Part shown: in pieces, positions 1 through 64,000 of the stretch
How positions within the stretch are numbered: the first letter of the stretch is position 1
Layout: the number at the start of each line of letters is the position of its first letter
Origin: Lepidodermella squamata
Taxonomy: Eukaryota; Animalia; Gastrotricha
Reading direction: 5' to 3'
DNA length: 64,000 nucleotides
Assembly: GCA_047495785.1 (NCBI GenBank)
Contig: JBLDXI010000025.1
Span: 1,054,001 to 1,118,000, forward strand
The notes under the pieces: generated by a model
What the model saw: the letters and a program-made list of their open reading frames with translations, nothing else
The model's database searches: none
What the model was told of the DNA's origin: nothing
Program-made: the position numbers and the translations under genes

Positions 1-69
1 CTGGCGGCCCTTTTTGACTGGTGGCCCCTGGGCTCCAGCCCTCCAAGCCCATACGTTAATCCGGCCCTG
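1..69. mobile_element. End of a non-autonomous hAT-like DNA transposon/MITE (truncated by window edge)
   Basis: Reverse complement of the end reads CAGGGCCGGATTAACGTATGGGC, a terminus style common in animal hAT-type MITEs; the partner end is outside the window. Confidence 0.4.
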
Positions 70-1697
70 AGTGCTAAGACCGTTTTTTCGAGGAAAATAT
101 TTAAAAAAATAAGAGAAAATGTTTTGATAATTAAAAAATAATGTCACGTCAGAAATTCTTGGACAAATAAAAGCAAGTGTTACAAGATACTTAAATAAGC
201 AAACTGCTACTTAAGAGAAGGCTGGTTTGCCTTAGCCATCAAAATTATGATAATGGCCAGATGTAAAAGGTGTGCAATAAGAGCAAAAACACATGGCTGC
301 GTTCATTAATGCGCCGAGTTCGTCTGAGTTGCCGACGATATAGCCCCGATAAGAAAGCAGCCCATCTGACTAACGAGGGCCAGCATTACCAAAAAGGATG
401 TATCACATCAGCCGGGGAAGAATTTTTTCATTTAATGCCAGCATTTAATATGATGATATAAAGATGATGCATAGCTATACTTATACTACTGTAAAAAGAA
501 CCATGTAAAAGACACGCTGTGTTGTTCAAAACAACCACAAATAGTCGTGGCTATTTAAAAAAGGTACGTATACAGCTGCGCATTGGTGTAATAAAAATGA
601 ATGAAGCAGAGATGCACACACAGGTAAATGCATTTTACACGCACCTGCAAGTTTTATTACACTGACCGTAGTCGCGCGGTCGCTGCATTTTATTTACGCT
701 GCGTGCGGCTGCTGTGAGCCAAGCAAATGAATAAGTAATATCATTAAGGTTGAGACTGATTGCGCAAGGTCAATCCCGTGAGTGCGATTCAAAGGGGCTA
801 AGTCATTACTATGGTCATTACAAATTACTGCCCGCTCGTTATAACGCACAGTTGCTGCTTTATTACGGCGGGTGTTGCCGCAAAAACCGCAAGCTCAAAG
901 CCTGATGGCAGCAGGTCATCAATTTCCTTACAGCGTAGATTGGAAACACTCACAGAAAATGATTAGGTCAAGTCCCATCAAAAATTGGCGCTGATTTTTC
1001 GTTTGTCAGTAATCCTGAAAATCCTGAAAATTTAGAAAAATATTCGGAGTGTATTATTTTACGCGGCTTGAGTAAATTGAGAAAATTCACGTCATCCCAA
1101 AATTTCCAAATAGTGCGAAAATTTAAGATTAATTTTTGACATCTGAACTAATGAGGTGCTGGAATTCATGAATGGATTTATAGATATCGTAATTTTTCTA
1201 AATTTTCCTATAACTTCTAGGCACGTGTCTCTTGTCCCATGCAAGCAAATATAAATGCCTGAAAATGTGTGAATTGAGCGCGGAGTGTTATACATGAATA
1301 TTGAATAGAAAATAATATATAGAGCGGTCGCTGCAAAATTCAAACGCCGAATAAATACATAATGGGCTATATAGACGCTTTTTAGCAAAATAGAAGCAAG
1401 CTACGGTCGCATCGATCGCGACCGCGCGTCTCCTGCATGCAACTCGATACATACAACATGGTGCCATAATAAAATTCCTTGTAAAATACTAAAAATATAA
1501 TAGTATAATGTGAAAAAATCAATATATATGACCCATGCGCAGTCAGCTTAACTTTGCTCCGTTGCGATAATATTTGTTAATGCCAGATCGGCAGTACCTA
1601 TATATGAGCATTTTCGAAATCAGTGAAATAAAAAATAAAAAAAAATAAAAAAAAACGAAAAATGAACCGCATGCCTTTGTCTCGAGTTAAGTGACTC

Positions 1698-1769
1698 TGC
1701 CTTGGCCTGGAGTCGAACCAGGGTCACCTCGGCCACAACGAGGAATACTAACCACTATACTACCAAGGC
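1698..1769 (-). tRNA. tRNA-His(GUG)
   Basis: Minus strand GCCTTGGTAGTATAGTGGTTAGTATTCCTCGTTGTGGCCGAGGTGACCCTGGTTCGACTCCAGGCCAAGGCA: acceptor stem GCCTTGG/CCAAGGC, anticodon stem CCTCG/CGAGG around GTG, T-loop GGTTCGACTCC; T-rich tract downstream. Confidence 0.95.
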
Positions 1770-1887
1770 TGATAGCGCGGTTGAAAGAGCATTCGCAAAC
1801 GAGGCTTATAAAGTGGAAACATGATGCAATATGATGCCACCATTTCGATGGCTATTTTACCTGTGATACCTGATGTAGAAATCACAA

Positions 1888-1969
1888 GACGCGGTGGCCG
1901 AGAGGTTAAGGCGCCCGGTTGCTAGCCGGTTGGGCTCTGCCCGCGAGGGTTCGAATCCCTTCCGTGTCG
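1888..1969 (+). tRNA. tRNA-Ser(GCU)
   Basis: GACGCGGTGGCCGAGAGGTTAAGGCG...CCGG-TT-GCT-AG-CCGG, long variable arm GGGCTCTGCCC, GGTTCGAATCC, 3' CCGTGTCG; oligo-T Pol III terminator at ~1979-1983. Confidence 0.95.
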
Positions 1970-3680
1970 AAAACTAACTTTTTGGAAATAATTTTGGAAT
2001 TTCGCATTGAAAATCATCATGAGTAAATTAGAACTAACTAAGATACGAGGAAATTCAATTATGAATCATCCATCGTAGTAATGAAACCGCTACTTTACCC
2101 CGGAAATGTAATAATTTTCATATTTTTATTTTTATATTATTTTATAATTATTATTATTATTATATTTCATGTTTGACGACATTCTTACGTAAATCAACCA
2201 AGCTGCCAATTAAAAATTTCGAAAAATAATCCCACAATTTTGTTAGCATAACGACTATTCGCTTAATTTTAATTTTAAAATGTTAAAATTTCGAATGTTT
2301 TTGGACCGAACTGAAATTTGCGGACAGAAAAAGGCGGACCAGGCGCTGATGAAGTGAAATAAAATGCGAAACGTTCTAATAATTCAATTTGATTGCAATG
2401 AATATTGATCTCGGTGCTGGAAATCGGAGCGAGCATGTGCAAATATTTGAGCGATGGGCGGCGCGATTGCAAGCATTTGCAGAAAGCAGAGAGACGCGCA
2501 ACCTTGTAAGGCGTTCCTTACACAATAGGAATAGTGTATGTACTATTCCTTACATGCGCGCAACAGCGAAACATTGCGGCCCTGAATTATTCCAAATAAC
2601 GAGCATGCTGACACTGATCGCTAGCTGATTATATACATCGCAGCTGCTTGATTGATTGAACGCAAATGAAAGACAAGCAAACATTATTTGCAAAACGTGA
2701 TAGCCCTAATAAGCCACCCTTAGAACAATAATTATTAAATTAATTATTAATACGTAATTCTATGCGACCATAGTAAAGGCCGCCCAAGTCATCCAAGTTT
2801 CCTCCTCGTTTTGTGCGCGCAATTGCGCAAAGCGGGTGAGCGCGCGCACAATGCGAGCACACAAAATCTCGAATTATACCTCAATTTATTTTTATATAAT
2901 TCAATTTCAGGGATAAGATCGAAAGAAAAGTGCAAACTTTGAGTCTTCAAAACTTTTGAATGGGTGATCCTGGCGAGCCGAATTGTCTACCACAGGTAGC
3001 TCTTAGGTATGGCTAACACCAGTTGAAATTTGGCTGTTATCGGGTAGTTCATTGTTATGGCTTTATGTTATGGCAAATTTATACTTTTCCTTCGATCACA
3101 TCCCTGTTTGTCAACGATCATGATAACACATCGGACAGATGTAAAAACTGAACATTCATATCTGAAATTCGTATAGATCATTATTTTTTATTTTTAATTA
3201 AATTAATATTATGTAAAATAAAAATTTAAAGAATTGTTAGGACTTACAAAATTGCGCGCGCACATAGAATTAGTATTTGAAACCCGCGCGCGGCAATTAC
3301 AAAGGCTAACTTTTGAATTTTCTCGGCGTTTATTGTATCGAAGTTGAATTATATTTGGAATCGATTGAATATGGGGGGTTCTCGATCGAAAAATGTATAA
3401 CGAATTTTTTCTACGAGTGCTCACAATTTGCCCGCCCAGAAATTAGAAAATTAGCCATTATCATTCATAGAGCGCTTAGCGGACCAATCAGAGTGCGAGC
3501 ATGGAGGAAATTTAGGCGGGCCTGAATATTATGTGCTAAACCATCAAGTCAATATTATTTTTCTCAAGGTGCTAGGCGAAGTAACATGCTGACTCTCCGA
3601 GAGAAAATCCTTGAGCTCCATTTGAAATGTTATCAACAATTTTCGCTTTACAATTCAACAGACAATGAGGAATAAGGGAA

Positions 3681-3814
3681 TACTCTATGGCTTTCCATGG
3701 AGAAATAAAATTTCCCCCCTCTCTGGAACCCCTCGATTCGTTTGGCTGCGCCAAACTCACTCGGGGTTCCAGATCGGGGGGAAATTTTATTTCTCCATGG
3801 AAAGCCATAGAGTA
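3681..3814. repeat. Near-perfect palindrome (~50-bp arms), TA-bounded MITE-like element
   Basis: TACTCTATGGCTTTCCATGGAGAAATAAAATTTCCCCC... pairs with ...GGGGGAAATTTTATTTCTCCATGGAAAGCCATAGAGTA; a partial related motif lies at ~3933-3955. Confidence 0.85.
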
Positions 3815-4201
3815 ATGCTATTCCTACATGCGCACTATCTGGAGCCACTTTTTGCGATGTTAAAGGGTCATACCCCTGTGAAAATAGCGTAAAAAATTGA
3901 AATAAAAAGTCCGCCTTAAAAAATTTAATTCAGCCATAGAGAAATCAAATTTCCCAATAGCAAAATTTTACCATGCGCATGTAGGAATTGCCCAAGGGCG
4001 ATCATCGGATAGTGATTTAGCAGCTGAGAAAGACTGATTGATTTTAAAATTGGAAAAGAAAGGCGCGAATCCATATTAATCGATTCTCTGATTTAAAAAC
4101 ACAGTATAAATCAAACAAAAAATAGCTCATTTATTTGCCAAAAGTGGTGGAAAATACGAAATTTGTAGAGATTTCCCTTAATCATTGCACCAGAGCGCAT
4201 C

Positions 4202-6095
4202 TCAATTCCTTCTAGGATCTTGGCAAAACGATAGGGAACATCCTTCAGTTGATGCTCGATTAGCCACGAGCAGTCTCGCTACCTCCAACTGCCGTAGCCG
4301 TTCAGCAATAACCAACGCCGTCCTTCCCGCCGAATCCTTCTCATTCAACGCTGCTCCTCTCTGAATCAGCAACTTGGCATATTTCTGATTTTATTTTACT
4401 ACCACCGCCTGTTACGGCGCTCTCGGCGCGATTACATAGCCTCATAGACTTAGAAATTTATGATGCAATCAACAATGTAAAAAGGCGATATAAAATGAAC
4501 GGTAGAAAAGATAATATGCCGTTTCTCTAAAAAGAGTGCTGGTTATAAAACGACTTGTAGCCAGTCCCGTGGGTCGTGTGAGAGGCTCAGCTGGCTAGGT
4601 TTTGAAACTTCACGTAAATGCCAAGCTGGGCACTTATCGGCAAGTACTTTGCGAGCGTCTTCTGACGTTGGGCGGATACCGCAGACGTAGTTGATGTAGT
4701 CCGCCGTATCTAGACCTGCTGCTAAGCAGCGTTCGCCATAGCGTTTGAAGGCACCAAGGAAGACATCCTCAATGGAGTCGACTCCGGCGTAAGCGATGAC
4801 GTCTATTACTTCCGTTTGGAAGGGCAGATCAAACAAGGCTCGAAGGCAGTGGGCTTGGATTTCCAACAGTTTTCCAACCGAGGAGGGCGCAAGGCAACGA
4901 AGGGCAGGGGCTCCATAGGCAACCAAGGACTCCAGGACTGTTTTATAAAAGAGCACACAAAGGTTTTTAGGCAAAACATGCCGCTTGGCCAAGGCGTAGA
5001 GGGCGCCAAGGCGAGGCTTCAGTTTTGAGGCAATTATTTCAAGATGGTAATTCCAACTTAGCTGGGGTGTGAGATAAATCCCGAGGTAGCGTGCGCGGTT
5101 GACCTGAGGCAGGGGCTGGCCATATAGCTCAAAGCGTACTTCAGGAGGCGAGTTGCCATATCTACCGAAGACGATCACTTCACACTTCCCCGGGCTTAAG
5201 CGAAGCCGCCATTTGTTGCACCACACTTCGATTGAGCGTAGGCGCTTTCTTAGCCTCGCGACGCTGGCTGCAATCGAGTAGCCGAAGGTCCAACTTCGCA
5301 ACATCATAATGCCCATCCTCAGCCGCAATCATCAGAGCAGTGCTACCCTCATTGTTCTTCGCATTTATGTTAACCCCACGATCAAGGAGTACCTTAACAC
5401 TGTGATAGTCAGCTGAGCCATACGCGACTGAGGTGAGAAGGGTCGTGTATCCTAGCTTGTCTGTATCATTAACACGAGCCCCTCGGTCTAACAACATCTT
5501 AACAGCATTCGAATTACCACTTCTACAAGCGAAGAGGATAGCTGTGTGACCATAATTAGTCTTATGATAAATTGCAGCTCCATTGTTAAGCAGTAACTCA
5601 ATCATCTCAGCATAACCTCGATTCGCAGCCAGTAAAAGTGGAGTTGCTCCGTTGTTATCAACAGCATCAACCTCAGCGTCATTATCAATGAGCAACTTAG
5701 CCATGTTAACATGATTAGTCATAGCTGTGAAGTGAAGTGGGGTAGATCCGGTTGAGAGATCTGTCAAATCTAGCTTCGCGCCTCTCTCAATCAACACTTG
5801 AGCGATTTGAACTCGAGATTGGCTGTCTTTTGCGCAGGTTAGGAGTCGCAGCAGTGGCGTTAGTCCGGTTACGTTGAAGAAGTCGCAGGTTTTGTTGACC
5901 AGTCGAGTGTCTCGCCAGTTGGCGTTGAATTGTTTCTTTGTTGCAGCATCAATGACTTTGATAGCAAGTTGTACCTTGACAAAGTTACCCGCCTCACAAC
6001 CATCCATTAGCAAACGATAGAATTTCAGAGTCTAAAATAGCTGAATCGAAACGCAATCTCTAAGGAGAAATAAGTGAGTCTACCTCTGGTGACAT
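4202..6095 (-). pseudogene. Ankyrin-repeat protein gene disrupted by a LINE insertion
   Basis: Likely exon 1 6084-6095 (MSPE), intron 6032-6083, then multiple ANK repeats (GSTPLHFTA, GATPLLLAA, GHTAILFAC, GSTALMIAA) to ...GHYDVAKL at 5291. The frame resumes at 4369 with LIQRGAALNEKDSAGRTALVIAERLRQLEVARLLV...RRN* (stop 4202-4204). Confidence 0.85.
4380..5290 (-). mobile_element. 5'-truncated non-LTR retrotransposon (I/Jockey-like RT C-terminal part)
   Basis: WCNKWRLRLSPGKCEVIVF, RYLGIYLTPQLSWNYH and LFYKTVLESLVAYG are LINE RT thumb-region motifs; stop at 4543; A-rich 3' end (GTAAAATAAAATC); flanked by TSD CAACTTGGCA (4370-4379) / CAACTTCGCA (5291-5300). Confidence 0.9.
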
Positions 6096-6954
6096 TATGT
6101 TAGTTCGATTCTTCGACTGTCCATTCACCAACAGGAACATCGATGTAGTAAGGATTAAGAGAAAGGTTTTAGTCAGAAAATGCATTTCCGCGGATTTAAT
6201 TTATGGGAGGTAAATGGGCGGCTCGCAACGCATAGCTGGAAGTTTTTGTCTTTGTTTACTTATTTAATACCTGCGTTTTAGATGTAACAGCTTCATACAT
6301 TCATCACAAGCCGCTGTAAGTTTGTGCAAACACGCGTGAAGTGGTTGCAGAAGCACGCCACTTTTCCGTCCTGGAGTTCGGTGCTTAAGCTGCACCTGAG
6401 CTTTTAGTCTTTCCCAAAATCTTTGAGCTCTGACCTCAACATTTCTTTTGCTGATTATCTAAAGCCGAGCAAAGGCCATGAAGTAGTGAAGCATTTTGTT
6501 ATCTAATCACTGAAGTGCCTGGAGCGGGGTCAAGGTTATGGTAACTTTTATCAACACAAAAGCGCAAGTGTCTTTACTCTAGAGTCTAGAGTCCCAACTT
6601 CCATCTCGAGTTGAAACAATAAATAACAGAACCACACTTTTTGAAACCATCGATGCAACAGCGATGCAATAAGTTGCGCAACAACATTATTTCTGTGCGA
6701 GCTTCTAGTCTGTAAAACAAAATTCGCGTTTAGTTTTCAATTTCGCTCTTCAACTGTCAGCTTTAGCTTTCATCTTTTGCTTGCTCAATGCAGCCATATT
6801 TGGCTTGACGAACTCTAAATTTGGGGTTTAAGTTCTTTCCAAGCGACAATTTCATCTTATTGTGTTGCTTTTGAAATTATTAACTCATCCTTCAATCTGA
6901 GGCTATAGTTGCTTAATAAAAAACGATTCTTGAGCTCGCAGTGGTACATAGATA

Positions 6955-8630
6955 ATGGTCCGGCTTGACACACACTATACTGCGTTACCTAGGCGGAAAG
7001 CTCAAAACATCATTCTTATCGGAAGTAAGCATATTTCATCAGATAAACTTTTCGCAACCTTTTTCTCGGGCGTTCATAGCTTCCGTGACTTTGGCGGTGT
7101 GGTATTTATGCCGCAAAATCAAGCTTTGGTACAGTTATAGGAAAGTTGGGTCATTACTGCAGTCAATACCGGGCGATGGAACGTTCGACCACTTCCCGTT
7201 CGGTGCCTTAGCTCAGCCGAACTACGAAGGCTTGGCTAAGCGGCAGAAATATGGACCCATCTACCGCATTTACCATTACAGCACCCCGATTATGTGAGTA
7301 TTCAGCAATTATTTTAGAGCTATTATGGAGAAAGTGTGATGACAGAGTTCTAGCTCAGAGTAAACTGGCTGTTGAATGGTACCGAGACAATACGAAAAGC
7401 GTATCCCGCGACCATGGTTTGGCAGTTATGGGCCCAATGCTCAGCCATTTAATGGGCCAAGCAGTCGGGTTCGAAGCTGGAAAAACCTGGCAACGATGTC
7501 GGACCATGTTCAAGCCAGACTTCATGCCGAAAGCAGTCGAAGAAAACTTCATCATTATGCAAGAAGAGGTCGATAAATGGTGTCAAACTTACCTGACAGA
7601 CGGCGCTGTTCTCGACTTTTTCTGGAGTGAACTTTTCAAACTACCGTTCAACGTACTGAAACGGCTCATGTACGGTAAATTGATAGCGGAGAGCGAGACG
7701 GAAGACGTTTACCGCATGGCAATGGAAATGAGTGCACTTAGCGCTGATTCAGCGATCAAACCCATTTGCAACCAACGATTTTATCTGTCGCTGCCGACTG
7801 ACAGAAAGAGACGCTGTTTCAAGCTGAAAAATGACTGGCATGCCTTTAACAAGGAAAAGTATGAAATGCTACGCAGCGGCAAGGTTTCTATCCAGGATGG
7901 CGGATGTTTCGCCCAGGTATTTCATCGACTCTTCCCCGAGGGTTTGCCGCCATTTGAAGAGATCAATCATGACGATCTAGAGATGATTATTCAATCGATG
8001 AATGAGAACCTTCTGTTCAACAATGACGTGACAAATGCAGTTTTGATGACTAACTTGATCACTCTAGCCCATGAGAGGCATGTCCTGGACGAATTGTATG
8101 CCGAATTGAAACAGGCTGCGAGTAATGTTGATTCATCCGGGGTTGTGGATTGTAATTCTTTGCTATCCTTGCCTTATCTTGATGCTGTTATCCGCGAATG
8201 TGGCCGCCACAAGCCGTTTCTAACGATTACAGTCGCTGAGCAGACGCTGGATGATATAACTCTTGGTGGGTATCGTTTATCTGCCGGGACCTTCATCTGC
8301 CTGGATGCTGAAGCGATTAATTTTGATCCTGAAGTATGGCCAGAGCCTGAAAAGTTTGACCCGATGCGTCACATGGGCGAACGCAAGTCTGAACTCGATT
8401 TTCACCGCTTCGGTCTAAATCCTAGGAGGCAATGCCTTGGCTTCCGATATGCTCTGGCTGTGATTAAACTAGTGATTTGGCACATTGTAACGAAATATGA
8501 TATCGAAATTCACGGCAATGATAAGGAAGCTATATATCGCCGATGGAGAACGGAAAAGAAGAAATGGGGCCTGCCCTTCATTACGCCGTACATGTCATTT
8601 CCGAAAATCAAAATCCAAGCTAGAGCCTGA
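6955..8630 (+). CDS. Cytochrome P450, 3 exons (6955-7024, 7080-7293, 7346-8630)
   Basis: GT-AG introns 7025-7079 and 7294-7345 join three ORF-track frames into one. N-terminal anchor NIILIGTSVTLAVWYL, K-helix ECGR, WPEPEKFDPMRH, heme motif FGLNPRRQCLG; AATAAA at ~8676. Confidence 0.9.
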
Positions 8631-8753
8631 TTCTAAAATTGCCATTTCTTAATTAAGTTCCGTTTCTTAAAAGGAAATAAATCAGTAAAAATCTTGATAT
8701 TGCAAAAATGTCCTAATTTTTAGCAGTGAAATGTCAGAGTTCACGGTAGTTTT

Positions 8754-11235
8754 TCACTGGGTTGCCCAGAGATCGCAGCGTTTCCATCCATCTGGGTTCA
8801 TCTTTGAACCAACTGGGCAGCTATAAGTCGCAGCGAATGGCTCGAAATTCTTCATTCCTTCGTTAACTCTGTAAATAAGTAGGTTAAGAACAGATAGATG
8901 ATTCAGTTGAGACAACTCACCGCCATGGAGGGTAGGCATGCTCATCTTTAAGCAGAATACTCTTCCCAAACGGTGTGGTTGCTTGGCAGTAAGATTGCGC
9001 ATTGCTTACGAAATAGATCTGGTCATTATTCAGCGGAACGCCGGGAACTTCGAACTTTTTGAGGCCATCGTCTCCAAAAGCTTTCTTGAAGGCTGCATAG
9101 GCGAACTTGAGACCAGCGTTGTCAGCAGCATTTTCAGCAAGGGTGGCCTCGCCATAGCCAGTTGCATCCGGACGCAAGGCTTGGAACTGGTCGATGAGAC
9201 ACTTCAGCTGCTCCTTGAACTTATCAAGCGCCGCCCCTTCCAAAATTGGCTTAGCCTCACCATAGGCATTGAAATTGATTCCACTGCTATCGAAGCCATG
9301 AATGATTTCTGTTTTAAAATAAATAAATAAATAAGTCATTGAGTATTTGAAAGAATGAATCGTACCATGCCCAATAGTTTGGCTGGGGAATCCCCAATTC
9401 CAAGCACTGGGAAGGTCGAAGCGGAAAGAAGGAGCAACGAAGTAACCAGCGATCAAGCCAAACGTATTGAGGGTTGGTTTGTAGAACGCATTTTGCTCCA
9501 TAACCTTGGCGCCTTGCCAGCTGGACGAAAAAATATATTCTCTCCAAAGATCTTTAACATCTTAAAACACATACAAATGCTCCAGTCGATCAACGGGTCC
9601 ATTAAGCTGTCTCAACGTGCGAGCGTTGTTGAATTCACCAAGAGCTTTCTTATTGTGCACAAAATCTGGTCCCGGGATGGTCAGAGCATCGTACTTCTTA
9701 TCGTAAGCTTCGCTCATGAGATCTGGCGGGAAGCCCATTGAAAATTTGATCTGTTCGACCTTGAGCTTGACGGCAGCCTTCGCCTTAGCGTCTAACCACG
9801 TCACCTTGTCAAAAGCGTCGTGAATTTCGGCCAAAACAAGGCTTGTCATGTTCGACAGGTAGTCGACGTTTTCCTTGGAAAAGAATCGTTTCAAGAAGCG
9901 ACGGGCGATAAAGTGATCGCCGAACTGCTGCTGGATCAAGGCATCGCACGATGGCTGATTTTCTTTAACTTTCCCGCAGAACGCATCATCGGCAATACGT
10001 TCAGACTCATCGATGGACTGCGCGATGACTTGAAGCTGGTACAGAGGTTGAGTTATGTCGCAGGCAATTTGACTGGAAAATGCGTCGATCGCAGTAAAAA
10101 CGGCGTAATTCTGAAATACGCGTTTGCTTCGGTCGGCGCCGAGTTTAGTCTTCGTCTGGGCGATGAGCAGAGATAGCTTCTCGAAGTAGGTCTTGCTGCG
10201 GAACGAAATTCGTAGATCTTTTGAGCCGAGTGATGGAACGTCCGCAATGCCCCCCAACACACGGAAAAATTCTTCCCAGTCGATGTTCGGGCTAACTTTC
10301 TGCAATTCTTCCAAGCGCTCATCAAATCTGTCTTCCTTATTTTCGACAAAGTTGGCATCCTCCACGTCGTTATTAGTCTTATCGCCTAATTCTGCCATAT
10401 TTGGGGAAATCTGCAAATGAACTCTTAGAAGGGTTCAGTTTTGGTTAGTTCGACTTACCAAAGCTAGCTCGACCTCAAACTCAGCTAAATCCTTGATGTA
10501 GGTGTCAGAAACTGTGTAACGGTTCTTCCTGGGTATGATCATCTTGAACAGCTTGGTAATCTCGGTGACGTACATTTCTTTGGCATCGCTCAGGGTTGCG
10601 TTATCTTCGTCGCTATCAATCAAATTTTGCATTGCTGTACGATCACCAAATGCCGGCGTTGTTCTCGGACCGAGGAACAGCTGAAACTCGGAGGCATTCG
10701 ACGGATTTACATCGATGTCAACCGAGAAGAAAGCAGTTTTTCCCTCGATCAGCGTAGCCGGGAGGACTTGCTCCAACCGCGTTTTGACTTCTTCGTCGCT
10801 GATGAACAACCCACCAACATCTCGAGCAAGATTGCGAAGAAAAGCGACAGAGGATTCGACGTCATCGAAGCGATCTGAACCAGACACGCAAGACTGCATG
10901 AAATCCTTGAACTTCTTCTCAGCCGGGGAAAAGCTAGATACATTAGCGCTGTTGAAGTCTAACATTGCCCTCTGAGTCATGTCTCCAAAAATGTCGTCCA
11001 TCGCACCTTGCCAGGCACGGTTGTTTTTAATGATCGCATTAGCAGCATATCCACCACAGGCGAATTGGTAGAAGTCTTCACATGGGTCCGCAGTCAGGTC
11101 TAGATTGCTAAGGATGAATTCAGCTGCCTTGACGCAACCTGGAGTTGTGCAAGATCCAACGCCAACTGATGGATCAATCGGCTTGGCTGAAATATAGCTC
11201 AGCAGAGCAGTAACTGCTAAAGTTGAGAAAATCAT
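8754..11235 (-). CDS. Secreted M13 (neprilysin-like) zinc metallopeptidase, copy 1, multi-exon
   Basis: Signal peptide then KPIDP; CTTPGCV; [14 protein letters not shown]; QNAFY; IGH|EIIHGFD split by an intron; ENAADNAG; HAYPPWR; CPVGSKMNP..RCDLW. Confidence 0.92.
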
Positions 11236-12639
11236 TGTGTTCAGCAATGAAATATTCGCATTCAAAGACGGCTTTTAAAAGCCGGCTTGATAACTAGGAG
11301 AGCAAATGCCGGTGAGGTGTGAAGTAAAATCAGAATACTTTTTCATCCAGCTTTGCTTGAATTACACCCAACGATTAAATAACGTCAAGTCGGGTTCATT
11401 TGCTGCCTGGAATAATTTAGTTGTGGGTGTCGTTTTTGTTTAAAGGTGTTGATTGGAGCTCACACTTCATTCTCCTTCTGAAACCAGCTCCTGATGTGCC
11501 GCCCCAAAACCCGCAATTAAATGCCCCTGAACAATTGATTAATGTAACCTGAAATTTATAAAATATATCAAACTTTACGCGCATTTATCACACTTCTATG
11601 ACTAGCTCCAGAAAACACAGCAATTACAAAAGCTCACGGTGAAAAGATCTGTGACTTTTTTCCAAAGAAATAGAACCAGCTATTTTCCCACAGATTATGT
11701 ATCGAGTGAGCGCTGAGATAATATCACAACACAGCTGGTAAAACGGCGCTCCTGCATTTGAAATTTTCTAATCAGTTGCTTTCCAGATGAATTCATGATG
11801 CAATGGAACTAGATATCGCAATGGCTCGTCAGAAGTTTTATTGATCGATCATTATAACTCTTTCATTTATAATACTGCTATCAACCCTTGTGATATACTT
11901 GTGATTATATCCCTTAAAATCGCTTGAGTGGTCAACTTAAAATTACGCAGCTTCTATACAGAATACAATCAAAATCAATTCAGAGAATAGGTCCATCGTA
12001 ATAATCCGGTTATGATTTCCGTTGTTAACTCATTGACTGCCAAGGCCCCGATGCATCGGTTTCTCCCAGGAGAAACACTAATACCTCCACTAATATTTGA
12101 AATGTGCTGGTTCGCTGTGTAAACAATGGGCGCGCATGCGCGGCGTAACAATGTAAACAGTAAACACACAATGTGCGCTGCAGTCACGTGACGGCGTTCG
12201 CTTTGTAAAAATGAGAAATCGATCAGCGAGAAATAATTCGAATTATCACGCCTTTTATGGCGAGAATGGTGCCATGAACTCAATATAATATTTGGGAGGA
12301 TTCTAATATCGGATTTTTTATTATGGCACTAACTATTCACTGTGATTTAGAAAGAGTTTTCTCCCAGTTTTGTCATGTTCTCATTTTTGAAGACCGCTTC
12401 AAAATAATACTTATATCTGTAGTTGATGTCAAAAAACTCAGCTTTACTTCAACATGAAAACATTTTACTTCGACAATTTCAGAACGAAGAGCGATAGCTG
12501 GTGATTTATTTCGATGCATTATTTCTAAAATGTATTTCTTTGATTTATTTCGAATGCAACACGCAAATAATTTCCACATGCTACAACAAATACAATATAA
12601 ACCATGAAATCAGGCGAAAAATAAAGCAAGACGAGAGTA

Positions 12640-13150
12640 GATGAACTCAGAAAACGACGCCCAAGTCTGTGAAGAGGCGAATCCGGAGACAGCTGTCTAG
12701 GCCTTGCCTTGCCTAGGCCTTGCGAGGTCTCGGCTTGAAACATGAAAAGAGGAAGCGGCGGCGGTGCGGCGATGACGGCCGGTTCAAAAGCTGACCGCAG
12801 TGATGGCAGGATAGAAGGATGGTGGTCGAGAAACACGACGTCGGCCGGCGGTATGGGCAACAACGCCACCAACAGCGAATAGGCCATGCTCAGCAGCGCA
12901 GTTGTTGGGAATGAGCTTTCGAGCGGCGCCAAAAATGACACCGTAGGCGAGGGCGATCACAGCCAAGGTCGTGACGAAACCACCAGGCAATGTAGCAACG
13001 ATTGCGACGAAATCGCCGCTCATTTTTCGGCAGCGACCGTCGATGCTGTTGGCAATTTTATCGCGCCGACGTAGTCGTTGTAGTAATTTTCGTTGTATTG
13101 GTCGATGTCGAGCAGTACTGCAAGTCCGGGCGTAACCGGGCGTAAAAATT
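12640..13150 (-). pseudogene. Frameshifted paralogue of the 16140-16763 membrane-protein cargo gene
   Basis: DFVAIVATLPGGFVTTLAVIAL...AEHGLFAVGGVVA matches DFGNVLMALAAGFGAALSMLAL...AEQGLIAVGAVVA. In other frames, TTKITTTTT matches the Thr tract and IAAPPPLPLFMF matches IVAPPPPTFVF. Confidence 0.65.
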
Positions 13151-13167
13151 CGAAATCAATACTTGAT

Positions 13168-15720
13168 TTATCGCTTGTTGAACACATTCAACTGGTGCCA
13201 TTTGTTGAAGCAGGTGTTCATGTGAAAAGCAGGATGAGAACCGTCCTCTTTCGGCGGGCAAGCCAGGCACCAATGTGAAACCCTGCCGCCGCAGTTCATG
13301 CAAGGGCGCTCTTTTTTACCAGGCATTTTGGTAAGGTCATGAATCTCGGCTTTCGAGCTGCTGCTGGACGAATCGTTGCTTTTTGATGAATCGAAGGACT
13401 CAGAACTCGCCACTGAGCCATCATCTCCTATCATTCCGAGCAGAGCTCTGATGACTGCTTTGCGAAATTCAAGAAGCGACATCCGAGAGGTATTTCCGCT
13501 TTGCAACTTGAAGAATTGATGGGCAGCAATCATGCCGCTCTCAAGAATCCTGAAGAAAATTTTTCGATACCATTTATACGACTTCCTATTTGCATCATAG
13601 TACGCGGCCTGAAAAAATTATAAAAAGATAAAATATTCACGAAGAGCTCAAATATGTTTGCTCACATTTTGATCGTGACAATCCACCCCATTCATTGATT
13701 TATTGTATTGATCGATCATGAGAGGTTTCATGACAGTCTTGATCCTTTTAGCCGGTGGCTCGCTCATACGTGGTGCCGCATCGTCATCGTCGTCGAGTTT
13801 GCGCTTCAGGCCGGTTTCAGACTCAGCATCATCATCCTCTCCATCTTCGCTATCGCCCTCTGAACCCGAAGCTAGAAAGTACTTGGAAATGGCAGAATCG
13901 TTGTCGCCGCTATCATCGCCGTCAAATTCGGCTTCTGAATCTACTTCCACTCCGGTAGAATCTGCCTCAATCTCTTGATATACCGACCTTTGCCCTGTTT
14001 GCGTTTCATTGTGCTCGATAACCCGTTGAATTCGAGCCGGAAGGGCAATCGGAATCATTTCTGGGGCGAACTCAGTCGATAGCATAAGAACTTCGCGATT
14101 GTCCTTCCATTTGAGTACATTGACATCGTCTTGTCTTCGGCAAATTATTTCACCTGTCTTCAAACTAGCTTGAACCACTTCGGGCGGGTTTCCGACACGG
14201 TTTTTTTTCAGAGTTCCGGTTAGGTGAGTTAGATTAGCCAATAGGTATTTAGCGAGTTCGACGGAAGTGTAAAAATTGTCGACAAAAAGCGAGTGTCCTT
14301 TGCCAAGAAGGTATTTGATGAGCGATTTCACGACTGAAAATGTGTGACCTTTGCCAGAAATAATATCATCTTGAACATTATCCGCGCCTGAGTAGACATG
14401 GAAGCGAAGAGGGATGCCAGTAGATGATTCACACAGCATATAGATCTGTAAAATAGCAGATTGAAAACCAAGGTATTCGCACTAGTCTCTAGTCTCACTA
14501 GATCGAGCCTGATCTTCGAAAATTAAAATTTTAGCTTCGAAATTAAATTTTTGGATTCAAAAAGTAAAATCCTAGCTTCGAAATTAAAATGTTGGCTTCG
14601 AAAAGTAAAATCCTAGCTTCGAAATTAAAAGTTTGGATTCGAAAAGCAAAATATTGGCATAAGTTCTAATCCGATAGTATCCGAGATTTTGGTAGTATCA
14701 TTTTCAAGAATATCACTTGATTTGGTATTCGTGCATATACCGATTTTTTGTTATTTTTCTGAGCTTTTATTCTGCTCCAGAATTCCAGAAATAACGGCTA
14801 CTTATTCTATGTTTTTATAGCTAAAATATAAGTCGTAAAATGGCAGCAAAGCTGAACGTAAAGGGCATTGGGAAAGGTTCTCCAGATATTTTCGAATTTT
14901 TTCATTTTTTATTTTCATTGCCTAGCGTTTTGATGAAAAATTAGAAAAACGGTTTTATGATTTCCGTGGGGTTCTGTCTCAGTCAAAACATGGCCATAAA
15001 TTGTCTCAAAAATCCCGCTAAAACTAAAATTGCATTCCGATTTTGATATATATTTCATTTTATAGAACCTTTGGCCTATCTTACCTTTATACCGAATTTC
15101 GCCTTTTTCGCCTTGTTGTACGACTTGAATGCCAGCCTTCCCTTGAAAAGTACTTGAGATTCATCGATTGCCAGATTTTTGCCAGGTGAATAAAGGTCAT
15201 TCATCCGATTTTGATAGAAGTTTAGAACAGGTCTGATTTTATAGAGGCGATCGGTTTTGATGTTTTGCGCCAGAAATTGGTTGTTGTTGAAATGAAGATT
15301 TGACAAAATCGCTTCAAATCGATTTCGAGACATCGTCAAATTGAATATCGGTGTTGCCATCAGTTTGTCCTCCGTCCAGTAACTTGCGATTGTAGGCTTT
15401 CGAATCACTCCCATTAGCAGCCATAAACCGAAAAATCGCTCAAGCTCCGGAACTGTCAATGGCACCCAGTCGTTGATTCTGGCGTTGGGTTTAAGCCCAA
15501 TTTGACGTAATTTTTGATTGGCATATCTATTCGTTTCCTTGCACACCATTTCGAGAAACTCGATGGTGAAAATTAGCCGGAAAAAACTAACTGGGGACAA
15601 TCGACCGCAATCAGGCTGGATTTTAAGTTTTTGGGCTCCGGTGAACGGAAAAGATAGAGGCGGCTCATCGGAATTGATCCATCGCTGGCATCCATGAAAT
15701 TCGAGACATAAATCTGAATT
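13168..15720 (-). CDS. piggyBac transposase (PGBD4-like), spliced; 5' start unresolved
   Basis: Exons ~15720-15085, 14445-13666 and 13608-13168 join in frame (KFGIK|IYMLCES; DQN|AAYY). Motifs MSRNRFEAILSNLHF, AIDES, FVDNFY, GVDCHDQ, KWYRKIFF and a C-terminal Cys-rich CMNC..WCLAC..HMNTCFNKWH. Confidence 0.93.
14513..14655. repeat. Minisatellite (~20-bp unit, ~40-bp higher-order dimer) in the transposase intron
   Basis: About seven alternating units of the types GCTTCGAAATTAAAAnnTTG and GATTC/GCTTCGAAAAGTAAAATCCTA. Confidence 0.8.
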
Positions 15721-16139
15721 CTGAAATTCGAAGTTTGAAAATTCTAAATTGTACGCCTTTCAGTGCTAAATCCCGGGCCGTTAGGAATTCACCGCTTGAC
15801 CGCACGCGGAAGCATATGTAAACAATACTGCGTGGTCGAAAAACAAACAAATCCGGAGGCGAGTTCCTGCAAGATGCCGCACCGCGCTATACGTGAAAAT
15901 TTCAGGATAATTCCCGGATCAAAATTACAAGACACAAGACCGAAAATCCGCCGATTAAATATTTTATTGCATCATTGCAAAGTAAGAAAAGCCGGAAGCG
16001 AAATACAACAATACAATACAAAACGAGTCATCAATCAACAACAATACAAATTCGCAATACTGAGAACTGAGAATACAAAAAACAGCGATAGAAAAATTGT
16101 CAGTAAGATACGAAATGTTCAAAACAGGTAAACAGCAGC

Positions 16140-16763
16140 TCACGCGCGCCTTGGACGGCCGCGGCCGCGACGAGGCGCCACCGGAGCTGGCGCAACAGGT
16201 GGCGCTGCTCGAAACACGAAAGTAGGAGGCGGCGGTGCGACGATTGCCGGAATGGCGGCAGGCTGAATGGTGGCTTCGATTGGAGGCGGTGGCAGAATCG
16301 GAGGAAGATTCGGCAGAATCGGCTCGGCTTGAGACTGAACAGCCGGCGGAGGAGGTCGAGCAGGTACCTGCCGCTGAGCAACAACAGCGCCAACTGCGAT
16401 TAGGCCTTGTTCTGCAGTGCCGTTGCCTGGCTTGTAGGGCACAGGGTATCTGCGGCGAAAGCAACACCACCAGATGAAAAATATAAAAAGAGAACACGTC
16501 AGCGCCAACATCGACAATGCCGCCCCAAAACCGGCCGCCAGCGCCATGAGCACATTGCCGAAGTCGGGAGTAGCCGGGGTCGTTGTAGTCGCACTTGTCG
16601 CAGTTGTCGGCAATGTCGCCGTCGAAGTACCAGGAGCAGACCAAGCGGTTGTTGTTGTCGTCGTCGTTGTTGTTGTGGATAGAGCAAGCAAACCCGGCCG
16701 CGCTGAACGGGTGACGATGCCGTATCCTGGCTGATAATAAATATCGAAGTCAAAAGTCGACAT
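16140..16763 (-). CDS. Single-pass membrane protein: Thr-rich N-terminus, TM-WWCC, Pro-rich tail, C-terminal AT-hook-like motif (piggyBac cargo)
   Basis: 207-aa ATG ORF with poly-Thr tract, hydrophobic segment ending FFIWWCCFRRR, Pro-rich region and terminal PRRGRGRPRRA; AATAAA at ~15963-15968 on the minus strand; a decayed paralogue in the same element supports coding status. Confidence 0.7.
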   Translation of the reverse strand: MSTFDFDIYYQPGYGIVTRSARPGLLALSTTTTTTTTTTAWSAPGTSTATLPTTATSATTTTPATPDFGNVLMALAAGFGAALSMLALTCSLFIFFIWWCCFRRRYPVPYKPGNGTAEQGLIAVGAVVAQRQVPARPPPPAVQSQAEPILPNLPPILPPPPIEATIQPAAIPAIVAPPPPTFVFRAAPPVAPAPVAPRRGRGRPRRA

Positions 16764-17248
16764 TATTCAGAAATTTGTTAGCTCGAATTTGCTTATTTTT
16801 ATTTTCTTTCCTCCTTTTGTAGTCACCTTTCAACCGTTTTACTGTATCATTACGTCGGCGTCACAGCCGACCGCGGTCTCGCTGTCTGCCAAAACAGCCG
16901 AGCGGCTCCAAGGGCAGGTCAACCGGCCGCGACGCCCACCGGCGCCGTTTCAAAGTCTGTAATTACTGACCGCGCACTACAACCGCCCGCCTCGCCACAG
17001 GTGCGCGCGCGCGCGCTTTCTCCACAGGTGCGCGCCCGATGCGCGCCCGGTGCGTAATCACACGCTCGAGTGAGGATCACGTATTTTATGTCAACGGCGT
17101 GGGACTAGAAAGGAATTAAATTGAAATGAAAATATTTGCCAAAGCCATTTCCGGATACCTGATGAGCCGTTCAAGCAATATATAGCCAGCTCCAAAAAGT
17201 CTCCAGTCACCAGATAAATTTTTCAAACAGAATTTCCGTTATTCTGTA

Positions 17249-18199
17249 ATGAAAGGCTTTTTTCATGTATTTTTTGCGGCGGCGCTTATTATGCCTGCGT
17301 GCTGCTTGGAAATAACTGAAATATCGCCAACTCAGGTCATTTCAGGTCGATACTATTATGACCAGCTGAAAGCTCAGAACAATTCTTGTGTCGATAGATG
17401 GCTTGAACACGCGAAAAAGTTGTGCGCAAACTCAGTGATGTCGTGGCAAAATGTCGCCGAGTCAGCTCTCAAATGCTATCTGTCGGCCAAAAACTCTACA
17501 AAAGCTATAAATTGTCCTATGACACAGCCTACAGAATTCGCCAGCCAAATTAATTGCTTGAAAAATTCTCTCGAAGTTTTAGACTGGCTCACTTACATGA
17601 TTTTCGTTGGCGAAATTCGCGAAATATGTAGCTATTTTTTATTTTTCAAGGAAGAAAATTCTCCTCTCTACATACTCGCTAGACACTTTTTTCAGGCAGT
17701 AGTTGATTGCTTTCCAATTGAAGGCCCCGTGATTGATTTTTTCTCATATTTCAAAGAGTCGACGCTTTTCGTCGCTGTTACTTCTCAAGTCTTTTACAAC
17801 GCTTCGCTTGAACAGTCTTTCTTGAGGTATCGAGTCTCATTCTACATATTTCACAATGTTTTTCTGACATTATTTCGACGAAAAAAATTCCTAATATCTT
17901 TGAATCTTGTTGCCTTCGCCGAGTTCGCTCTCCAAATTTTTCTCAAATCAAAAAGTGGGTTTGAATGGCGATATTTTCTTGGAGAGTATCTATTGACCAT
18001 TTTGCTTCGCTGGCTATTCATAATCCATTTCTTGATTTTTGGAGAAATATGGTCGCCTGTTCATAATTTATGGAAAAGGCTTAGCCATTGCTGGGACTAC
18101 AGTTCAACTTATCTCTGCAAACTAGGACGCGATCTAACCCCGCGAAAAACTGATGTTGCATCTGTCAAAACAAGGTCGAAAAAGAAATCCGAGGATTGA
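17249..18199 (+). CDS. GEX1/Kar5/Brambleberry-like Cys-rich-domain membrane protein (piggyBac cargo)
   Basis: Intronless 316-aa ORF: signal peptide, then GRYYYDQLK..SCVDRWLE..KLC...ALKCYL...NC...NCLKNSLEVLDWLTYMIFVGEIREICSYF (six-Cys spacing and TY..F.....IC tail of the Kar5/GEX1 CRD), several C-terminal hydrophobic helices and a basic tail. Confidence 0.62.
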   Translation: MKGFFHVFFAAALIMPACCLEITEISPTQVISGRYYYDQLKAQNNSCVDRWLEHAKKLCANSVMSWQNVAESALKCYLSAKNSTKAINCPMTQPTEFASQINCLKNSLEVLDWLTYMIFVGEIREICSYFLFFKEENSPLYILARHFFQAVVDCFPIEGPVIDFFSYFKESTLFVAVTSQVFYNASLEQSFLRYRVSFYIFHNVFLTLFRRKKFLISLNLVAFAEFALQIFLKSKSGFEWRYFLGEYLLTILLRWLFIIHFLIFGEIWSPVHNLWKRLSHCWDYSSTYLCKLGRDLTPRKTDVASVKTRSKKKSED

Positions 18200-18560
18200 T
18201 CTGAACCTTTTCGATTTTTTCTATGCCGGAAGGAAATTTTTTAATTTGTTGCGCTACTTTGGGAATTTCGACATAAAATTTGTGAAAAATTTGCAAATTG
18301 GGATAACTTGAAAATAATTGACCCTTCAGTATTTTACGGTAGCGGGAAACAATTTCCTTTCGGCAGCAGCTTTTTTCTTCAACTCGTCCGTCTCATTCAT
18401 TCGCGACGATGTTTTTTACATTTTGATTATTGGCTTTGCCTGAATTTCGTTCACTTCATTTATTCATTGAAATTTGAGTACCTCAATAATTGCTGATTGT
18501 ATCTTTTAGCTCCAGTAAAACAATGTTTGATGCTTTACTATTTTGTTTTTTATTTTAGAG

Positions 18561-19331
18561 ATGCAAGTATTTACAAATTTAGTTTCTACTGTGGTCGAGA
18601 GGCATCGCCTAGCTGTTCAGGAGACAAACCGAGAATTCTATGGAACCAGCCGATTGGAAGAGAGCGGTTCAACGGCAGAAGTAAGTCGCTTGAAAAATTC
18701 AATCCGGCAGCATTTTCGTATTTTTCCCCATTTGTAGAGCGATTCTCGACCTGGCGTGTATGACTTCGACAGTGAGTCGGAATCGATCTCCGCCTCGAGC
18801 TCTTCAACGCCATTGCAACAAAGCACCACGTCGGCGTTAGCGCCGCCAACAGCTGTATCCGCAATTCTACCGCTGAAAGACGCAGCGTCTAAAATTACGC
18901 CACTTCGACCGGTTCATCGGCTTCTTTTTGGGCGCAACGCGCGTCAATCGGAAGCAAATGAAAATCACCCCCACGGTCAATGGATCGCAAGAAGTTTCGC
19001 CGACCTGCCTGATGAAAATGAAACAAATAACATGATATTGTTAGGTTCGCATGTGCTGGAGCAAGAAATCATAAAATTGGCATATGAAATTCATAAAGAT
19101 AAACCTTTTTTGTTTGCGAAAAGAATTTTGAAAGAATGTGAAAGTCGTTCCCGGCAATTTGGAAAGGCATCAGTTTGGAATGATGCGGATTTGATTGACG
19201 ATGTAACAAAACTTGTAATGCAAAAATACGATCATTTTTTTCTAATTCGACGTGCTATTTGCCAAAATTTCGCTGAGTGTAATCGTAAAAAAAAAGCATA
19301 CGAGTCGAAGAAAAAATCGACAAAAAAATAG
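18561..19331 (+). CDS. BEN-domain-like putative DNA-binding protein (piggyBac cargo), exons 18561-18680 and 18738-19331
   Basis: A phase-0 GTAAGT...TTGTAG intron joins two ORFs. Ser-rich linker, then helical C-terminus FLFAKRILKE...DADLIDDVTKLV...IRRAICQNFAECNRKKK resembling BEN domains; Lys-rich NLS-like end. Confidence 0.55.
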
Positions 19332-20189
19332 CAATTTGTGCTTTGTGCGTGGTGATCAGTTTTTTGTTCTTGTTGCTTGAAATAAATGTTTTCGTTCAAA
19401 TGACTTTTGATAACTCCTGAATTATTTTCACCTGAATTTTTAGTACTTAGCAGTTTGCGCAAATAATAACGTTTCGAAAACAGGCTTCAAGCTTGATTTA
19501 CGCATTCAACAGCGAGGGCGAAGACCGTCTTTGTTTACCGACCGCACTTGAGAGTCACCCAAGGCGCGTCCGATTTGTTTGCATAACAGCTAACAGCGGC
19601 GATAAACGCGCGTGTTTTGTTTATTTTAAACCTTGAACAAACATAACGCAAAACGCGAAATCGCTATTCCAGCATCTCGCTAGGTGAAAGTTGGGTTTCT
19701 CCGGGGAGAAAAACTCACGTGAGAAAAAAATCTCCGGGAGAAAACTCTGGCAGTGAAAGAGAATAGCCTTCATCAACCATCTCCAAGTTCGGGAACCTTT
19801 TTTTGCAACCGGAATTATTTTTAATTATTAATTATTGTATTTATTTCCGTTTTAATTTTAAGCACCTTTTTAATTTTAAAAAATACGGTTTTCGTCTAAA
19901 AAAATGGAAAAAAATAGCCAAACCTCCGCCCACGGAATCTGAGTGGACAGGTGAAGTTTGGAAAATTAATAAGCTCACCTTGATTTTAAACAAATAGGTA
20001 AAGAAACCTCTAAATTTGGACACTCGTTCCCAAATTTGGACACCTCATTTGCATATGCTATTCGACCTTACACACATTTTATTCCTTGTTGCGCAATTTT
20101 TCTCGTGTTTTTAAAGGCGACTTTTGTAGCCACTTGACACTAAAATATTGCTACTGATAGGATTCACTCATCGTCAGATTTAATGCAGA

Positions 20190-20979
20190 TGTACGCAATT
20201 AAGAGATAGCTAATTTATTAAAAATCTTTGAGCAAAATTGTACAGAGTTGGGTCTGAAAATTAACGTTGCCAAAACCAAGTATATGGTGGTTAAAAACGA
20301 AGAAACGGACAAACCGCCCGAAAATCCTGACGATTCCCAGTTAAAAATAAACGGGGAGAGTCTAGAAAGAATAAATACCTTCAAATATCTAGGAAGCATA
20401 ATTAGCTCTGACGGTACTTGCACTCTGGAAATAGAAGAGAAAATGCAAAAGGCCGAGTCTTGTTTCGGGGCATTAAACAAATTCATAAATAATAAATCGC
20501 AAGTCAGTATCCCTGCAAAAATGAAGGTTAAGCGAGCTGTAATGACTCCGACACTCCTCTACGCTTCTGAAAGTTGGAATGCAACCGCGGCTCACCAATT
20601 GAGGCTGGATGTTGTGCAGATGAGGTGGCTTAGGGCTATAGCCAACGTCACTATTATGGATAAAATCAGAAATGATGACATAAGTAAAATCTGCGAAGGT
20701 ATAGAACCTATCTCAGCTCAAATAGAACATAACCGACTACGTTTCTTAGGGCACATTCTTAGAATGAATGACGATAACCTAGTCAAGCAAATATACTTAT
20801 GGACGCCACTAAAGGGCTGGCATAGGAAGTTAGGCAGGCCCAGAGTAGGATGGGATTATTGTAACACTCAAAGCTTATTGCAAGCAAAAAATCTTGAAAA
20901 TTACAAAAAATTTGTAAGCGTCTACAATGAAAAATGTCTAAATTGGGACAAAATTGGCATCTTTTTAAATTCTTTGTAG
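20190..20979 (+). mobile_element. RTE-clade LINE reverse-transcriptase fragment
   Basis: GLKINVAKTKYM, FKYLGSIISSDG, PTLLYASESW, RLRFLGHILRM and GWHRKLGRPRVGW are RTE-type ORF C-terminal motifs; the 5' part is missing. Confidence 0.88.
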
Positions 20980-21166
20980 TTTGAAGCTGTCCGAAATTAG
21001 CCGGGACAAAATGGGTTTTCTAAAGCATTTCCTGATCAAAATTTTCGTTTAAAAACGTTTTAAAGACGCTAATAGTAAACAAAATACGCGATTTATAAAA
21101 TTTCTGAGTTTTGTGACATATTTCGGTTGAAAACCGGTCAATCGGCAGCGGCTGACCGGCCGCGAA

Positions 21167-21322
21167 CATGAGACGTGCCAGGACGCCGAGGCTTCGAATC
21201 TCCTATAATAAAATCTGTGTAAAGCGAAACGGATTATTCATGAGCTCGTCGCATTGATTTGAGGCACGAGCTGATGTTTTTTGCCCCCTTTATCAAGCCT
21301 CGGCGTCCTGGTACGTCTCATG
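21167..21322. mobile_element. 156-bp MITE-like element with 28-bp terminal inverted repeats
   Basis: CATGAGACGTGCCAGGACGCCGAGGCTT (21167-21194) versus AAGCCTCGGCGTCCTGGTACGTCTCATG (21295-21322), one mismatch. Confidence 0.75.
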
Positions 21323-23510
21323 GTCTCACGATTAGTACCAGACCGGTGACCTGACCCAACAGGTGACTGGTGACCGGCGGGTCGACTTGACCCGTTGCCG
21401 CTGAGTCAGGTAATACGCAGGTAAAGAAGGCGGTAAAACATCTTCACCACCAAAGCGCCGCTAGCGATATCCGTTGCTCTTGGTACCGTAAAAATGAGCG
21501 AATTCAGCCAGTGGGATGATATTGACAAGTTTTTGCATGTTGCGCCAAGTTGCGCGCCGTGTGAAAACTTTCGAAAAACTTTCGAAAAACTTCAACGAAA
21601 TCGACAACAATCGGCAAAATTGACCAAAGCTGTTTACACAGCCCGGTGTCCTGAGGTAGCGAGTCACGTCAACAGCGCAATACAGAGGGCTAGGGCGGCG
21701 AAGAGGGGCGGAACTCTTGAGACGCGGATTAGGGATTAGCGGATTAACACCGCTTTTGAGAGCGAGCGCCTTGCAGACCTGCAATAAGGGCAATAAAAAT
21801 GTGACAACTGCGCACGGAGAGGGTTCATTCGAACGCGGTTTTTCAAGAAATTGACTGCTACATGTTGTAATGGGTCGGCGGGGGAATAGCGTCCAGCGTT
21901 TGGAAAGAGCTGAGTAACACGGGTCGTAAAATGGCTCGGCTCAGTCTCAGTGGTTATCGAACCACCCCGATTAGGTGCTAGGAGCTAGCAATGGGCGGTT
22001 GTTTCGGTGTTACTATAGCCACCCTCGTGCGCAGTCCGGTATAAACTCATTTCGAGTCCCATAGGTACGCAGCCGCCGAACACCCAGTTCATGCGCACCG
22101 ATAGCGAACATCCCTTTTACGGCATATCTGGCCGACATTGCGCGAAAAAGTTAGCCCATTATAGAGCTTTAATACCAGTCGCTAGGTGCTAGCGGTTTGC
22201 TATCAGCCGCGTTTAGCTAACGTGACGAAGTGGTTCTGTGGTCAGTGGATGATTTTTGCAAAAAAAACCAGCCGCCAAGTTATTCTGATTAATGGATTTA
22301 ATTCCGCGGATTCATCGCTACTTTCCGCGTCTATTTTTAAATTTTTCCGCGGCGCGAATAGTGGTTTCCGCGTCAAAAGTCTTAACACCGCACCTTTGCA
22401 CACTATTAAGCAGAAAGGTAAACAATCGCGCGCACTCGCGCATTATTCCGCAGCGCACCACCGCGGCGATTTTAAGAATTCCGCGGGCGCAACACACAGA
22501 GCCTTAAAAGTGTCCAAATTTAGAGGCTAAATTCAAAGTCACCTGTATCAAAATTGGCTTGTCCTTCTGCCGAGATTTTTTTTTACAGAATTTAGTTTAG
22601 GTAAATCCCTATGCGTAAAAAATTCAGCCCTAACCGTTCACAGGTGAGCATTTGGCAGGGGGGGGGGTCTCAAAACACCTTTCTGAGTGATCGAGCTTCG
22701 GCGATTTTTCGCAAATCGATAGTACATGAAAGTATTGGCAAATTTGGTACCGTTGAAAAGCCCATGAAGGGAGCTATTTTTCAGTGAAATTTTTTGAATT
22801 ATTATCAGCTATGCACAATTGATATTTGGGTCTAAAGCTCAAAGTGTCCAAATTTAGGGCGCGTTACGGTACAGCTTGAATTACACTTCTCATCCATGTT
22901 TCGTTATTATCGTGAAGCCATGACTACAGAACGCCGCAAAGATATCGCGATTTCACAATGAGGCGCAATTGATTTTGTTGAAGAGATTTTCCGATTTTTA
23001 TTAATACTATTATTATTAATTTTACCGTAATTGAATCATGGGTGGCTATTGCTCGTCCATCTCGATTAAAAGCCCAGTTCTCACCCTTTTTTAAACATTG
23101 ATAATCTAGAAGCCTGGGCTAGTATTTCAACATTTAAGGTAAACAGTAGGCCGTACGGTAGACGATTTCAACACTCAGCTTGCCGAGACGAATTTATCGC
23201 TATCAAACCTAGGGTATTAGCGTGATTAGATGATGTGACCGAGTAGATTAGGGCACCTGGTTCACTAATTCCGGCCAGGAGTCTATGCATTCGATAGCAT
23301 TCGATAGCCCGAGAACTCCTCTATAATTCTGTATATTTGCTGAATATTTTCAAAAGAATTCACCTGGCTGGCAAAGTAGGAAAAACCGAAAGAGTGGCCG
23401 AATTCAGGGCGGGGTGCACTACACAAACCGCCTGTTTCGTGTTATGCGGTTGACGCGAAAAACTCGAATTCAGCTGCCAAATAGACTTGAGTCTATCGTC
23501 TTCGCATATC

Positions 23511-23573
23511 GGCCTACCATTTATTACGCCTGACACGTCATTTCCCAAAAATCAAAATCGAAGCTTGAGCCTT
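23511..23573 (+). pseudogene. Remnant of the 3' end of the P450 gene
   Basis: GGCCTACCATTTATTACGCCTGACACGTCATTTCCCAAAAATCAAAATCGAAGC encodes GLPFITPDTSFPK(+1)IKIEA, matching the P450 end GLPFITPYMSFPKIKIQA (8568-8630); homology continues into the 3' flank. Confidence 0.8.
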
Positions 23574-23722
23574 ATTCTAAAATTCCATTAATTTCCATTA
23601 ATAAGCTCTTATTCCTAAATATTCTTAAAAGGAAATGAATCAGCAAAGTCTCAAACACTGCAATAATGTCCTGATTTGATAGTAGTGGAATTTCTCAGTT
23701 GGTAGCATTTTATGGAAATGTT

Positions 23723-26198
23723 TCACTGGGCTGCCCAGAGATCGCAGCGTTTCCATCCTTCTGGGTTCATCTTTGAACCAACTGGGCAGCTGTAAGCCGC
23801 AGCGAACGGCTCGAAATTCTTCATGCCTTCAGTGACTCTGTAAGCAGGTAGGTTATTAATTGATCAGAGTTTCAGTAGGGAAACTCACCGCCAAGGAGGG
23901 TAGGCATGCTCATCCTTCATCAGTATAACCTTCCCTGATTCAGTAGATGCTTGACAGTAATATTGTGCATTGCTCACGAAAAAGATCTGGTCGTTGTTCA
24001 GCGGAACGCCTGGAACTTCAAACCTTTTGAGTCCATCATCGCCAATAGCCTTCTTGAAGGCTGCATAGGCGAACTTCAGGCCGGCGTTGTCAGCAGCATT
24101 TTCATCCAGAGTGGCCTCTCCGTACTTGGGCGATTCCGGACGCAGTGCTTGGAATTGATCTATGAGGCACTTCAGCTGTTCCTTGAACTTAGCACGCGCC
24201 GCCCCTTCCAAAATTGGCTTCACCTCACCGTGGGCATTGAAGTTGATTCCGTCGCCATCGAAGCCATGGATGATTTCTGTTTTAAATAAATTCAAGCTAA
24301 TGAATATTTGAAAGAATGAATCGAACCATGTCCAATAGTTTGGCCTGGGAATCCCCAATTCCAAGCACTAGGAAGGTCGAATCGGAAAGCAGGTGCAACG
24401 AAGGCACCAGCGAGTAGGCCGAATGTATTTAGGGTCCGCTTGTATTTCGCATTTTGAAGCACAACCTGATCTCCTTGCCAGCTGAAAGAAAAGTGAACTT
24501 TTATCAGAGCTTTTTAACATAAAAATATAATTACAATTCATCGAGCCGATCAACGGGGCCATTAAGTCGTCTCAAAGTGCGAAGGTTCAGGAAGTCACTG
24601 AGAGCCTTGAGATTGTGCACAAAATCTGGTCCCGGGACTGTAAGAGCATCGTACTTCTTATCGTAAGCCTGGCTCATCAAATTTGGCGGGAAGCCTATCG
24701 AAAATTTAATTTGCTCGATCTTTAGCTTGACGGCGGCCTTTGACTTGTCGTCCAACCACGTCACCTTATCTAAACCGTCGCGAATTTCTGCCAAAACTAG
24801 ATTAGTCATGTTCGATAGGTAGTCGACGTTTTCTTTCGAGAAGTATCGTTTCAAGAAGCGACGGGCGATGAAGTGATCGCCGAGTTGCTGCTGGATCAAA
24901 TTATCGCACGATGGTTCGGAAGTTTTAAGTTTCTTGCAGTACGCTTCATCATCAAGACGTTCAGAATCAACGGTGGACCGCGCGACGGCCTGAAGCTGGT
25001 ACAGCGGTTCAGATATATCGCAGGCAATTTCATCGTTGAATGATTGGATTGCTGTTAGAACAGCATAGTTTTGAAACACACGTTTGCTTCGGTCGGCGCC
25101 GAGTTTAGTCTTCGTCTGGGCGATGAGCAGAGATAGCTTCTCGAAGTAGGTCTTGCTGCGGAACGAAATTCGTAGATCTTTCGAGCCGAGGGATGGGACG
25201 TCCGCCATGCCTCCCAACGCACGAAAGAATTCTTCCCAGTCGATTTCCGGGCTAACTTTCTGCAATTCTTCCAAGCGCTCATCAAATCTGTCCTCGTTAT
25301 TTTCGATAAAGTTAGCATTTTCCACGTCGTTGTTACTCTTAACACCTGATTGTGCCATATTGGGTGATATCTGCAGAATAAGCATTTAGAATGAGTCTTT
25401 CAAGGTAGATCTACTTACCAAGGCTAGCTCTAACTCAAACTCAACCAAATCCTTGAAGTAGGTGTCAGAAACTGAGTAACGGTCCTTTCTAGGTATGATC
25501 ATCTTGAACAGCTTAGTAATCTCGGTGACGTACATTTCTTTGACATCGCTGATTGTTTCGTTATCTTCGTCACTATCAATCAAAGCTCGAGCTTTGGTTT
25601 GATCACCGAAAAATGGCGTCGTTCTCGGGCCGAGGAATATCTGATACTCGGAAGCATTCGACGGATTTACATCGATGTCAACAGAGAAGAAAGCAGTTTT
25701 TTGGAGGATAAGTGTCGCCGGAAGGACTTGTTCTAACCGCGCTTTGACTTCATCCTCGCTAACGTACAGCCCACCGACATCTCGAGCAAGATTGCGAAGA
25801 AACGCGACAGAAGATTCGAAGTCATCGAAGCGATTCAAAGCGTCAGTCTTGCAAGACTGCAATAGCTGAACGAACTTTTTCTCAGCCGAGGTTAAGCTTG
25901 ATGCATTTTCGCTGTTGAAGTCCAATAAAGCCTTCTTAGCCATATCATCGAAAGTGTCATCCATCGCTGTCTGATAAATACGGCCGCTTTTAACGACCGC
26001 ATTATCAGCATATCCACCACAGGCGAACTGATAGAAGTCTTCACATGGGTCCGCAGTCAGGTCCATATTACTTAGAATGAAATCAGCTGCCTTGACGCAT
26101 CCCGCAGTTGTGCAAGATCCAACGCCAACAGATGGATCAATCGGCTTGGCTGAAATACAGCTCAGTAAAGCAGTAACAGCTAGTGTTGAGAAAATCAT
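23723..26198 (-). CDS. Secreted M13 peptidase, copy 2 (recent duplicate of copy 1)
   Basis: Same exon layout and long identical stretches versus copy 1; IGH|EIIHGFD; ENAADNAG; RCDLWAAQ*. Confidence 0.92.
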
Positions 26199-26902
26199 CG
26201 TCTTCAGCAACAAAATTTTCGCCTCTCAAGATGGTTTATATAAGCCGGGTTGCTAAATATAAATGCATGAGGTGTGAACAAAATCGGGTGATCTTTTCAT
26301 CAACCTTTCTTTGAGTTACACCGTCACCCACCTTCTCGCATTGTTCCAAGCTTAAAATTGGGTCAATTTGCTGTTAAGAGCCTGAAATAATGTACCTGTG
26401 GGTGGTTTTTTGTCAAGGTGTTGATTGGAGCTCTCACACCATACCATAACACACCATAAAGTTCTTTTGAAACTTTCAATTCTTTCTTTCAATTCTCCAC
26501 CTACGAACTTTTAATTATATGTCTCAAAATTCAAAACAATTGATGTCTGTGTGAAAATCTAACAAAAAATAAATGCACATGTGCTTATCACACGTCCATG
26601 ATTAGTTCGTGACAACTTAGTGATTACAACAGCTGCACATTAAAAAAACCAGGTTAACAGCAGAAAAAAAGCACCAATCATATACAGTGAGCGAGCGCTG
26701 AGGTTCTATCGCAGCATGGCAGATAATTCGATCGGTTTGTGGCGATAGGAATGAACTTTTCAGCAAATATAAGTTTTAATGTACTGGGGCTATCAAAATA
26801 TATCTTCAGAAGTTGTTGATCGATCATAACTTCATCATTTACCTGAAAGGAGTATTTTCGAAAGAATTAAAAGAAAGTTCATCAGTAAAGTTAGTAAAAT
26901 TT

Positions 26903-29375
26903 TCAAGATTTCCCCCAGACATCGCACTTTTTGACAGGATTCATCGGCGAACCGATGGGGCAGTTGAATGCCTTGGCAAACTCCTCGGAATTCTTCATCT
27001 GCCCGTTCACCCTTTAAAAAAAGTAATTCAACGACATTGAAATATAAATGCAAATCATGTTAGACCTCTCAGGGTAAAGTGCATGGGTATCATTCAGAGA
27101 CCGCTCGACGCCAGACGAGTCGCTGATTTCACAATAAGACTGGGCGACACTCACGAAAAACATCTGGTTGTTGTTTAGCGGAATTCCGGGTGTTTCATAC
27201 TTCGCCAAAACATCGCTAAACACTTTCTTGAACGTCCAATGCGCAATTTTTAGCCCAGCGTTATCAGCAATATTTTCGTCAAGAACTTGCTCGCCGTATC
27301 CTTCAATTTCGGGATGCAGGGCCTGAAATTGTTCCACCAAGCATTGGGTTCGATTTTTGAAGATCTCAAGCGTGGCGTTAGTCATGATCGTATTTGTCTC
27401 TCCGTTTTCATCGTACAAGATGCCACCTGTATCAAAGCCATGAAATAGCTCATGACCTACTGTGTCACTGGCTGCACCCCAGTTCCAGGCATTTGGGAAG
27501 TCATCGCGGAATAACGGTGATATGAAATAGGCAGCATGGAGTCCCATAACGTTGCAATCTCGTTTGTACATCGCATTTTGATCCATCACTTTCGTATCAG
27601 TAGTCCAACTGCAAAATTCAATAAATTAATAATGACGATGACGAAGGCGTTTGCTGAACTTACTAGCAATCCTTGATTCGGTCGACTGGTCGATCCAACT
27701 TGGCAAGGTTCCGCTTCAGCTGATACTGGCGTTGTGGATTCAGCGTAGAAAAATAGTTTAATGACAGTGGGATTCCTTCAAATCTGTTATCATAATCCTC
27801 GTCGAAAAGGTCCGGCGGATATCCAATCGTGAACAACGCATTGGCAGCTTTCTTCTGAGCTGCAGCCCTAGTTTCATTATCCAACCAATCTACAGTAGCT
27901 AGAATTTCATTGAAACCCTCCAGGACAATCTGCGACATGTTCACAAGAACAGCTTTCGATGCCTCGGAGAAGTAGTCGCGAATGAAAGACCTGGATACAA
28001 CGTGATCGCCATAAGTGCTGATGAATTGTTCGCGGCAAGAATTTTCAGCATCGGCTTTCTTCAAATTATCGCAGATAACTTCATCCGACGGAATTTCCTC
28101 CTCGTTATTGGCGTACTTTTGAATATTGATGAATGGCATTGATATTTCACACGAAACTTGATCGAAATACTGCCCAACAGCATTTAGCGTGATGTAGTTT
28201 TGAAGCAATCGCTGAGTACGGGCCTTTCCCAGATTTTCATAGGTTGCGTTGAGAAGTTTCGAAAGTTTAACGAAGTATGACACGCCACGAATGTTCAAGT
28301 CCATGTCCTTTCTTTCCAAGCCTTTATAGTTGAGTTTACTACCGATCTGCTTGAATACGGCCCTCCAGTCAATCCCTGGAGACAGATCTTGGAGATACTT
28401 GAGTGGTTGGTTGTATTTGTTATCATCGGTCTCAGTGTCATCGGCTGGGCTTACATCGGCTTTTGAATCTTCTGGCATGCTGTATGTAATCTAATTAATA
28501 GATGGTCAATCTTTGTTTTGGTTTCCAATGGAAACTTACCAAAGCTAACTCAATTTCAAAGTTCATGAGATCTTTCACGTATATTTCACTGACTGTCGAG
28601 TTAGGTTTACCCGACACTTTTTGGACCAAACTAGTGATGGCTGATACGTATTGCTCTAGAACCCAATTCAGCGTTGTGTTATCTGGCTCTCGGTTTAGCA
28701 AGCTCGTCATCTTCTCGTAGTCTTGGAATAGTGGAGTTGGGGCTGCGTAAAGATTCAGTTGATATCGTGATCTGTTCCGCGTATCTGGCTCGATTAACAG
28801 GTAGACAAATGGTGTACCGTTGTCAATAGCGTTGCGGCCAATTGCACTTTCCAAGGTCCACGATTTTCCAACAGTTTGATCCGCGAAGTAGAAACCCCCA
28901 GCGCTGGTCGCCACGCTGCGGAGAAACACAAGTGAACGCGGCGTATCTTCATATCGAGTCTCTCGGCCTTCGTTACAAAACTGGAGGAATGCAAATATAT
29001 GTGTTTAAACATTGCGTAAAATCAATTTCTTACGCCGTATAATATTCGGAGTCGATTTAGTTTTTGGCTGCTACCTTTGACGAAATCTTCCCAGCTTCTT
29101 TCAACCATTTCAAGAAACATCTTCCGCGTCGGCTGAAGGCTGGAGTCCTCCCCGAGATACCCGTACTTGACATACTTACCACATGTAAACTGGTAAAAGT
29201 CTTCGCAAGGGTCCGCTGTGAGGTTGAGTTGGCTCAACACGAAAGAAGCCGCATCTACGCATCCGGCTGTGGTACAAGATCCAACCCCAACGCTTGGATC
29301 GATTGGCTTTGCCTCGGCAAGTATCGGCAGAACTAGTAAAAGTTTAATTGAAATTGCTACCATTTTAGTGAGCAT
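26903..29375 (-). CDS. Secreted M13 peptidase, copy 3
   Basis: [26 protein letters not shown], uninterrupted [34 protein letters not shown]. Confidence 0.9.
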
Positions 29376-29639
29376 GCACCCGGTAAATTTGAAATTCTGC
29401 CTCTATGGCTATGCTTATTTGTAGCAGCCATATATCTGGGCGATCTTTTGTTAACTGGAGAATACTTCATGCCACTTCATTTATCGAGCAAAAAAGCACG
29501 CGTGAATTTTCATCTGGATCGAGTTATGGCTTACGGCTGTCATGATTTTGGCATTTTAATTGAAATTAGACTCTTTAAAATGCAGTTTTTTTATCACCAT
29601 GTTTTTTCAAGTGGTCGCTATTGTTACTATTGCGCTTAG

Positions 29640-29976
29640 GTGGTTGGTCGATTGGCTTCGCCTCAGCAATTATTGGTAAAAGCAGCAGTGGAATTATGAC
29701 AGAAATTGCCACCATTTTTTGTAAGCGTTCACCCGTTATATTTGAAATTTTGCTCACTTGGGCAAGCTTTGTGACATTATTCGGGTGATCTTTTGTTAAC
29801 TGGAGAATGCTTCATGCCACTTCATTCAGCGTGTAAAAAAGCACGCTCGATTATTCAATTGGACCTAGCTAAAGCTGTTGTGATTTTGAGATTTTAATTG
29901 AAATTGCACTTCTTAAAATGCAGTTTTTTTATGGCCAGGTTTTTCTCCAAGTGGCCTCTATTGTTCACTATTGCGC
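29640..29976 (-). pseudogene. Orphan duplicate of the copy-3 upstream region plus signal-peptide segment
   Basis: Encodes MVAISVIIPLLLLPIIAEAKPID and then breaks off; 29786-29976 duplicates 29441-29635. Confidence 0.75.
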
Positions 29977-30434
29977 ATTCGTATGAAGATTTCGGCTAGA
30001 TGTAGCCTATAGCGGGCGTGTTCAACATGAAACACGTCTGTTTGTGTGATTTTTTAAAGAATATGCTGCATTTTTAATGTTAAGAGGAAAATCTAATCAA
30101 TGCTGTAATTCGGCAGCAGCATCTATTGAGATCAGTGATCAACATTTTGATTGCAAGCAGAACAGATTTTCTTATCTGAAGCATCTGACCAGAACACAGT
30201 AAATCACTCCATGATTGCACGAATAAAGCATCAGCTAATAAGAATTATTCTTGAATAAGCAAAAATCAAAATGGCCCCGAGACTCGCCATTCGCGTTGCT
30301 GACAATACTGTTACAAGTCGGGAGTAACTGCAACTTCGAAATTACACGCGATTTCTTGTTTGCTGAGTCGTTTATTCAAATTCTCTCTTAGAATCCGGGG
30401 TTTCTATTCAACATCTGTCAATTTTTTCAAAACT

Positions 30435-31889
30435 TTAGGTTTCGAGCATCTGCAATCGGTCCAAAGTCCCAAGGGCGATTTGCTGCCGCATGCGCAGGAT
30501 GATAATACTTTAAATCGGAATAAATAAAAGATATCAAGTTAAACGAATAGATCTTACATGGTAATCGCGAGCCCAATGCCCAAGAGGCCGACTAAGGTTC
30601 CTAGAGTCGCAATAATGGCAACAGAATCGTCCCCATCTTTTGGAGCTTCTGTCGTAATTGTGGTCGATGATGGTGACTCGGTTGGCGATTCTGTTGGAGT
30701 AGTATCTCCCTCTGTAGAGGTTGATGGAGTGATTGGAGTAGTAGTTCCCTCTGTAGAGGTTGATGGAGTGATTGGAGTAGTAGTTCCCTCTGTAGAGGTG
30801 GATGGAGTGATTGGAGTAGTAGTTCCCTCTGTAGAGGTTGATGGAGTGATTGGAGTAGTAGTTCCCTCTGCTGAGGTTGATGGAGTGATTGGAGTTGTAA
30901 CTCCCTCTGTTGATTGCGTAGGCTCTACCGTGGTTAGCGTTGTCGGAGAATCTGTTGTAACTGGTACTTCATCGCAAGATGATCCATTCGCAATAATGGA
31001 ATCCATGTTCACCCCATTACACATGCTGCCGCAGCATGTACAGGCCTTGTCGAAAGACCTAATCATACCAGATGTCGTATCACTTGTTGCACTCGAGCCA
31101 CATCCTCCAACACCCTGCGGCAACGTTAGACAGCCCCAATAGTAATAGGGGACTAAATCATTGATCAAAGAACTGTATTTCTATGGAGAAATGAGGCAAA
31201 TGTTTGAGTAAGCTGTTATATATTGAAGCATTTACCGCACAGTGCTGATTCATGGTGCACGAAATCGCTAGATTTCTAGATGGCAACGTGTTACTTTGCG
31301 GGTTGTTCTTGGTTAGAAATATTTTTTAGGAGCATTGAATAGGATAGTTCTCTTACCCAATCATCGGAACCATGGCAGTTTTTATCGAACAAGGGATAGC
31401 TGTTGCACTGATCGTCCAATCTTGCGTCGTTGCAGCCATCCCCACAGCATGTACAAACCCTTCTATACCTGTAAACATCATCTCCGTTGGTATAAACCGA
31501 GCTTTGAGTTTCTAGACCGTCCTCTGCGACGTCGCCGCATTTGTATCCGAAAGCGGCCCCGAAGACTGATTCACCGGATAAGCATCGCCATTGGTAGAAT
31601 ATCGACTCTGTTTTATAGCCATTGCCGTCAATTCTAATCTCAAGATTGTAGACTTTCTGGATATTTAAGAAAGACAAACGCTTTTTATAGAAATGAGTTA
31701 GGGAAAGCTTCTCACAGCGCATGAAGACCAGCAATCTTTCAATGTGTTGTTGTCAGGCAGTATCCCTTCTTGGGTGACATTAGCCGCAACTGTTTGGTCA
31801 AAGTTGTAGCATAAAAGAGCCGATATCGGAGAAATCAAAGCAATTATAATCAGAAATATAGTAGTCAGTATAAGCTCAAGAGGCATCAT
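30435..31889 (-). CDS. Type I membrane protein with two Ly6/uPAR (three-finger)-like domains and a mucin stalk, 5 exons
   Basis: Signal peptide then LLCY; two CTCCGxxCN motifs (CTCCGDGCN, CTCCGSMCN); TPITPSTSTEGTT repeats; TM VAIIATLGTLVGLLGIGLAITIIII; short tail ending LQMLET*. GT-AG introns restore the frame. Confidence 0.8.
30695..30910 (-). repeat. 39-bp coding tandem repeat (~5.5 copies)
   Basis: Unit GGAGTAGTAGTTCCCTCTGTAGAGGTTGATGGAGTGATT, encoding a 13-aa Thr/Ser/Pro repeat. Confidence 0.95.
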
Positions 31890-32067
31890 TTTCGTCCATT
31901 AAACCTTTTTAATACTATTGAGTAGATGGTTATCTGCCTTGCTGTTAATGTAAAAATGAGATAAGAATTTTGTGAATCATTAGAAATTCATGATAAAGGC
32001 GGAGTGATTTCTATTTCAGTTTTCAGTGGTTCGTTATCTAATAGTTTGAAGTTTCATGCAGTTTCCA

Positions 32068-34609
32068 TTACCAAACATCGCATCGACTGCTGTAGGCTGG
32101 GTTCAATTTAGATCCAACGCGGCACTTGAATGCTTTCGCAAAGTACGGTGAATTGACCATCATATTATTAATCCTGAATTAAAGGTTCAAGTTATCTTGC
32201 TGGTCAAATTGGAAGTCTAGTTCTACCTCTCCGGCGGAAAGGCATGGACATCGCTGAGTAGCGCTGCTTTTTGCTGCTCTGAGTAGGCCAAGCATGATTG
32301 TTGGGTGAATCCAACAAAGAACAGCTGCTCGTTATTCAAAGGAACTCCAGGCTCTTCAAGTTCCGACAGACGCTCCTCGCCCAAAGCCTTGCTGAACGCC
32401 TGAAAATGACCAAGAACCCTAGGAAATGTTCATTTATTTCAAAGCAAGAAGCCAACCTTGTAGGCGACTTTGAGGCCGCTATTATCCGCAATATTCTCGC
32501 CAAGTGTTAGACTTCCGTAATCAGGAAAGTCAGGGCGAGCTCTGTTGAATTGTTCCACCAGACAGGCCGTTCTTTTATTGAAAGTTTCCAGGACATCAGG
32601 AGTTAACACTGGCTTCAATTCTCCAACGCCGTTAAATTTTACCCCAGCATTATCCAGAGAATGGAAAATTTCTAAATGGAAGAAAGGTAGTAGGGGATTA
32701 TAACGAGATATCTTTCATACCGTGGGCAATAATTACAGCAGCCGAGCCCCAATTGTGGGCTGCAGGCATGTCCCATCGAAAAGCAGGCGAAGTCACAATT
32801 CCCGCCAGAATTGCAAAAGCGTTACACAAGGGATTGTACAGGGCATTAGCTTCCATTACAGAAGGCGTCATCCAGCTGCAAGGAACAAAAATACTAAAAA
32901 TCGAAATAGAAAAGGTTCTTACAAGATGTTTAGACGATCGACCGGTTGATCGAGTAACCGCAGTGAGTACTGGAGGTTGTAATCCTTGATAGCTTTGACG
33001 TTACGGAGATGGCTCCTCCCGTTAAGACGCAACTCTTCAAATTTCCGATCATACGCCTCTGATAGCAAATCTTGAGGGAATCCGTAAGAAAACAGCATTC
33101 TATCGAATTTATCTGCAACACTAGCCCTCGAGGTTTCGTCGAGCCATGCAATTTCTGAAACCATCTGCTGCGCGGTTTGATGAATCAAGTCGGTCATGTT
33201 TCTCAGGTAGTCAACATTTTCCTTAGGAAAGAATCGTTTGACGAACCTCCTCGCTACCAGGTGATCACCGAATGTCTCCCTAGCCTTGGCGGCACAGCTT
33301 GTCTCAGAGGAATTTCTGAAAGCCTCCGCTCGTCTTTGTTGGCATTTTGAAACATCTCTGTCGTTTCGATAGATTCTCAAAGCTCGCCTTTGCAGCTCTC
33401 TTATCGGCTCAGAGTAAGTGCAGGAGATTGCGTCCCAATATGGAACAATGTTTGACCATGTGAAGTAGTTTTGCAACAAGCGTTTCGTCCTACTCTCGCC
33501 GAAGGTTTCCACAGTTTTAGCTAGCAAATTAGACAGGTCTTTCAAATAGGAAGCTTGTCTGACTGTAACTTGAAGACTCAAAGTGTCAATTAGTGATTTA
33601 ACACCAAGCCGTCTTCCTAAGGCAAGGAAGTAATTTTCCCAATCGATGTAGTGACTTATGGATGATAGATCGCCATAGTCCAAATTGAACTTGTCGTCTT
33701 CGTTATCAAATACATTTGGGATAGCAGCTTCATCATTAAGACCGATTTTAGGCGGCTTGATTGGAACAATCTGAAACGAGATGCTCGGCTGATAAAGAAA
33801 TTTTCAAGATAATGGTAATATACCTTGACTAGCTCCAATTCAAATTCGATCATGTCCATAATGAGGCGAAGATTGTTTTGAGATCTCGATTTTTTAGGCG
33901 CCAGGTCTCTTGTTAGGCTTTCTAATACTTCGACGTAAACACGTTTAGTCTCCTCAAATCGGGTGTTATCGGTTCCCGATCCTAATAGATTCCCCAGAGC
34001 ACTTTTGTCGACGAAGACTGGGGTCGTAGTGCGGCCAATAGCGAGTTGGTATTCTGAAGAGTCTCTTGAGTTGATCTCCACCGTAAGGTCGAACAGAGGG
34101 CTAGAAAATATCCCAGATTCGGTATTGGCAGTATTTCTAGCTAGAGCTTCTTCCATAGTCCAATTTCTACTCAGAGGGGTATCAGTGAAGTGAAAGCCTC
34201 CAAATGACTCAGCCAGTTCGTTCAGAAACACAATTGTCGCTTCGTCATCTTCAGCTATGTCTTTATCATTTTTACAGGCCTGTAAGTACTGCTTCAGCTT
34301 TTGCTCTGCAGTTGTCCCTTGAATGTCATTGTCAAAATCGTCCTGAGCCCGTTCGACCATGTTTTTGAGGACCCCTGTCATTGGCTTCACAGCGCCATCT
34401 TTTACGTTGGCATTATTCTTGAAACTTCCACAACTGAATTCGTAGAAATCTTCGCATGGATCAACACTCAGGTCGATAAGTTCGATAACTCGGCTAGCAG
34501 CCAATGCACAGCCGGGGGATAAACAGGCTCCATAGCCTGTTATTCCAGGGTCGATTGGGTTGCTCAAAGTCGGTTCAAGAAAAAGTAGCAGTATAACAGC
34601 AACAATCAT
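32068..34609 (-). CDS. Secreted M13 peptidase, copy 4
   Basis: SNPIDP, DPCEDFYEFSCG, EANALY, IIAH|EIFHSLD, LGENIADNSG, HAFPPER, RCDVW*. Confidence 0.88.
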
Positions 34610-35336
34610 TTTCGCAAATGAAAAGTCTATAAACCCGCCAAGCTACAAGCCTTGAGCAAGTGGATTCCGCATAAGAAAAATATCCCCTTGCCGAACAAAA
34701 GAAATTTAATTTACTTCAAGTGCCTTAAAAAATCGACGTGGATGTGGTTACAATGATGTTTAGAAAAGCTACGCGCAATCGGAAAAAAGTGGCGGCATTG
34801 TAATGGTGAGATGTTTTATGAACTGGCCATTCTTCTCTCGAATAAAGGGGTCATTTACATCACTCAGTAAAAGATCAGTGAAAACTAAAAATAATAAATC
34901 ATCACAGCTTCTTCCCTCGGAAAATGGATGTTATATTTTTGAAACTAATCGATTTTCTTTTCCGTCAAAGAATGTGTGCTGAAATGACCACAGAATTGTC
35001 GGAAAGTGCGACTGTTTTCCATAAAGTTCCGAATTTTCACGAACTGGAAATCCACTTCAATTAAAAAACTTGAATGGAAGCTTGATATTCATCGCTGTCT
35101 CAACCGATATGAGCAGGATTTCCCTAATGATTTTATTTATTTCCAAAAAAAAGTTACGTCGATCATAACATCATTATCTCGGCGGCTAAAAAAGGCCATT
35201 CACTGCTTTCCGATAATGCCTTGACAACATGTGCCGAAATAATCAGAAATTAGGAACGTGAGTAGCACTAGTTCAGCTTAAACCAGGCGAATTAAGAAGT
35301 CAATCGTTTTTTTCCTTCATGGCTTTCATGGCCAGC

Positions 35337-37938
35337 TCACCAAACGTCGCAGCGAGCACGATTAGCTGGGTTCAGCTTCGAACCAACGGGGCATTTGTAA
35401 GCATTGGCGAAAGTCTCAGAGTTGATCATCATGTTGTTAATCCTATCAAAAACCATTGTGAAATTAAATAGTTTTCTCGGTAACAAAAAGCAAACCTTTC
35501 CGGGGGGAATGCATGCTCGTCCATTAACAGCCTAGTCTTCTGCGATTCGGTATACGCTAAGCAAGACAGCTGTTGGGCGAAGCCGAGAAAGAAAAGTTGT
35601 TCGTTGGTGAGAGGAACGCCTGGTTCATCGATTTGCGAAAGGTAGTCCTGACCCAGAGCTTTCTTGTATGCCTAATAACAAATATTCTTAAAATTCTGTT
35701 AGAAAAATTGCCAAAATCACAAACAATGTAAGCCATTTTCAGGCCGCTGTTGTCAGCAATATTTTCTCCCAGTGTAAGGTTGCCGTAATTATAAAAATCA
35801 GGTCGCAAAGCTTGGAACTGGTTGACAAGGCAGGAATAGCGATTCTCAAAAATTTGTTGCGATGCCTTAGTCAACACAGGTTTAGCCTCACCGTAGGCGT
35901 TGAACTTGACACCGTTATTATCATAGCCATGGAACATTTCTGAGAGAGTCATCTTTTAAATTTGAAAAGGGAGAATAATGTAACTAACCGTGGCCGATAA
36001 TAATTGAAGCCGAACCCCAGTTATGGGCAGCGGGCATGTCGGCTCGAAAGGAGGGTGCTATCAGGATACCAGCTAGAATAACGAATGCATTGCTATTCGC
36101 GCTGTAGAAAGCATTTTGGACCATAACTTCGGCAGAAAGCCAGCTTAAAAAATAATAAGCAATATTAGATCAGATGAGAGTATCAGAAAGGAATTACAGT
36201 GGAACCATTCTGTCAACTTTGTTGTCGAGTAAGCGGAATGCGAATCGCATGAAGAATTCGTTGACAGACTTCAAGTCCTCGATATGGTTTCGCCCAGATA
36301 GATCGAGAGCCTCGAATTTGCTGTCGTAGGCGTCTGTCATCAGATTGTCGGGGTATCCGAACGATGACTTCATGTTCTCAAGTTTTTCTAGCACATTGGC
36401 TTTCGAATCAGCATCCAGCCAGGTATTCGTGGTAAATGCATCCTTAGCAACATCTTTTATATATGAAGTCATATTCCTGAGGTATTCCACGTTCTCTTTG
36501 GGGAAGAATCGCTTGATGAAATATCTAGCAACGAGATGGTCGCCAAACACGAGTCTCGCTCGCTCCCCGCATCCAGTTTCAGGATCGTCAAAGCTATCTC
36601 GATTGCTTTCCTGGCAACTGGACACGTCAGCTCCCTTGGGGAACCAATATTTCGTAGCTTTTTCCCGAACGGCTCGAATCGGTTCGGAGTAAGTGCAAGC
36701 GACCAAGTCAGACCTCTTCACGATAGCAGACCACACGAAGTAGTTTTGTAACAGACGTTTAGCTCGAGTTTCACCGTGCTTCTCCATTGTATTAGATATT
36801 AAAGTCGACACGCTTTGAAAGTAAGAGCCCTGCCGATAAGATAGGCGGAGCTGGTTAGCGTTTTGCAAGGATTTGACTTTCAATCGTTCTCCTAATGCGC
36901 CGAAGTACTTAGTCCAATTCAGAGCCGGGGCAAGTTTCTGCAAATCAGCCAACGGGATATTGAACTTGTCTTCGTCGGTATCAACAATGATCGGTATGTC
37001 GACGTCGCCTTTTATTACCACGGGCGCATCCGGAACCAGCTAAGTTTTCCAGAATAAAAAGGACTTCAAATCAAATTTCAAATGTTACCTTGACCAGATC
37101 CAACTCAAAGTCGATAACATCACGGATAAATTGATCATTAATTCGTAATCTCATCTTCTTAGGCGTCAGATCTCTTGTCAGATTACCCAGAACGTCCAGA
37201 TACATGACTTTCGTCTCGTCAAACCTGGTTGTATCGTCGCCTGATTCGCCAAACATGTTTTTAAAAGTAGAATTATCTCCATAAACTGGAGTTGTTTTTC
37301 TGGTGAGAGTCATTTGAAATTCAGAAGAGTTGCGCGCGTTGATATCCAATTCTAGCGTAAAGAACGGGGTAACAGCACCACTGCGGCCTTCAGGAATGGT
37401 TGCCTTAGCAAGTGCTTCTTCCAACGTCCATTTCCTGCCGACCTCAGACTCCAAAAGAAACAAACCCCCAAGATCTTCAACCATGTCATTGAGGAAGACA
37501 ACAGTCGATTCATCTTTCTCAAATATAGATTTGTCACTTTGGCAAGTCTGAAAAATCGAGACGTTTTTAAATCCTTGTGGATCGTGATTTACATGGAATG
37601 CTTACCTTCAGGAATTGCTTTAATTTCTGCTCAGCTGGTGATAGGCTCTCAGCGTTCTCAAAGTCGTCCTGAGACTTCGCAACCATTTCAGCGAGCATTT
37701 TCGATAGTGGCTGCACCGGGCGCTCCGTCGGCAATGCATTCTTTCTGAAGTTACCACAGGCGAATTCGGAAAAATCTTCACAAGGATCGACAGTCAGATC
37801 CACCAGTTCGATGACGTGATTCGCTGCCTGGACGCACCCGGGGCTGTTACATTTCCCATAGCCTGTTTCAGCAGGATTTATCGGCTTGCCTGAGGCGGCA
37901 GCTGCAAGGAACGTTAGAACTCCGATTAAAGTAATCAT
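35337..37938 (-). CDS. Secreted M13 peptidase, copy 5
   Basis: GKPINP, DPCEDFSEFACG, VQNAFY, IIGH|EMFHGYD, LGENIADNSG, CPVGSKLNP..RCDVW*. Confidence 0.88.
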
Positions 37939-38681
37939 CGTTCAGAAATAGTTTTTTTTTATGATTGGTGTTTCTTAAATACCAGCCATAACGAGCTACC
38001 CTGGAGCAAGTTTTTCAAGCACCGAACACCTCTCAACGATCACAAAGAAACGCAATTAAATTGTGGAGTGGTCGCGAAAGGTGGAGCTGGCAATGTTGGA
38101 AGAATGTCGGCCAATTCAACCATGCATTGTGCCCACTGTTCATTGAGCACGACAGTTGGACGTCAAATTGCTCTTGAAAGCAAAATAATTGTTAGCAAAC
38201 ATCTTGTTGATTGCCAGGCTACAAATAGTTTGCATTTTTAAGCTCACGAGGTTCAGTGGGTACTCTGTACCCGCAAGGATACGACGGTAAAAGGAAAACA
38301 CGCGAAAATGGCAAAGAAAGCTGAAGGGATTAAGGGAAAGCGAGATCTGGAAGGGCGCAAAAGAATGTGCAACCGAAAGCGGCACAACGATTCATTTTGT
38401 AATCGATTCTCCACCCCGCAGTAATAGCTGGGTGATAACTGCTTCCTTTTCTTTCTTTGTAAATGATTCGTTCACATGTATTTTTTTTCTGAAACTACTC
38501 TTTATTTCTAATTCTAAATACATCTTTATTTCTTATCGGGTTGGATCAGGGAGAAGGATTGGGAAATTGAAGAGTTTCAGACGCCAGTTTAATCAATTAT
38601 GCTCATCAAGTTATTTCTCCTAAATGTCCTTATATAGATATGCCTTCCTTCCAGTTGCAGTGGAATGTCTTCAGTGATGTA

Positions 38682-41215
38682 CTACCAGATTTCGCAACGC
38701 TTCGAATCTTTCGGGTTCATGTTTGAACCAGCCGGGCAGCTGAAGGCAGCGGCGAAGGGTGCGAAATTCTTCAACTGCTCGTTGATGCTAGAAAATAGTC
38801 AAAATGATAGCCGGGAGCATTTTTTCATGAAGATTTCCTACCGCTCATGCTGTGACGGATACTTGCTCTCAAGTTGAGCTGTTGCCGTGTCTCCAATAGT
38901 TGCTTCGCATTGACTGTTTGCTAATCCAACAAAGAATAATTGCTCGTTGTTAAAAGAAACTCCCGGCATTTCGACGCTCTTCAAGGCAGCACCAATAGCC
39001 TTCTTCAGCGCCTGGAAATAAGTAAGTTCGAAATGTTGATATATCCTAGCATAACCATAGTTCTTACTGAATATGAGTACTTGAGGCCAACATTGTCACC
39101 GATAACATATTCGAGGGCGTCTTGGCCAAACGTTGTCTGATTAGGTCGCAAGGCTTGGAATTGATCGATCAAACATGCGTTCCTCTCGTCGAATTTCGCA
39201 CGGGTCGCGTTAGATAAAATTGGCTCAGCTTCGCTCAAATAGTTGTACTCGATGCCGACCAGATCGAAGCCGAATCCCATAACTGAATAATGAAATAATA
39301 GCTTGCGAGGTTGAAGTGAAATGTCAACTCACGTCTTGCTATATTGGTCGCAACGTAGCCCCAATTCCAGGCTGAAGGTTGGTCAAAGCGGAAGGCTGGG
39401 GCGATGAGACTGCCAGCTGCGTAGGCAACCCCATTGCTGCTATAGCTGTACTGTGTAGTCTGGCTGATTATGCTCAAGTCTTCCCACCTTGAATAGAAAA
39501 ATTGCCTCTGAGTGGAGAATAGGCAAGGAAACTCACAAATATAGCGAACGGTCGACGGGTTTATCCAACCGCGCTAGCTCGCGACCGGCCTTGAAATTCG
39601 AAATCGGCCTTAGGTAATTCAGATAATTTTTATCAGCATCTTTATCAGGATCAAACAAATTGCTGTCTGGAATGTTGAGTGAATCGAACTGCTTATCGTA
39701 GCTGGCCGAGTCCATGAGATTCTCAGGATAGCCGAATTGAAAGATCATGTTTTCCAGCTTCTTCTTCGCCGCAGCCTTTGATTCAGCATCCAACCAATCA
39801 CTCGTCTCAATCTGCTGCTTGAATTCTCCAACAACAAATTGCGTCATGTTTTTTAAATAGTCGACGTTCTCTCGGGGGAATGCACTTCTGACGAATTTAC
39901 GAGCGATGAGGTGGTCGCCGAATAGATTCAGTATCAAATCGGTACAATCTTGTTGGTTTGCCTTCAAAGCCGCGCATCCATCTGCGCTATCCGAATATTC
40001 CTCCTTCTTTGCCATTTTCTTGAGGTTCAACAACGGGAGAGAAACTGAGCAAGCAATATCGTTCAAGTACTGGTCGACAAATTGCAGGACGATGTAATTC
40101 TGCATTACTCGGCGGAAGCGTTCCATACCATATTTCTTCATGCTTGATTTGATGAGACGCGAAAAACCCGTGAAATACGACTGTGCACGATAAGAAATCA
40201 GTAGTTTTTCCGTGTGGTTCAAAGCAGTTGAGTTGAATTTGTTAGCCATAGCTTTGAAAATCGCCGTCCAATTCAACTCAGGCGCGATTTTGGACAACGA
40301 GCTGACAGAAACACTGAATTTATCTTCGTCGTTGTCAACAAAATTGTCGTAGTCAACTGTCGTTACCAATTTAGCTAGTTCGAGCTCAAACTCGATCAAA
40401 TCTTTGACGTAGACATTGCTAACAGCGTAACGCTCCCGCTTCAGAGCTAAATTACGAGCGAAATTGAGGAGGGCAGATTGGTACTTGAGTTGGAAGTCAT
40501 CTAGAGTCGTGTTATCGTCGTTTTCTGTCATCGAATCAATGGTAGCTGAGTCTCTGAAGTAGGGAGTCAAAACTGGGTAGATGACCAGTTGTGAGTTGGT
40601 GCCGTTCTTCGTATCGCGGCTAACGTCGAAAGTGAAAAATGCTGTCCAGCCTTCCATAACGCCATCGACAATCGCTTGCTCGAGCGACCAGGTTTTCTTA
40701 TCTACATCCCGATCAGCCAAGAAGAAGTTTCCAACAGAAGCTATTTCGTCCCGGAGGAAAGTGATGGTTTGTTCATCGTAGTCGAATCTGTCCTTGCTCT
40801 CTTCACAGGCCTGAAGGTTAAAATTGAGCTTTGGCGATATACCAAAGAAAAATTCTTAACTTACACTTCCAATTTGTAGAAACTTGATTTCGGCTCTTGT
40901 GATGCCGAGTAAGGCGAAAATATCATCCGTGTTTCTGAAATCGCGCCACGCCTTGGCTTTCATGTCTTCGAAAACGCGGTCCATCGGGGTGAGTCTTTCA
41001 ACATCAGGGTCAACATTGGCGTCTGCGATGAATTTACCGCAGGCAAATTTGTAGAAATCGTCGCACGGATCGGCGCTGAGGTCAACATTGGCAAGGACGA
41101 ACGATGCAGCTTCGATGCAGCCAGCTGATGTGCAGTTACCGACCGGCAAACTTCGATCGATCGGGTTCGCAGAAGCCGAGACGGCTAGCAAGAACGTTAG
41201 GCAAATCTTCATCAT
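38682..41215 (-). CDS. M13-family copy 6, predicted catalytically inactive
   Basis: Intact M13 scaffold (ANPIDR, DPCDDFYKFACG, CPAGSNMNP..RCEIW), but the HExxH position reads NIAR|LMGFGFD and ExxxD reads EYVIGDNVG. Confidence 0.82.
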
Positions 41216-42083
41216 TTTACTCAAGGTAAAAATAATAAATGACGGATTCGATTGGTTGAACGTGACATATATATCATGCATAACAATGTAGGTGAACTTT
41301 TTCATGTTACAGAATTAATTGAAATTTTGAGGAGGTATTGTTTGCAGATGCAAGTGTTGCGGGTACTTGACAAAAACTTGAGAGGGAATTCGTGAACAAA
41401 AATCCAGGGCCATGAACCGTTCAGTGGGCGAGTGAGAAAATGTTTATTTAAATAATCATCAAATAATGGGTCAACAATTTACTAAGATGTTTATTGAAAA
41501 TTGCAATTTAAATTATGGCAGGACGAAATATTTGATAGCAGGCGACATGTTCCCAATGCGAAGTTTCAAGAAACCTGCAGGTCTTGGACTGTGGTTGAGT
41601 TTCCACAGAGGAATACTGCTAATATGAGAAAACACTACGCTTTATTGTTGATTGTAATCACTTATTGGAACTTGGTTTTTTCCTACCCATAAGCTTTCGA
41701 TTGGATTTCGTTGTTCATTGGGCTCTGCACGAATTCTGACAAGATCTTTGAGAATGTTGAACAAAATGAAATCAGCTATTTTATTGATACTAATTGCAGA
41801 CATTAAAAAGGTTATTTATCGTTCGGTTATGAGGAATTCAACGAGGAATCAAAGTTACTTAATAGGTGCGAATCGCTTCATCGAATTTGCAATTAAGCAT
41901 TTCCTGTTAGAACTTATTATCGTAACTCTTAAATTCAATCATTATCCTAACTGGCACCGGCGTCTGTAACATCCATAGTAAATCATATCATAGTAAATAA
42001 AATCATAATTTAATGAATTAGCTTTGAAAATGTAATAATAGTCAGCGAAATGTTTTGAATCTTGTATGCACGCAGTCCTTTGG

Positions 42084-44685
42084 TCACCAGACATCGCAAC
42101 GATTTCGATTGGCCGGATTCAGTTTAGATCCAACTGGGCAATTGTAAGCGCCAGTGAAAGCCTCCGAATTCAGCATCATATTATTAATCCTGTGGATGCG
42201 AAAGCATATGAAAAAGAACCTGAGAAAGCCATTTAGACTCGTAACCTTTCAGGCGGAAAAGCGTGCACATCGGCCAAGGAGGCAGCCTTCTGTTCTGGGG
42301 TGTAAGCCAAGCAAAACTGCTGAGCGAAGCCAAGGAAGAACAGCTGGTCATTGGTCAAAGGAACGCCTGGCTCGTCGATTTGTGACAAGTAGCCTTGTCC
42401 GAGAGCATTGTTGTAAGCCTGTTGAAAATAGTTGAGAAAATGCCTTTACAATAATTCAACAATCGCACTAACTTTGTGAGACATTTTCATCCCGCTGTTA
42501 TCGGCAATGTTTTCCCCCAGCGTTAAGCTGCCGTAGTTTTCAATTTCTGGATGCAAAGCCTGGAACTGGTCAACTAAGCATGAATATCGATTCTCGAACA
42601 CTTGACAGGATGCATTGGTCAACACGGGTATAGCCTCGCCAAATGCGTTGAAATTAACCCCGTTGTTATCGAAGCCATGGAACATTTCTTAAAAAGAAGA
42701 AAAATCACAATACAGGGCTGGCTGCAGGATTCACTAACCGTGGCCGATAACAATAGCTGCAGAGCCCCAGTTATGAGCAGCAGGCATGTCGACTCGGAAA
42801 GCTGGGGATATCATGATAGCCGCTAAGATTCCAAAAGAGTTGCTTGTCGCGAGGTAGTAAGCATTCCAATTCATAACAGCACCCCCACGCCAGCTGAAAT
42901 ACTATCAAATTAAAATAGCTTTTTTTTTACTTTCATAGGCTTCACAATAAGGCTAATCGATCGACGTTTTGATCGAGTATACGGAGGGAGGCTCGCAAGA
43001 AGAACTCGCTTAGAGACTTCAAATCTTCCAAACGACTGCGACCAGACAATTCAAGTGCTTCAAACTTCCTGTCGTAGGCGTCCGTCAACAGGTTGTCAGG
43101 GTAGCCGAATGACGAAAGCATGTTATCAAGCTTTTCCTTGATTTTAGCCTTAGACTCGGCGTCCAGCCAGGTATTTGCAGCCATAGCGTCCTTAGCAACT
43201 TGTTGAATGAAAGAGGTCATGTTCCTCAGATATTCGACGTTTTCCTTCGGGAAATATCGCTTGATAAAATATCTAGCGACTAAATGATCTCCGAAAACAT
43301 CGGTCGCTATCTTGGAGCAGCCTTTTCCGGGATCATCCAATTCATCCACGGCTTTCTTCTGGCAAGAAGCGACATCAGCGGCTCTGGCGAGGCCTCTATT
43401 CGTGGCCTTCTCGCTAATCGCTCTAATGGGCTCGGAATACGTACAAGCCAGTATGTCGTAGTTTTGAACGATAACAAACCACACGATGTAGTTCTGCAAC
43501 AAACGTTTAGCTCGAGCTTCGCCGAGCTTTTGCGTAGTATCTTCGATTAATTTCGAAAGGTTCCGAAGGTAAGAGCCCTGTCGGTACGAAAGGCGGAGCT
43601 TGTCGGCGTTTCGGAATGATTTGACCTTCAATCGGTCTCCCAAAGAACTGAAATACTTAGTCCAGTTCAAAGCAGGTGTGAGTTTTTGCACATCGGCCAA
43701 AGGTACGTTGAACCTATCTTCATCAGTGTCGACAACAATGGGAGTATTAGCATCCCCTCCTGTTGTTGTAACCGGCAGTTTTACAATCTTAAAAATAAAT
43801 TTTAGTAGAAATATGTAGGAATGATGAGTTGCAAGCTACCTTAACGAGATCTTGCTCGAAGTTGATGATATCACGAATATACTGGTCGTTGATGCGTAGC
43901 CTCAACTTTTTGGCTGTCAAGTCGTTGGTCAGGTTGCTCAGAACGTCTAGATACATGACCTCTGTGTCGTCGAAATCAGTCGTATCACTCCCAGATTCGC
44001 CGAACAACGCGCTGAAGGTCGAGTTGTCACTATAGACCGGGGTTGTCATTACCGTCAGGGTGATTTGAAACTCAGACGCGTTTCGCGTGTTAATATCCGG
44101 GATCAGACTAAAGAAAGGGCTCGCTGAATTTGTTAGGCCAAAAGCTATTGTGGCTTTTGCTAGAGCTTCCTCCAAGCTCCACTTACTGCCAACTTCAGCA
44201 TCCATCAGGAAGAATCCACCGAGTTGATCAACCAGCTCGCGTAAGAATACGACAGATGCCTCATCTTTGGAAGCTAGGTCTCCATCTGCTAGGCAAGTCT
44301 AAACAAATTTGGGATATAACTTATTTCAAAGGATGTAATCCTCAGTGCTTACCGTCAAGAACTGTTTCAATTTTTGTTCAGCGGGTGATAGCGAATTCGA
44401 GTTGGAGAAGTCGTCCTGGGCATTCGCGATCATGTCGTTCAAAATATTCATATGTGGCATCCGCTGTCCTTCCTTCACGACCACGTTTCTCCGGAAGTTT
44501 CCACAGGCGAATTCAGAGAAGTCTTCGCAAGGATCGACTCTGAGATCCATCAACTCAAGGACGCGATTCGCAGCTTGAACACACCCAGGGGTATTGCAGT
44601 TCCCATAACCAGTTGCAGCAGGATTTATCGGCTTGCAAACCACAGCCCCTGTGAATATCACCAGAACTCCTACTATAGCAATCAT
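42084..44685 (-). CDS. Secreted M13 peptidase, copy 7 (close to copy 5)
   Basis: CKPINP, DPCEDFSEFACG, WNAYY, IGH|EMFHGFD, LGENIADNSG, RCDVW*. Confidence 0.88.
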
Positions 44686-44947
44686 TTTCCCAAAAACATA
44701 TGAATACTCAAACCCAATGTGCATTACATATGCTGAGGGGAACAAAAGGGTGCCCTGGATCTTTCCAGGCGGTGGAGCACTTGAACCAGTTTCAGCTGGT
44801 AACAATGAAATGCAATTAAATTTTTGAAGTAGGTTAACAGATGAGAGCGCAACAACCCTTCGCAACGAAGACTCTTCAAATCTTGGGATAAAGGAAGAAA
44901 CAATGAGAAAACAATGATTTGTAGTCCAAATCCCGAAAATAGGTTAA

Positions 44948-45367
44948 CCCTTTAGCTACCGGACGATCTCGTGTTAACACGGAATGACTAAACACGGGGT
45001 TTGTTGTGGCCTTATTTCGCATCCAATCAAAGTCCTTCGATAAGAAACGTTGATTCTAGTCATATAAACACTGAATCAGTTGAAACAATAGGATTTAGTG
45101 GAATTATCTGCTCGCAGTATGGCTAAAACATCAAATTTTGCAAAACCTCGCCAAAAATGTCATATTTTTGACATTTTTCAGCTACCTAGAGAGTTTTGTA
45201 CATTAAATTGCTTGGGAACCGTTGTCAAACATCGCTGGTATCAAGTGAGCCCGTTTTCAGATCAAATTCATATTCGAAAAATTATTGCCATGGTACATAT
45301 AACAATGCTCAGTTATACGTGTTTATACATCGGTGTTAACGCACCACACGTGATGGTAGCTGAAGGG
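44948..45367. mobile_element. Non-autonomous piggyBac MITE (420 bp)
   Basis: TTAA-CCCTTTAGCTACC ... GGTAGCTGAAGGG-TTAA: 13-bp TIRs with one mismatch and a perfect TTAA TSD (44944-44947, 45368-45371). Confidence 0.92.
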
Positions 45368-46272
45368 TTAACCAGCATTCTCACCAGCATTCTAGCCCAA
45401 TGTAGTCAAGCTATATTTTGCTGGGTGGGTCGCGGCGGTGGGGTTGGTGGGTGTGAATACTAATGGGAGGTATCGTAGCCCGCAGTTCGCAAGGGAAAAG
45501 TGGAAAAACACAGAAGGGATCCGCTGGACATGAAACCGAAAATGTTTCCGATATAGTTCGAGGATTCTAATTCGCGCACTGTCCCATTCCTTAACACAGC
45601 GCTGCCATCATTTTGCTCAGATGTTGACGGAAAGGTAAACTTTTACCTACAAGAACTGATGAAAATCCTACAGAGTACGGAGCGAAATGATGCGTAACAA
45701 GCGTCGTGTTCCCAATGTCCATGAAATTGGCGAGCCTTGATAGGCGATTGTTTCTTTAAGGAGTGAATAATCTGAAATATAACAAAGCGGAAAGCTGGAT
45801 TGTTGCCTGTCTATTCTTATTCTGTGCCAACTTTATTAAACATTCAAATTTGTAATGTACATTTTTCAAGCAGGCCTGAGATGAACCCGCGAGGGTTATT
45901 CCGAAGTCAGTTTGACTAAATATGTCAAACCTGTGGAGTGTGGTCGGTTATTTAATGCAACTTGTGTAGCGCGAATAAATGCCCGCTGCGCAAACTTCAC
46001 GATTACGATATGTTAAACTCAGTAAAAATGGCTGGGAAATATGAATAACGCTATCAGATGCTTGAAAAGACGGGAACATTTCGAAAAAGATGGATTGCAC
46101 AAAGATAGCGCGATTTCCGAAAATCAGAGAAGAGTGATCGGTGATCGCATCGAAGGAAGAATTTCAGAAGAAGAAGGCATTGATGCTTCAATTATAAATA
46201 TGGATTTTTTCTCATGAATCTTTAATGCAAGTTGAATGTTGTGGATCAGCTAGAAGCCACTGATTTGCGCGT

Positions 46273-48757
46273 TCATTTGCCCCAAACATTGCATTTGTCT
46301 TTCGGATTCATCTTTGAACCCACAGGGCAGTTGAAAGCAGATGCGAACTGAGGTAGATTTTTCATCCACTCATTAACTCTATAATCAAAAGATGCAGTAA
46401 ATAGGTTCATGTATTTTCAGAGTGAATTCCTAAACTTGCCTCTCACCATTCGGGGCGTGTACATCTGATAGAAGCGACTCCTTGGTCGGATCTTGCTCGG
46501 CTCCACAGTAAACCTGAGTCGAACTCACCAAATACAACTGCTCATTGGTCAATGGAAGCCCGGGCGCCTCGACTTGGCTCAACTCATCTCCAAACACCTT
46601 CTTGAACGTCATATAGGCCAACTTCGATCCAGCATGATCAGCGATGTTCTCAGACAAAACGTGATCGCCGTAACCTTCGACATCCGGATGCAGCGCTTGG
46701 AACTGGTCAATTATGCAGTTACTACGATTTAGGAATATCGCGTACGTTTCATTTGTCAAAATGTTATTTGTCGCGCCATCTTCATCGTACTGCACTCCCC
46801 AGTTGTCGTATCCATGAAATATCTCATGACCTATAACTTGGGCAGCTCCCCAGTTGTACGCCTTGGGAAAATCGACGCGGAATAGCGGGGAAATGTAATA
46901 GCCGGCGTGGAATCCAACAACATTGCATGATCTCAAGCTCCAAGCTTGCTGATCCATGACATAGTATCCATCGTTTTGCCAGCTAAGAAAGAACGCAGTT
47001 ATATATTGTTTACAATTGAAATTATTGAAATTCTCCTACTAGCAATCCGAGATTCGATCCACATCGCTGTCCAGTTTATTCAGCTCGGAACTAAGGGCGA
47101 ACAGCTTCTGCGCCCGAAGGTTTCCCAGGTAATTTATCGTGAACGGCAATAGTTCGTATTTCTTGTCGAAACTGTCATCGAGCATTCCAGGTGGGTAGCC
47201 CACAGTAACTAGCAACTTCGCCACTTTGGCCATCATTGCCGCGCGAGATTCGTCGTCTATCCAGTTAGCTTCCGAAATCATATCGCCAAAACTTGCAATA
47301 GCGAGACTCGTCATGTTTTCCATCATTAATTTCGCTTCCTCAGGAAAATAGTTTCGGATGAAGTATTTTGCTACGACGAAATCCTTGAAAACTTCGAGAT
47401 ACTTCTGGCGGCAATTTTGTTCCCCATCTTTTTTCTTCAACTCCTCGCAAATCACGGCATTATCGGGGATGTTTTGCTCACCAGCCACAATTTTTCGAAT
47501 GTTGATGAAAGGCAGGGAAATTTCGCACGAAATTTCGTCCAAATATTGACCTATAGCATTAAGTGTGATGTAGTTTTGTAGCACGCGTTTTGCTCGGCTT
47601 TCGCCCAACTTTTCGTAGGTGCTGTTCAGTAGTTTTGAGAGCTTCTTGAAATAAGGGACGCCACGAATCGTCACGTTAAGGTCTTCATCGAGCAGCGCTT
47701 TCGTCTTAGTCTTCTGGCCTAAATTCATCATCAGTCGCTTCCAATTTATGTTGGGGGATAGCTGTTCAAGATACTCTAGGCTTCGATCGAACTTGTCATC
47801 ATCGGTCTCGAAATCGTCAGGTCTATCAGAATCTCCAGTCACCGGTGGGAGCGGGGCATACGTTATCTGTTAATCATAAATATTACGAACTGGGTAACGA
47901 ATTATACCAGGAAAATAACCTTTGCTAGTTCCAGTTCGAAATCCAGGAGGTCTCCAACGTAAACCTTGCTAATTGCTGGATTTTTTGAGCGTGATAAGTT
48001 CGAAGCAAGATTTGTGACTGCGCTAACATAGGCATTCTTCACCCTGTCCAAGGTTGCATTGTCCTCGTCACTCTGCAATAGCTTATCGATTTTCTCGAAG
48101 TCCGATAGCAATGGCGTGGGTGGCACGTATAGATTGACTTGCCGCCTCGACGAGTTGTTCGCATCAATATCGGCTTCGAGCGTAAAAAAAGCTGTACCTG
48201 GTTCCGTTGCTGCGTGGGAAATGGCGTATTCTAGCGACCATGAATCACCGACCGATCGTTCTTCGAAAAAGAAATCGCCAGAGAAGGAGGCAATATTACG
48301 CAGGAAAACTATTGTTCCGTCGTTATCTTCAAAACGAGTGTCTTTCGATTCGAAGCAAGCCTGGAAAAAGATTCAATGAAAACTAACTGAATATGGAAAA
48401 ACTAAATTTTACATCGTTAAAATTCTGCAGCTTCTTTTTACCAGCCGTATCAGATTTTGACACGGTTAGAAAATCGTCCCAGCTTTTGTCCACCATATCA
48501 TTGAAAATTTGCTGCGTCGGACTGCGATAGTTATCTTCGCCTAGGTAAACGCTGTTGATGAATTTGCTGCAAGTGAACTTGTAGAAATCATCGCACGGGT
48601 CGACATCCATGTTAATTTGGCTCAAGATGAAAGAAGCTGCGTCAACGCATCCAGCTGTCGTGCAGTTTCCTACCTTGCCTAGTCTATCAATCGGCTTGGC
48701 CACTGATTGAAAGGCCAGAAGCGCAGTGAGAAATCCCCGACAGATCAAGCTCGCCAT
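46273..48757 (-). CDS. Secreted M13 peptidase, copy 8 (same subgroup as copy 3)
   Basis: VAKPIDR, DPCDDFYKFTCS, DQQAWS, uninterrupted IGHEIFHGYD, SENIADHAG, KCNVWGK*. Confidence 0.88.
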
Positions 48758-49779
48758 CTCTCGCCTACGAATTATGTTGTTAAAATATTGAAAACTATAT
48801 TTTCCCTTCGCGAAACCTTCTGAACCCACCACGAGAATTCAATTAAAATTTCAATTTCACTCGAGAGCAGCTTAACAATAGAATCGACAAGACGGGGCAG
48901 CCGGAGTGTATTAAAAATCTGAGAGCTTTGTTCGCTCTCCGAGCTGTTTAGGCCCTTGAAAGTTTTGTGATTCAGTGGATAAAAAATTGGGTAACCCAAC
49001 TTAAAAATATTTCAGCGAGAATTATCACGCATTGGAAAAGCAAGATTAACAAATTCCATAATTCAAAATACAACACTTACTTGCAGGGGCGTAGCCAGGA
49101 TTTCGTTTGATACTACATACAATTTTTCGCTCAGCCACAGTTTGATTTTCTAATTAGCGCGCTCTTTAATTACACTTCAAATGGTTTCAAGTCTAATCTA
49201 CAGTGAAGATTTGTAGCAGTTTCCAGAACCCACTCGGAGACATTGAGTTAGGGATTGTCCGCGGTGTCCGCATTAAAGAGCCGAAAATACCTTCATGCAC
49301 AGTGCGACCGTAGCTAGAAAACTGGCCGCATTTTAGAACGCGTCCGCATTAAGGAGCTGTCCGCCTTAGCGAGAGAGATGTCCGCATATTATATCATGGA
49401 AACCAGTCTTCGCCATGGACCGCAGCTAAAAACGCATATTGGACCGCAATTTTCTCGAAAATTAAAAGGAAAATGGTCCAATAAATTGTCCCTAGCTGCT
49501 GAAAATGGTTGCTGAAATTAAACAATATTGCAGAATGTGCGAGTAAATCGAGTTAAATTTTTTTATTGTTTGCTAACATTTGTGCTGGGAATAGTATGAA
49601 ATTGCACCGAAAGGAAGATCTTACAAACTTTTTTACCGATTAGGAAATCGCCGTTCATCCGCAATATTTACAGAAATGCAAATCTCTAAAATCTCTCAAA
49701 ATATATAATATTCGTTAGGGATTAAAGCACCCATGTCATCTCATTTGATAGCCTATTGGCAATCGTTTCTCGTTTCTCG

Positions 49780-52375
49780 TCACCATACTTCACAACGAAC
49801 TCGGTTCGCAGGATTTAATTTCGAACCGATCGGGCATTTGAAGGCGTTGGCGAAAGGCAGAGAGTTTGTAAACATGTTGTTCAGGCTGGAATGCAAAAAA
49901 AAGAGTTTTATTTCTTCTTTCTTCTTTCTTGTGCTAATATTAAAATATAAAATGTACCGTTCGGGAGGGAATGCATGTACATCCTCTAGCATCGCTTCTT
50001 TCTGCTCGTCAGTGTAAGCAAGGCAGAATTGCTGGGAAAATCCGACAAACAACAGCTGTTCGTTTGTAAGAGGAACCCCAGGAACCTCTTTCTTGGAAAG
50101 TGCTCCAATTCCAAGAGCTTTTCTAAAAGCCTAAATATCAGCGAAATATAGCATCAACGCAGATGACCCAGCGTAAAAACTCACAGCGTACGCCATTTTC
50201 AAGCCGCTGTTGTCAGCAATGTTCTCGCCCAGGGTTAGATTACCATAGCCTTCTTTTTCGGGTCGTAGGGCGCTGAATTGGTCAACCAAGCAAGCGGCTC
50301 GTTTCTCGAAGATTGCGCGCGAGGCATTGGTCAAAATTGGCTTGAACTCACCCATTGAGTTAAATTTCGTCCCCGTGTTATCGAAGCCATGAAAAATCTC
50401 TGCAAACGAAAAATCAATATCACTTTCATACATCCTAATTGCTTACCATGGCCAATTATAACAGCAGCTGATCCCCAGTTGTGAGCAGCTGGCATATCCC
50501 ATCGGAAGACGGGAGATGTCACTATTCCAGCCAAAATTCCAAATGCGTTGATTGTGGCACTGTAGGCTGCGTTTCGGTCCATGACTTCTCCACCCATCCA
50601 GCTGAAATGTTAGTTTGCGAGAAGGTAATAAAGAAACAAAGATCAACATACAACATGCCGAGTCGATCTACTTTGCGATCCAGAAAGCGTAGAACGAACC
50701 GCTGCATGAACTCCTTGAACCCTCTTACATTATCGAGATGACTCCGCTTGCTGATTTCAAGAGCGTCGTATTTCGCGTCATAAGCCGTGGTAAGCAACTC
50801 GTTAGGATAGCCATACGAGAACAGCATGTCATCGAACTTTTTCTTAATCCCCGCTTTTGACTCAGCGTCCAGCCAAGTGACATTCGCCATCATTTCCGCA
50901 GCTGTGTCGTGGATGATGAGCGTCATATTGCGCAGGTAGTCAACATTCTGCTGCGGGAAGTAACGTCTAACGAAATACCTCGCAACTAGATGATCTCCAA
51001 AAACAGCTAGAGCCTTAGCTGCGCATTTATCATCCCAATCTTTGGCTCGAGTTCGTTGGCAGTAACCGATATCGCCGGCATATTGATAAGTCGATGTTGT
51101 CTTCCGCCTCAACTCTGTCAGTGGTTCGGCGTACGTGCAGGCGATATCGTTCGAGTAAAGCAGTACGTTCGACCAAGTGAAATAGTTCTGAAACATCCTT
51201 TTCGCTCTAAAATTGCCATACTTATCGAACATTCGCTTGATAAGGCGGGACAAGTCACGTAAGTAAGATCCTTGGCGGTATGAAACGCGCAGTTTCGCAG
51301 TATTTTGCAACTTTTCAACCTTAACTTTATCGCCTAAGGCCTTGAAATAATTCGCCCAGTTGATGCTGCTACTTAGCGATTGAAGGGCAGATAATGGTAG
51401 GTTGAACTTATCTTCGTCAGTTTCAAAGACGTTAGGAATCTCAGCGTCCTTTTTAATTCCGATCTTCGGAGGTTCGTCTGGCACGATCTGTAAATTTTAA
51501 GTATCAATGGGGTTTCAGGCTCATTTGTTAGATTACCTTTGCTAGCTCAAACTCAAGATCTATAACATCTCGCATGAACTGGTCGTTGAGTCGGAGGCGA
51601 AGTTTCTTCTGCGTCAAATCCTTCGTGAAATTCATTATCACATCGGCATAGAACAATTTCGCGTCATCGAAGCGTGGGCTGTCCGTGTCAAGTAAATTCG
51701 TTGAATTCATGGTTGTTGCATCGACAAAAATCGGTGTTGTTATACGACCGAGGACGAGTTGGAATTCCGAGGCGTTTCGAGTGTTCATCTCAAGGTTTAA
51801 CGTGAAGAAAGGCGAAACGACGTTATCTGAATCATCAGTAGCAGTGGCCTTAGCGAGAGCTGCTTCGAGGGACCAATCTTTGCCGACTTCATTTTCGAGA
51901 AAGAAGAACCCTCCAGCATTAGATACAACATCATTCAGAAATACAACAGTTGCCTCATCTTTTTCGCCAAGATTGGGATCGCTTCGGCAAACCTAGAAAT
52001 GTTGGAGGCGGATATATAAACTTAATTCAATAATAGCAGCTGTACCGAAAGAAAATCCTTGAGCTTCGCCTCGCCTGGGGTAAATTCCGTGTTTTTGTCG
52101 AAATCGTCCTGGGCCTTGTCGACCATTGCTTTCGTCATGACGTCCATAGGCTCGATTGGATGGTCATCGACCAGCGCGTTTTTCTGGAAATTCCCACAGC
52201 TGAACTGAAAGAAATCCTCGCACGGATCAACACTCAGATCGATCAGCTCTACGATGCGATTTCCAGCCTGAACGCATCCCGGGGTTGTACAACTTCCATA
52301 GCCTTCGGCAGGGTTGATGGGTTTGCCGTTAACTGTTGCAATTAGCAACAGAATGCCTGTGAGAATCTTGATCAT
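49780..52375 (-). CDS. Secreted M13 peptidase, copy 9
   Basis: GKPINP, DPCEDFFQFSCG, DRNAAY, IIGH|EIFHGFD, LGENIADNSG, RCEVW*. Confidence 0.88.
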
Positions 52376-52799
52376 TTCGCTCCAAGGATCAAATCTTCTT
52401 GGATACACAAGCCATTTTATAGCCTGGAACAATCGCGGCCTCTTCACGCCTGGAATTCAATGCTCACGGGTGTCGTGCAATACTTGAAAAATAACAATGA
52501 CATGCAATTTATTTTTCGAGTGGTTATCAGAAAACGCCTTCAATTCACTTATATCGCGAAGCAGGCTGAACTCTTCACAAGACGCAACTATTTCACGTCA
52601 AATTTTGCCTATAGAATTATTGGGAATATCTTACATGAGGGTTAGACGTTGGCATTTTCCTTATTTAAATGGGAATGGAAGGGGTTATTTGAACTATTGG
52701 AGATTGAAGATATGCATTATTATAAAGGAAATAAAGCGGAGACAAATGTGAAGATTGTTTGAAAAGTATGTGAGTTTTTAAAATCTCTGAGTTCGCCAT

Positions 52800-55370
52800 T
52801 CACCAGGTCTCGCAGCGTTTTCTGTCAGCCGGGTTCATTTTTGAACCAACAGGACAGCTAAAAACTTCGGAGAAAGGGGCAAAATTCTTCATCATTTCGT
52901 TGAACCTGAAAATTGAACTTCATTATATAAAGGTATGGCGCGGCAAAATGCAAATCACCTTTCGGGCGAATATGCATGCTCATCTTGCAACAGTATAGCT
53001 TTCCCTGCAGCAGTTGCGGCCTGACAGAACGCCTGAACGTTGCCGACGAAATACAGCTGTTCATTTCTAAGAGGCACCCCCGGAAGGTCGATTTTCTTCA
53101 AGTCCTCTGCGCTGTATATTTTCCTGAAAGCAGCGTATCCATATTTCAACCCAGCGTTGTCGGCAATATTTTCCGCTAAAACTTGTAGCCCGTAACCCTG
53201 CCTTTCTGGTCTTAACGCCTGGAATTGTTCGATAAGGCATGACAGCTTTTCCTGGTATTTTTTCATAGTAAAATCAGTCAGAACAGGCTTAGCCGCCCCT
53301 AATTCGTTCAGGCGGATTGACTTGCTGTCAAAGGCATGCATCATTTCTGGAAGAAAGCATATAGAAAAGAACGAAAATAAGCAGCTTAATACCGTGGCCA
53401 ATAATGTAGCTTGCGGTCCCCCAGTTCCAGGGACCCGGTAGGTCGTAGCGAAACACTGGTGCAACGAAAAACCCAGCGATTAGGGCGAATGCGTTAAATC
53501 GCCCGTTATAGAATGCGTTCTGATTCATGACTTTTGTAACAAACCAGCTAATAGAACAACAAAGTGATCATACAAAATCCCATACAATCCAAACTCACAT
53601 GGCTGAATATCTGTCTAAAGGACTATCTAGACGTTGCAACTCTCGCTTGTAAGCAAAATCCGCGTAGGCCTTCATGTTGTTCAAATAATTCGGCCCAGGA
53701 ACGAGCAGATCGCTATACTTCATATCTTCCTGTTCTGTCAACAATTCCGGTGGATAGCCCATTGAGAAGACCATCTTCTCAGCTTTCAACTTGACTGCGG
53801 CTTTTGATTGGTCATCCAGCCATTCAATTCTATCCACCGCACCTTGAAATTCAGCCATAACGAAATTCGTCATATTCAGCAAATAGTCTTGGTTTTCCTT
53901 TGGGAAGTAGCGAGCCAAGAAACGGCGAGCCACGAAATGATCACCGAAAATTTCCTGAACCTTACTACGGCACACCTCTTCGGTCAACTTACGCTCGCAG
54001 TTGCTCTCCGGCTCGATCGACTTGTGTTCCACTGGTAGCTCAATCTTCTTCTTCAAAGCATTGATCGGCTCCGAAATGTTGCAGGCGAGAACGTCAAGAT
54101 GAGCCATCCATGTGGTTAGAACCATGTAGTTCTGAATTACTCGCCTTGTTCGCTGTTCGCCGATTCGTGCTTTTGTATCTTGAATAAGCTGAGAAAGCTT
54201 CTCGAAGTAGGACTTTCTGCGGAACGAAATCCTCAGTTTGTCTGATTGAAGCATTTTCACATCGTCAGTTAGGCCCATGTTCCTGAATAGAGCTTCCCAG
54301 TTGATTGCAGGGCTGATATTTTGCAACTCTGAAATCGGCTTGTCAAATCGGTCCTCTTCACTTTCAACATAATTCTCATTTCCTGTATCGTCGTTCGACG
54401 CTACGCCTGTTGGCTTATTGGCAGGATTAATCTGAAAAAATGTTTTTTTTCCAAAAGTTGAGTTGAGTACAGTTGCATATACTTACAAGGGCAAGTTCAG
54501 ATTCAAAGTCGGCGAGGTCTTTGAAGTAGATCTGGGAAACATAGTAGCGTTCCCTCTTGGGCAAAACCTGCTTGAAAAGGTCCATGATATCATCAATGTA
54601 TTGCTCAAGCATATCACTCAGGGTTAGCTCATCCTCATCAGCAGTAGCAGCCGCTACAACGGTGTCGAAGTTTCGAAGGAAAGGAGTTTCTTGCGGCAGC
54701 AAAAACATTTGAAATTCTGATGAATTCGACGGGCTGAACCCAATATCGACAGCGAACAGGGCCAACCCTTTCGTCGTCGCGCCCAGGGGCAGTAGAGTTT
54801 CTATCGGTGATTGAATGTCCGTGTTGCCCACATAAATCCCTCCAGCGTCAGCGGCGAGTTTTCTCAAAAATGCTATCGATGCGTCGTAATCTTCCAAAAC
54901 CTCCTTTCCTTCCATGCAAGACTGAGAACGAAGCTTTTATATGTCGAAAATGATGGGTAAAAATTTGTTTACTTTAAGGAATTTCGATAATTTCTTCTCG
55001 GCTGAAGTTAATGTTGATTCGTTAGCCGCCATGAAATCTTGCCACGCCTTTGCCACCATTGCATTGAAAGGCTCTGCAATCGGCTTTCGAACGTCGGCCT
55101 GGTATCGGCCGAGAATGTGTTTAGCGTTTAGAACGTAAGAAGTTTCATTTGGAAACGTACATTCAATACTATGTTGTTGATGTAGCCACCACAGCTGAAG
55201 TTATAAAAATCTTCACAAGGGTCGACAGTCAAATCCATATTATTCAATAGGAAGTTTGCTGCTTTGACACATCCTTGCGTTGTACAAGAGCCTCCGCCTA
55301 AACTCGGATCGATTGGCGCCGCCCAAGTGAGAGAAGCAAGTCCCAAGAGTAAACCACCAAAAACAAGCAT
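52800..55370 (-). CDS. Secreted M13 peptidase, copy 10
   Basis: AAPIDP, DPCEDFYNFSCGG, NQNAFY, IIGH|[21 protein letters not shown]. Confidence 0.88.
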
Positions 55371-56002
55371 GATTTAAATGGTTGCAGTGGTGCGACAGTT
55401 GTGTTACACGTTACACGAATAAAACTATGTCATGGTTGATTGGTATAGCCCTGAGTGAATTTCGCACCTTGCCGCGAGGATTGCTCCAGCATGAAAAGGT
55501 GTTAATTGGTTGTATAAAAGAATTGTATAAAAAATAAAAAGTATTGATTGTTTAAAAAAATATTTGGGGCAAAGCAGGCAAAAAACCGGACCTTTTTGCT
55601 GTCCCCGCCTACCTTCTGTGGCACTGAGATTTCTTGAGAAAAACGTTATCCTTCGTATTTGATGGAATTAAGTTCTTTATTTCTGCCACGTTTAAACTCA
55701 AATTTCAAATGCACAAAACAGATGCACGGAATATTAAGCGTGGCAAACAAGGTTTTTTGAAATGAAGCCAAATCAATTTTTATTGAAATACAGGCAATAA
55801 GGTTCAACGTTTTTGTGTTACATATATGTAACTTCTGGGTTCTAGGTAACTCTTTCCACTTCCTTAGTGCAAACTGCGTCAAATAAGTTTGATCATATCA
55901 GAAATGGAGCTGGGAAACCAGTAGCATTTCTACACTTGAACCAGTTAGGCCAGTAGAATGTTTTCCGCATCATATCTGGCAATCTTGAAAGGCAATCTGA
56001 GT

Positions 56003-56930
56003 TCACCATAATTCGCATTGCTTCCAACCTGCCGGGTTCTGTTTTGAACCAACAGGACAGCTGAACGCCTGGGCAAACTCAGCCAAATTCTCAGGCCTCA
56101 TTGATCCTAAGGGAGGAAACATAAATGCGTTGGATGCAGCAAATCCCTCGTTTTCAACTATACTGACCAATGACCAATCAGGATCGCAAGCGTGCTCATC
56201 GCTCAACAGATACTCCAGCCCAGCGGGCGTCACAGCTTACCACATAGACTGCGCAATGCTGATAAATACATCTGATTGTTGTTGAGAGGCACAGCAGGAA
56301 TTTCGTATTTGCTAGGCGCGTCGCCAAATGCGTTTTTGAACGCAGCATAGGAGTACTTTTTACCCGTATTCCGCATTTTCAGCCGCATTTTCGGCGAGAA
56401 CCGGCTAGCCATAACCTTCCGGGCGAAGTGCATGGTTGCCCAAATTATCGAGTAGTTCCTGGTATTTTGCCTTGGTTTCTGGCGTCAAGATGGGCTTAGC
56501 TTCGCGTTGAAGTTCACGCCGCTACTATCAAAGCCATGAAACATTTTTTCTGATTCAATGAAGTTATTCTCGGTGAAGGATTGAGCTGATAAATTGATCT
56601 CACCATGTCCAATTACACTGCTAGCGAAACCCCAGTACCATGCATTTGGCATGTCATAACGGAACGAGGGCGCGACGTTATACCCACCGATTAGGGCAAA
56701 AGCGTTGTTTTGTGGTTGATAGTAAGTATTGTATTCTGTTCCATGATGTTAGGTTCCTCCAAACAACAAGTAATGATGTTAAAGTTTCTTATTACAGAGT
56801 TGATCGTGATAACTTACTGATTTTTCAAACGATCCACTGGCGTGAGTTTTTGCAACTTTTCGAAATCTTCTCAGCTTTGAGTTTGACGACAGCAGCCTTA
56901 CGCTTTCAAGAGCAACAATTGTATCCAATT
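56003..56930 (-). pseudogene. Decayed M13 peptidase (3' portion only)
   Basis: Fragments AAVVKLKAEK, NAFALIGG, WGFASSVIGH, MFHGFDSSGVNFNA and CPVGSKQNP..KQCELW, broken by frameshifts and deletions; no 5' exons. Confidence 0.8.
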
Positions 56931-57215
56931 TATTTTTCGAGTGTTTAGAAAACGCCTTCATACAAATTCACTTATTTCGGTGAAACAGGCTGAACTCTTG
57001 ACAAGACCAGGCTATTTCGCATAAACATTTGTCTATTGAATTCTTAACTAAAAAAAACTAAAATAAGGGTTAGCCGGTGGATTTTTACCTATTTGAATGA
57101 GAATGGAATTAGAACGATTGGAGTTTGGAGGTACGTATTATTATAGAGGAGAAAAATAAGGCGAAGTCGGATGTTGGAATTGTTTGAATTGTATGTAAAA
57201 TCCGGAAATCACCAT

Positions 57216-59876
57216 TCACCACGTCTCGCAGCGTTTTCTGCCAGCCGGGTTCATTTTCGACCCAACAGGACAGCCAAAAACTTCCGAGAAAGGCGCGAAA
57301 TTCTTCATTCCTTCGTTGATTCTGAAAATATATATTCATTATGTGAAGCTATGGTACGGCAAAATGTGAATCACCTCTCGGGGGGATATGCGTGCTCATC
57401 TTCCAATTGCCTAGCTTTCCCCGCAGCGGTTGCGGCCTGGCAGAACGGCTGAACGCTGCTGACGAAATAGAGCTGTTCATTTGTAAGAGGCACCCCTGGA
57501 ACTTCGAGTTTCTTCAGATCGTCTTTGCTGAAGACTTTCTTGAAAGCAGCATATCCATATTTTAATCCTGCGTTGTCGGCAACATTTTCTCCTAAAACCG
57601 CCAGGCCGTAACCCTCGTTTTCCGGCCTTAAGGCCTGGAATTGGTCAATGAGGCATTTCAGCTTTTCCTCGTATTTCTTCATAGCAAAATCTGTCAGAAC
57701 AGGCTTAACCTCGCCAAATTCGTTCAGGAGGATTGAGCTGCTATCGAAGCCATGCATCATTTCTGGGGAAAAAACATCAGAGGTAAGAACGAAAGTAGGC
57801 AGCTTAATACCGTGGCCAATTATAAAGCTTGCGGTTCCCCAGTTCCATGAACTCGGTAGGTCGTAGCGAAACAAAGGTGCGACAAAAACCCGGCGATTAG
57901 GGCGAAGGCGTTAACTCTCGGGCGATAGAAAGCGTTTTGTTCCATTATCTTTGCAAGTTCCCAGCTAAGATACAAAGAAGAGTCACATAAAGTTCCTAAA
58001 CGATCGCAACTCACAATGCAGCCAATCTGTCTACGGGAGTATCCAGACGTTGCAAGTTTCTTTTGTAAGCAAAATTCGCGTAAGCCTTCAAATTGCCCAA
58101 ATAATTTGGTCCTGGTACAAGAAGATCGTTATACTTCCTATCGTATTGCTTTGTCAATAAATCTGGCGGATAGCCCATTGAAAAGAGCATCTTTTCAGCT
58201 TTTAACTTGACTGCTGCTTTCGATTGGTCATCCAACCATTCTATTTTATCAACTCCATCGTGAAATTCGACCATTACGTAGTTCGTCATATTCAGTAAAT
58301 AGTCTTGATTCTCCTTTGGGAAGTAGCGAGCCAAGAAGCGCCGAGCCACGAAATGATCACCGAAAATTTCCTGAACCTTATTAAGGCAAACATCTATAGT
58401 CAGCTTATTCTCGCAGGTACTCTTGGGTTCGATAGACTCGTCTTGTACTGGTGGTTCAAACATTTCCTTCAAAGACTTGATCGGCTCTGAAATGTTGCAG
58501 GCGAGAACATCAAGATGCGCCATCCATAAGTTTAGAACCATGTAATTTTGAATCACTCGCCTTGTTCTCTGCTCGCCGATTCTAGTTTTTGTATCTTGAA
58601 TGAGGTTAGAGAGTTTCTCGAAGTAAGATTTTCTGCGGAACGAAATCCTCAGGTTGCCCGATTGAAGAGCTTTCACGTCATCGGTCACACCCATATTCCT
58701 GAATAGAGCTTCCCAGTTGATTGCAGGACTGATCTTTTGCAGCTCTGATATCGGCTCGTCGAATCTGTCCTCTGGATTTTCAACATAATTCTCATTTTCT
58801 GTATCGTCGTTCGATACTTCGCCTTCTGGTTTCTCGGCAGTGATGATCTGAAAAAAATTGAAAAAATGTCGAACATTCGGAGCTCAGGAAATTGAAATAG
58901 CTATTAGGCGTATGAAGTTTGCGGACCTTAATAAGAATCATTCGAAAAATGTTCGAAGCTCAAGGAGCCGAGTAGGGTTTAGCTAATACACTTACAAGTG
59001 CAAGGCCAGACTCGAAGTCGACGAGGTCTTTGAAGTAAACCTGGGAAACAAAGTAGCGTTCCTTCTTAGGCACAACCTGCTTGAAAAGCTTCATGATATC
59101 ATCAATGTATTGCTCAAGCAGATCGCTCAGAGTTAGCGTGTCCTTATCTGCAAGAGCAGCCGCTGCAACGATGTCGAAATTTCGAAGGAAAGGCGTTTCT
59201 CGCGGCCCCAGAAACAGTTGATACTCAGATGCATTTGACGGGCTCAAGTCAACATCGACTGTGAACAGGGCCAAACCTTCCTTCGTCGCTCCCAGGGGCA
59301 GTAGAGTTTCGATCGGTGATTGAATGTCCTGATTGCTTACGAAAATACCTCCAGCGTCAGCTGCGATTTTCCTCATAAAAGCTATTGATGCGTCATAATC
59401 TTCCAAAATATCCTCCCCTTGCGTGCAAGACTGTAAACGTAAATTTTTGATATCGATAATGAGCCTTAGAAATTACTTACTTGAAGAAATTTCATTAATT
59501 TCTTCTCAGCTGAGGTTAATGTGGATGCGTTAGCCGCTATAAAATCGTGCCATGCTTTTTTCACCATACCAGTGAAAGTCTCGACAATCGGTGTTTCAAC
59601 GTCGCTCTGATATCGAGTGAAAATGAATTTAGCTTAAATCGACAGACTTTCGAATGTGCAACGTACTTTCATTACTACGTTATTGATATAGCCACCACAA
59701 CTGAAGCTATAAAAATCTTCGCAAGGGTCGACAGTCAAGTCCACATTGTTCAACATGAAGTTTGCTGCTTTGACACATCCTTGCGTTGTGCATGAGCCTA
59801 CGCCAATTTTGGGATCGATTGGCGCCGCCCAAGTAAGAGTAGTTAATCCCAAGAAAAACCCACCAAAAACAAGCAT
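57216..59876 (-). CDS. Secreted M13 peptidase, copy 11 (duplicate of copy 10) with a 1-nt frameshift at 57884-57888
   Basis: AAPIDP, EQNAFY, IIGH|EMMHGFD, GENVADNAG; reads GGG TTT TT GTC where copy 10 has GGG TTT TTC GTT. Confidence 0.8.
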
Positions 59877-60352
59877 GATTTTCATAGTCAGTGGGGTGAA
59901 ATTCGTGTTACACGTAACGCGAATAAAACCATTCCACGGTTTATTGTTCAGATTGAATGAATTTCGCACCTTGCCACGAGCATTACTTCAGCATGAAAAG
60001 GTGTTAAAAGCAGGGTGCGATCTTGGATACCGGAGCTGCCAGGGTTGGAAAAACGTTTTGCTGTTTTTGCCGAAATGAGTAGTCATTATAACTCAAAAGC
60101 GAGCGAACCGACGAAATGGTGAAGGTTTTCCACTAAAACACGCCTCAAAACCTCTCAAAATTGACGAAACAATCGTTTTGTTGTCTGGCCTGACTGTTTG
60201 AACGATATCTGTCCATGTATTGTTTTAGGTCGCACCGGCCTTCTTTCGAAATTCTTTCGAAAGAATGGATTACCAGCTTGGCAGAAAATCAAAACAATCA
60301 AACTGAAAGTTCCTTGGCGAAGTTTATTCTAGATTTCAGTGCGCTAATGTGG

Positions 60353-61645
60353 TTAAACGTCAAATTTAGTGTTTAGCAGCCATGTATTGAGTAAAGAGAA
60401 ACTAGAGGCCACCAACTGCAGGCAAAGCTCTCCGTCTTTCGCCAATGTATTAGCTAATTGCTGATTACTGAAAATCGTCCGACTCGAGTTGAATGCTTTT
60501 AGAACTGCTTGCCTCGTCTCTTGGAAAGCTAGGAAGGAAACACTAGATCTACCCAAAAGCAAATTAAGCTTATTTTACCAAGTTCCTTCTCCTGGGTTTT
60601 GAGGATAAGAAAAGTTGCCAGATAGGCAACAACTGTCTCAGAGGGATGCATCTTGTCGAGAAGTGAGATCAACTCCTTATGGCGAATGATAGCTGTCTGT
60701 TAACATCAAGCAAACATTTGTTTACGAAATTTAACAAATTAGAAAAATACTTTGAGATTCGGGAAAAGCTCCTCGAAATCATTTTCTAAGCTTTGGTCGA
60801 CCCCGAAAATAGACCCCGAGGCAGATCCAGGTAGTGACTGGAGAAGGATTGAACACTCTGCGACGTAATCTGTCCCACTCAAGATGTTGTCAATGGCCTC
60901 AGCGTGGCCGAATTTTTCTATGTTAAGGATTGATGTAGCTAGCTCGCGAAACAGAACTAAGGGAACTCACCCAGTAGAATCTTACAGAAACTTCGCGAGG
61001 TGGTAATGGTATTGGAGGCACGAGTAGGAGTTGCATTGACGCTCGAGTTCTCCACTTGCTTCTCAGCCTGAAAAAGAATGATGAAGACGTATTTAGCATT
61101 TTTAAAATGATTAGAAACTTACGGATTGGAAGCATTGTAAGATAACAGCTTCAAGTTTATCTGGGGTTAGGTAACTTGCCAAGCATTGAGTTTCCTTGCC
61201 TTGCTCCTCTGTCTGATTGAGTCTGATAATCAACTTCACGTCTTCAGTGTAGGGCATGCTTTTGCCTGTTATGATCAATGAGAGCATTTTTAAATTTTTT
61301 AATTATAAAAAATGATGTAAGACGTACTCCTTAGACCGGCTCTAATGCATTTGATAAGGCGACATCTGGCACAACCATGTCGCGCCGCCAGTCGAATAAC
61401 ACACTGCTCATTACCAGCTAAGCATTTCAGCTCAGAAAAACGAGCAACGTGGCGACGGAAGAACTTCTATATGCTCATGTAAAATGATCATTGTTTATTC
61501 TAGTATTTCTGCAAATTACGCTGCATGCTTCACAGGTGCTCGGCCAGTATTCAACCCGCCTAGGGACGACAGTCTCGCAAACCTTGCATCGCTTGCTCAA
61601 CACCAGGGAATCAACTTGTTCGGTCTTAACCGTTTGCAGAGCCAT
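60353..61645 (-). CDS. Divergent nuclear hormone receptor (C4 zinc-finger DBD plus degenerate LBD-like region), 7 exons
   Basis: Exon 1 (61645-61520) and exon 2 (61466-61328) give CKVC...TCEACS|KFFRRHV...LKCLAGNEQCVIRLAARHGCARCRLIKCIRAGL, with all eight zinc ligands. Five further GT-AG-bounded exons stay open to the stop at 60353. Confidence 0.88.
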
Positions 61646-62821
61646 TATAAAAATAAAATTGAGACGAGTTTTCGTGAAACAAAACTGAACTTTTGGCGCG
61701 GGTCATACGCTGGTTGTTTTATATGAATAAATTTTAGTGCGAACACAAGCATGTCGGTTGTTATGTGCTCATTGTTGTGTGTAGCCGTCCGCGCTGGTCC
61801 GCTCGGCCGTCAGTGATAATCCTAAACTAGTAGCTGCAGCAACAAAAAGCCGTCAACAAAGCAGCAATGAAAACTCTTGATGAAAGCTCGACAATAAAGG
61901 ATAGTGATACATTGCACTGTTGGTACATTTTTTATTTTGTTGTTACCATGACTTCATTTTTCCATCTAAATTTAATTAATTACTATATATGTATAAGTTT
62001 ATAGTTTAACCGCTTGAACAATAAAATTAACTCGAAAGTACGAAGTACGAAGGTAACAGAAAAGCTTATTTACCTCTTCTCATTCTAAAGCGGGATGGGC
62101 AGAACATTTTTATCCAAAGCCCTCAGTTCAGTCGTAATCATTTCAAAACCAACTGAAGAAGTGACCAAGGAAGATATTTCAATGCTTCAGAGTGAAGATC
62201 GATTCTAATAAAAGGCGAAGCCATTGCAAAAGCCAGCAGGATCGGTACAGAATTAGATAGCACTATCTACCAGAAGTGAGGGCTAGCGATCACGCATGAT
62301 CTGGCCGCGGGTCATTTCTATAGCAAAGGAAAAAAGTCCCTGTCCTAACCTAAGGAGGATCCAGTATAATCTGGCGCTAAAGACTATAGGGGCGGCATTG
62401 TACATATTCTCCTGCCTCCTGCGATTTGTGTTGGTCGTTTACCGAAGTTTTCTTGCCTAAAATCTCAAATTCCCTCAAATTCTCTCGATTTTAAGGTAGT
62501 AATTGCAGCTGAGAATCATCACTTTTGGGAAATACAGCATTTTTGAATATGCACAACATAGAATTATCTCTCACATTGTAGCTGATTGGTTCTGAGAAGG
62601 TTAGTCGAAACAGTTGGCTGCAGAAAAAACTAAAATCAAGTGCATTTTGCCTGTTGAATAAACAGTCGCAGACAGTGTGCGTTAATTCCGCCGGTCTGAC
62701 GCAAAAAACTGACGCATGTTCGGTGCAGACATGTTTTTTCCGCATATCTGCGCACGCCACTGGCGAAGCGGCGGATGTTTACGAAAATCGGACACAACCT
62801 TACTCCTGGACATCTCGAGGG

Positions 62822-62828
62822 TATAAAT
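62822..62828 (+). promoter_or_regulatory. TATA box of the cellulase gene
   Basis: TATAAAT about 60 nt upstream of the signal-peptide ATG at 62882. Confidence 0.5.
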
Positions 62829-62881
62829 TCCCAATTCCTGGCCACAAAATCTCATCCTCATCACTCAATTTTGAAATTATC

Positions 62882-63956
62882 ATGAAATCATTCGTTCTTC
62901 TCATTCTTTTGATCCTTGTCAACGCGGCATCGTCTCAGCAGTGTGCTGGCGCATTTGCGCAATGTGGCGGTCAAACATGGACTGGGGCTAAATGTTGCGT
63001 CTCTGGCTACCAATGCCAGTACAACAACGATTGGTACTGGCAATGTGTTCCGATACCGACTCAATCCAACGGCTGTTCGAATGGCCAATATGCCCAATGT
63101 GGAGGCAATGGTTACACAGGCCTAACGTGCTGCCCAACCAACTATGTCTGCATCTATTCGAATGACTGGTACTCACAATGCAGGCCAAGCTCCGAAGCCT
63201 CGACCGCGCCCACAAGTTCTGCACCATCTGTAACAACGTCAACTGGAGCTCCTTCGACTAGTACTACAACAACCACTACAACTACTACTACCCAGTCCCC
63301 TACTACATCTACCACTACTACAAGAGCACCTTCTACCACTTCGGCCGGTACTCAAGCTCCATCTTCTTCCACTACCCCTTCAGGAGCTTGTAACAACCTC
63401 CTTTGGAACCAATGTGATGGTATCGGCTATAATGGTCCTAAATGTTGCCCATCCGGTTCTGTCTGCGTCTATGGAAATGACTGGTACTGGCAATGCAAAC
63501 CTGGATCTACCGATCCTACAACTCAACCTCCTCAAACTTCAACAACTCCTGCAGGACCTACCACAACTCAAGCCCCACCGCCAACAAGCTTCAACTACGC
63601 TGAAGTTCTTGGAAAGTCGCTCACCTTCTACTATGGTCAAATGTCTGGCAACATTTCGGGAACATTCAACACCTTAACGTGGCGAGGAGACAGCGCTATG
63701 ACTGATGGTGCTGATAATGGCGTCGATCTGACTGGTGGCTATTACGACGCTGGAGATCATGTCAAATTCAGCCATCCCATGTCTTACTCAATGTACATGC
63801 TATCATTCAGTGGATTGCTATACGAGCAAACCTACAAAGCTACAGGCGAGGAATGGCAAAGACTCCTTAATGTTGTCAAATGGGGCACGGATTATTTCCT
63901 CAAAAGCCACACTTCCCGATATGAATTCTATGGACAAGTCGGTCGAGGTGAACTTG
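62882..63956 (+). CDS. Secreted GH9 endo-beta-1,4-glucanase with three N-terminal CBM1 domains (first exon; gene continues beyond window)
   Basis: Signal MKSFVLLILLILVNAASS; three QC(G/D)G..(W/Y)xG..CC....C...NDWY(W/S)QC modules; Ser/Thr/Pro linkers; GH9 motifs YAEVLGKSLTFY, WRGDSA, DLTGGYYDAGDHVKF, VKWGTDYFLK, YGQVG; donor GTAAGT at 63957. Confidence 0.93.
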
Positions 63957-64000
63957 GTAAGTCTATGGACCATCAAATTTCGATATTTTGAATATTTTTT

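What the first reader, a model, noticed from the sequence alone, without database searches (positions are those of the whole stretch)
12025..19765. Cargo-carrying piggyBac: one ~7.7-kb element packs a spliced transposase with membrane, nuclear-fusion-like and BEN-like genes
Seen: piggyBac-type termini with shared subterminal palindromes enclose a transposase retaining its DDD triad and Cys-rich domain, plus three unrelated open genes and one decayed paralogue. The genes are densely packed around a divergent spacer. Established: typical piggyBacs are about 2.5 kb and encode only the transposase; large gene-carrying derivatives such as Teratorn are rare. Inference: this may be an undescribed multi-gene mobile element whose accessory proteins act at membranes, the nuclear envelope and chromatin. 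Caveat: the right end is followed by AATA, not TTAA.
Basis: partly seen in the sequence, partly recalled or inferred. Interest (0 to 1): 0.9.

Follow-up and report, generated by a model that had tools for sequence, protein, structure and literature searches.

The report
Large piggyBac-like transposon with extra genes
A 7.7-kb piggyBac-type transposon copy lies between two duplicated peptidase genes and holds three extra open genes of unknown function besides its intron-split transposase, but only this one copy could be found, so it is not shown that the extra genes travel with it.

Summary
The transposase is real. Three open pieces on the minus strand (13171-15747) match Pfam DDE_Tnp_1_7 and the piggyBat structure. 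They are colinear with an intronless relative across two exact GT-AG introns and keep the DDD residues and the Cys/His finger. Its first ~70-115 residues and start codon were not found.

The proposed ends (12029 and 19761) are probably a true pair. The 13/17 inverted repeat is near chance by itself. However, an exact 16-nt palindrome occurs only at these two places in 64 kb, mirrored heptamers and CACGTG flank both ends, and TTAA abuts the left end. The right flank is AATA.

Paralogue comparison shows that 11881-23510 is all inserted DNA, so the enclosed genes are not old syntenic host genes.

The 207-aa membrane ORF, the 316-aa signal-plus-two-helix ORF and the two-exon 237-aa gene are open and read best in their own frames. 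None has a Pfam, PDB or database homologue, so the "nuclear-fusion-like" and "BEN-like" labels are unsupported.

No second copy exists in any searchable collection; the closest transposases are 38-48% identical. Catalogued piggyBac-like elements reach 8.45 kb and Pokey 9.8 kb.

Verdict: a plausible gene-carrying piggyBac variant, with cargo status and mobility unproven.

The parts
12025..12028 (.). TTAA directly outside the left arm (candidate target-site copy)
   Evidence: Read directly from the sequence. TTAA is expected at a given 4-mer in about 0.7% of cases at this base composition.
12029..12045 (+). Left terminal inverted-repeat arm, 17 nt. This is the 3' side of the element relative to the transposase.
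   Evidence: It matches the right arm at 13/17. Its first six bases, CTCATT, fit the PBLE TIR motif reported in PMC5381638.
12046..12400 (+). Left subterminal region. It holds the 16-nt palindrome at 12060-12075, a further half-site at 12353-12366 and CACGTG at 12185.
   Evidence: Only 0.75% of control segments share as many 8-mers with it as the right subterminal region does.
12525..13023 (-). Decayed paralogue of the 207-aa membrane gene. It has one frameshift relative to the open copy and lacks the Thr-rich N-terminal part.
   Evidence: blastn gives 78-80% identity over short stretches. tblastn matches fall in two frames. A hydrophobic helix is kept.
13171..15747 (-). piggyBac-type transposase gene. 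Coding pieces are 15085-15747, 13666-14445 and 13171-13608; introns are 14446-15084 (639 nt) and 13609-13665 (57 nt). There are no stops or frameshifts within the pieces. The start codon and N-terminal part were not found.
   Evidence: Pfam DDE_Tnp_1_7. piggyBat 9c0f residues 72-271, 273-388 and 400-426. Colinear with P0009 at residues 116-313, 314-437 and 482-606. Splice sites.
16140..16763 (-). Open 207-aa ORF. It has a Thr-rich stretch, one hydrophobic helix and a Pro-rich tail ending in an RGRP-type basic motif.
   Evidence: Pfam gives only weak compositional hits, E of 0.024 or worse. The stop codon lies inside a GTGAGC donor-like hexamer.
16764..17248 (.). 485-nt spacer between two divergently oriented ORFs. 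GC is 50% and CpG observed/expected is 1.47.
17249..18199 (+). Open 316-aa ORF. It has a signal-like N-terminus, 11 Cys, 3 N-x-S/T sites, two hydrophobic helices (residues 214-232 and 247-265) and a basic tail.
   Evidence: No Pfam, PDB or database homologue. AlphaFold2 pLDDT is 43.8.
18561..19331 (+). Two-exon gene model of 237 aa. Exon 1 is 18561-18680, the 57-nt GTAAGT...TAG intron is 18681-18737 and exon 2 is 18738-19331. The protein has an acidic/Ser-rich middle, a helical C-terminal ~100 aa and a Lys-rich end.
   Evidence: No Pfam BEN hit, no PDB hit and no homologue.
19332..19744 (+). Right subterminal region. It holds the palindrome at 19696-19711, a second shorter copy at 19731-19745, GGGAGAA twice and CACGTG at 19716.
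19745..19761 (-). Right terminal inverted-repeat arm, 17 nt. This is the 5' side relative to the transposase.
   Evidence: It is the best inverted match to the left arm anywhere in 15600-23500.
19762..19765 (.). AATA flank where TTAA would be expected
   Evidence: Read directly from the sequence. Unexplained.
11881..23510 (.). Context: the 11.6-kb block of inserted DNA between two recently duplicated M13-peptidase units (8566-11880 and 23511-26880). The element is 7.7 kb of this block. The block also holds a 5'-truncated LINE reverse-transcriptase fragment at 20248-20979(+).

Best explanation
Positions 12029-19761 are one copy of an unusually large piggyBac-like DNA transposon.

Shown:
- It encodes a piggyBac-superfamily transposase with the catalytic aspartates and the C-terminal Cys/His finger, split by two spliceosomal introns.
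- It is bounded by imperfect 17-nt inverted arms with palindromic subterminal repeats at unequal spacing.
- It lies in DNA that entered the spacer between two duplicated peptidase genes.

Inferred by analogy with Trichoplusia ni piggyBac (PMC5861402):
- The Cys/His finger of the transposase recognises the palindromic subterminal repeats.
- The catalytic core cuts at the arm/TTAA junction, so everything between the arms would move as one unit.

Most of the extra DNA (4 kb, three open genes) sits between the transposase and its 5' end. This is the region that varies most in length in piggyBac-like elements. The rest (about 1.1 kb, with the decayed paralogue) sits on the 3' side.

The extra genes are most simply passengers or element-borne accessory genes of unknown function: two membrane or secreted proteins and one helical, basic-tailed protein.

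This particular copy looks aged or altered. Its arms are imperfect, it has no TTAA on the right, one internal paralogue has decayed, and no recognisable transposase start was found.
For: - Transposase identity, colinearity and intron boundaries.
- The ends are related. The exact 14-specified-base palindrome occurs at both ends only; about 3e-4 such matches are expected in 64 kb (my calculation from base composition).
- The combined arm-plus-palindrome signature is found twice, against 0 in 100 shuffles.
- Four of the seven TTCTCCC/GGGAGAA heptamers in the window lie within 340 nt of the ends, in mirrored orientation. Two of the four CACGTG sites lie there too.
- The shared 8-mer count is exceeded in only 0.75% of controls.
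- TTAA abuts the left arm.
- The first six bases of both arms fit the PBLE TIR motif, and palindromic subterminal repeats define the SG4 structural group (PMC5381638).
- No alternative TTAA...TTAA pair encloses a compact element.
- The enclosed ORFs are long and open. Each scores best in its own frame out of six, with codon usage unlike the host genes and like the transposase and LINE.
- The two-exon gene has a 57-nt canonical intron, the same size as the transposase's second intron.
- Paralogue alignment places the whole region inside post-duplication inserted DNA.
Against: - There is only one copy, so neither mobility nor co-transfer of the extra genes is demonstrated.
- The arm match of 13/17 is barely above the 12/17 reached by unrelated TTAA sites.
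- The right flank is AATA.
- The element is only 7.7 kb of an 11.6-kb heterogeneous insert, so neighbouring insertions have occurred here.
- The transposase start was not found.
- A relative 43-45% identical (P0009) sits in a compact 2,734-bp TTAA-flanked element without extra genes.
Confidence: 0.55

Rival explanations
1. This is an ordinary transposase-only piggyBac-like element that later received unrelated DNA, such as nested insertions of other mobile elements or filler DNA from repair. On this view the extra ORFs are an accident of this one copy and not heritable cargo of a family.
For: - The surrounding 11.6-kb block is a patchwork that includes a truncated LINE.
- The closest sampled relative is compact.
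- Two of the three extra genes are antisense to the transposase and have their own divergent spacer.
- The duplicated and decayed membrane gene shows internal rearrangement.
Against: - No target-site duplications, inverted repeats or LTRs were seen around the extra block.
- The extra ORFs have no homologue among 5.8 billion protein clusters, which is unusual for proteins of proliferating mobile elements.
- Their codon usage resembles that of the transposase.
Confidence: 0.22
2. There is no single element. On this view the transposase is a solitary fossil or host-recruited (PGBD-like) gene with host-type introns. The neighbouring ORFs are lineage-specific genes or pieces of other elements. The right-hand arm and repeats belong to a separate fragment or are regulatory repeats.
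For: - Host-size introns and a ~90-residue acidic insert lie in the transposase.
- There is no TTAA on the right, and the arm match is near chance.
- The transposase start is missing.
Against: - The exact palindrome, the mirrored heptamers and CACGTG are shared only by the two proposed ends.
- Similarity stops at the arms.
- The region is absent from the paralogous spacer, so it is not an old host locus.
- Recruited piggyBac genes usually lack element ends (general knowledge; PMC5381638).
Confidence: 0.15
3. This is a Teratorn-like composite, meaning a piggyBac transposase fused to remnants of a DNA virus whose envelope-type and DNA-binding genes survive.
For: Only the general look of the gene set: two membrane or secreted proteins plus a helical basic protein next to a piggyBac transposase.
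Against: - No viral domain appears in any ORF (Pfam).
- No homologue exists in the protein collection.
- The size is 7.7 kb against 41-182 kb for Teratorn (PMC6431247).
- There is no polymerase, capsid or packaging gene.
Confidence: 0.03

Closest known systems
Canonical piggyBac-like elements (PBLE; T. ni piggyBac, piggyBat), especially structural group SG4 of Bouallegue et al. 2017 (PMC5381638)
   Same: - DDE_Tnp_1_7 transposase with DDD residues and a C-terminal Cys/His finger.
- Short arms starting with C-[C/A/T]-[C/A/T].
- Palindromic subterminal repeats at unequal spacing on the two ends, as in the 3-bp versus 31-bp spacers of piggyBac (PMC5861402).
- TTAA at the left flank.
   Different: - 7.7 kb against a mean of 2.8 kb, although the catalogued maximum is 8,451 bp.
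- The transposase is split by two introns.
- Three further open genes and a decayed paralogue lie inside.
- The right flank is not TTAA.
- The closest transposases are only 38-48% identical.
Pokey of Daphnia (piggyBac superfamily; PMC3849761)
   Same: - A large element of 5-9.8 kb.
- The transposase has a short spliced intron.
- The extra DNA sits in the 5' non-coding region upstream of the transposase.
   Different: Pokey's extra DNA is non-coding rDNA spacer repeats, not protein genes. Pokey is multi-copy with MITE derivatives, whereas only one copy is seen here.
Teratorn of medaka and other teleosts (PMC5601938, PMC6431247)
   Same: A piggyBac-type transposase and arms enclose many additional genes.
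   Different: Teratorn is 41-182 kb and its cargo is a recognisable herpesvirus genome. Here the cargo is three orphan genes with no viral signature.
PIF/Harbinger two-gene transposons and gene-capturing DNA transposons (Pack-MULEs, Helitrons; PMC6431247, PMC11162782)
   Same: These are DNA transposons that carry a second protein gene or captured genes between their ends. A helical, basic accessory protein could work like Harbinger's DNA-binding partner; this is analogy only.
   Different: They belong to different transposase superfamilies. Pack-MULEs and Helitrons mostly carry gene fragments. No homology was found between the 237-aa protein and any DNA-binding domain.

Membership tests
piggyBac superfamily element (PBLE) | Transposase with the DDE_Tnp_1_7 (PF13843) catalytic domain | tested here: met
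   Pfam E 2.7e-46 and 3.9e-26. piggyBat 9c0f E 6e-35.
piggyBac superfamily element (PBLE) | Catalytic DDD residues (D268, D346 and D447 of T. ni piggyBac; PMC5381638) | tested here: met
   Asp is kept in the aligned DE, DN-Y-S and VD-x-DQ motifs against piggyBat and P0009. Which residues are catalytic is taken from the literature.
piggyBac superfamily element (PBLE) | C-terminal Cys-rich cross-brace zinc finger | tested here: met
   It aligns to the finger of P0009 through its last His, E 1e-10. By my reading of that alignment, one Cys position is His. The Pfam finger model did not reach E 0.1 on this piece alone.
piggyBac superfamily element (PBLE) | Terminal inverted repeats of about 12-19 bp starting C[C/A/T][C/A/T][T/G/A][T/A/G][T/G/A] | tested here: met
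   The 17-nt arms match at 13/17 and begin CTCATT and CTCTTT. The arm match alone is near chance; support comes from the subterminal repeats.
piggyBac superfamily element (PBLE) | TTAA target-site duplication on both flanks | tested here: not met
   TTAA on the left, AATA on the right. The same search recovers TTAA on both sides of the relative in L021.
piggyBac superfamily element (PBLE) | Several copies at different loci, or empty sites | not testable with these tools
   There is no other copy in the window. No protein at 50% identity or more exists among 1.84 billion representatives. The end signature gave only chance hits in metagenomes. The source assembly is not available.
Cargo-mobilising element (cargo genes faithfully transposed with the element) | The same intact protein genes between the same ends in independent copies | not testable with these tools
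   Single copy. No cargo homologues were found.
BEN domain protein (Pfam BEN) | Significant match to the BEN profile or a BEN structure | tested here: not met
   No Pfam hit up to E 10. No BEN chain in the PDB search at E 10. The AlphaFold2 model has pLDDT 44.8 and shows only a four-helix C-terminal part.
KAR5/GEX1/Brambleberry nuclear-fusion family (Pfam Tht1) | Significant match to the family profile | tested here: not met
   No Pfam hit up to E 10, no PDB hit and no homologue. Only the general topology is similar: a signal-like N-terminus, Cys residues and two C-terminal helices.
Teratorn-like piggyBac-virus fusion | Recognisable viral core genes (polymerase, capsid, terminase) between piggyBac ends | tested here: not met
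   Pfam scans of the main ORFs between the arms found none.
Domesticated piggyBac-derived gene (PGBD-type) | Loss of element ends and orthologous conservation across species | tested here: inconclusive
   End-like repeats are present, which speaks against domestication. Orthology cannot be tested without related genomes.

The most novel reading that the evidence does not exclude
This would be a piggyBac lineage that stably carries its own accessory genes without any viral partner. These would be a helical, basic-tailed protein that helps end recognition or nuclear entry, as the second protein of Harbinger elements does, and two membrane or secreted glycoproteins. All would be expressed from an internal divergent promoter and spliced like host genes. 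It would be the first multi-gene, non-viral piggyBac family.
Probability: 0.15. Interest if true: 0.7.

Novelty: new variant of a known kind. Interest (0 to 1): 0.45.

Why it matters
Cut-and-paste DNA transposons of eukaryotes almost always carry only their transposase. In the papers I read, the only natural piggyBac described as moving whole extra genes is Teratorn, and its cargo is a herpesvirus. A compact piggyBac with several intact, intron-bearing orphan genes would show that this superfamily can pick up and perhaps spread cellular-type genes. It would also offer three uncharacterised proteins whose link to transposition could be studied by expression and distribution data. As it stands, the case rests on one aged copy, so its value is as a lead for a whole-genome survey in the source lineage.

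Tried and rejected
1. Exact look-ups of window ORFs (316 aa, 263 aa, P450) in public assemblies found nothing on record.

2. Word-indexed homologue searches of the 316-aa and 191-aa ORFs returned nothing. A third search, on the host P450 to identify the organism, was wasted because I set the threshold at 1e-20 and nothing passed. The organism stays unidentified and the 207-aa ORF was never searched.

3. The full HMMER scan with transposase piece 1 gave 13,543 relatives, none above 48% identity. The top score, from an Anopheles protein, comes from an internal duplication in that gene model.

4. The metagenome scan with an arm-plus-palindrome signature gave 20 hits, all without further similarity, so they are chance matches.

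5. Single-sequence AlphaFold2 models of both cargo proteins had pLDDT 44-45. I did not run fold search on them because the matches would be meaningless.

6. I searched for a compact TTAA...TTAA element around the transposase, for inverted ends of the whole 11.6-kb insert, and for a direct repeat between the two flanks. None was found.

7. I looked for the 5' exon of the transposase. The only strong donor-like site in 15700-17300(-) overlaps the stop of the 207-aa ORF and is in phase 2. I did not build or test any junction from it.

8. Rfam and tRNA scans found nothing inside the region.

9. The spliced models were searched exon by exon by reference.
Full report
**Context**

The window is eukaryotic and I do not take it for human.
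- It holds at least eleven tandem M13 (neprilysin-type) peptidase genes on the minus strand, with introns of a few tens of bases.
- It also holds a P450 gene, an ankyrin gene, and a GH9 gene with three CBM1 modules.
- CpG is not depleted.
- The organism could not be identified. No window protein is on record, and my one host-gene search was set too strictly.

**Where the finding sits**

The two most similar M13 units are 8566-11880 and 23511-26880. The unit even includes the last ~65 nt of the P450 gene.
- Their upstream spacers align up to about 11880, and their downstream flanks align from about 23511.
- Most other spacers in the array are about 1 kb or less.
- Everything from 11881 to 23510 (11.6 kb) is therefore DNA that entered after the duplication.
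- The proposed element (12025-19765) is 7.7 kb of that block.
- The rest contains a 5'-truncated LINE reverse-transcriptase fragment (20248-20979) and unassigned sequence.

This excludes the reading that the enclosed ORFs are old, syntenic host genes. It also shows that this spacer has been hit more than once.

**The transposase**

Three open pieces on the minus strand carry it: 15085-15747, 13666-14445 and 13171-13608.
- The first two match Pfam DDE_Tnp_1_7 positions 1-158 and 160-279.
- They match the solved piggyBat transposase at residues 72-271, 273-388 and 400-426.
- Against P0009, an intronless 612-residue relative from an environmental assembly, piece 1 ends at residue 313 and piece 2 begins at residue 314. 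Piece 3 aligns to residues 482-606, including the terminal Cys/His finger.
- The gaps between pieces start with GT and end with AG. They are 639 and 57 nt long.

The 'spliced transposase' is therefore well supported by colinearity, though not by RNA evidence.
- The aspartates in the three conserved motifs are kept.
- A low-complexity acidic insert of about 90 residues lies between the second and third aspartate.
- There are no stops or frameshifts within the pieces.
- The missing part is the beginning. Homology starts at residue 72 of piggyBat and residue 116 of P0009. The frame is open for only about 22 codons upstream and holds no ATG.
- I found no 5' exon.

I searched the model exon by exon by reference and made no joined sequence.

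**The ends**

TTAA at 12025-12028 is followed by a 17-nt arm. Its best inverted match in 15600-23500 is 19745-19761, at 13/17.
- That match alone is weak. Six other TTAA sites left of the gene reach 11-12/17 somewhere in the same range.
- The decisive evidence is subterminal. A 16-nt palindrome with 14 specified bases occurs exactly at 12060 and 19696 and nowhere else in 64 kb.
- A signature of arm plus palindrome is found twice, against none in 100 shuffles.
- Four of the seven TTCTCCC/GGGAGAA heptamers in the window lie within 340 nt of the two ends in mirrored orientation, as do two of the four CACGTG sites.
- The two subterminal regions share more 8-mers than 99.25% of control segments.
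- Similarity does not extend outside the arms.

This layout parallels published piggyBac architecture.
- Both arms begin with the C-[C/A/T]-[C/A/T] motif reported for 157 piggyBac-like elements. Palindromic subterminal repeats define one of their four structural groups (PMC5381638).
- The palindrome spacing is unequal. On the transposase's 5' side it is 1 nt from the arm, with a second copy further in. On the 3' side it is 14 nt from the arm.
- This recalls the 3-bp and 31-bp spacers of T. ni piggyBac, whose palindromic repeats are bound by the Cys-rich domain (PMC5861402).

I therefore accept 12029 and 19761 as a related pair of ends.

- No TTAA...TTAA pair encloses a smaller element.
- The same search finds a clean 13/14 pair with TTAA on both sides around P0009 in L021.

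**The enclosed genes**

*Gene (a): 16140-16763(-), 207 aa.*
- It has a Thr-rich stretch, one hydrophobic helix and a Pro-rich tail ending in an RGRP-type basic motif.
- Pfam gives only compositional near-misses.
- A diverged copy lies at 12525-13023(-), between the transposase and the left end. It has one frameshift relative to the open copy and lacks the Thr-rich part.

*Gene (b): 17249-18199(+), 316 aa.*
- It is divergent from gene (a) across a 485-nt spacer with 50% GC.
- It has a signal-like N-terminus, 11 Cys, three N-x-S/T sites, two hydrophobic helices near the C-terminus and a basic tail.

*Gene (c): 18561-19331(+), 237 aa.*
- The 191-aa ORF has no ATG of its own.
- An upstream 40-codon exon with an ATG joins it across a 57-nt GTAAGT...TAG intron in the same frame.

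*All three genes.*
- Each scores best in its own frame out of six. Codon usage is unlike the host genes and like the transposase and the LINE.
- Genes (b) and (c) have no Pfam hit up to E 10, no PDB hit and no homologue in 5.8 billion clusters within the length limits.
- Gene (a) has no significant Pfam hit and was not searched against the PDB or the protein collection.
- Single-sequence models of (b) and (c) are unreliable, with pLDDT 44-45, so I ran no fold search.
- 'Nuclear-fusion-like' rests on topology alone. 'BEN-like' rests on a helical C-terminal ~100 residues. Neither label is supported.

**Relatives**

- The full scan of 1.84 billion representatives with piece 1 gave 13,543 hits, none above 48% identity.
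- Named hits among the top ones looked up are PGBD4-like proteins of fishes and a mosquito.
- P0009, which is 43-45% identical, sits in a compact 2,734-bp element without extra genes. It shows no similarity to any of the cargo ORFs.
- The end signature found only chance matches in metagenomes.

**Interpretation**

The best reading (0.55) is one large piggyBac-like element carrying extra genes.
- The extra genes lie mostly in the 5' region between the end and the transposase. This is the part most variable in length in the family (PMC5381638) and the place where Pokey holds its captured repeats (PMC3849761).
- This copy looks aged: the arms are imperfect, the right TTAA is missing, one paralogue has decayed and the transposase start is missing.

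The rivals are:
- an ordinary element that received later insertions (0.22);
- no single element at all, with a solitary or recruited transposase among orphan genes (0.15);
- a virus-derived composite (0.03).

**Comparison and novelty**

- Size alone is not new. Catalogued elements reach 8,451 bp and Pokey reaches 9.8 kb.
- A spliced transposase is not new either (Pokey).
- Whole, open, intron-bearing extra protein genes inside piggyBac ends would be unusual. Outside Teratorn I found no description of this in the papers searched.
- I rate it a new variant of a known kind, with interest 0.45. The rating is held down by the single copy and the unsupported functional labels.

- I did not scan the viral contig collection with the cargo proteins, because a hit could fetch a virus of animals. 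This step is referred.
- One search printed tblastn bounds in two frames for the decayed paralogue, which brackets its frameshift. In my working I also placed that frameshift roughly by motif. I did not use this further and do not repeat it here.

Noticed in passing
window 8566-59800: There is a tandem array of at least eleven M13 (neprilysin-type) peptidase genes on the minus strand, spaced at about 3.3 kb. The youngest pair (8566-11880 and 23511-26880) is 80-93% identical, and its duplication unit includes the last ~65 nt of the neighbouring P450 gene.
   Followed up: partly
window 62654-63991 (+): An ORF running off the window combines three CBM1 (fungal-type cellulose-binding) modules with the start of a GH9 cellulase domain. 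This is an unusual combination next to animal-type genes and could reflect gene transfer or hint at the source lineage.
   Followed up: no
window 16141-16146 (-): The stop codon of the 207-aa membrane ORF lies inside a GTGAGC hexamer, the same hexamer as the donor of the transposase's 57-nt intron. It is the only strong donor-like site in 15700-17300 on that strand. It could mean that this ORF and the transposase share a transcript. No in-frame junction was established.
   Followed up: partly
window 14514-14652: A 57-nt tandem duplication (88% identical) lies inside the 639-nt transposase intron. That intron is about ten times longer than the other short introns seen here.
   Followed up: no
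window 20248-20979 (+): This is the C-terminal part of a non-LTR retrotransposon reverse-transcriptase ORF, truncated at its 5' end, about 480 nt right of the element. It is weakly similar to the LINE ORF2 in L021.
   Followed up: partly
window 19762-20200: About 440 nt of AT-rich sequence lie between the right arm and the LINE fragment. They belong to neither and replace the expected TTAA flank. Their origin is unexplained.
   Followed up: partly
window 30655-30952: A 39-nt tandem repeat array (6 or more units at 92-97% identity) lies inside overlapping ORFs on both strands (30554-31168), in a 2.7-kb gap of the M13 array.
   Followed up: no
window 3681-3814: A 52-nt inverted repeat, 96% complementary, with a 30-nt loop. 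It is a hairpin or MITE-like structure.
   Followed up: no
window 1698-1969: Divergent tRNA-His(GTG) and tRNA-Ser(GCT) genes lie 120 nt apart.
   Followed up: no
L021 9526-12259: A compact 2,734-bp piggyBac-like element carries a 13/14 inverted repeat, TTAA on both flanks and the intronless 612-aa transposase P0009. It lies next to a full-length LINE in an environmental assembly (ENA ERZ25072448).
   Followed up: partly

What the first reader, a model, noticed from the sequence alone, without database searches (positions are those of the whole stretch)
62882..63956. Animal GH9 cellulase carrying three fungal-type CBM1 cellulose-binding modules
Seen: signal peptide, CBM1-CBM1, Ser/Thr linker, CBM1, linker, GH9. 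Established: GH9 is the ancestral animal cellulase family and, where modular, usually carries other CBM types; CBM1 is mainly fungal/oomycete/algal and typically attached to GH5/6/7/45 or AA9. Inference: a chimeric enzyme made by grafting horizontally acquired CBM1s onto an endogenous GH9, possibly targeting crystalline cellulose. All three CBM1s sit in one uninterrupted exon. The adjacent nuclear receptor argues against a fungal contaminant.
Basis: partly seen in the sequence, partly recalled or inferred. Interest (0 to 1): 0.85.

Follow-up and report, generated by a model that had tools for sequence, protein, structure and literature searches.

The report
Animal cellulase resembling giant-virus cellulases
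A small invertebrate carries an expressed, spliced gene for a secreted cellulase with three cellulose-binding modules, and both its enzyme part and its binding modules look most like cellulases encoded by giant viruses, not like the usual animal cellulase.

Summary
Window 62882-63956 (+) is one exon encoding a signal peptide, CBM1, CBM1, a Ser/Thr linker, CBM1, a Pro/Thr linker and the first 122 of 444 positions of a GH9 catalytic domain. The two catalytic Asp residues are present. A nuclear-receptor zinc-finger exon lies 1.4 kb upstream on the other strand, next to an array of M13 peptidase genes. A transcriptome-like run from another study covers the exon, starts about 20 nt after a TATA box, and reads across the donor at 63956 into GH9 sequence.

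The interpretation, that CBM1s were grafted onto the ancestral animal GH9, is not supported. The gene lacks both intron positions shared by mollusc, insect and barnacle GH9 genes. It scores below all 20 sampled animal GH9s against an animal profile. In trees it falls with a metagenomic clade found on giant-virus-type contigs, including five IMG/VR contigs of 28-244 kb and a 290-kb contig with a DNA polymerase B gene. These proteins already combine GH9 with 6-Cys CBM1, and one has a colinear CBM1-linker-GH9. The tree rests on 123 columns and the AU test is not decisive (p 0.09).

Unchecked first-reader notes of this scan flag a 2xCBM1-GH9 gene and a GH9-CBM3c gene on other DNA of this genome.

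The parts
62822..62828 (+). TATA box (TATAAAT) of the cellulase gene
   Evidence: Read directly from the sequence. A transcriptome-like contig of run X2 begins at 62843, about 20 nt downstream (table 8, record 13).
62882..62938 (+). Start codon and predicted signal peptide (residues 1-19)
   Evidence: Residues MK, a hydrophobic run, then AASS, directly before the first Cys of CBM1-a. Judged by inspection; no predictor was run.
62939..63052 (+). CBM1 module a (residues 20-57, 6 Cys)
   Evidence: One of three Pfam CBM_1 stretches. Its best matches among 167 modules are the CBM1s of the giant-virus-type GH9 proteins P0307, P0310, P0309 and P0306.
63074..63187 (+). CBM1 module b (residues 65-102, 6 Cys)
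   Evidence: Pfam CBM_1. Best matches are a basidiomycete yeast module and unnamed metagenomic modules; the P0315 (viral-clade) module is among the top five.
63188..63388 (+). Ser/Thr-rich mucin-like linker 1 (residues 103-169)
   Evidence: Composition read from the sequence; weak Pfam Mucin match. Run X2 holds a variant with a 9-nt deletion at 63339 (table 4).
63389..63502 (+). CBM1 module c (residues 170-207, 6 Cys, QCDG instead of QCGG)
   Evidence: Pfam CBM_1 best stretch 174-202. Aligns to solved CBM1s 4bmf and 1cbh with the aromatic face kept. Best match is the CBM1 of the viral-clade protein P0313, which shares QCDG.
63503..63586 (+). Pro/Thr-rich linker 2 (residues 208-235)
   Evidence: Composition read from the sequence.
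63587..63956 (+). N-terminal quarter of the GH9 catalytic domain, with the catalytic Asp pair at 63746-63748 and 63755-63757
   Evidence: Pfam PF00759 positions 1-122 of 444. PDB GH9 endoglucanases match at E 1e-35 to 1e-25.
63957..64000 (+). Start of intron 1 (GT donor, phase 1, between GEL and DH of the G-x-G-x-x-DH motif); the gene continues beyond the window
   Evidence: An X2 contig aligns up to 63956 and then continues with 30 letters that translate in frame as DHSVWVSPER, the expected GH9 continuation (tables 7 and 8).
61302..61702 (-). Two exons of the DNA-binding domain of a divergent nuclear receptor gene, transcribed away from the cellulase
   Evidence: zf-C4 PF00105, E 8.5e-8, for 61302-61466. 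The upstream exon 61478-61702 carries the first C-x2-C ... C-x2-C finger by inspection.

Best explanation
This is the first exon of a real, transcribed and spliced host gene of a small invertebrate. It encodes a secreted endo-beta-1,4-glucanase. After signal-peptide cleavage, three N-terminal 6-Cys CBM1 modules on glycosylated Ser/Thr/Pro linkers would hold the enzyme on the flat faces of crystalline cellulose through their aromatic strips. The GH9 domain, an inverting hydrolase with an Asp-Asp base pair plus a Glu acid encoded beyond the window, would cut the chains. The likely role is digestion of cellulose-walled food. Domains, motifs, transcription and splicing are shown; binding, activity and role are inferred. 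On origin, the GH9 and CBM1 parts most likely share ancestry as one cassette with a family of SP-(CBM1)-GH9-CBM3-like-linker-CBM1 cellulases found on giant-virus-type contigs. That points to horizontal transfer between that gene pool and this animal lineage (direction not established). The gene then gained a spliceosomal intron, and the N-terminal CBM1 was multiplied or rearranged. It is not a graft of CBM1s onto the ancestral animal GH9.
For: Domains. Host setting: a nuclear-receptor zf-C4 exon and M13 peptidase and piggyBac genes. Run X1 has a 2838-nt contig covering 59999-62836 that reaches the promoter, and X1 depth stays continuous into the exon.

Expression and splicing: run X2 comes from another study. 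It shows GT..AG joints of 50-148 nt in the M13 gene, no depth over intergenic DNA, depth 39-102 over the exon, a contig starting at 62843, and a spliced continuation after 63956.

Not the animal type: the introns at YGQ|VG (Haliotis, Gryllus, Amphibalanus) and YD|AGD (Haliotis, Gryllus) are absent here. The query scores 156 bits against the animal profile versus 183-219 for 20 animal sequences.

Viral-clade link:
- Trees give splits of 100/98 and 99/93.
- The motif TFYYGQ was seen only in this gene and clade members; one contig out of 78 usable GH9 fragments from the fetched loci carries FYYG.
- Five of 13 diagnostic columns are shared with the clade.
- Clade members lie on an IMG/VR GVMAG contig with Rpb5, on four more IMG/VR contigs of 39-244 kb, and on a 290-kb contig with DNA polymerase B and an intein-bearing dUTPase.
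- All carry 6-Cys CBM1.
- The L090 protein has SP-CBM1-linker-GH9, colinear with residues 174-358 here (37% identity, E 2e-31).
- CBM1 modules 1 and 3 match clade CBM1s best.
Against: Only 123 alignment columns of GH9 lie in the window. The AU test does not reject placing the query with the animal/plant/fungal clade (p 0.092). Profile scores are nearly equal: viral clade 162.7, bacterial 161.5, animal 156.3. Raw identity to all groups is 52-59%. Long branches are involved. The ten residues read from exon 2 (VWVSPER) look more like Haliotis and the chytrid than like the viral clade. CBM1 is about 36 residues, so best-match ranking is weak evidence. No viral genes flank the gene in the window. 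The viral nature of the contigs rests on gene content and IMG/VR labels, not on isolates. The spliced contig in X2 is a roughly 90% identical variant copy, not the exact window sequence.
Confidence: 0.6

Rival explanations
1. One reading: the GH9 domain is the vertically inherited ancestral animal cellulase, fast-evolving in this lineage, and CBM1 modules acquired separately from a fungus or oomycete were fused to its N-terminus.
For: GH9 is widespread in animals (one search lists cnidarian, tunicate, mollusc, arthropod and hemichordate proteins). The AU test does not reject a eukaryote-clade placement (p 0.092). The exon-2 residues VWVSPER resemble Haliotis. Unchecked scan notes say CBM1 is fused to many other gene types in this genome, so a mobile in-genome CBM1 pool may exist.
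Against: The query lacks both conserved bilaterian intron positions. Its animal-profile score is 27 bits below the lowest of 20 animal sequences. Forcing the query and all animals into one clade is rejected (p 0.010). It shares TFYYGQ and EW-x-R motifs with the viral clade only. The nearest GH9 relatives already carry the same 6-Cys CBM1 type, one of them in the same N-terminal position.
Confidence: 0.15
2. Two independent acquisitions: the GH9 came from a bacterium or a microbial eukaryote such as a chytrid or protist, and the CBM1s came from this genome's own CBM1 pool. On this reading the resemblance to giant-virus cellulases is long-branch attraction plus convergent architecture.
For: The highest raw identities are to unnamed and cyanobacterial GH9s (57-59%). 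The bacterial profile score equals the viral one. A chytrid (Nowakowskiella, P0006) combines GH9 with C-terminal CBM1 while its GH9 groups elsewhere in the tree, which shows that the fusion can recur.
Against: Split support of 99/93 to 100/98 places the query with the viral clade. Rare motifs are shared in both the GH9 part (TFYYGQ) and the CBM1 part (QCDG). The match to L090 is colinear across CBM1, linker and GH9.
Confidence: 0.17
3. Not a host gene: a contaminant contig, an assembly chimera at the receptor-cellulase junction, or a fragment of an integrated giant-virus genome.
For: The closest relatives are viral or metagenomic. X1 contigs break between 62836 and 62984. X1 may be the sample the assembly was made from.
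Against: The break is a variant bubble. The variant X1 contig spans about 62806-63014 and overlaps the 59999-62836 contig, and depth is continuous (tables 2, 3, 8). The gene has a TATA box and a GT donor used in RNA. GC is 0.48 against a window GC of 0.43. Transcripts of this gene and of the neighbouring spliced M13 gene co-occur in a run from a different study. There are no viral hallmark genes in 64 kb.
Confidence: 0.05

Closest known systems
Giant-virus-type metagenomic GH9-CBM3-like-CBM1 cellulases (P0132, P0304-P0318; loci L008, L090-L096). I found no paper describing them. [quoted passage not shown]
   Same: GH9 N-terminal motifs (TFYYGQ, NTL-x-W, EW-x-R). 6-Cys CBM1 modules, including the rare QCDG form. 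Pro/Thr/Ser linkers and a signal peptide. The L090 protein has CBM1-linker-GH9 colinear with residues 174-358 here.
   Different: Those genes are intronless on dense, ORFan-rich contigs with viral hallmark genes. Most have CBM1 only at the C-terminus, after a CBM3-like module. Here three CBM1s are N-terminal, the gene has a spliceosomal intron and animal neighbours, and whether a CBM3-like module follows is unknown. Identity is only 37-56%.
Ancestral animal GH9 endoglucanases (termite, abalone, crustacean, tunicate types)
   Same: Same catalytic family and the same Asp-Asp motif; secreted digestive role is plausible.
   Different: Animal genes share introns at YGQ|VG and YD|AGD that are absent here. 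Where they are modular, the Pfam columns list CBM2 (PF00553), not CBM1. The query falls outside their clade and scores well below them on an animal profile.
Horizontally acquired cellulases of microscopic animals, such as the Adineta ricciae GH45 with an ancillary CBM (Szydlowski et al. 2015, as cited in PMC6509783)
   Same: A foreign-type cellulase with a CBM that is otherwise seen mostly in fungal proteins, domesticated in a small invertebrate and expressed.
   Different: A different catalytic family (GH45 versus GH9). The donor inferred there is fungal or prokaryotic, not giant-virus-like. No triple CBM1 is reported.
Chytrid GH9 with C-terminal CBM1x2 (Nowakowskiella sp., P0006)
   Same: The only named organism found in these searches that combines PF00759 and PF00734.
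   Different: Its GH9 groups with the eukaryotic clade, not with the query. Its CBM1s are C-terminal and only 37-42% identical to the modules here.

Membership tests
Glycoside hydrolase family 9 | Sequence match to the GH9 catalytic domain profile | tested here: met
   PF00759, E 2.4e-38, positions 1-122 of 444. PDB GH9 chains match at E 1e-35. Only the first quarter of the domain lies in the window.
Glycoside hydrolase family 9 | Catalytic Asp pair in the D-A-G-D-H motif | tested here: met
   YYDAGDHVKF at 63740-63769, aligned to the same motif in 8u49 and 2xfg.
Glycoside hydrolase family 9 | Catalytic acid Glu near the C-terminus and a complete (alpha/alpha)6 barrel | not testable with these tools
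   This part is encoded beyond base 64000. Only 10 further residues are known, from an RNA contig's loose end.
CBM1 (fungal-type cellulose-binding module) | Profile match, about 36 residues, conserved disulfide Cys pattern | tested here: met
   PF00734 in three stretches, E 2.7e-33. Six Cys in each module, the Cel6A-like pattern.
CBM1 (fungal-type cellulose-binding module) | Three aromatic residues forming the flat binding face (Y5, Y31, Y32 of Cel7A CBM1) | tested here: met
   In the alignment to 1cbh the face residues are W, W, Y in module 3. The equivalent residues are F/W/Y and Y/W/Y in modules 1 and 2 by the same register.
CBM1 (fungal-type cellulose-binding module) | Binding to crystalline cellulose | not testable with these tools
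   Needs a pull-down on Avicel or bacterial cellulose.
Ancestral animal GH9 clade | Shared intron positions (phase 0 at YGQ|VG; phase 1 at YD|AGD) | tested here: not met
   YGQ|VG is present in Haliotis, Gryllus and Amphibalanus, and YD|AGD in Haliotis and Gryllus. Here the exon runs through both sites, and the only intron lies 16 nt after the first.
Ancestral animal GH9 clade | Phylogenetic placement within animal sequences | tested here: inconclusive
   The free trees exclude the query (99/93, 100/98). Query plus animals as one clade is rejected (p 0.010). Query plus the whole eukaryotic clade is not rejected (p 0.092). The animal-profile score lies below all animal sequences.
Giant-virus-type GH9-CBM1 cellulase clade | Clade-specific GH9 motifs and tree placement | tested here: met
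   TFYYGQ and EW-x-R are shared. Splits of 100/98 and 99/93. The profile score of 162.7 lies within the range of true members (123-211) but is not higher than the bacterial score.
Giant-virus-type GH9-CBM1 cellulase clade | CBM3-like module after GH9 and a C-terminal CBM1 | not testable with these tools
   The C-terminal part of the gene is outside the window. A first-reader note (s1-410411) reports a GH9-CBM3c gene elsewhere in this genome; this was not checked here.
Giant-virus-type GH9-CBM1 cellulase clade | Viral genomic context (dense intronless ORFs, hallmark genes) | tested here: not met
   The window has animal genes, introns, a TATA promoter and no viral hallmark genes.

The most novel reading that the evidence does not exclude
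A complete modular cellulase (CBM1-GH9) moved between giant viruses and an animal lineage. This gene was the entry point of the CBM1 domain into the genome, which then spread by domain shuffling into ion-channel, lectin and other surface-protein genes noted elsewhere in this scan. That would make it a documented case of a virus-borne domain seeding a lineage-specific family of cellulose-sensing proteins in an animal.
Probability: 0.2. Interest if true: 0.85.

Novelty: new variant of a known kind. Interest (0 to 1): 0.62.

Why it matters
Foreign cellulases in microscopic animals are known, for example nematode GH5 (my own knowledge) and bdelloid rotifer GH45 (PMC6509783). Three points here are new. 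A GH9 in an animal that is not of the ancestral animal type would show that possession of GH9 cannot be taken as vertical inheritance. The nearest relatives form a family of CBM1-bearing GH9 cellulases on giant-virus-type contigs; I found no paper describing it, and a 2025 preprint calls a viral cellulase-like gene potentially novel. Finally, a triple N-terminal CBM1 on GH9 is an architecture I found in no other sequence among 1.8 billion representatives. If the virus link holds, it gives a concrete, datable case for gene flow between giant viruses and animals. It would also give a candidate source for the many CBM1 fusions that scan notes report in this genome.

Tried and rejected
- **Close relatives of the whole protein.** The exhaustive HMMER search and the word-based search found nothing above 59% identity, and no other N-terminal CBM1-GH9. 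Extended alignments to CBM2-GH9 proteins were linker bias.
- **Identifying the host.** The intronless P450 at 7251-8630 has no relative above 35% identity (23% for the top hit) and is not on record. The Atlas search with an M13 exon gave no phylum. Run and organism names are coded. Other agents' guesses (rotifer, nematode) were not verified.
- **Intron-position test for vertical descent.** Negative. Clytia GH9 is intronless and so uninformative. The Ptychodera protein was not on record.
- **Metagenome scan.** 80 loci were kept, none above 55% identity. Apart from the giant-virus contig already found in the viral collection (L011 = L008), none has a CBM1 motif.
- **Literature.** Searches for CBM1 with GH9 in animals, with rotifers, and with giant viruses found no description of this architecture. 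Green-algal GH9-appended Cys-rich modules are explicitly not CBM1 (PMC6032398). One search was badly framed and gave nothing.
- **Codon composition.** GC3 is 0.42 here versus 0.47-0.57 in M13 exons. The difference is too small to argue either way.
- **Not run.** No structure prediction was run because the domain assignments were unambiguous.

Full report
**1. What is in the sequence**

From the ATG at 62882 an open frame runs without a stop to a GT at 63957. Pfam finds three CBM_1 stretches (PF00734, E 2.7e-33). It also finds the first 122 of 444 positions of Glyco_hydro_9 (PF00759, E 2.4e-38) at residues 239-357.

The layout is:
- a hydrophobic N-terminus that looks like a signal peptide (inspection only);
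- CBM1-a (residues 20-57);
- CBM1-b (65-102);
- a 67-residue Ser/Thr linker;
- CBM1-c (170-207);
- a Pro/Thr linker;
- the GH9 domain from about residue 236.

Each CBM1 has six Cys. Against the solved CBM1 of cellobiohydrolase I (1cbh), the residues of the flat aromatic face (chain positions 5, 31, 32) are aromatic, and N29 and Q34 are kept. The GH9 part aligns to solved endoglucanases at E 1e-35 and contains the catalytic Asp pair in DAGDH. The catalytic Glu lies beyond the window.

**2. It is a host gene, and it is expressed**

The rest of the window holds several animal-type features:
- a tandem array of M13 peptidase genes on the minus strand;
- piggyBac transposase remnants;
- two exons of a divergent nuclear-receptor DNA-binding domain, 1.2-1.6 kb upstream of the cellulase ATG on the opposite strand. 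The exon at 61302-61466 matches zf-C4 at E 8.5e-8.

Two public runs hold the stretch.

Run X1 holds 96% of the sampled words and may be the source sample. It gives a 2838-nt contig covering 59999-62836, which reaches the TATA box at 62822. A variant contig overlaps that contig's end and runs into the exon. The break at 62836 is therefore a variant bubble and not a gap.

Run X2 comes from a different study and behaves as RNA:
- It has joints with CT..AC ends (GT..AG on the minus strand) skipping 50-148 nt inside the M13 gene.
- It has no depth over the intergenic bins 60801-61400 and 62401-62800.
- It has depth 39-102 over the cellulase exon.
- One X2 contig starts at 62843, about 20 nt after the TATA box.
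- Another aligns up to 63956 and continues with 30 letters that read, in frame, DHSVWVSPER. This is the expected continuation of the GH9 G-x-G-x-x-DH-x-x-W-x-x-PE motif.

That last contig is a roughly 90% identical variant (a second haplotype or copy), and exact-match contigs are present too (tables 3 and 8). The gene is therefore transcribed, and its donor site (phase 1, between GEL and DH) is used, at least in the variant copy.

**3. Is the GH9 the ancestral animal one?**

I tested this in three ways.

*(a) Introns.* I mapped the genomic loci of GH9 genes from Haliotis, Gryllus and Amphibalanus. All three have a phase-0 intron exactly at YGQ|VG. Haliotis and Gryllus also have one at YD|AGD. 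The window gene reads straight through both sites and has its own intron 16 nt after the first. Clytia's gene is intronless. A negative result is weak in a lineage with high intron turnover, but a positive one would have been strong and it was not found.

*(b) Profiles.* I scored the query against HMMs built from the 123 shared columns. It gets 156 bits against animals, where all 20 animal sequences score 183-219 in leave-one-out. It gets 161.5 against bacteria and 162.7 against the clade described below, whose true members score 123-211. It is not a typical animal GH9, but it is not a deeply nested member of any group either.

*(c) Trees (LG+C20+F+G4, 123 columns).* The query is sister to the metagenomic protein P0132 (100/99). 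With P0132 and a giant-virus MAG protein it forms a group at 100/98. With 16 clade members added, a 99/93 split separates the query and that clade from all 49 bacterial, animal, plant and fungal rows. Forcing the query and the animals into one clade is rejected (p-AU 0.010). That constraint also forces animal monophyly, however. The cleaner constraint, query plus the eukaryotic clade already present in the free tree, costs 19.3 log-likelihood units and is not rejected (p-AU 0.092). The tree evidence is therefore suggestive and not decisive.

**4. The relatives**

Searching with P0132 gave a set of proteins at 42-59% identity to it (P0304-P0318). Pfam shows their architecture as signal peptide, GH9, a weak CBM_3 match, a Pro/Thr/Ser linker, and one or two C-terminal CBM_1 modules.

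Their contigs are dense, intronless and ORFan-rich, and carry giant-virus-type genes:
- L008 is IMG/VR contig GVMAG-M-3300023179-119, with an Rpb5 subunit, DUF5872 and patatin next to the GH9 gene.
- L090 is a 290-kb contig with a family-B DNA polymerase, a dUTPase with an intein-type match, GH20 and GT90.
- L001 has SWIB, an SMC-like ATPase and ankyrin.
- Four further IMG/VR contigs of 39-244 kb carry the same gene at 58% identity to the clade's P0306, the first sequence of the clade alignment used as query, each with a 6-Cys CBM1 about 1.9 kb after the GH9 start.

In L008 the CBM1 is interrupted by one in-frame TGA.

In L090 the database start codon is too late. The open frame extends upstream to a signal peptide and a further CBM1, giving SP-CBM1-linker-GH9-CBM3-like-linker-CBM1. 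BLASTP aligns residues 174-358 of the window protein colinearly with CBM1-linker-GH9 of that protein (37% identity, E 2e-31).

**5. Shared derived characters**

- Every other GH9 I looked at has F-Y-E-A-Q near the start of the domain. The window gene and clade members have T-F-Y-Y-G-Q. Among the 78 usable GH9 fragments extracted from the loci fetched in the viral and metagenome scans, only the GVMAG contig has it.
- The motifs NTL-x-W and EW-x-R are also shared.
- Of 13 columns where the clade majority differs from the majority elsewhere, the query has the clade state at 5, the general state at 4, and neither at 4. This fits an early-branching relative.
- The CBM1 modules point the same way. 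I compared 167 modules from 37 proteins, a sample that includes the best CBM1 hits in the 1.8-billion-protein library. Module 1 matches the CBM1s of clade proteins P0307, P0310, P0309 and P0306 best. Module 3 matches that of P0313 best, and both have the unusual QCDG in place of QCGG. Module 2 matches a basidiomycete yeast module best, with the P0315 module in its top five.

CBM1 is short, so this is supporting evidence only.

**6. Reading**

The most economical account is that GH9 and CBM1 came into, or left, this animal lineage together. They would have moved as one cellulase cassette shared with a giant-virus gene pool. The gene then acquired a spliceosomal intron and a host promoter, and its N-terminal CBM1 was multiplied to three. 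At 37-56% identity the event is old, and the direction is not established. The viral family is diverse and found in several sample sets, which favours the virus or its unknown host as the reservoir. However, intron-containing eukaryotic genes are under-represented in metagenome protein sets.

**7. Function (inferred)**

The protein would be a secreted endoglucanase held on crystalline cellulose by three CBM1s on glycosylated linkers. It is probably used to digest cellulose-walled food. For the viral relatives, a role in breaching a cellulose-containing host wall is plausible. [quoted passage not shown]

**8. What is known, and novelty**

- A carbohydrate-binding module otherwise seen mostly in fungal proteins (CBM1 or CBM10) on a foreign cellulase in an animal has a precedent in the Adineta ricciae GH45 (PMC6509783, citing Szydlowski et al. 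2015).
- GH9 together with CBM1 occurs in a chytrid (P0006).
- I found no paper describing GH9-CBM1 in animals or in giant viruses.
- No other protein with N-terminal multiple CBM1 before GH9 turned up.
- Unchecked first-reader notes of this scan flag, on other DNA of the same genome, a 2xCBM1-GH9 gene and a GH9-CBM3c gene. They also flag CBM1 fused to ion-channel and lectin genes; one of these, the ion-channel case, has a follow-up agent report. I did not check any of those loci.

I class this as a new variant of a known kind (a foreign modular cellulase domesticated in a small animal), with an unusual and testable link to giant viruses.

**9. Limits**

Only the first quarter of the catalytic domain is in the window. 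The host species is not identified.

Noticed in passing
window 8917-59406 (-): A tandem array of at least ten M13 (neprilysin-type) peptidase genes with few, short introns (50-148 nt). At least the last copy is spliced and expressed in run X2.
   Followed up: partly
window 7251-8630 (+): A single-ORF, apparently intronless cytochrome P450 (459 aa). It has no relative above 35% identity (23% for the top hit) in the word-based search; the best hits are an unnamed Logan protein, a zoopagomycete and Mycobacterium. It could be a very divergent or foreign gene.
   Followed up: partly
window 60008-60171: A short high-copy repeat. X1 depth jumps from about 110 to about 4600 here, with many alternative joints and loose ends, which suggests a MITE-like element between the last M13 gene and the nuclear receptor.
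   Followed up: no
window 61928-62356: Low-depth X2 contigs with 'opposite strands' joints in the spacer between the receptor and the cellulase. They could be a hairpin-forming transcript or a library artefact.
   Followed up: no
window 62892-63862, and the 9-nt deletion at 63339: A second copy or haplotype of the cellulase exon, about 7-10% divergent, is present in both the DNA-like run and the RNA-like run, at roughly 40% of the depth in X1.
   Followed up: partly
window 30554-31168 (-): An ORF with a Thr/Pro-rich tandem repeat (TPITPSTSTEGTT units), a Cys-rich N-terminal part and a hydrophobic C-terminal end. It looks like a mucin-like surface protein.
   Followed up: no
L090 7653-10001: The database protein P0315 starts too late. 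The open frame extends upstream to a signal peptide, a Cys/Pro-rich stretch and an extra N-terminal CBM1. This giant-virus-type cellulase therefore has CBM1 modules at both ends.
   Followed up: yes
L008 6960-7070: The C-terminal CBM1 of the GVMAG cellulase is interrupted by one in-frame TGA, at the position where related viral-contig CBM1 modules have Gly. This could be an assembly error, a pseudogenised module or stop-codon reassignment.
   Followed up: no
L004 501-2666: The Clytia hemisphaerica GH9 gene is intronless (721 codons in 2166 nt), unlike the mollusc and arthropod GH9 genes examined.
   Followed up: no
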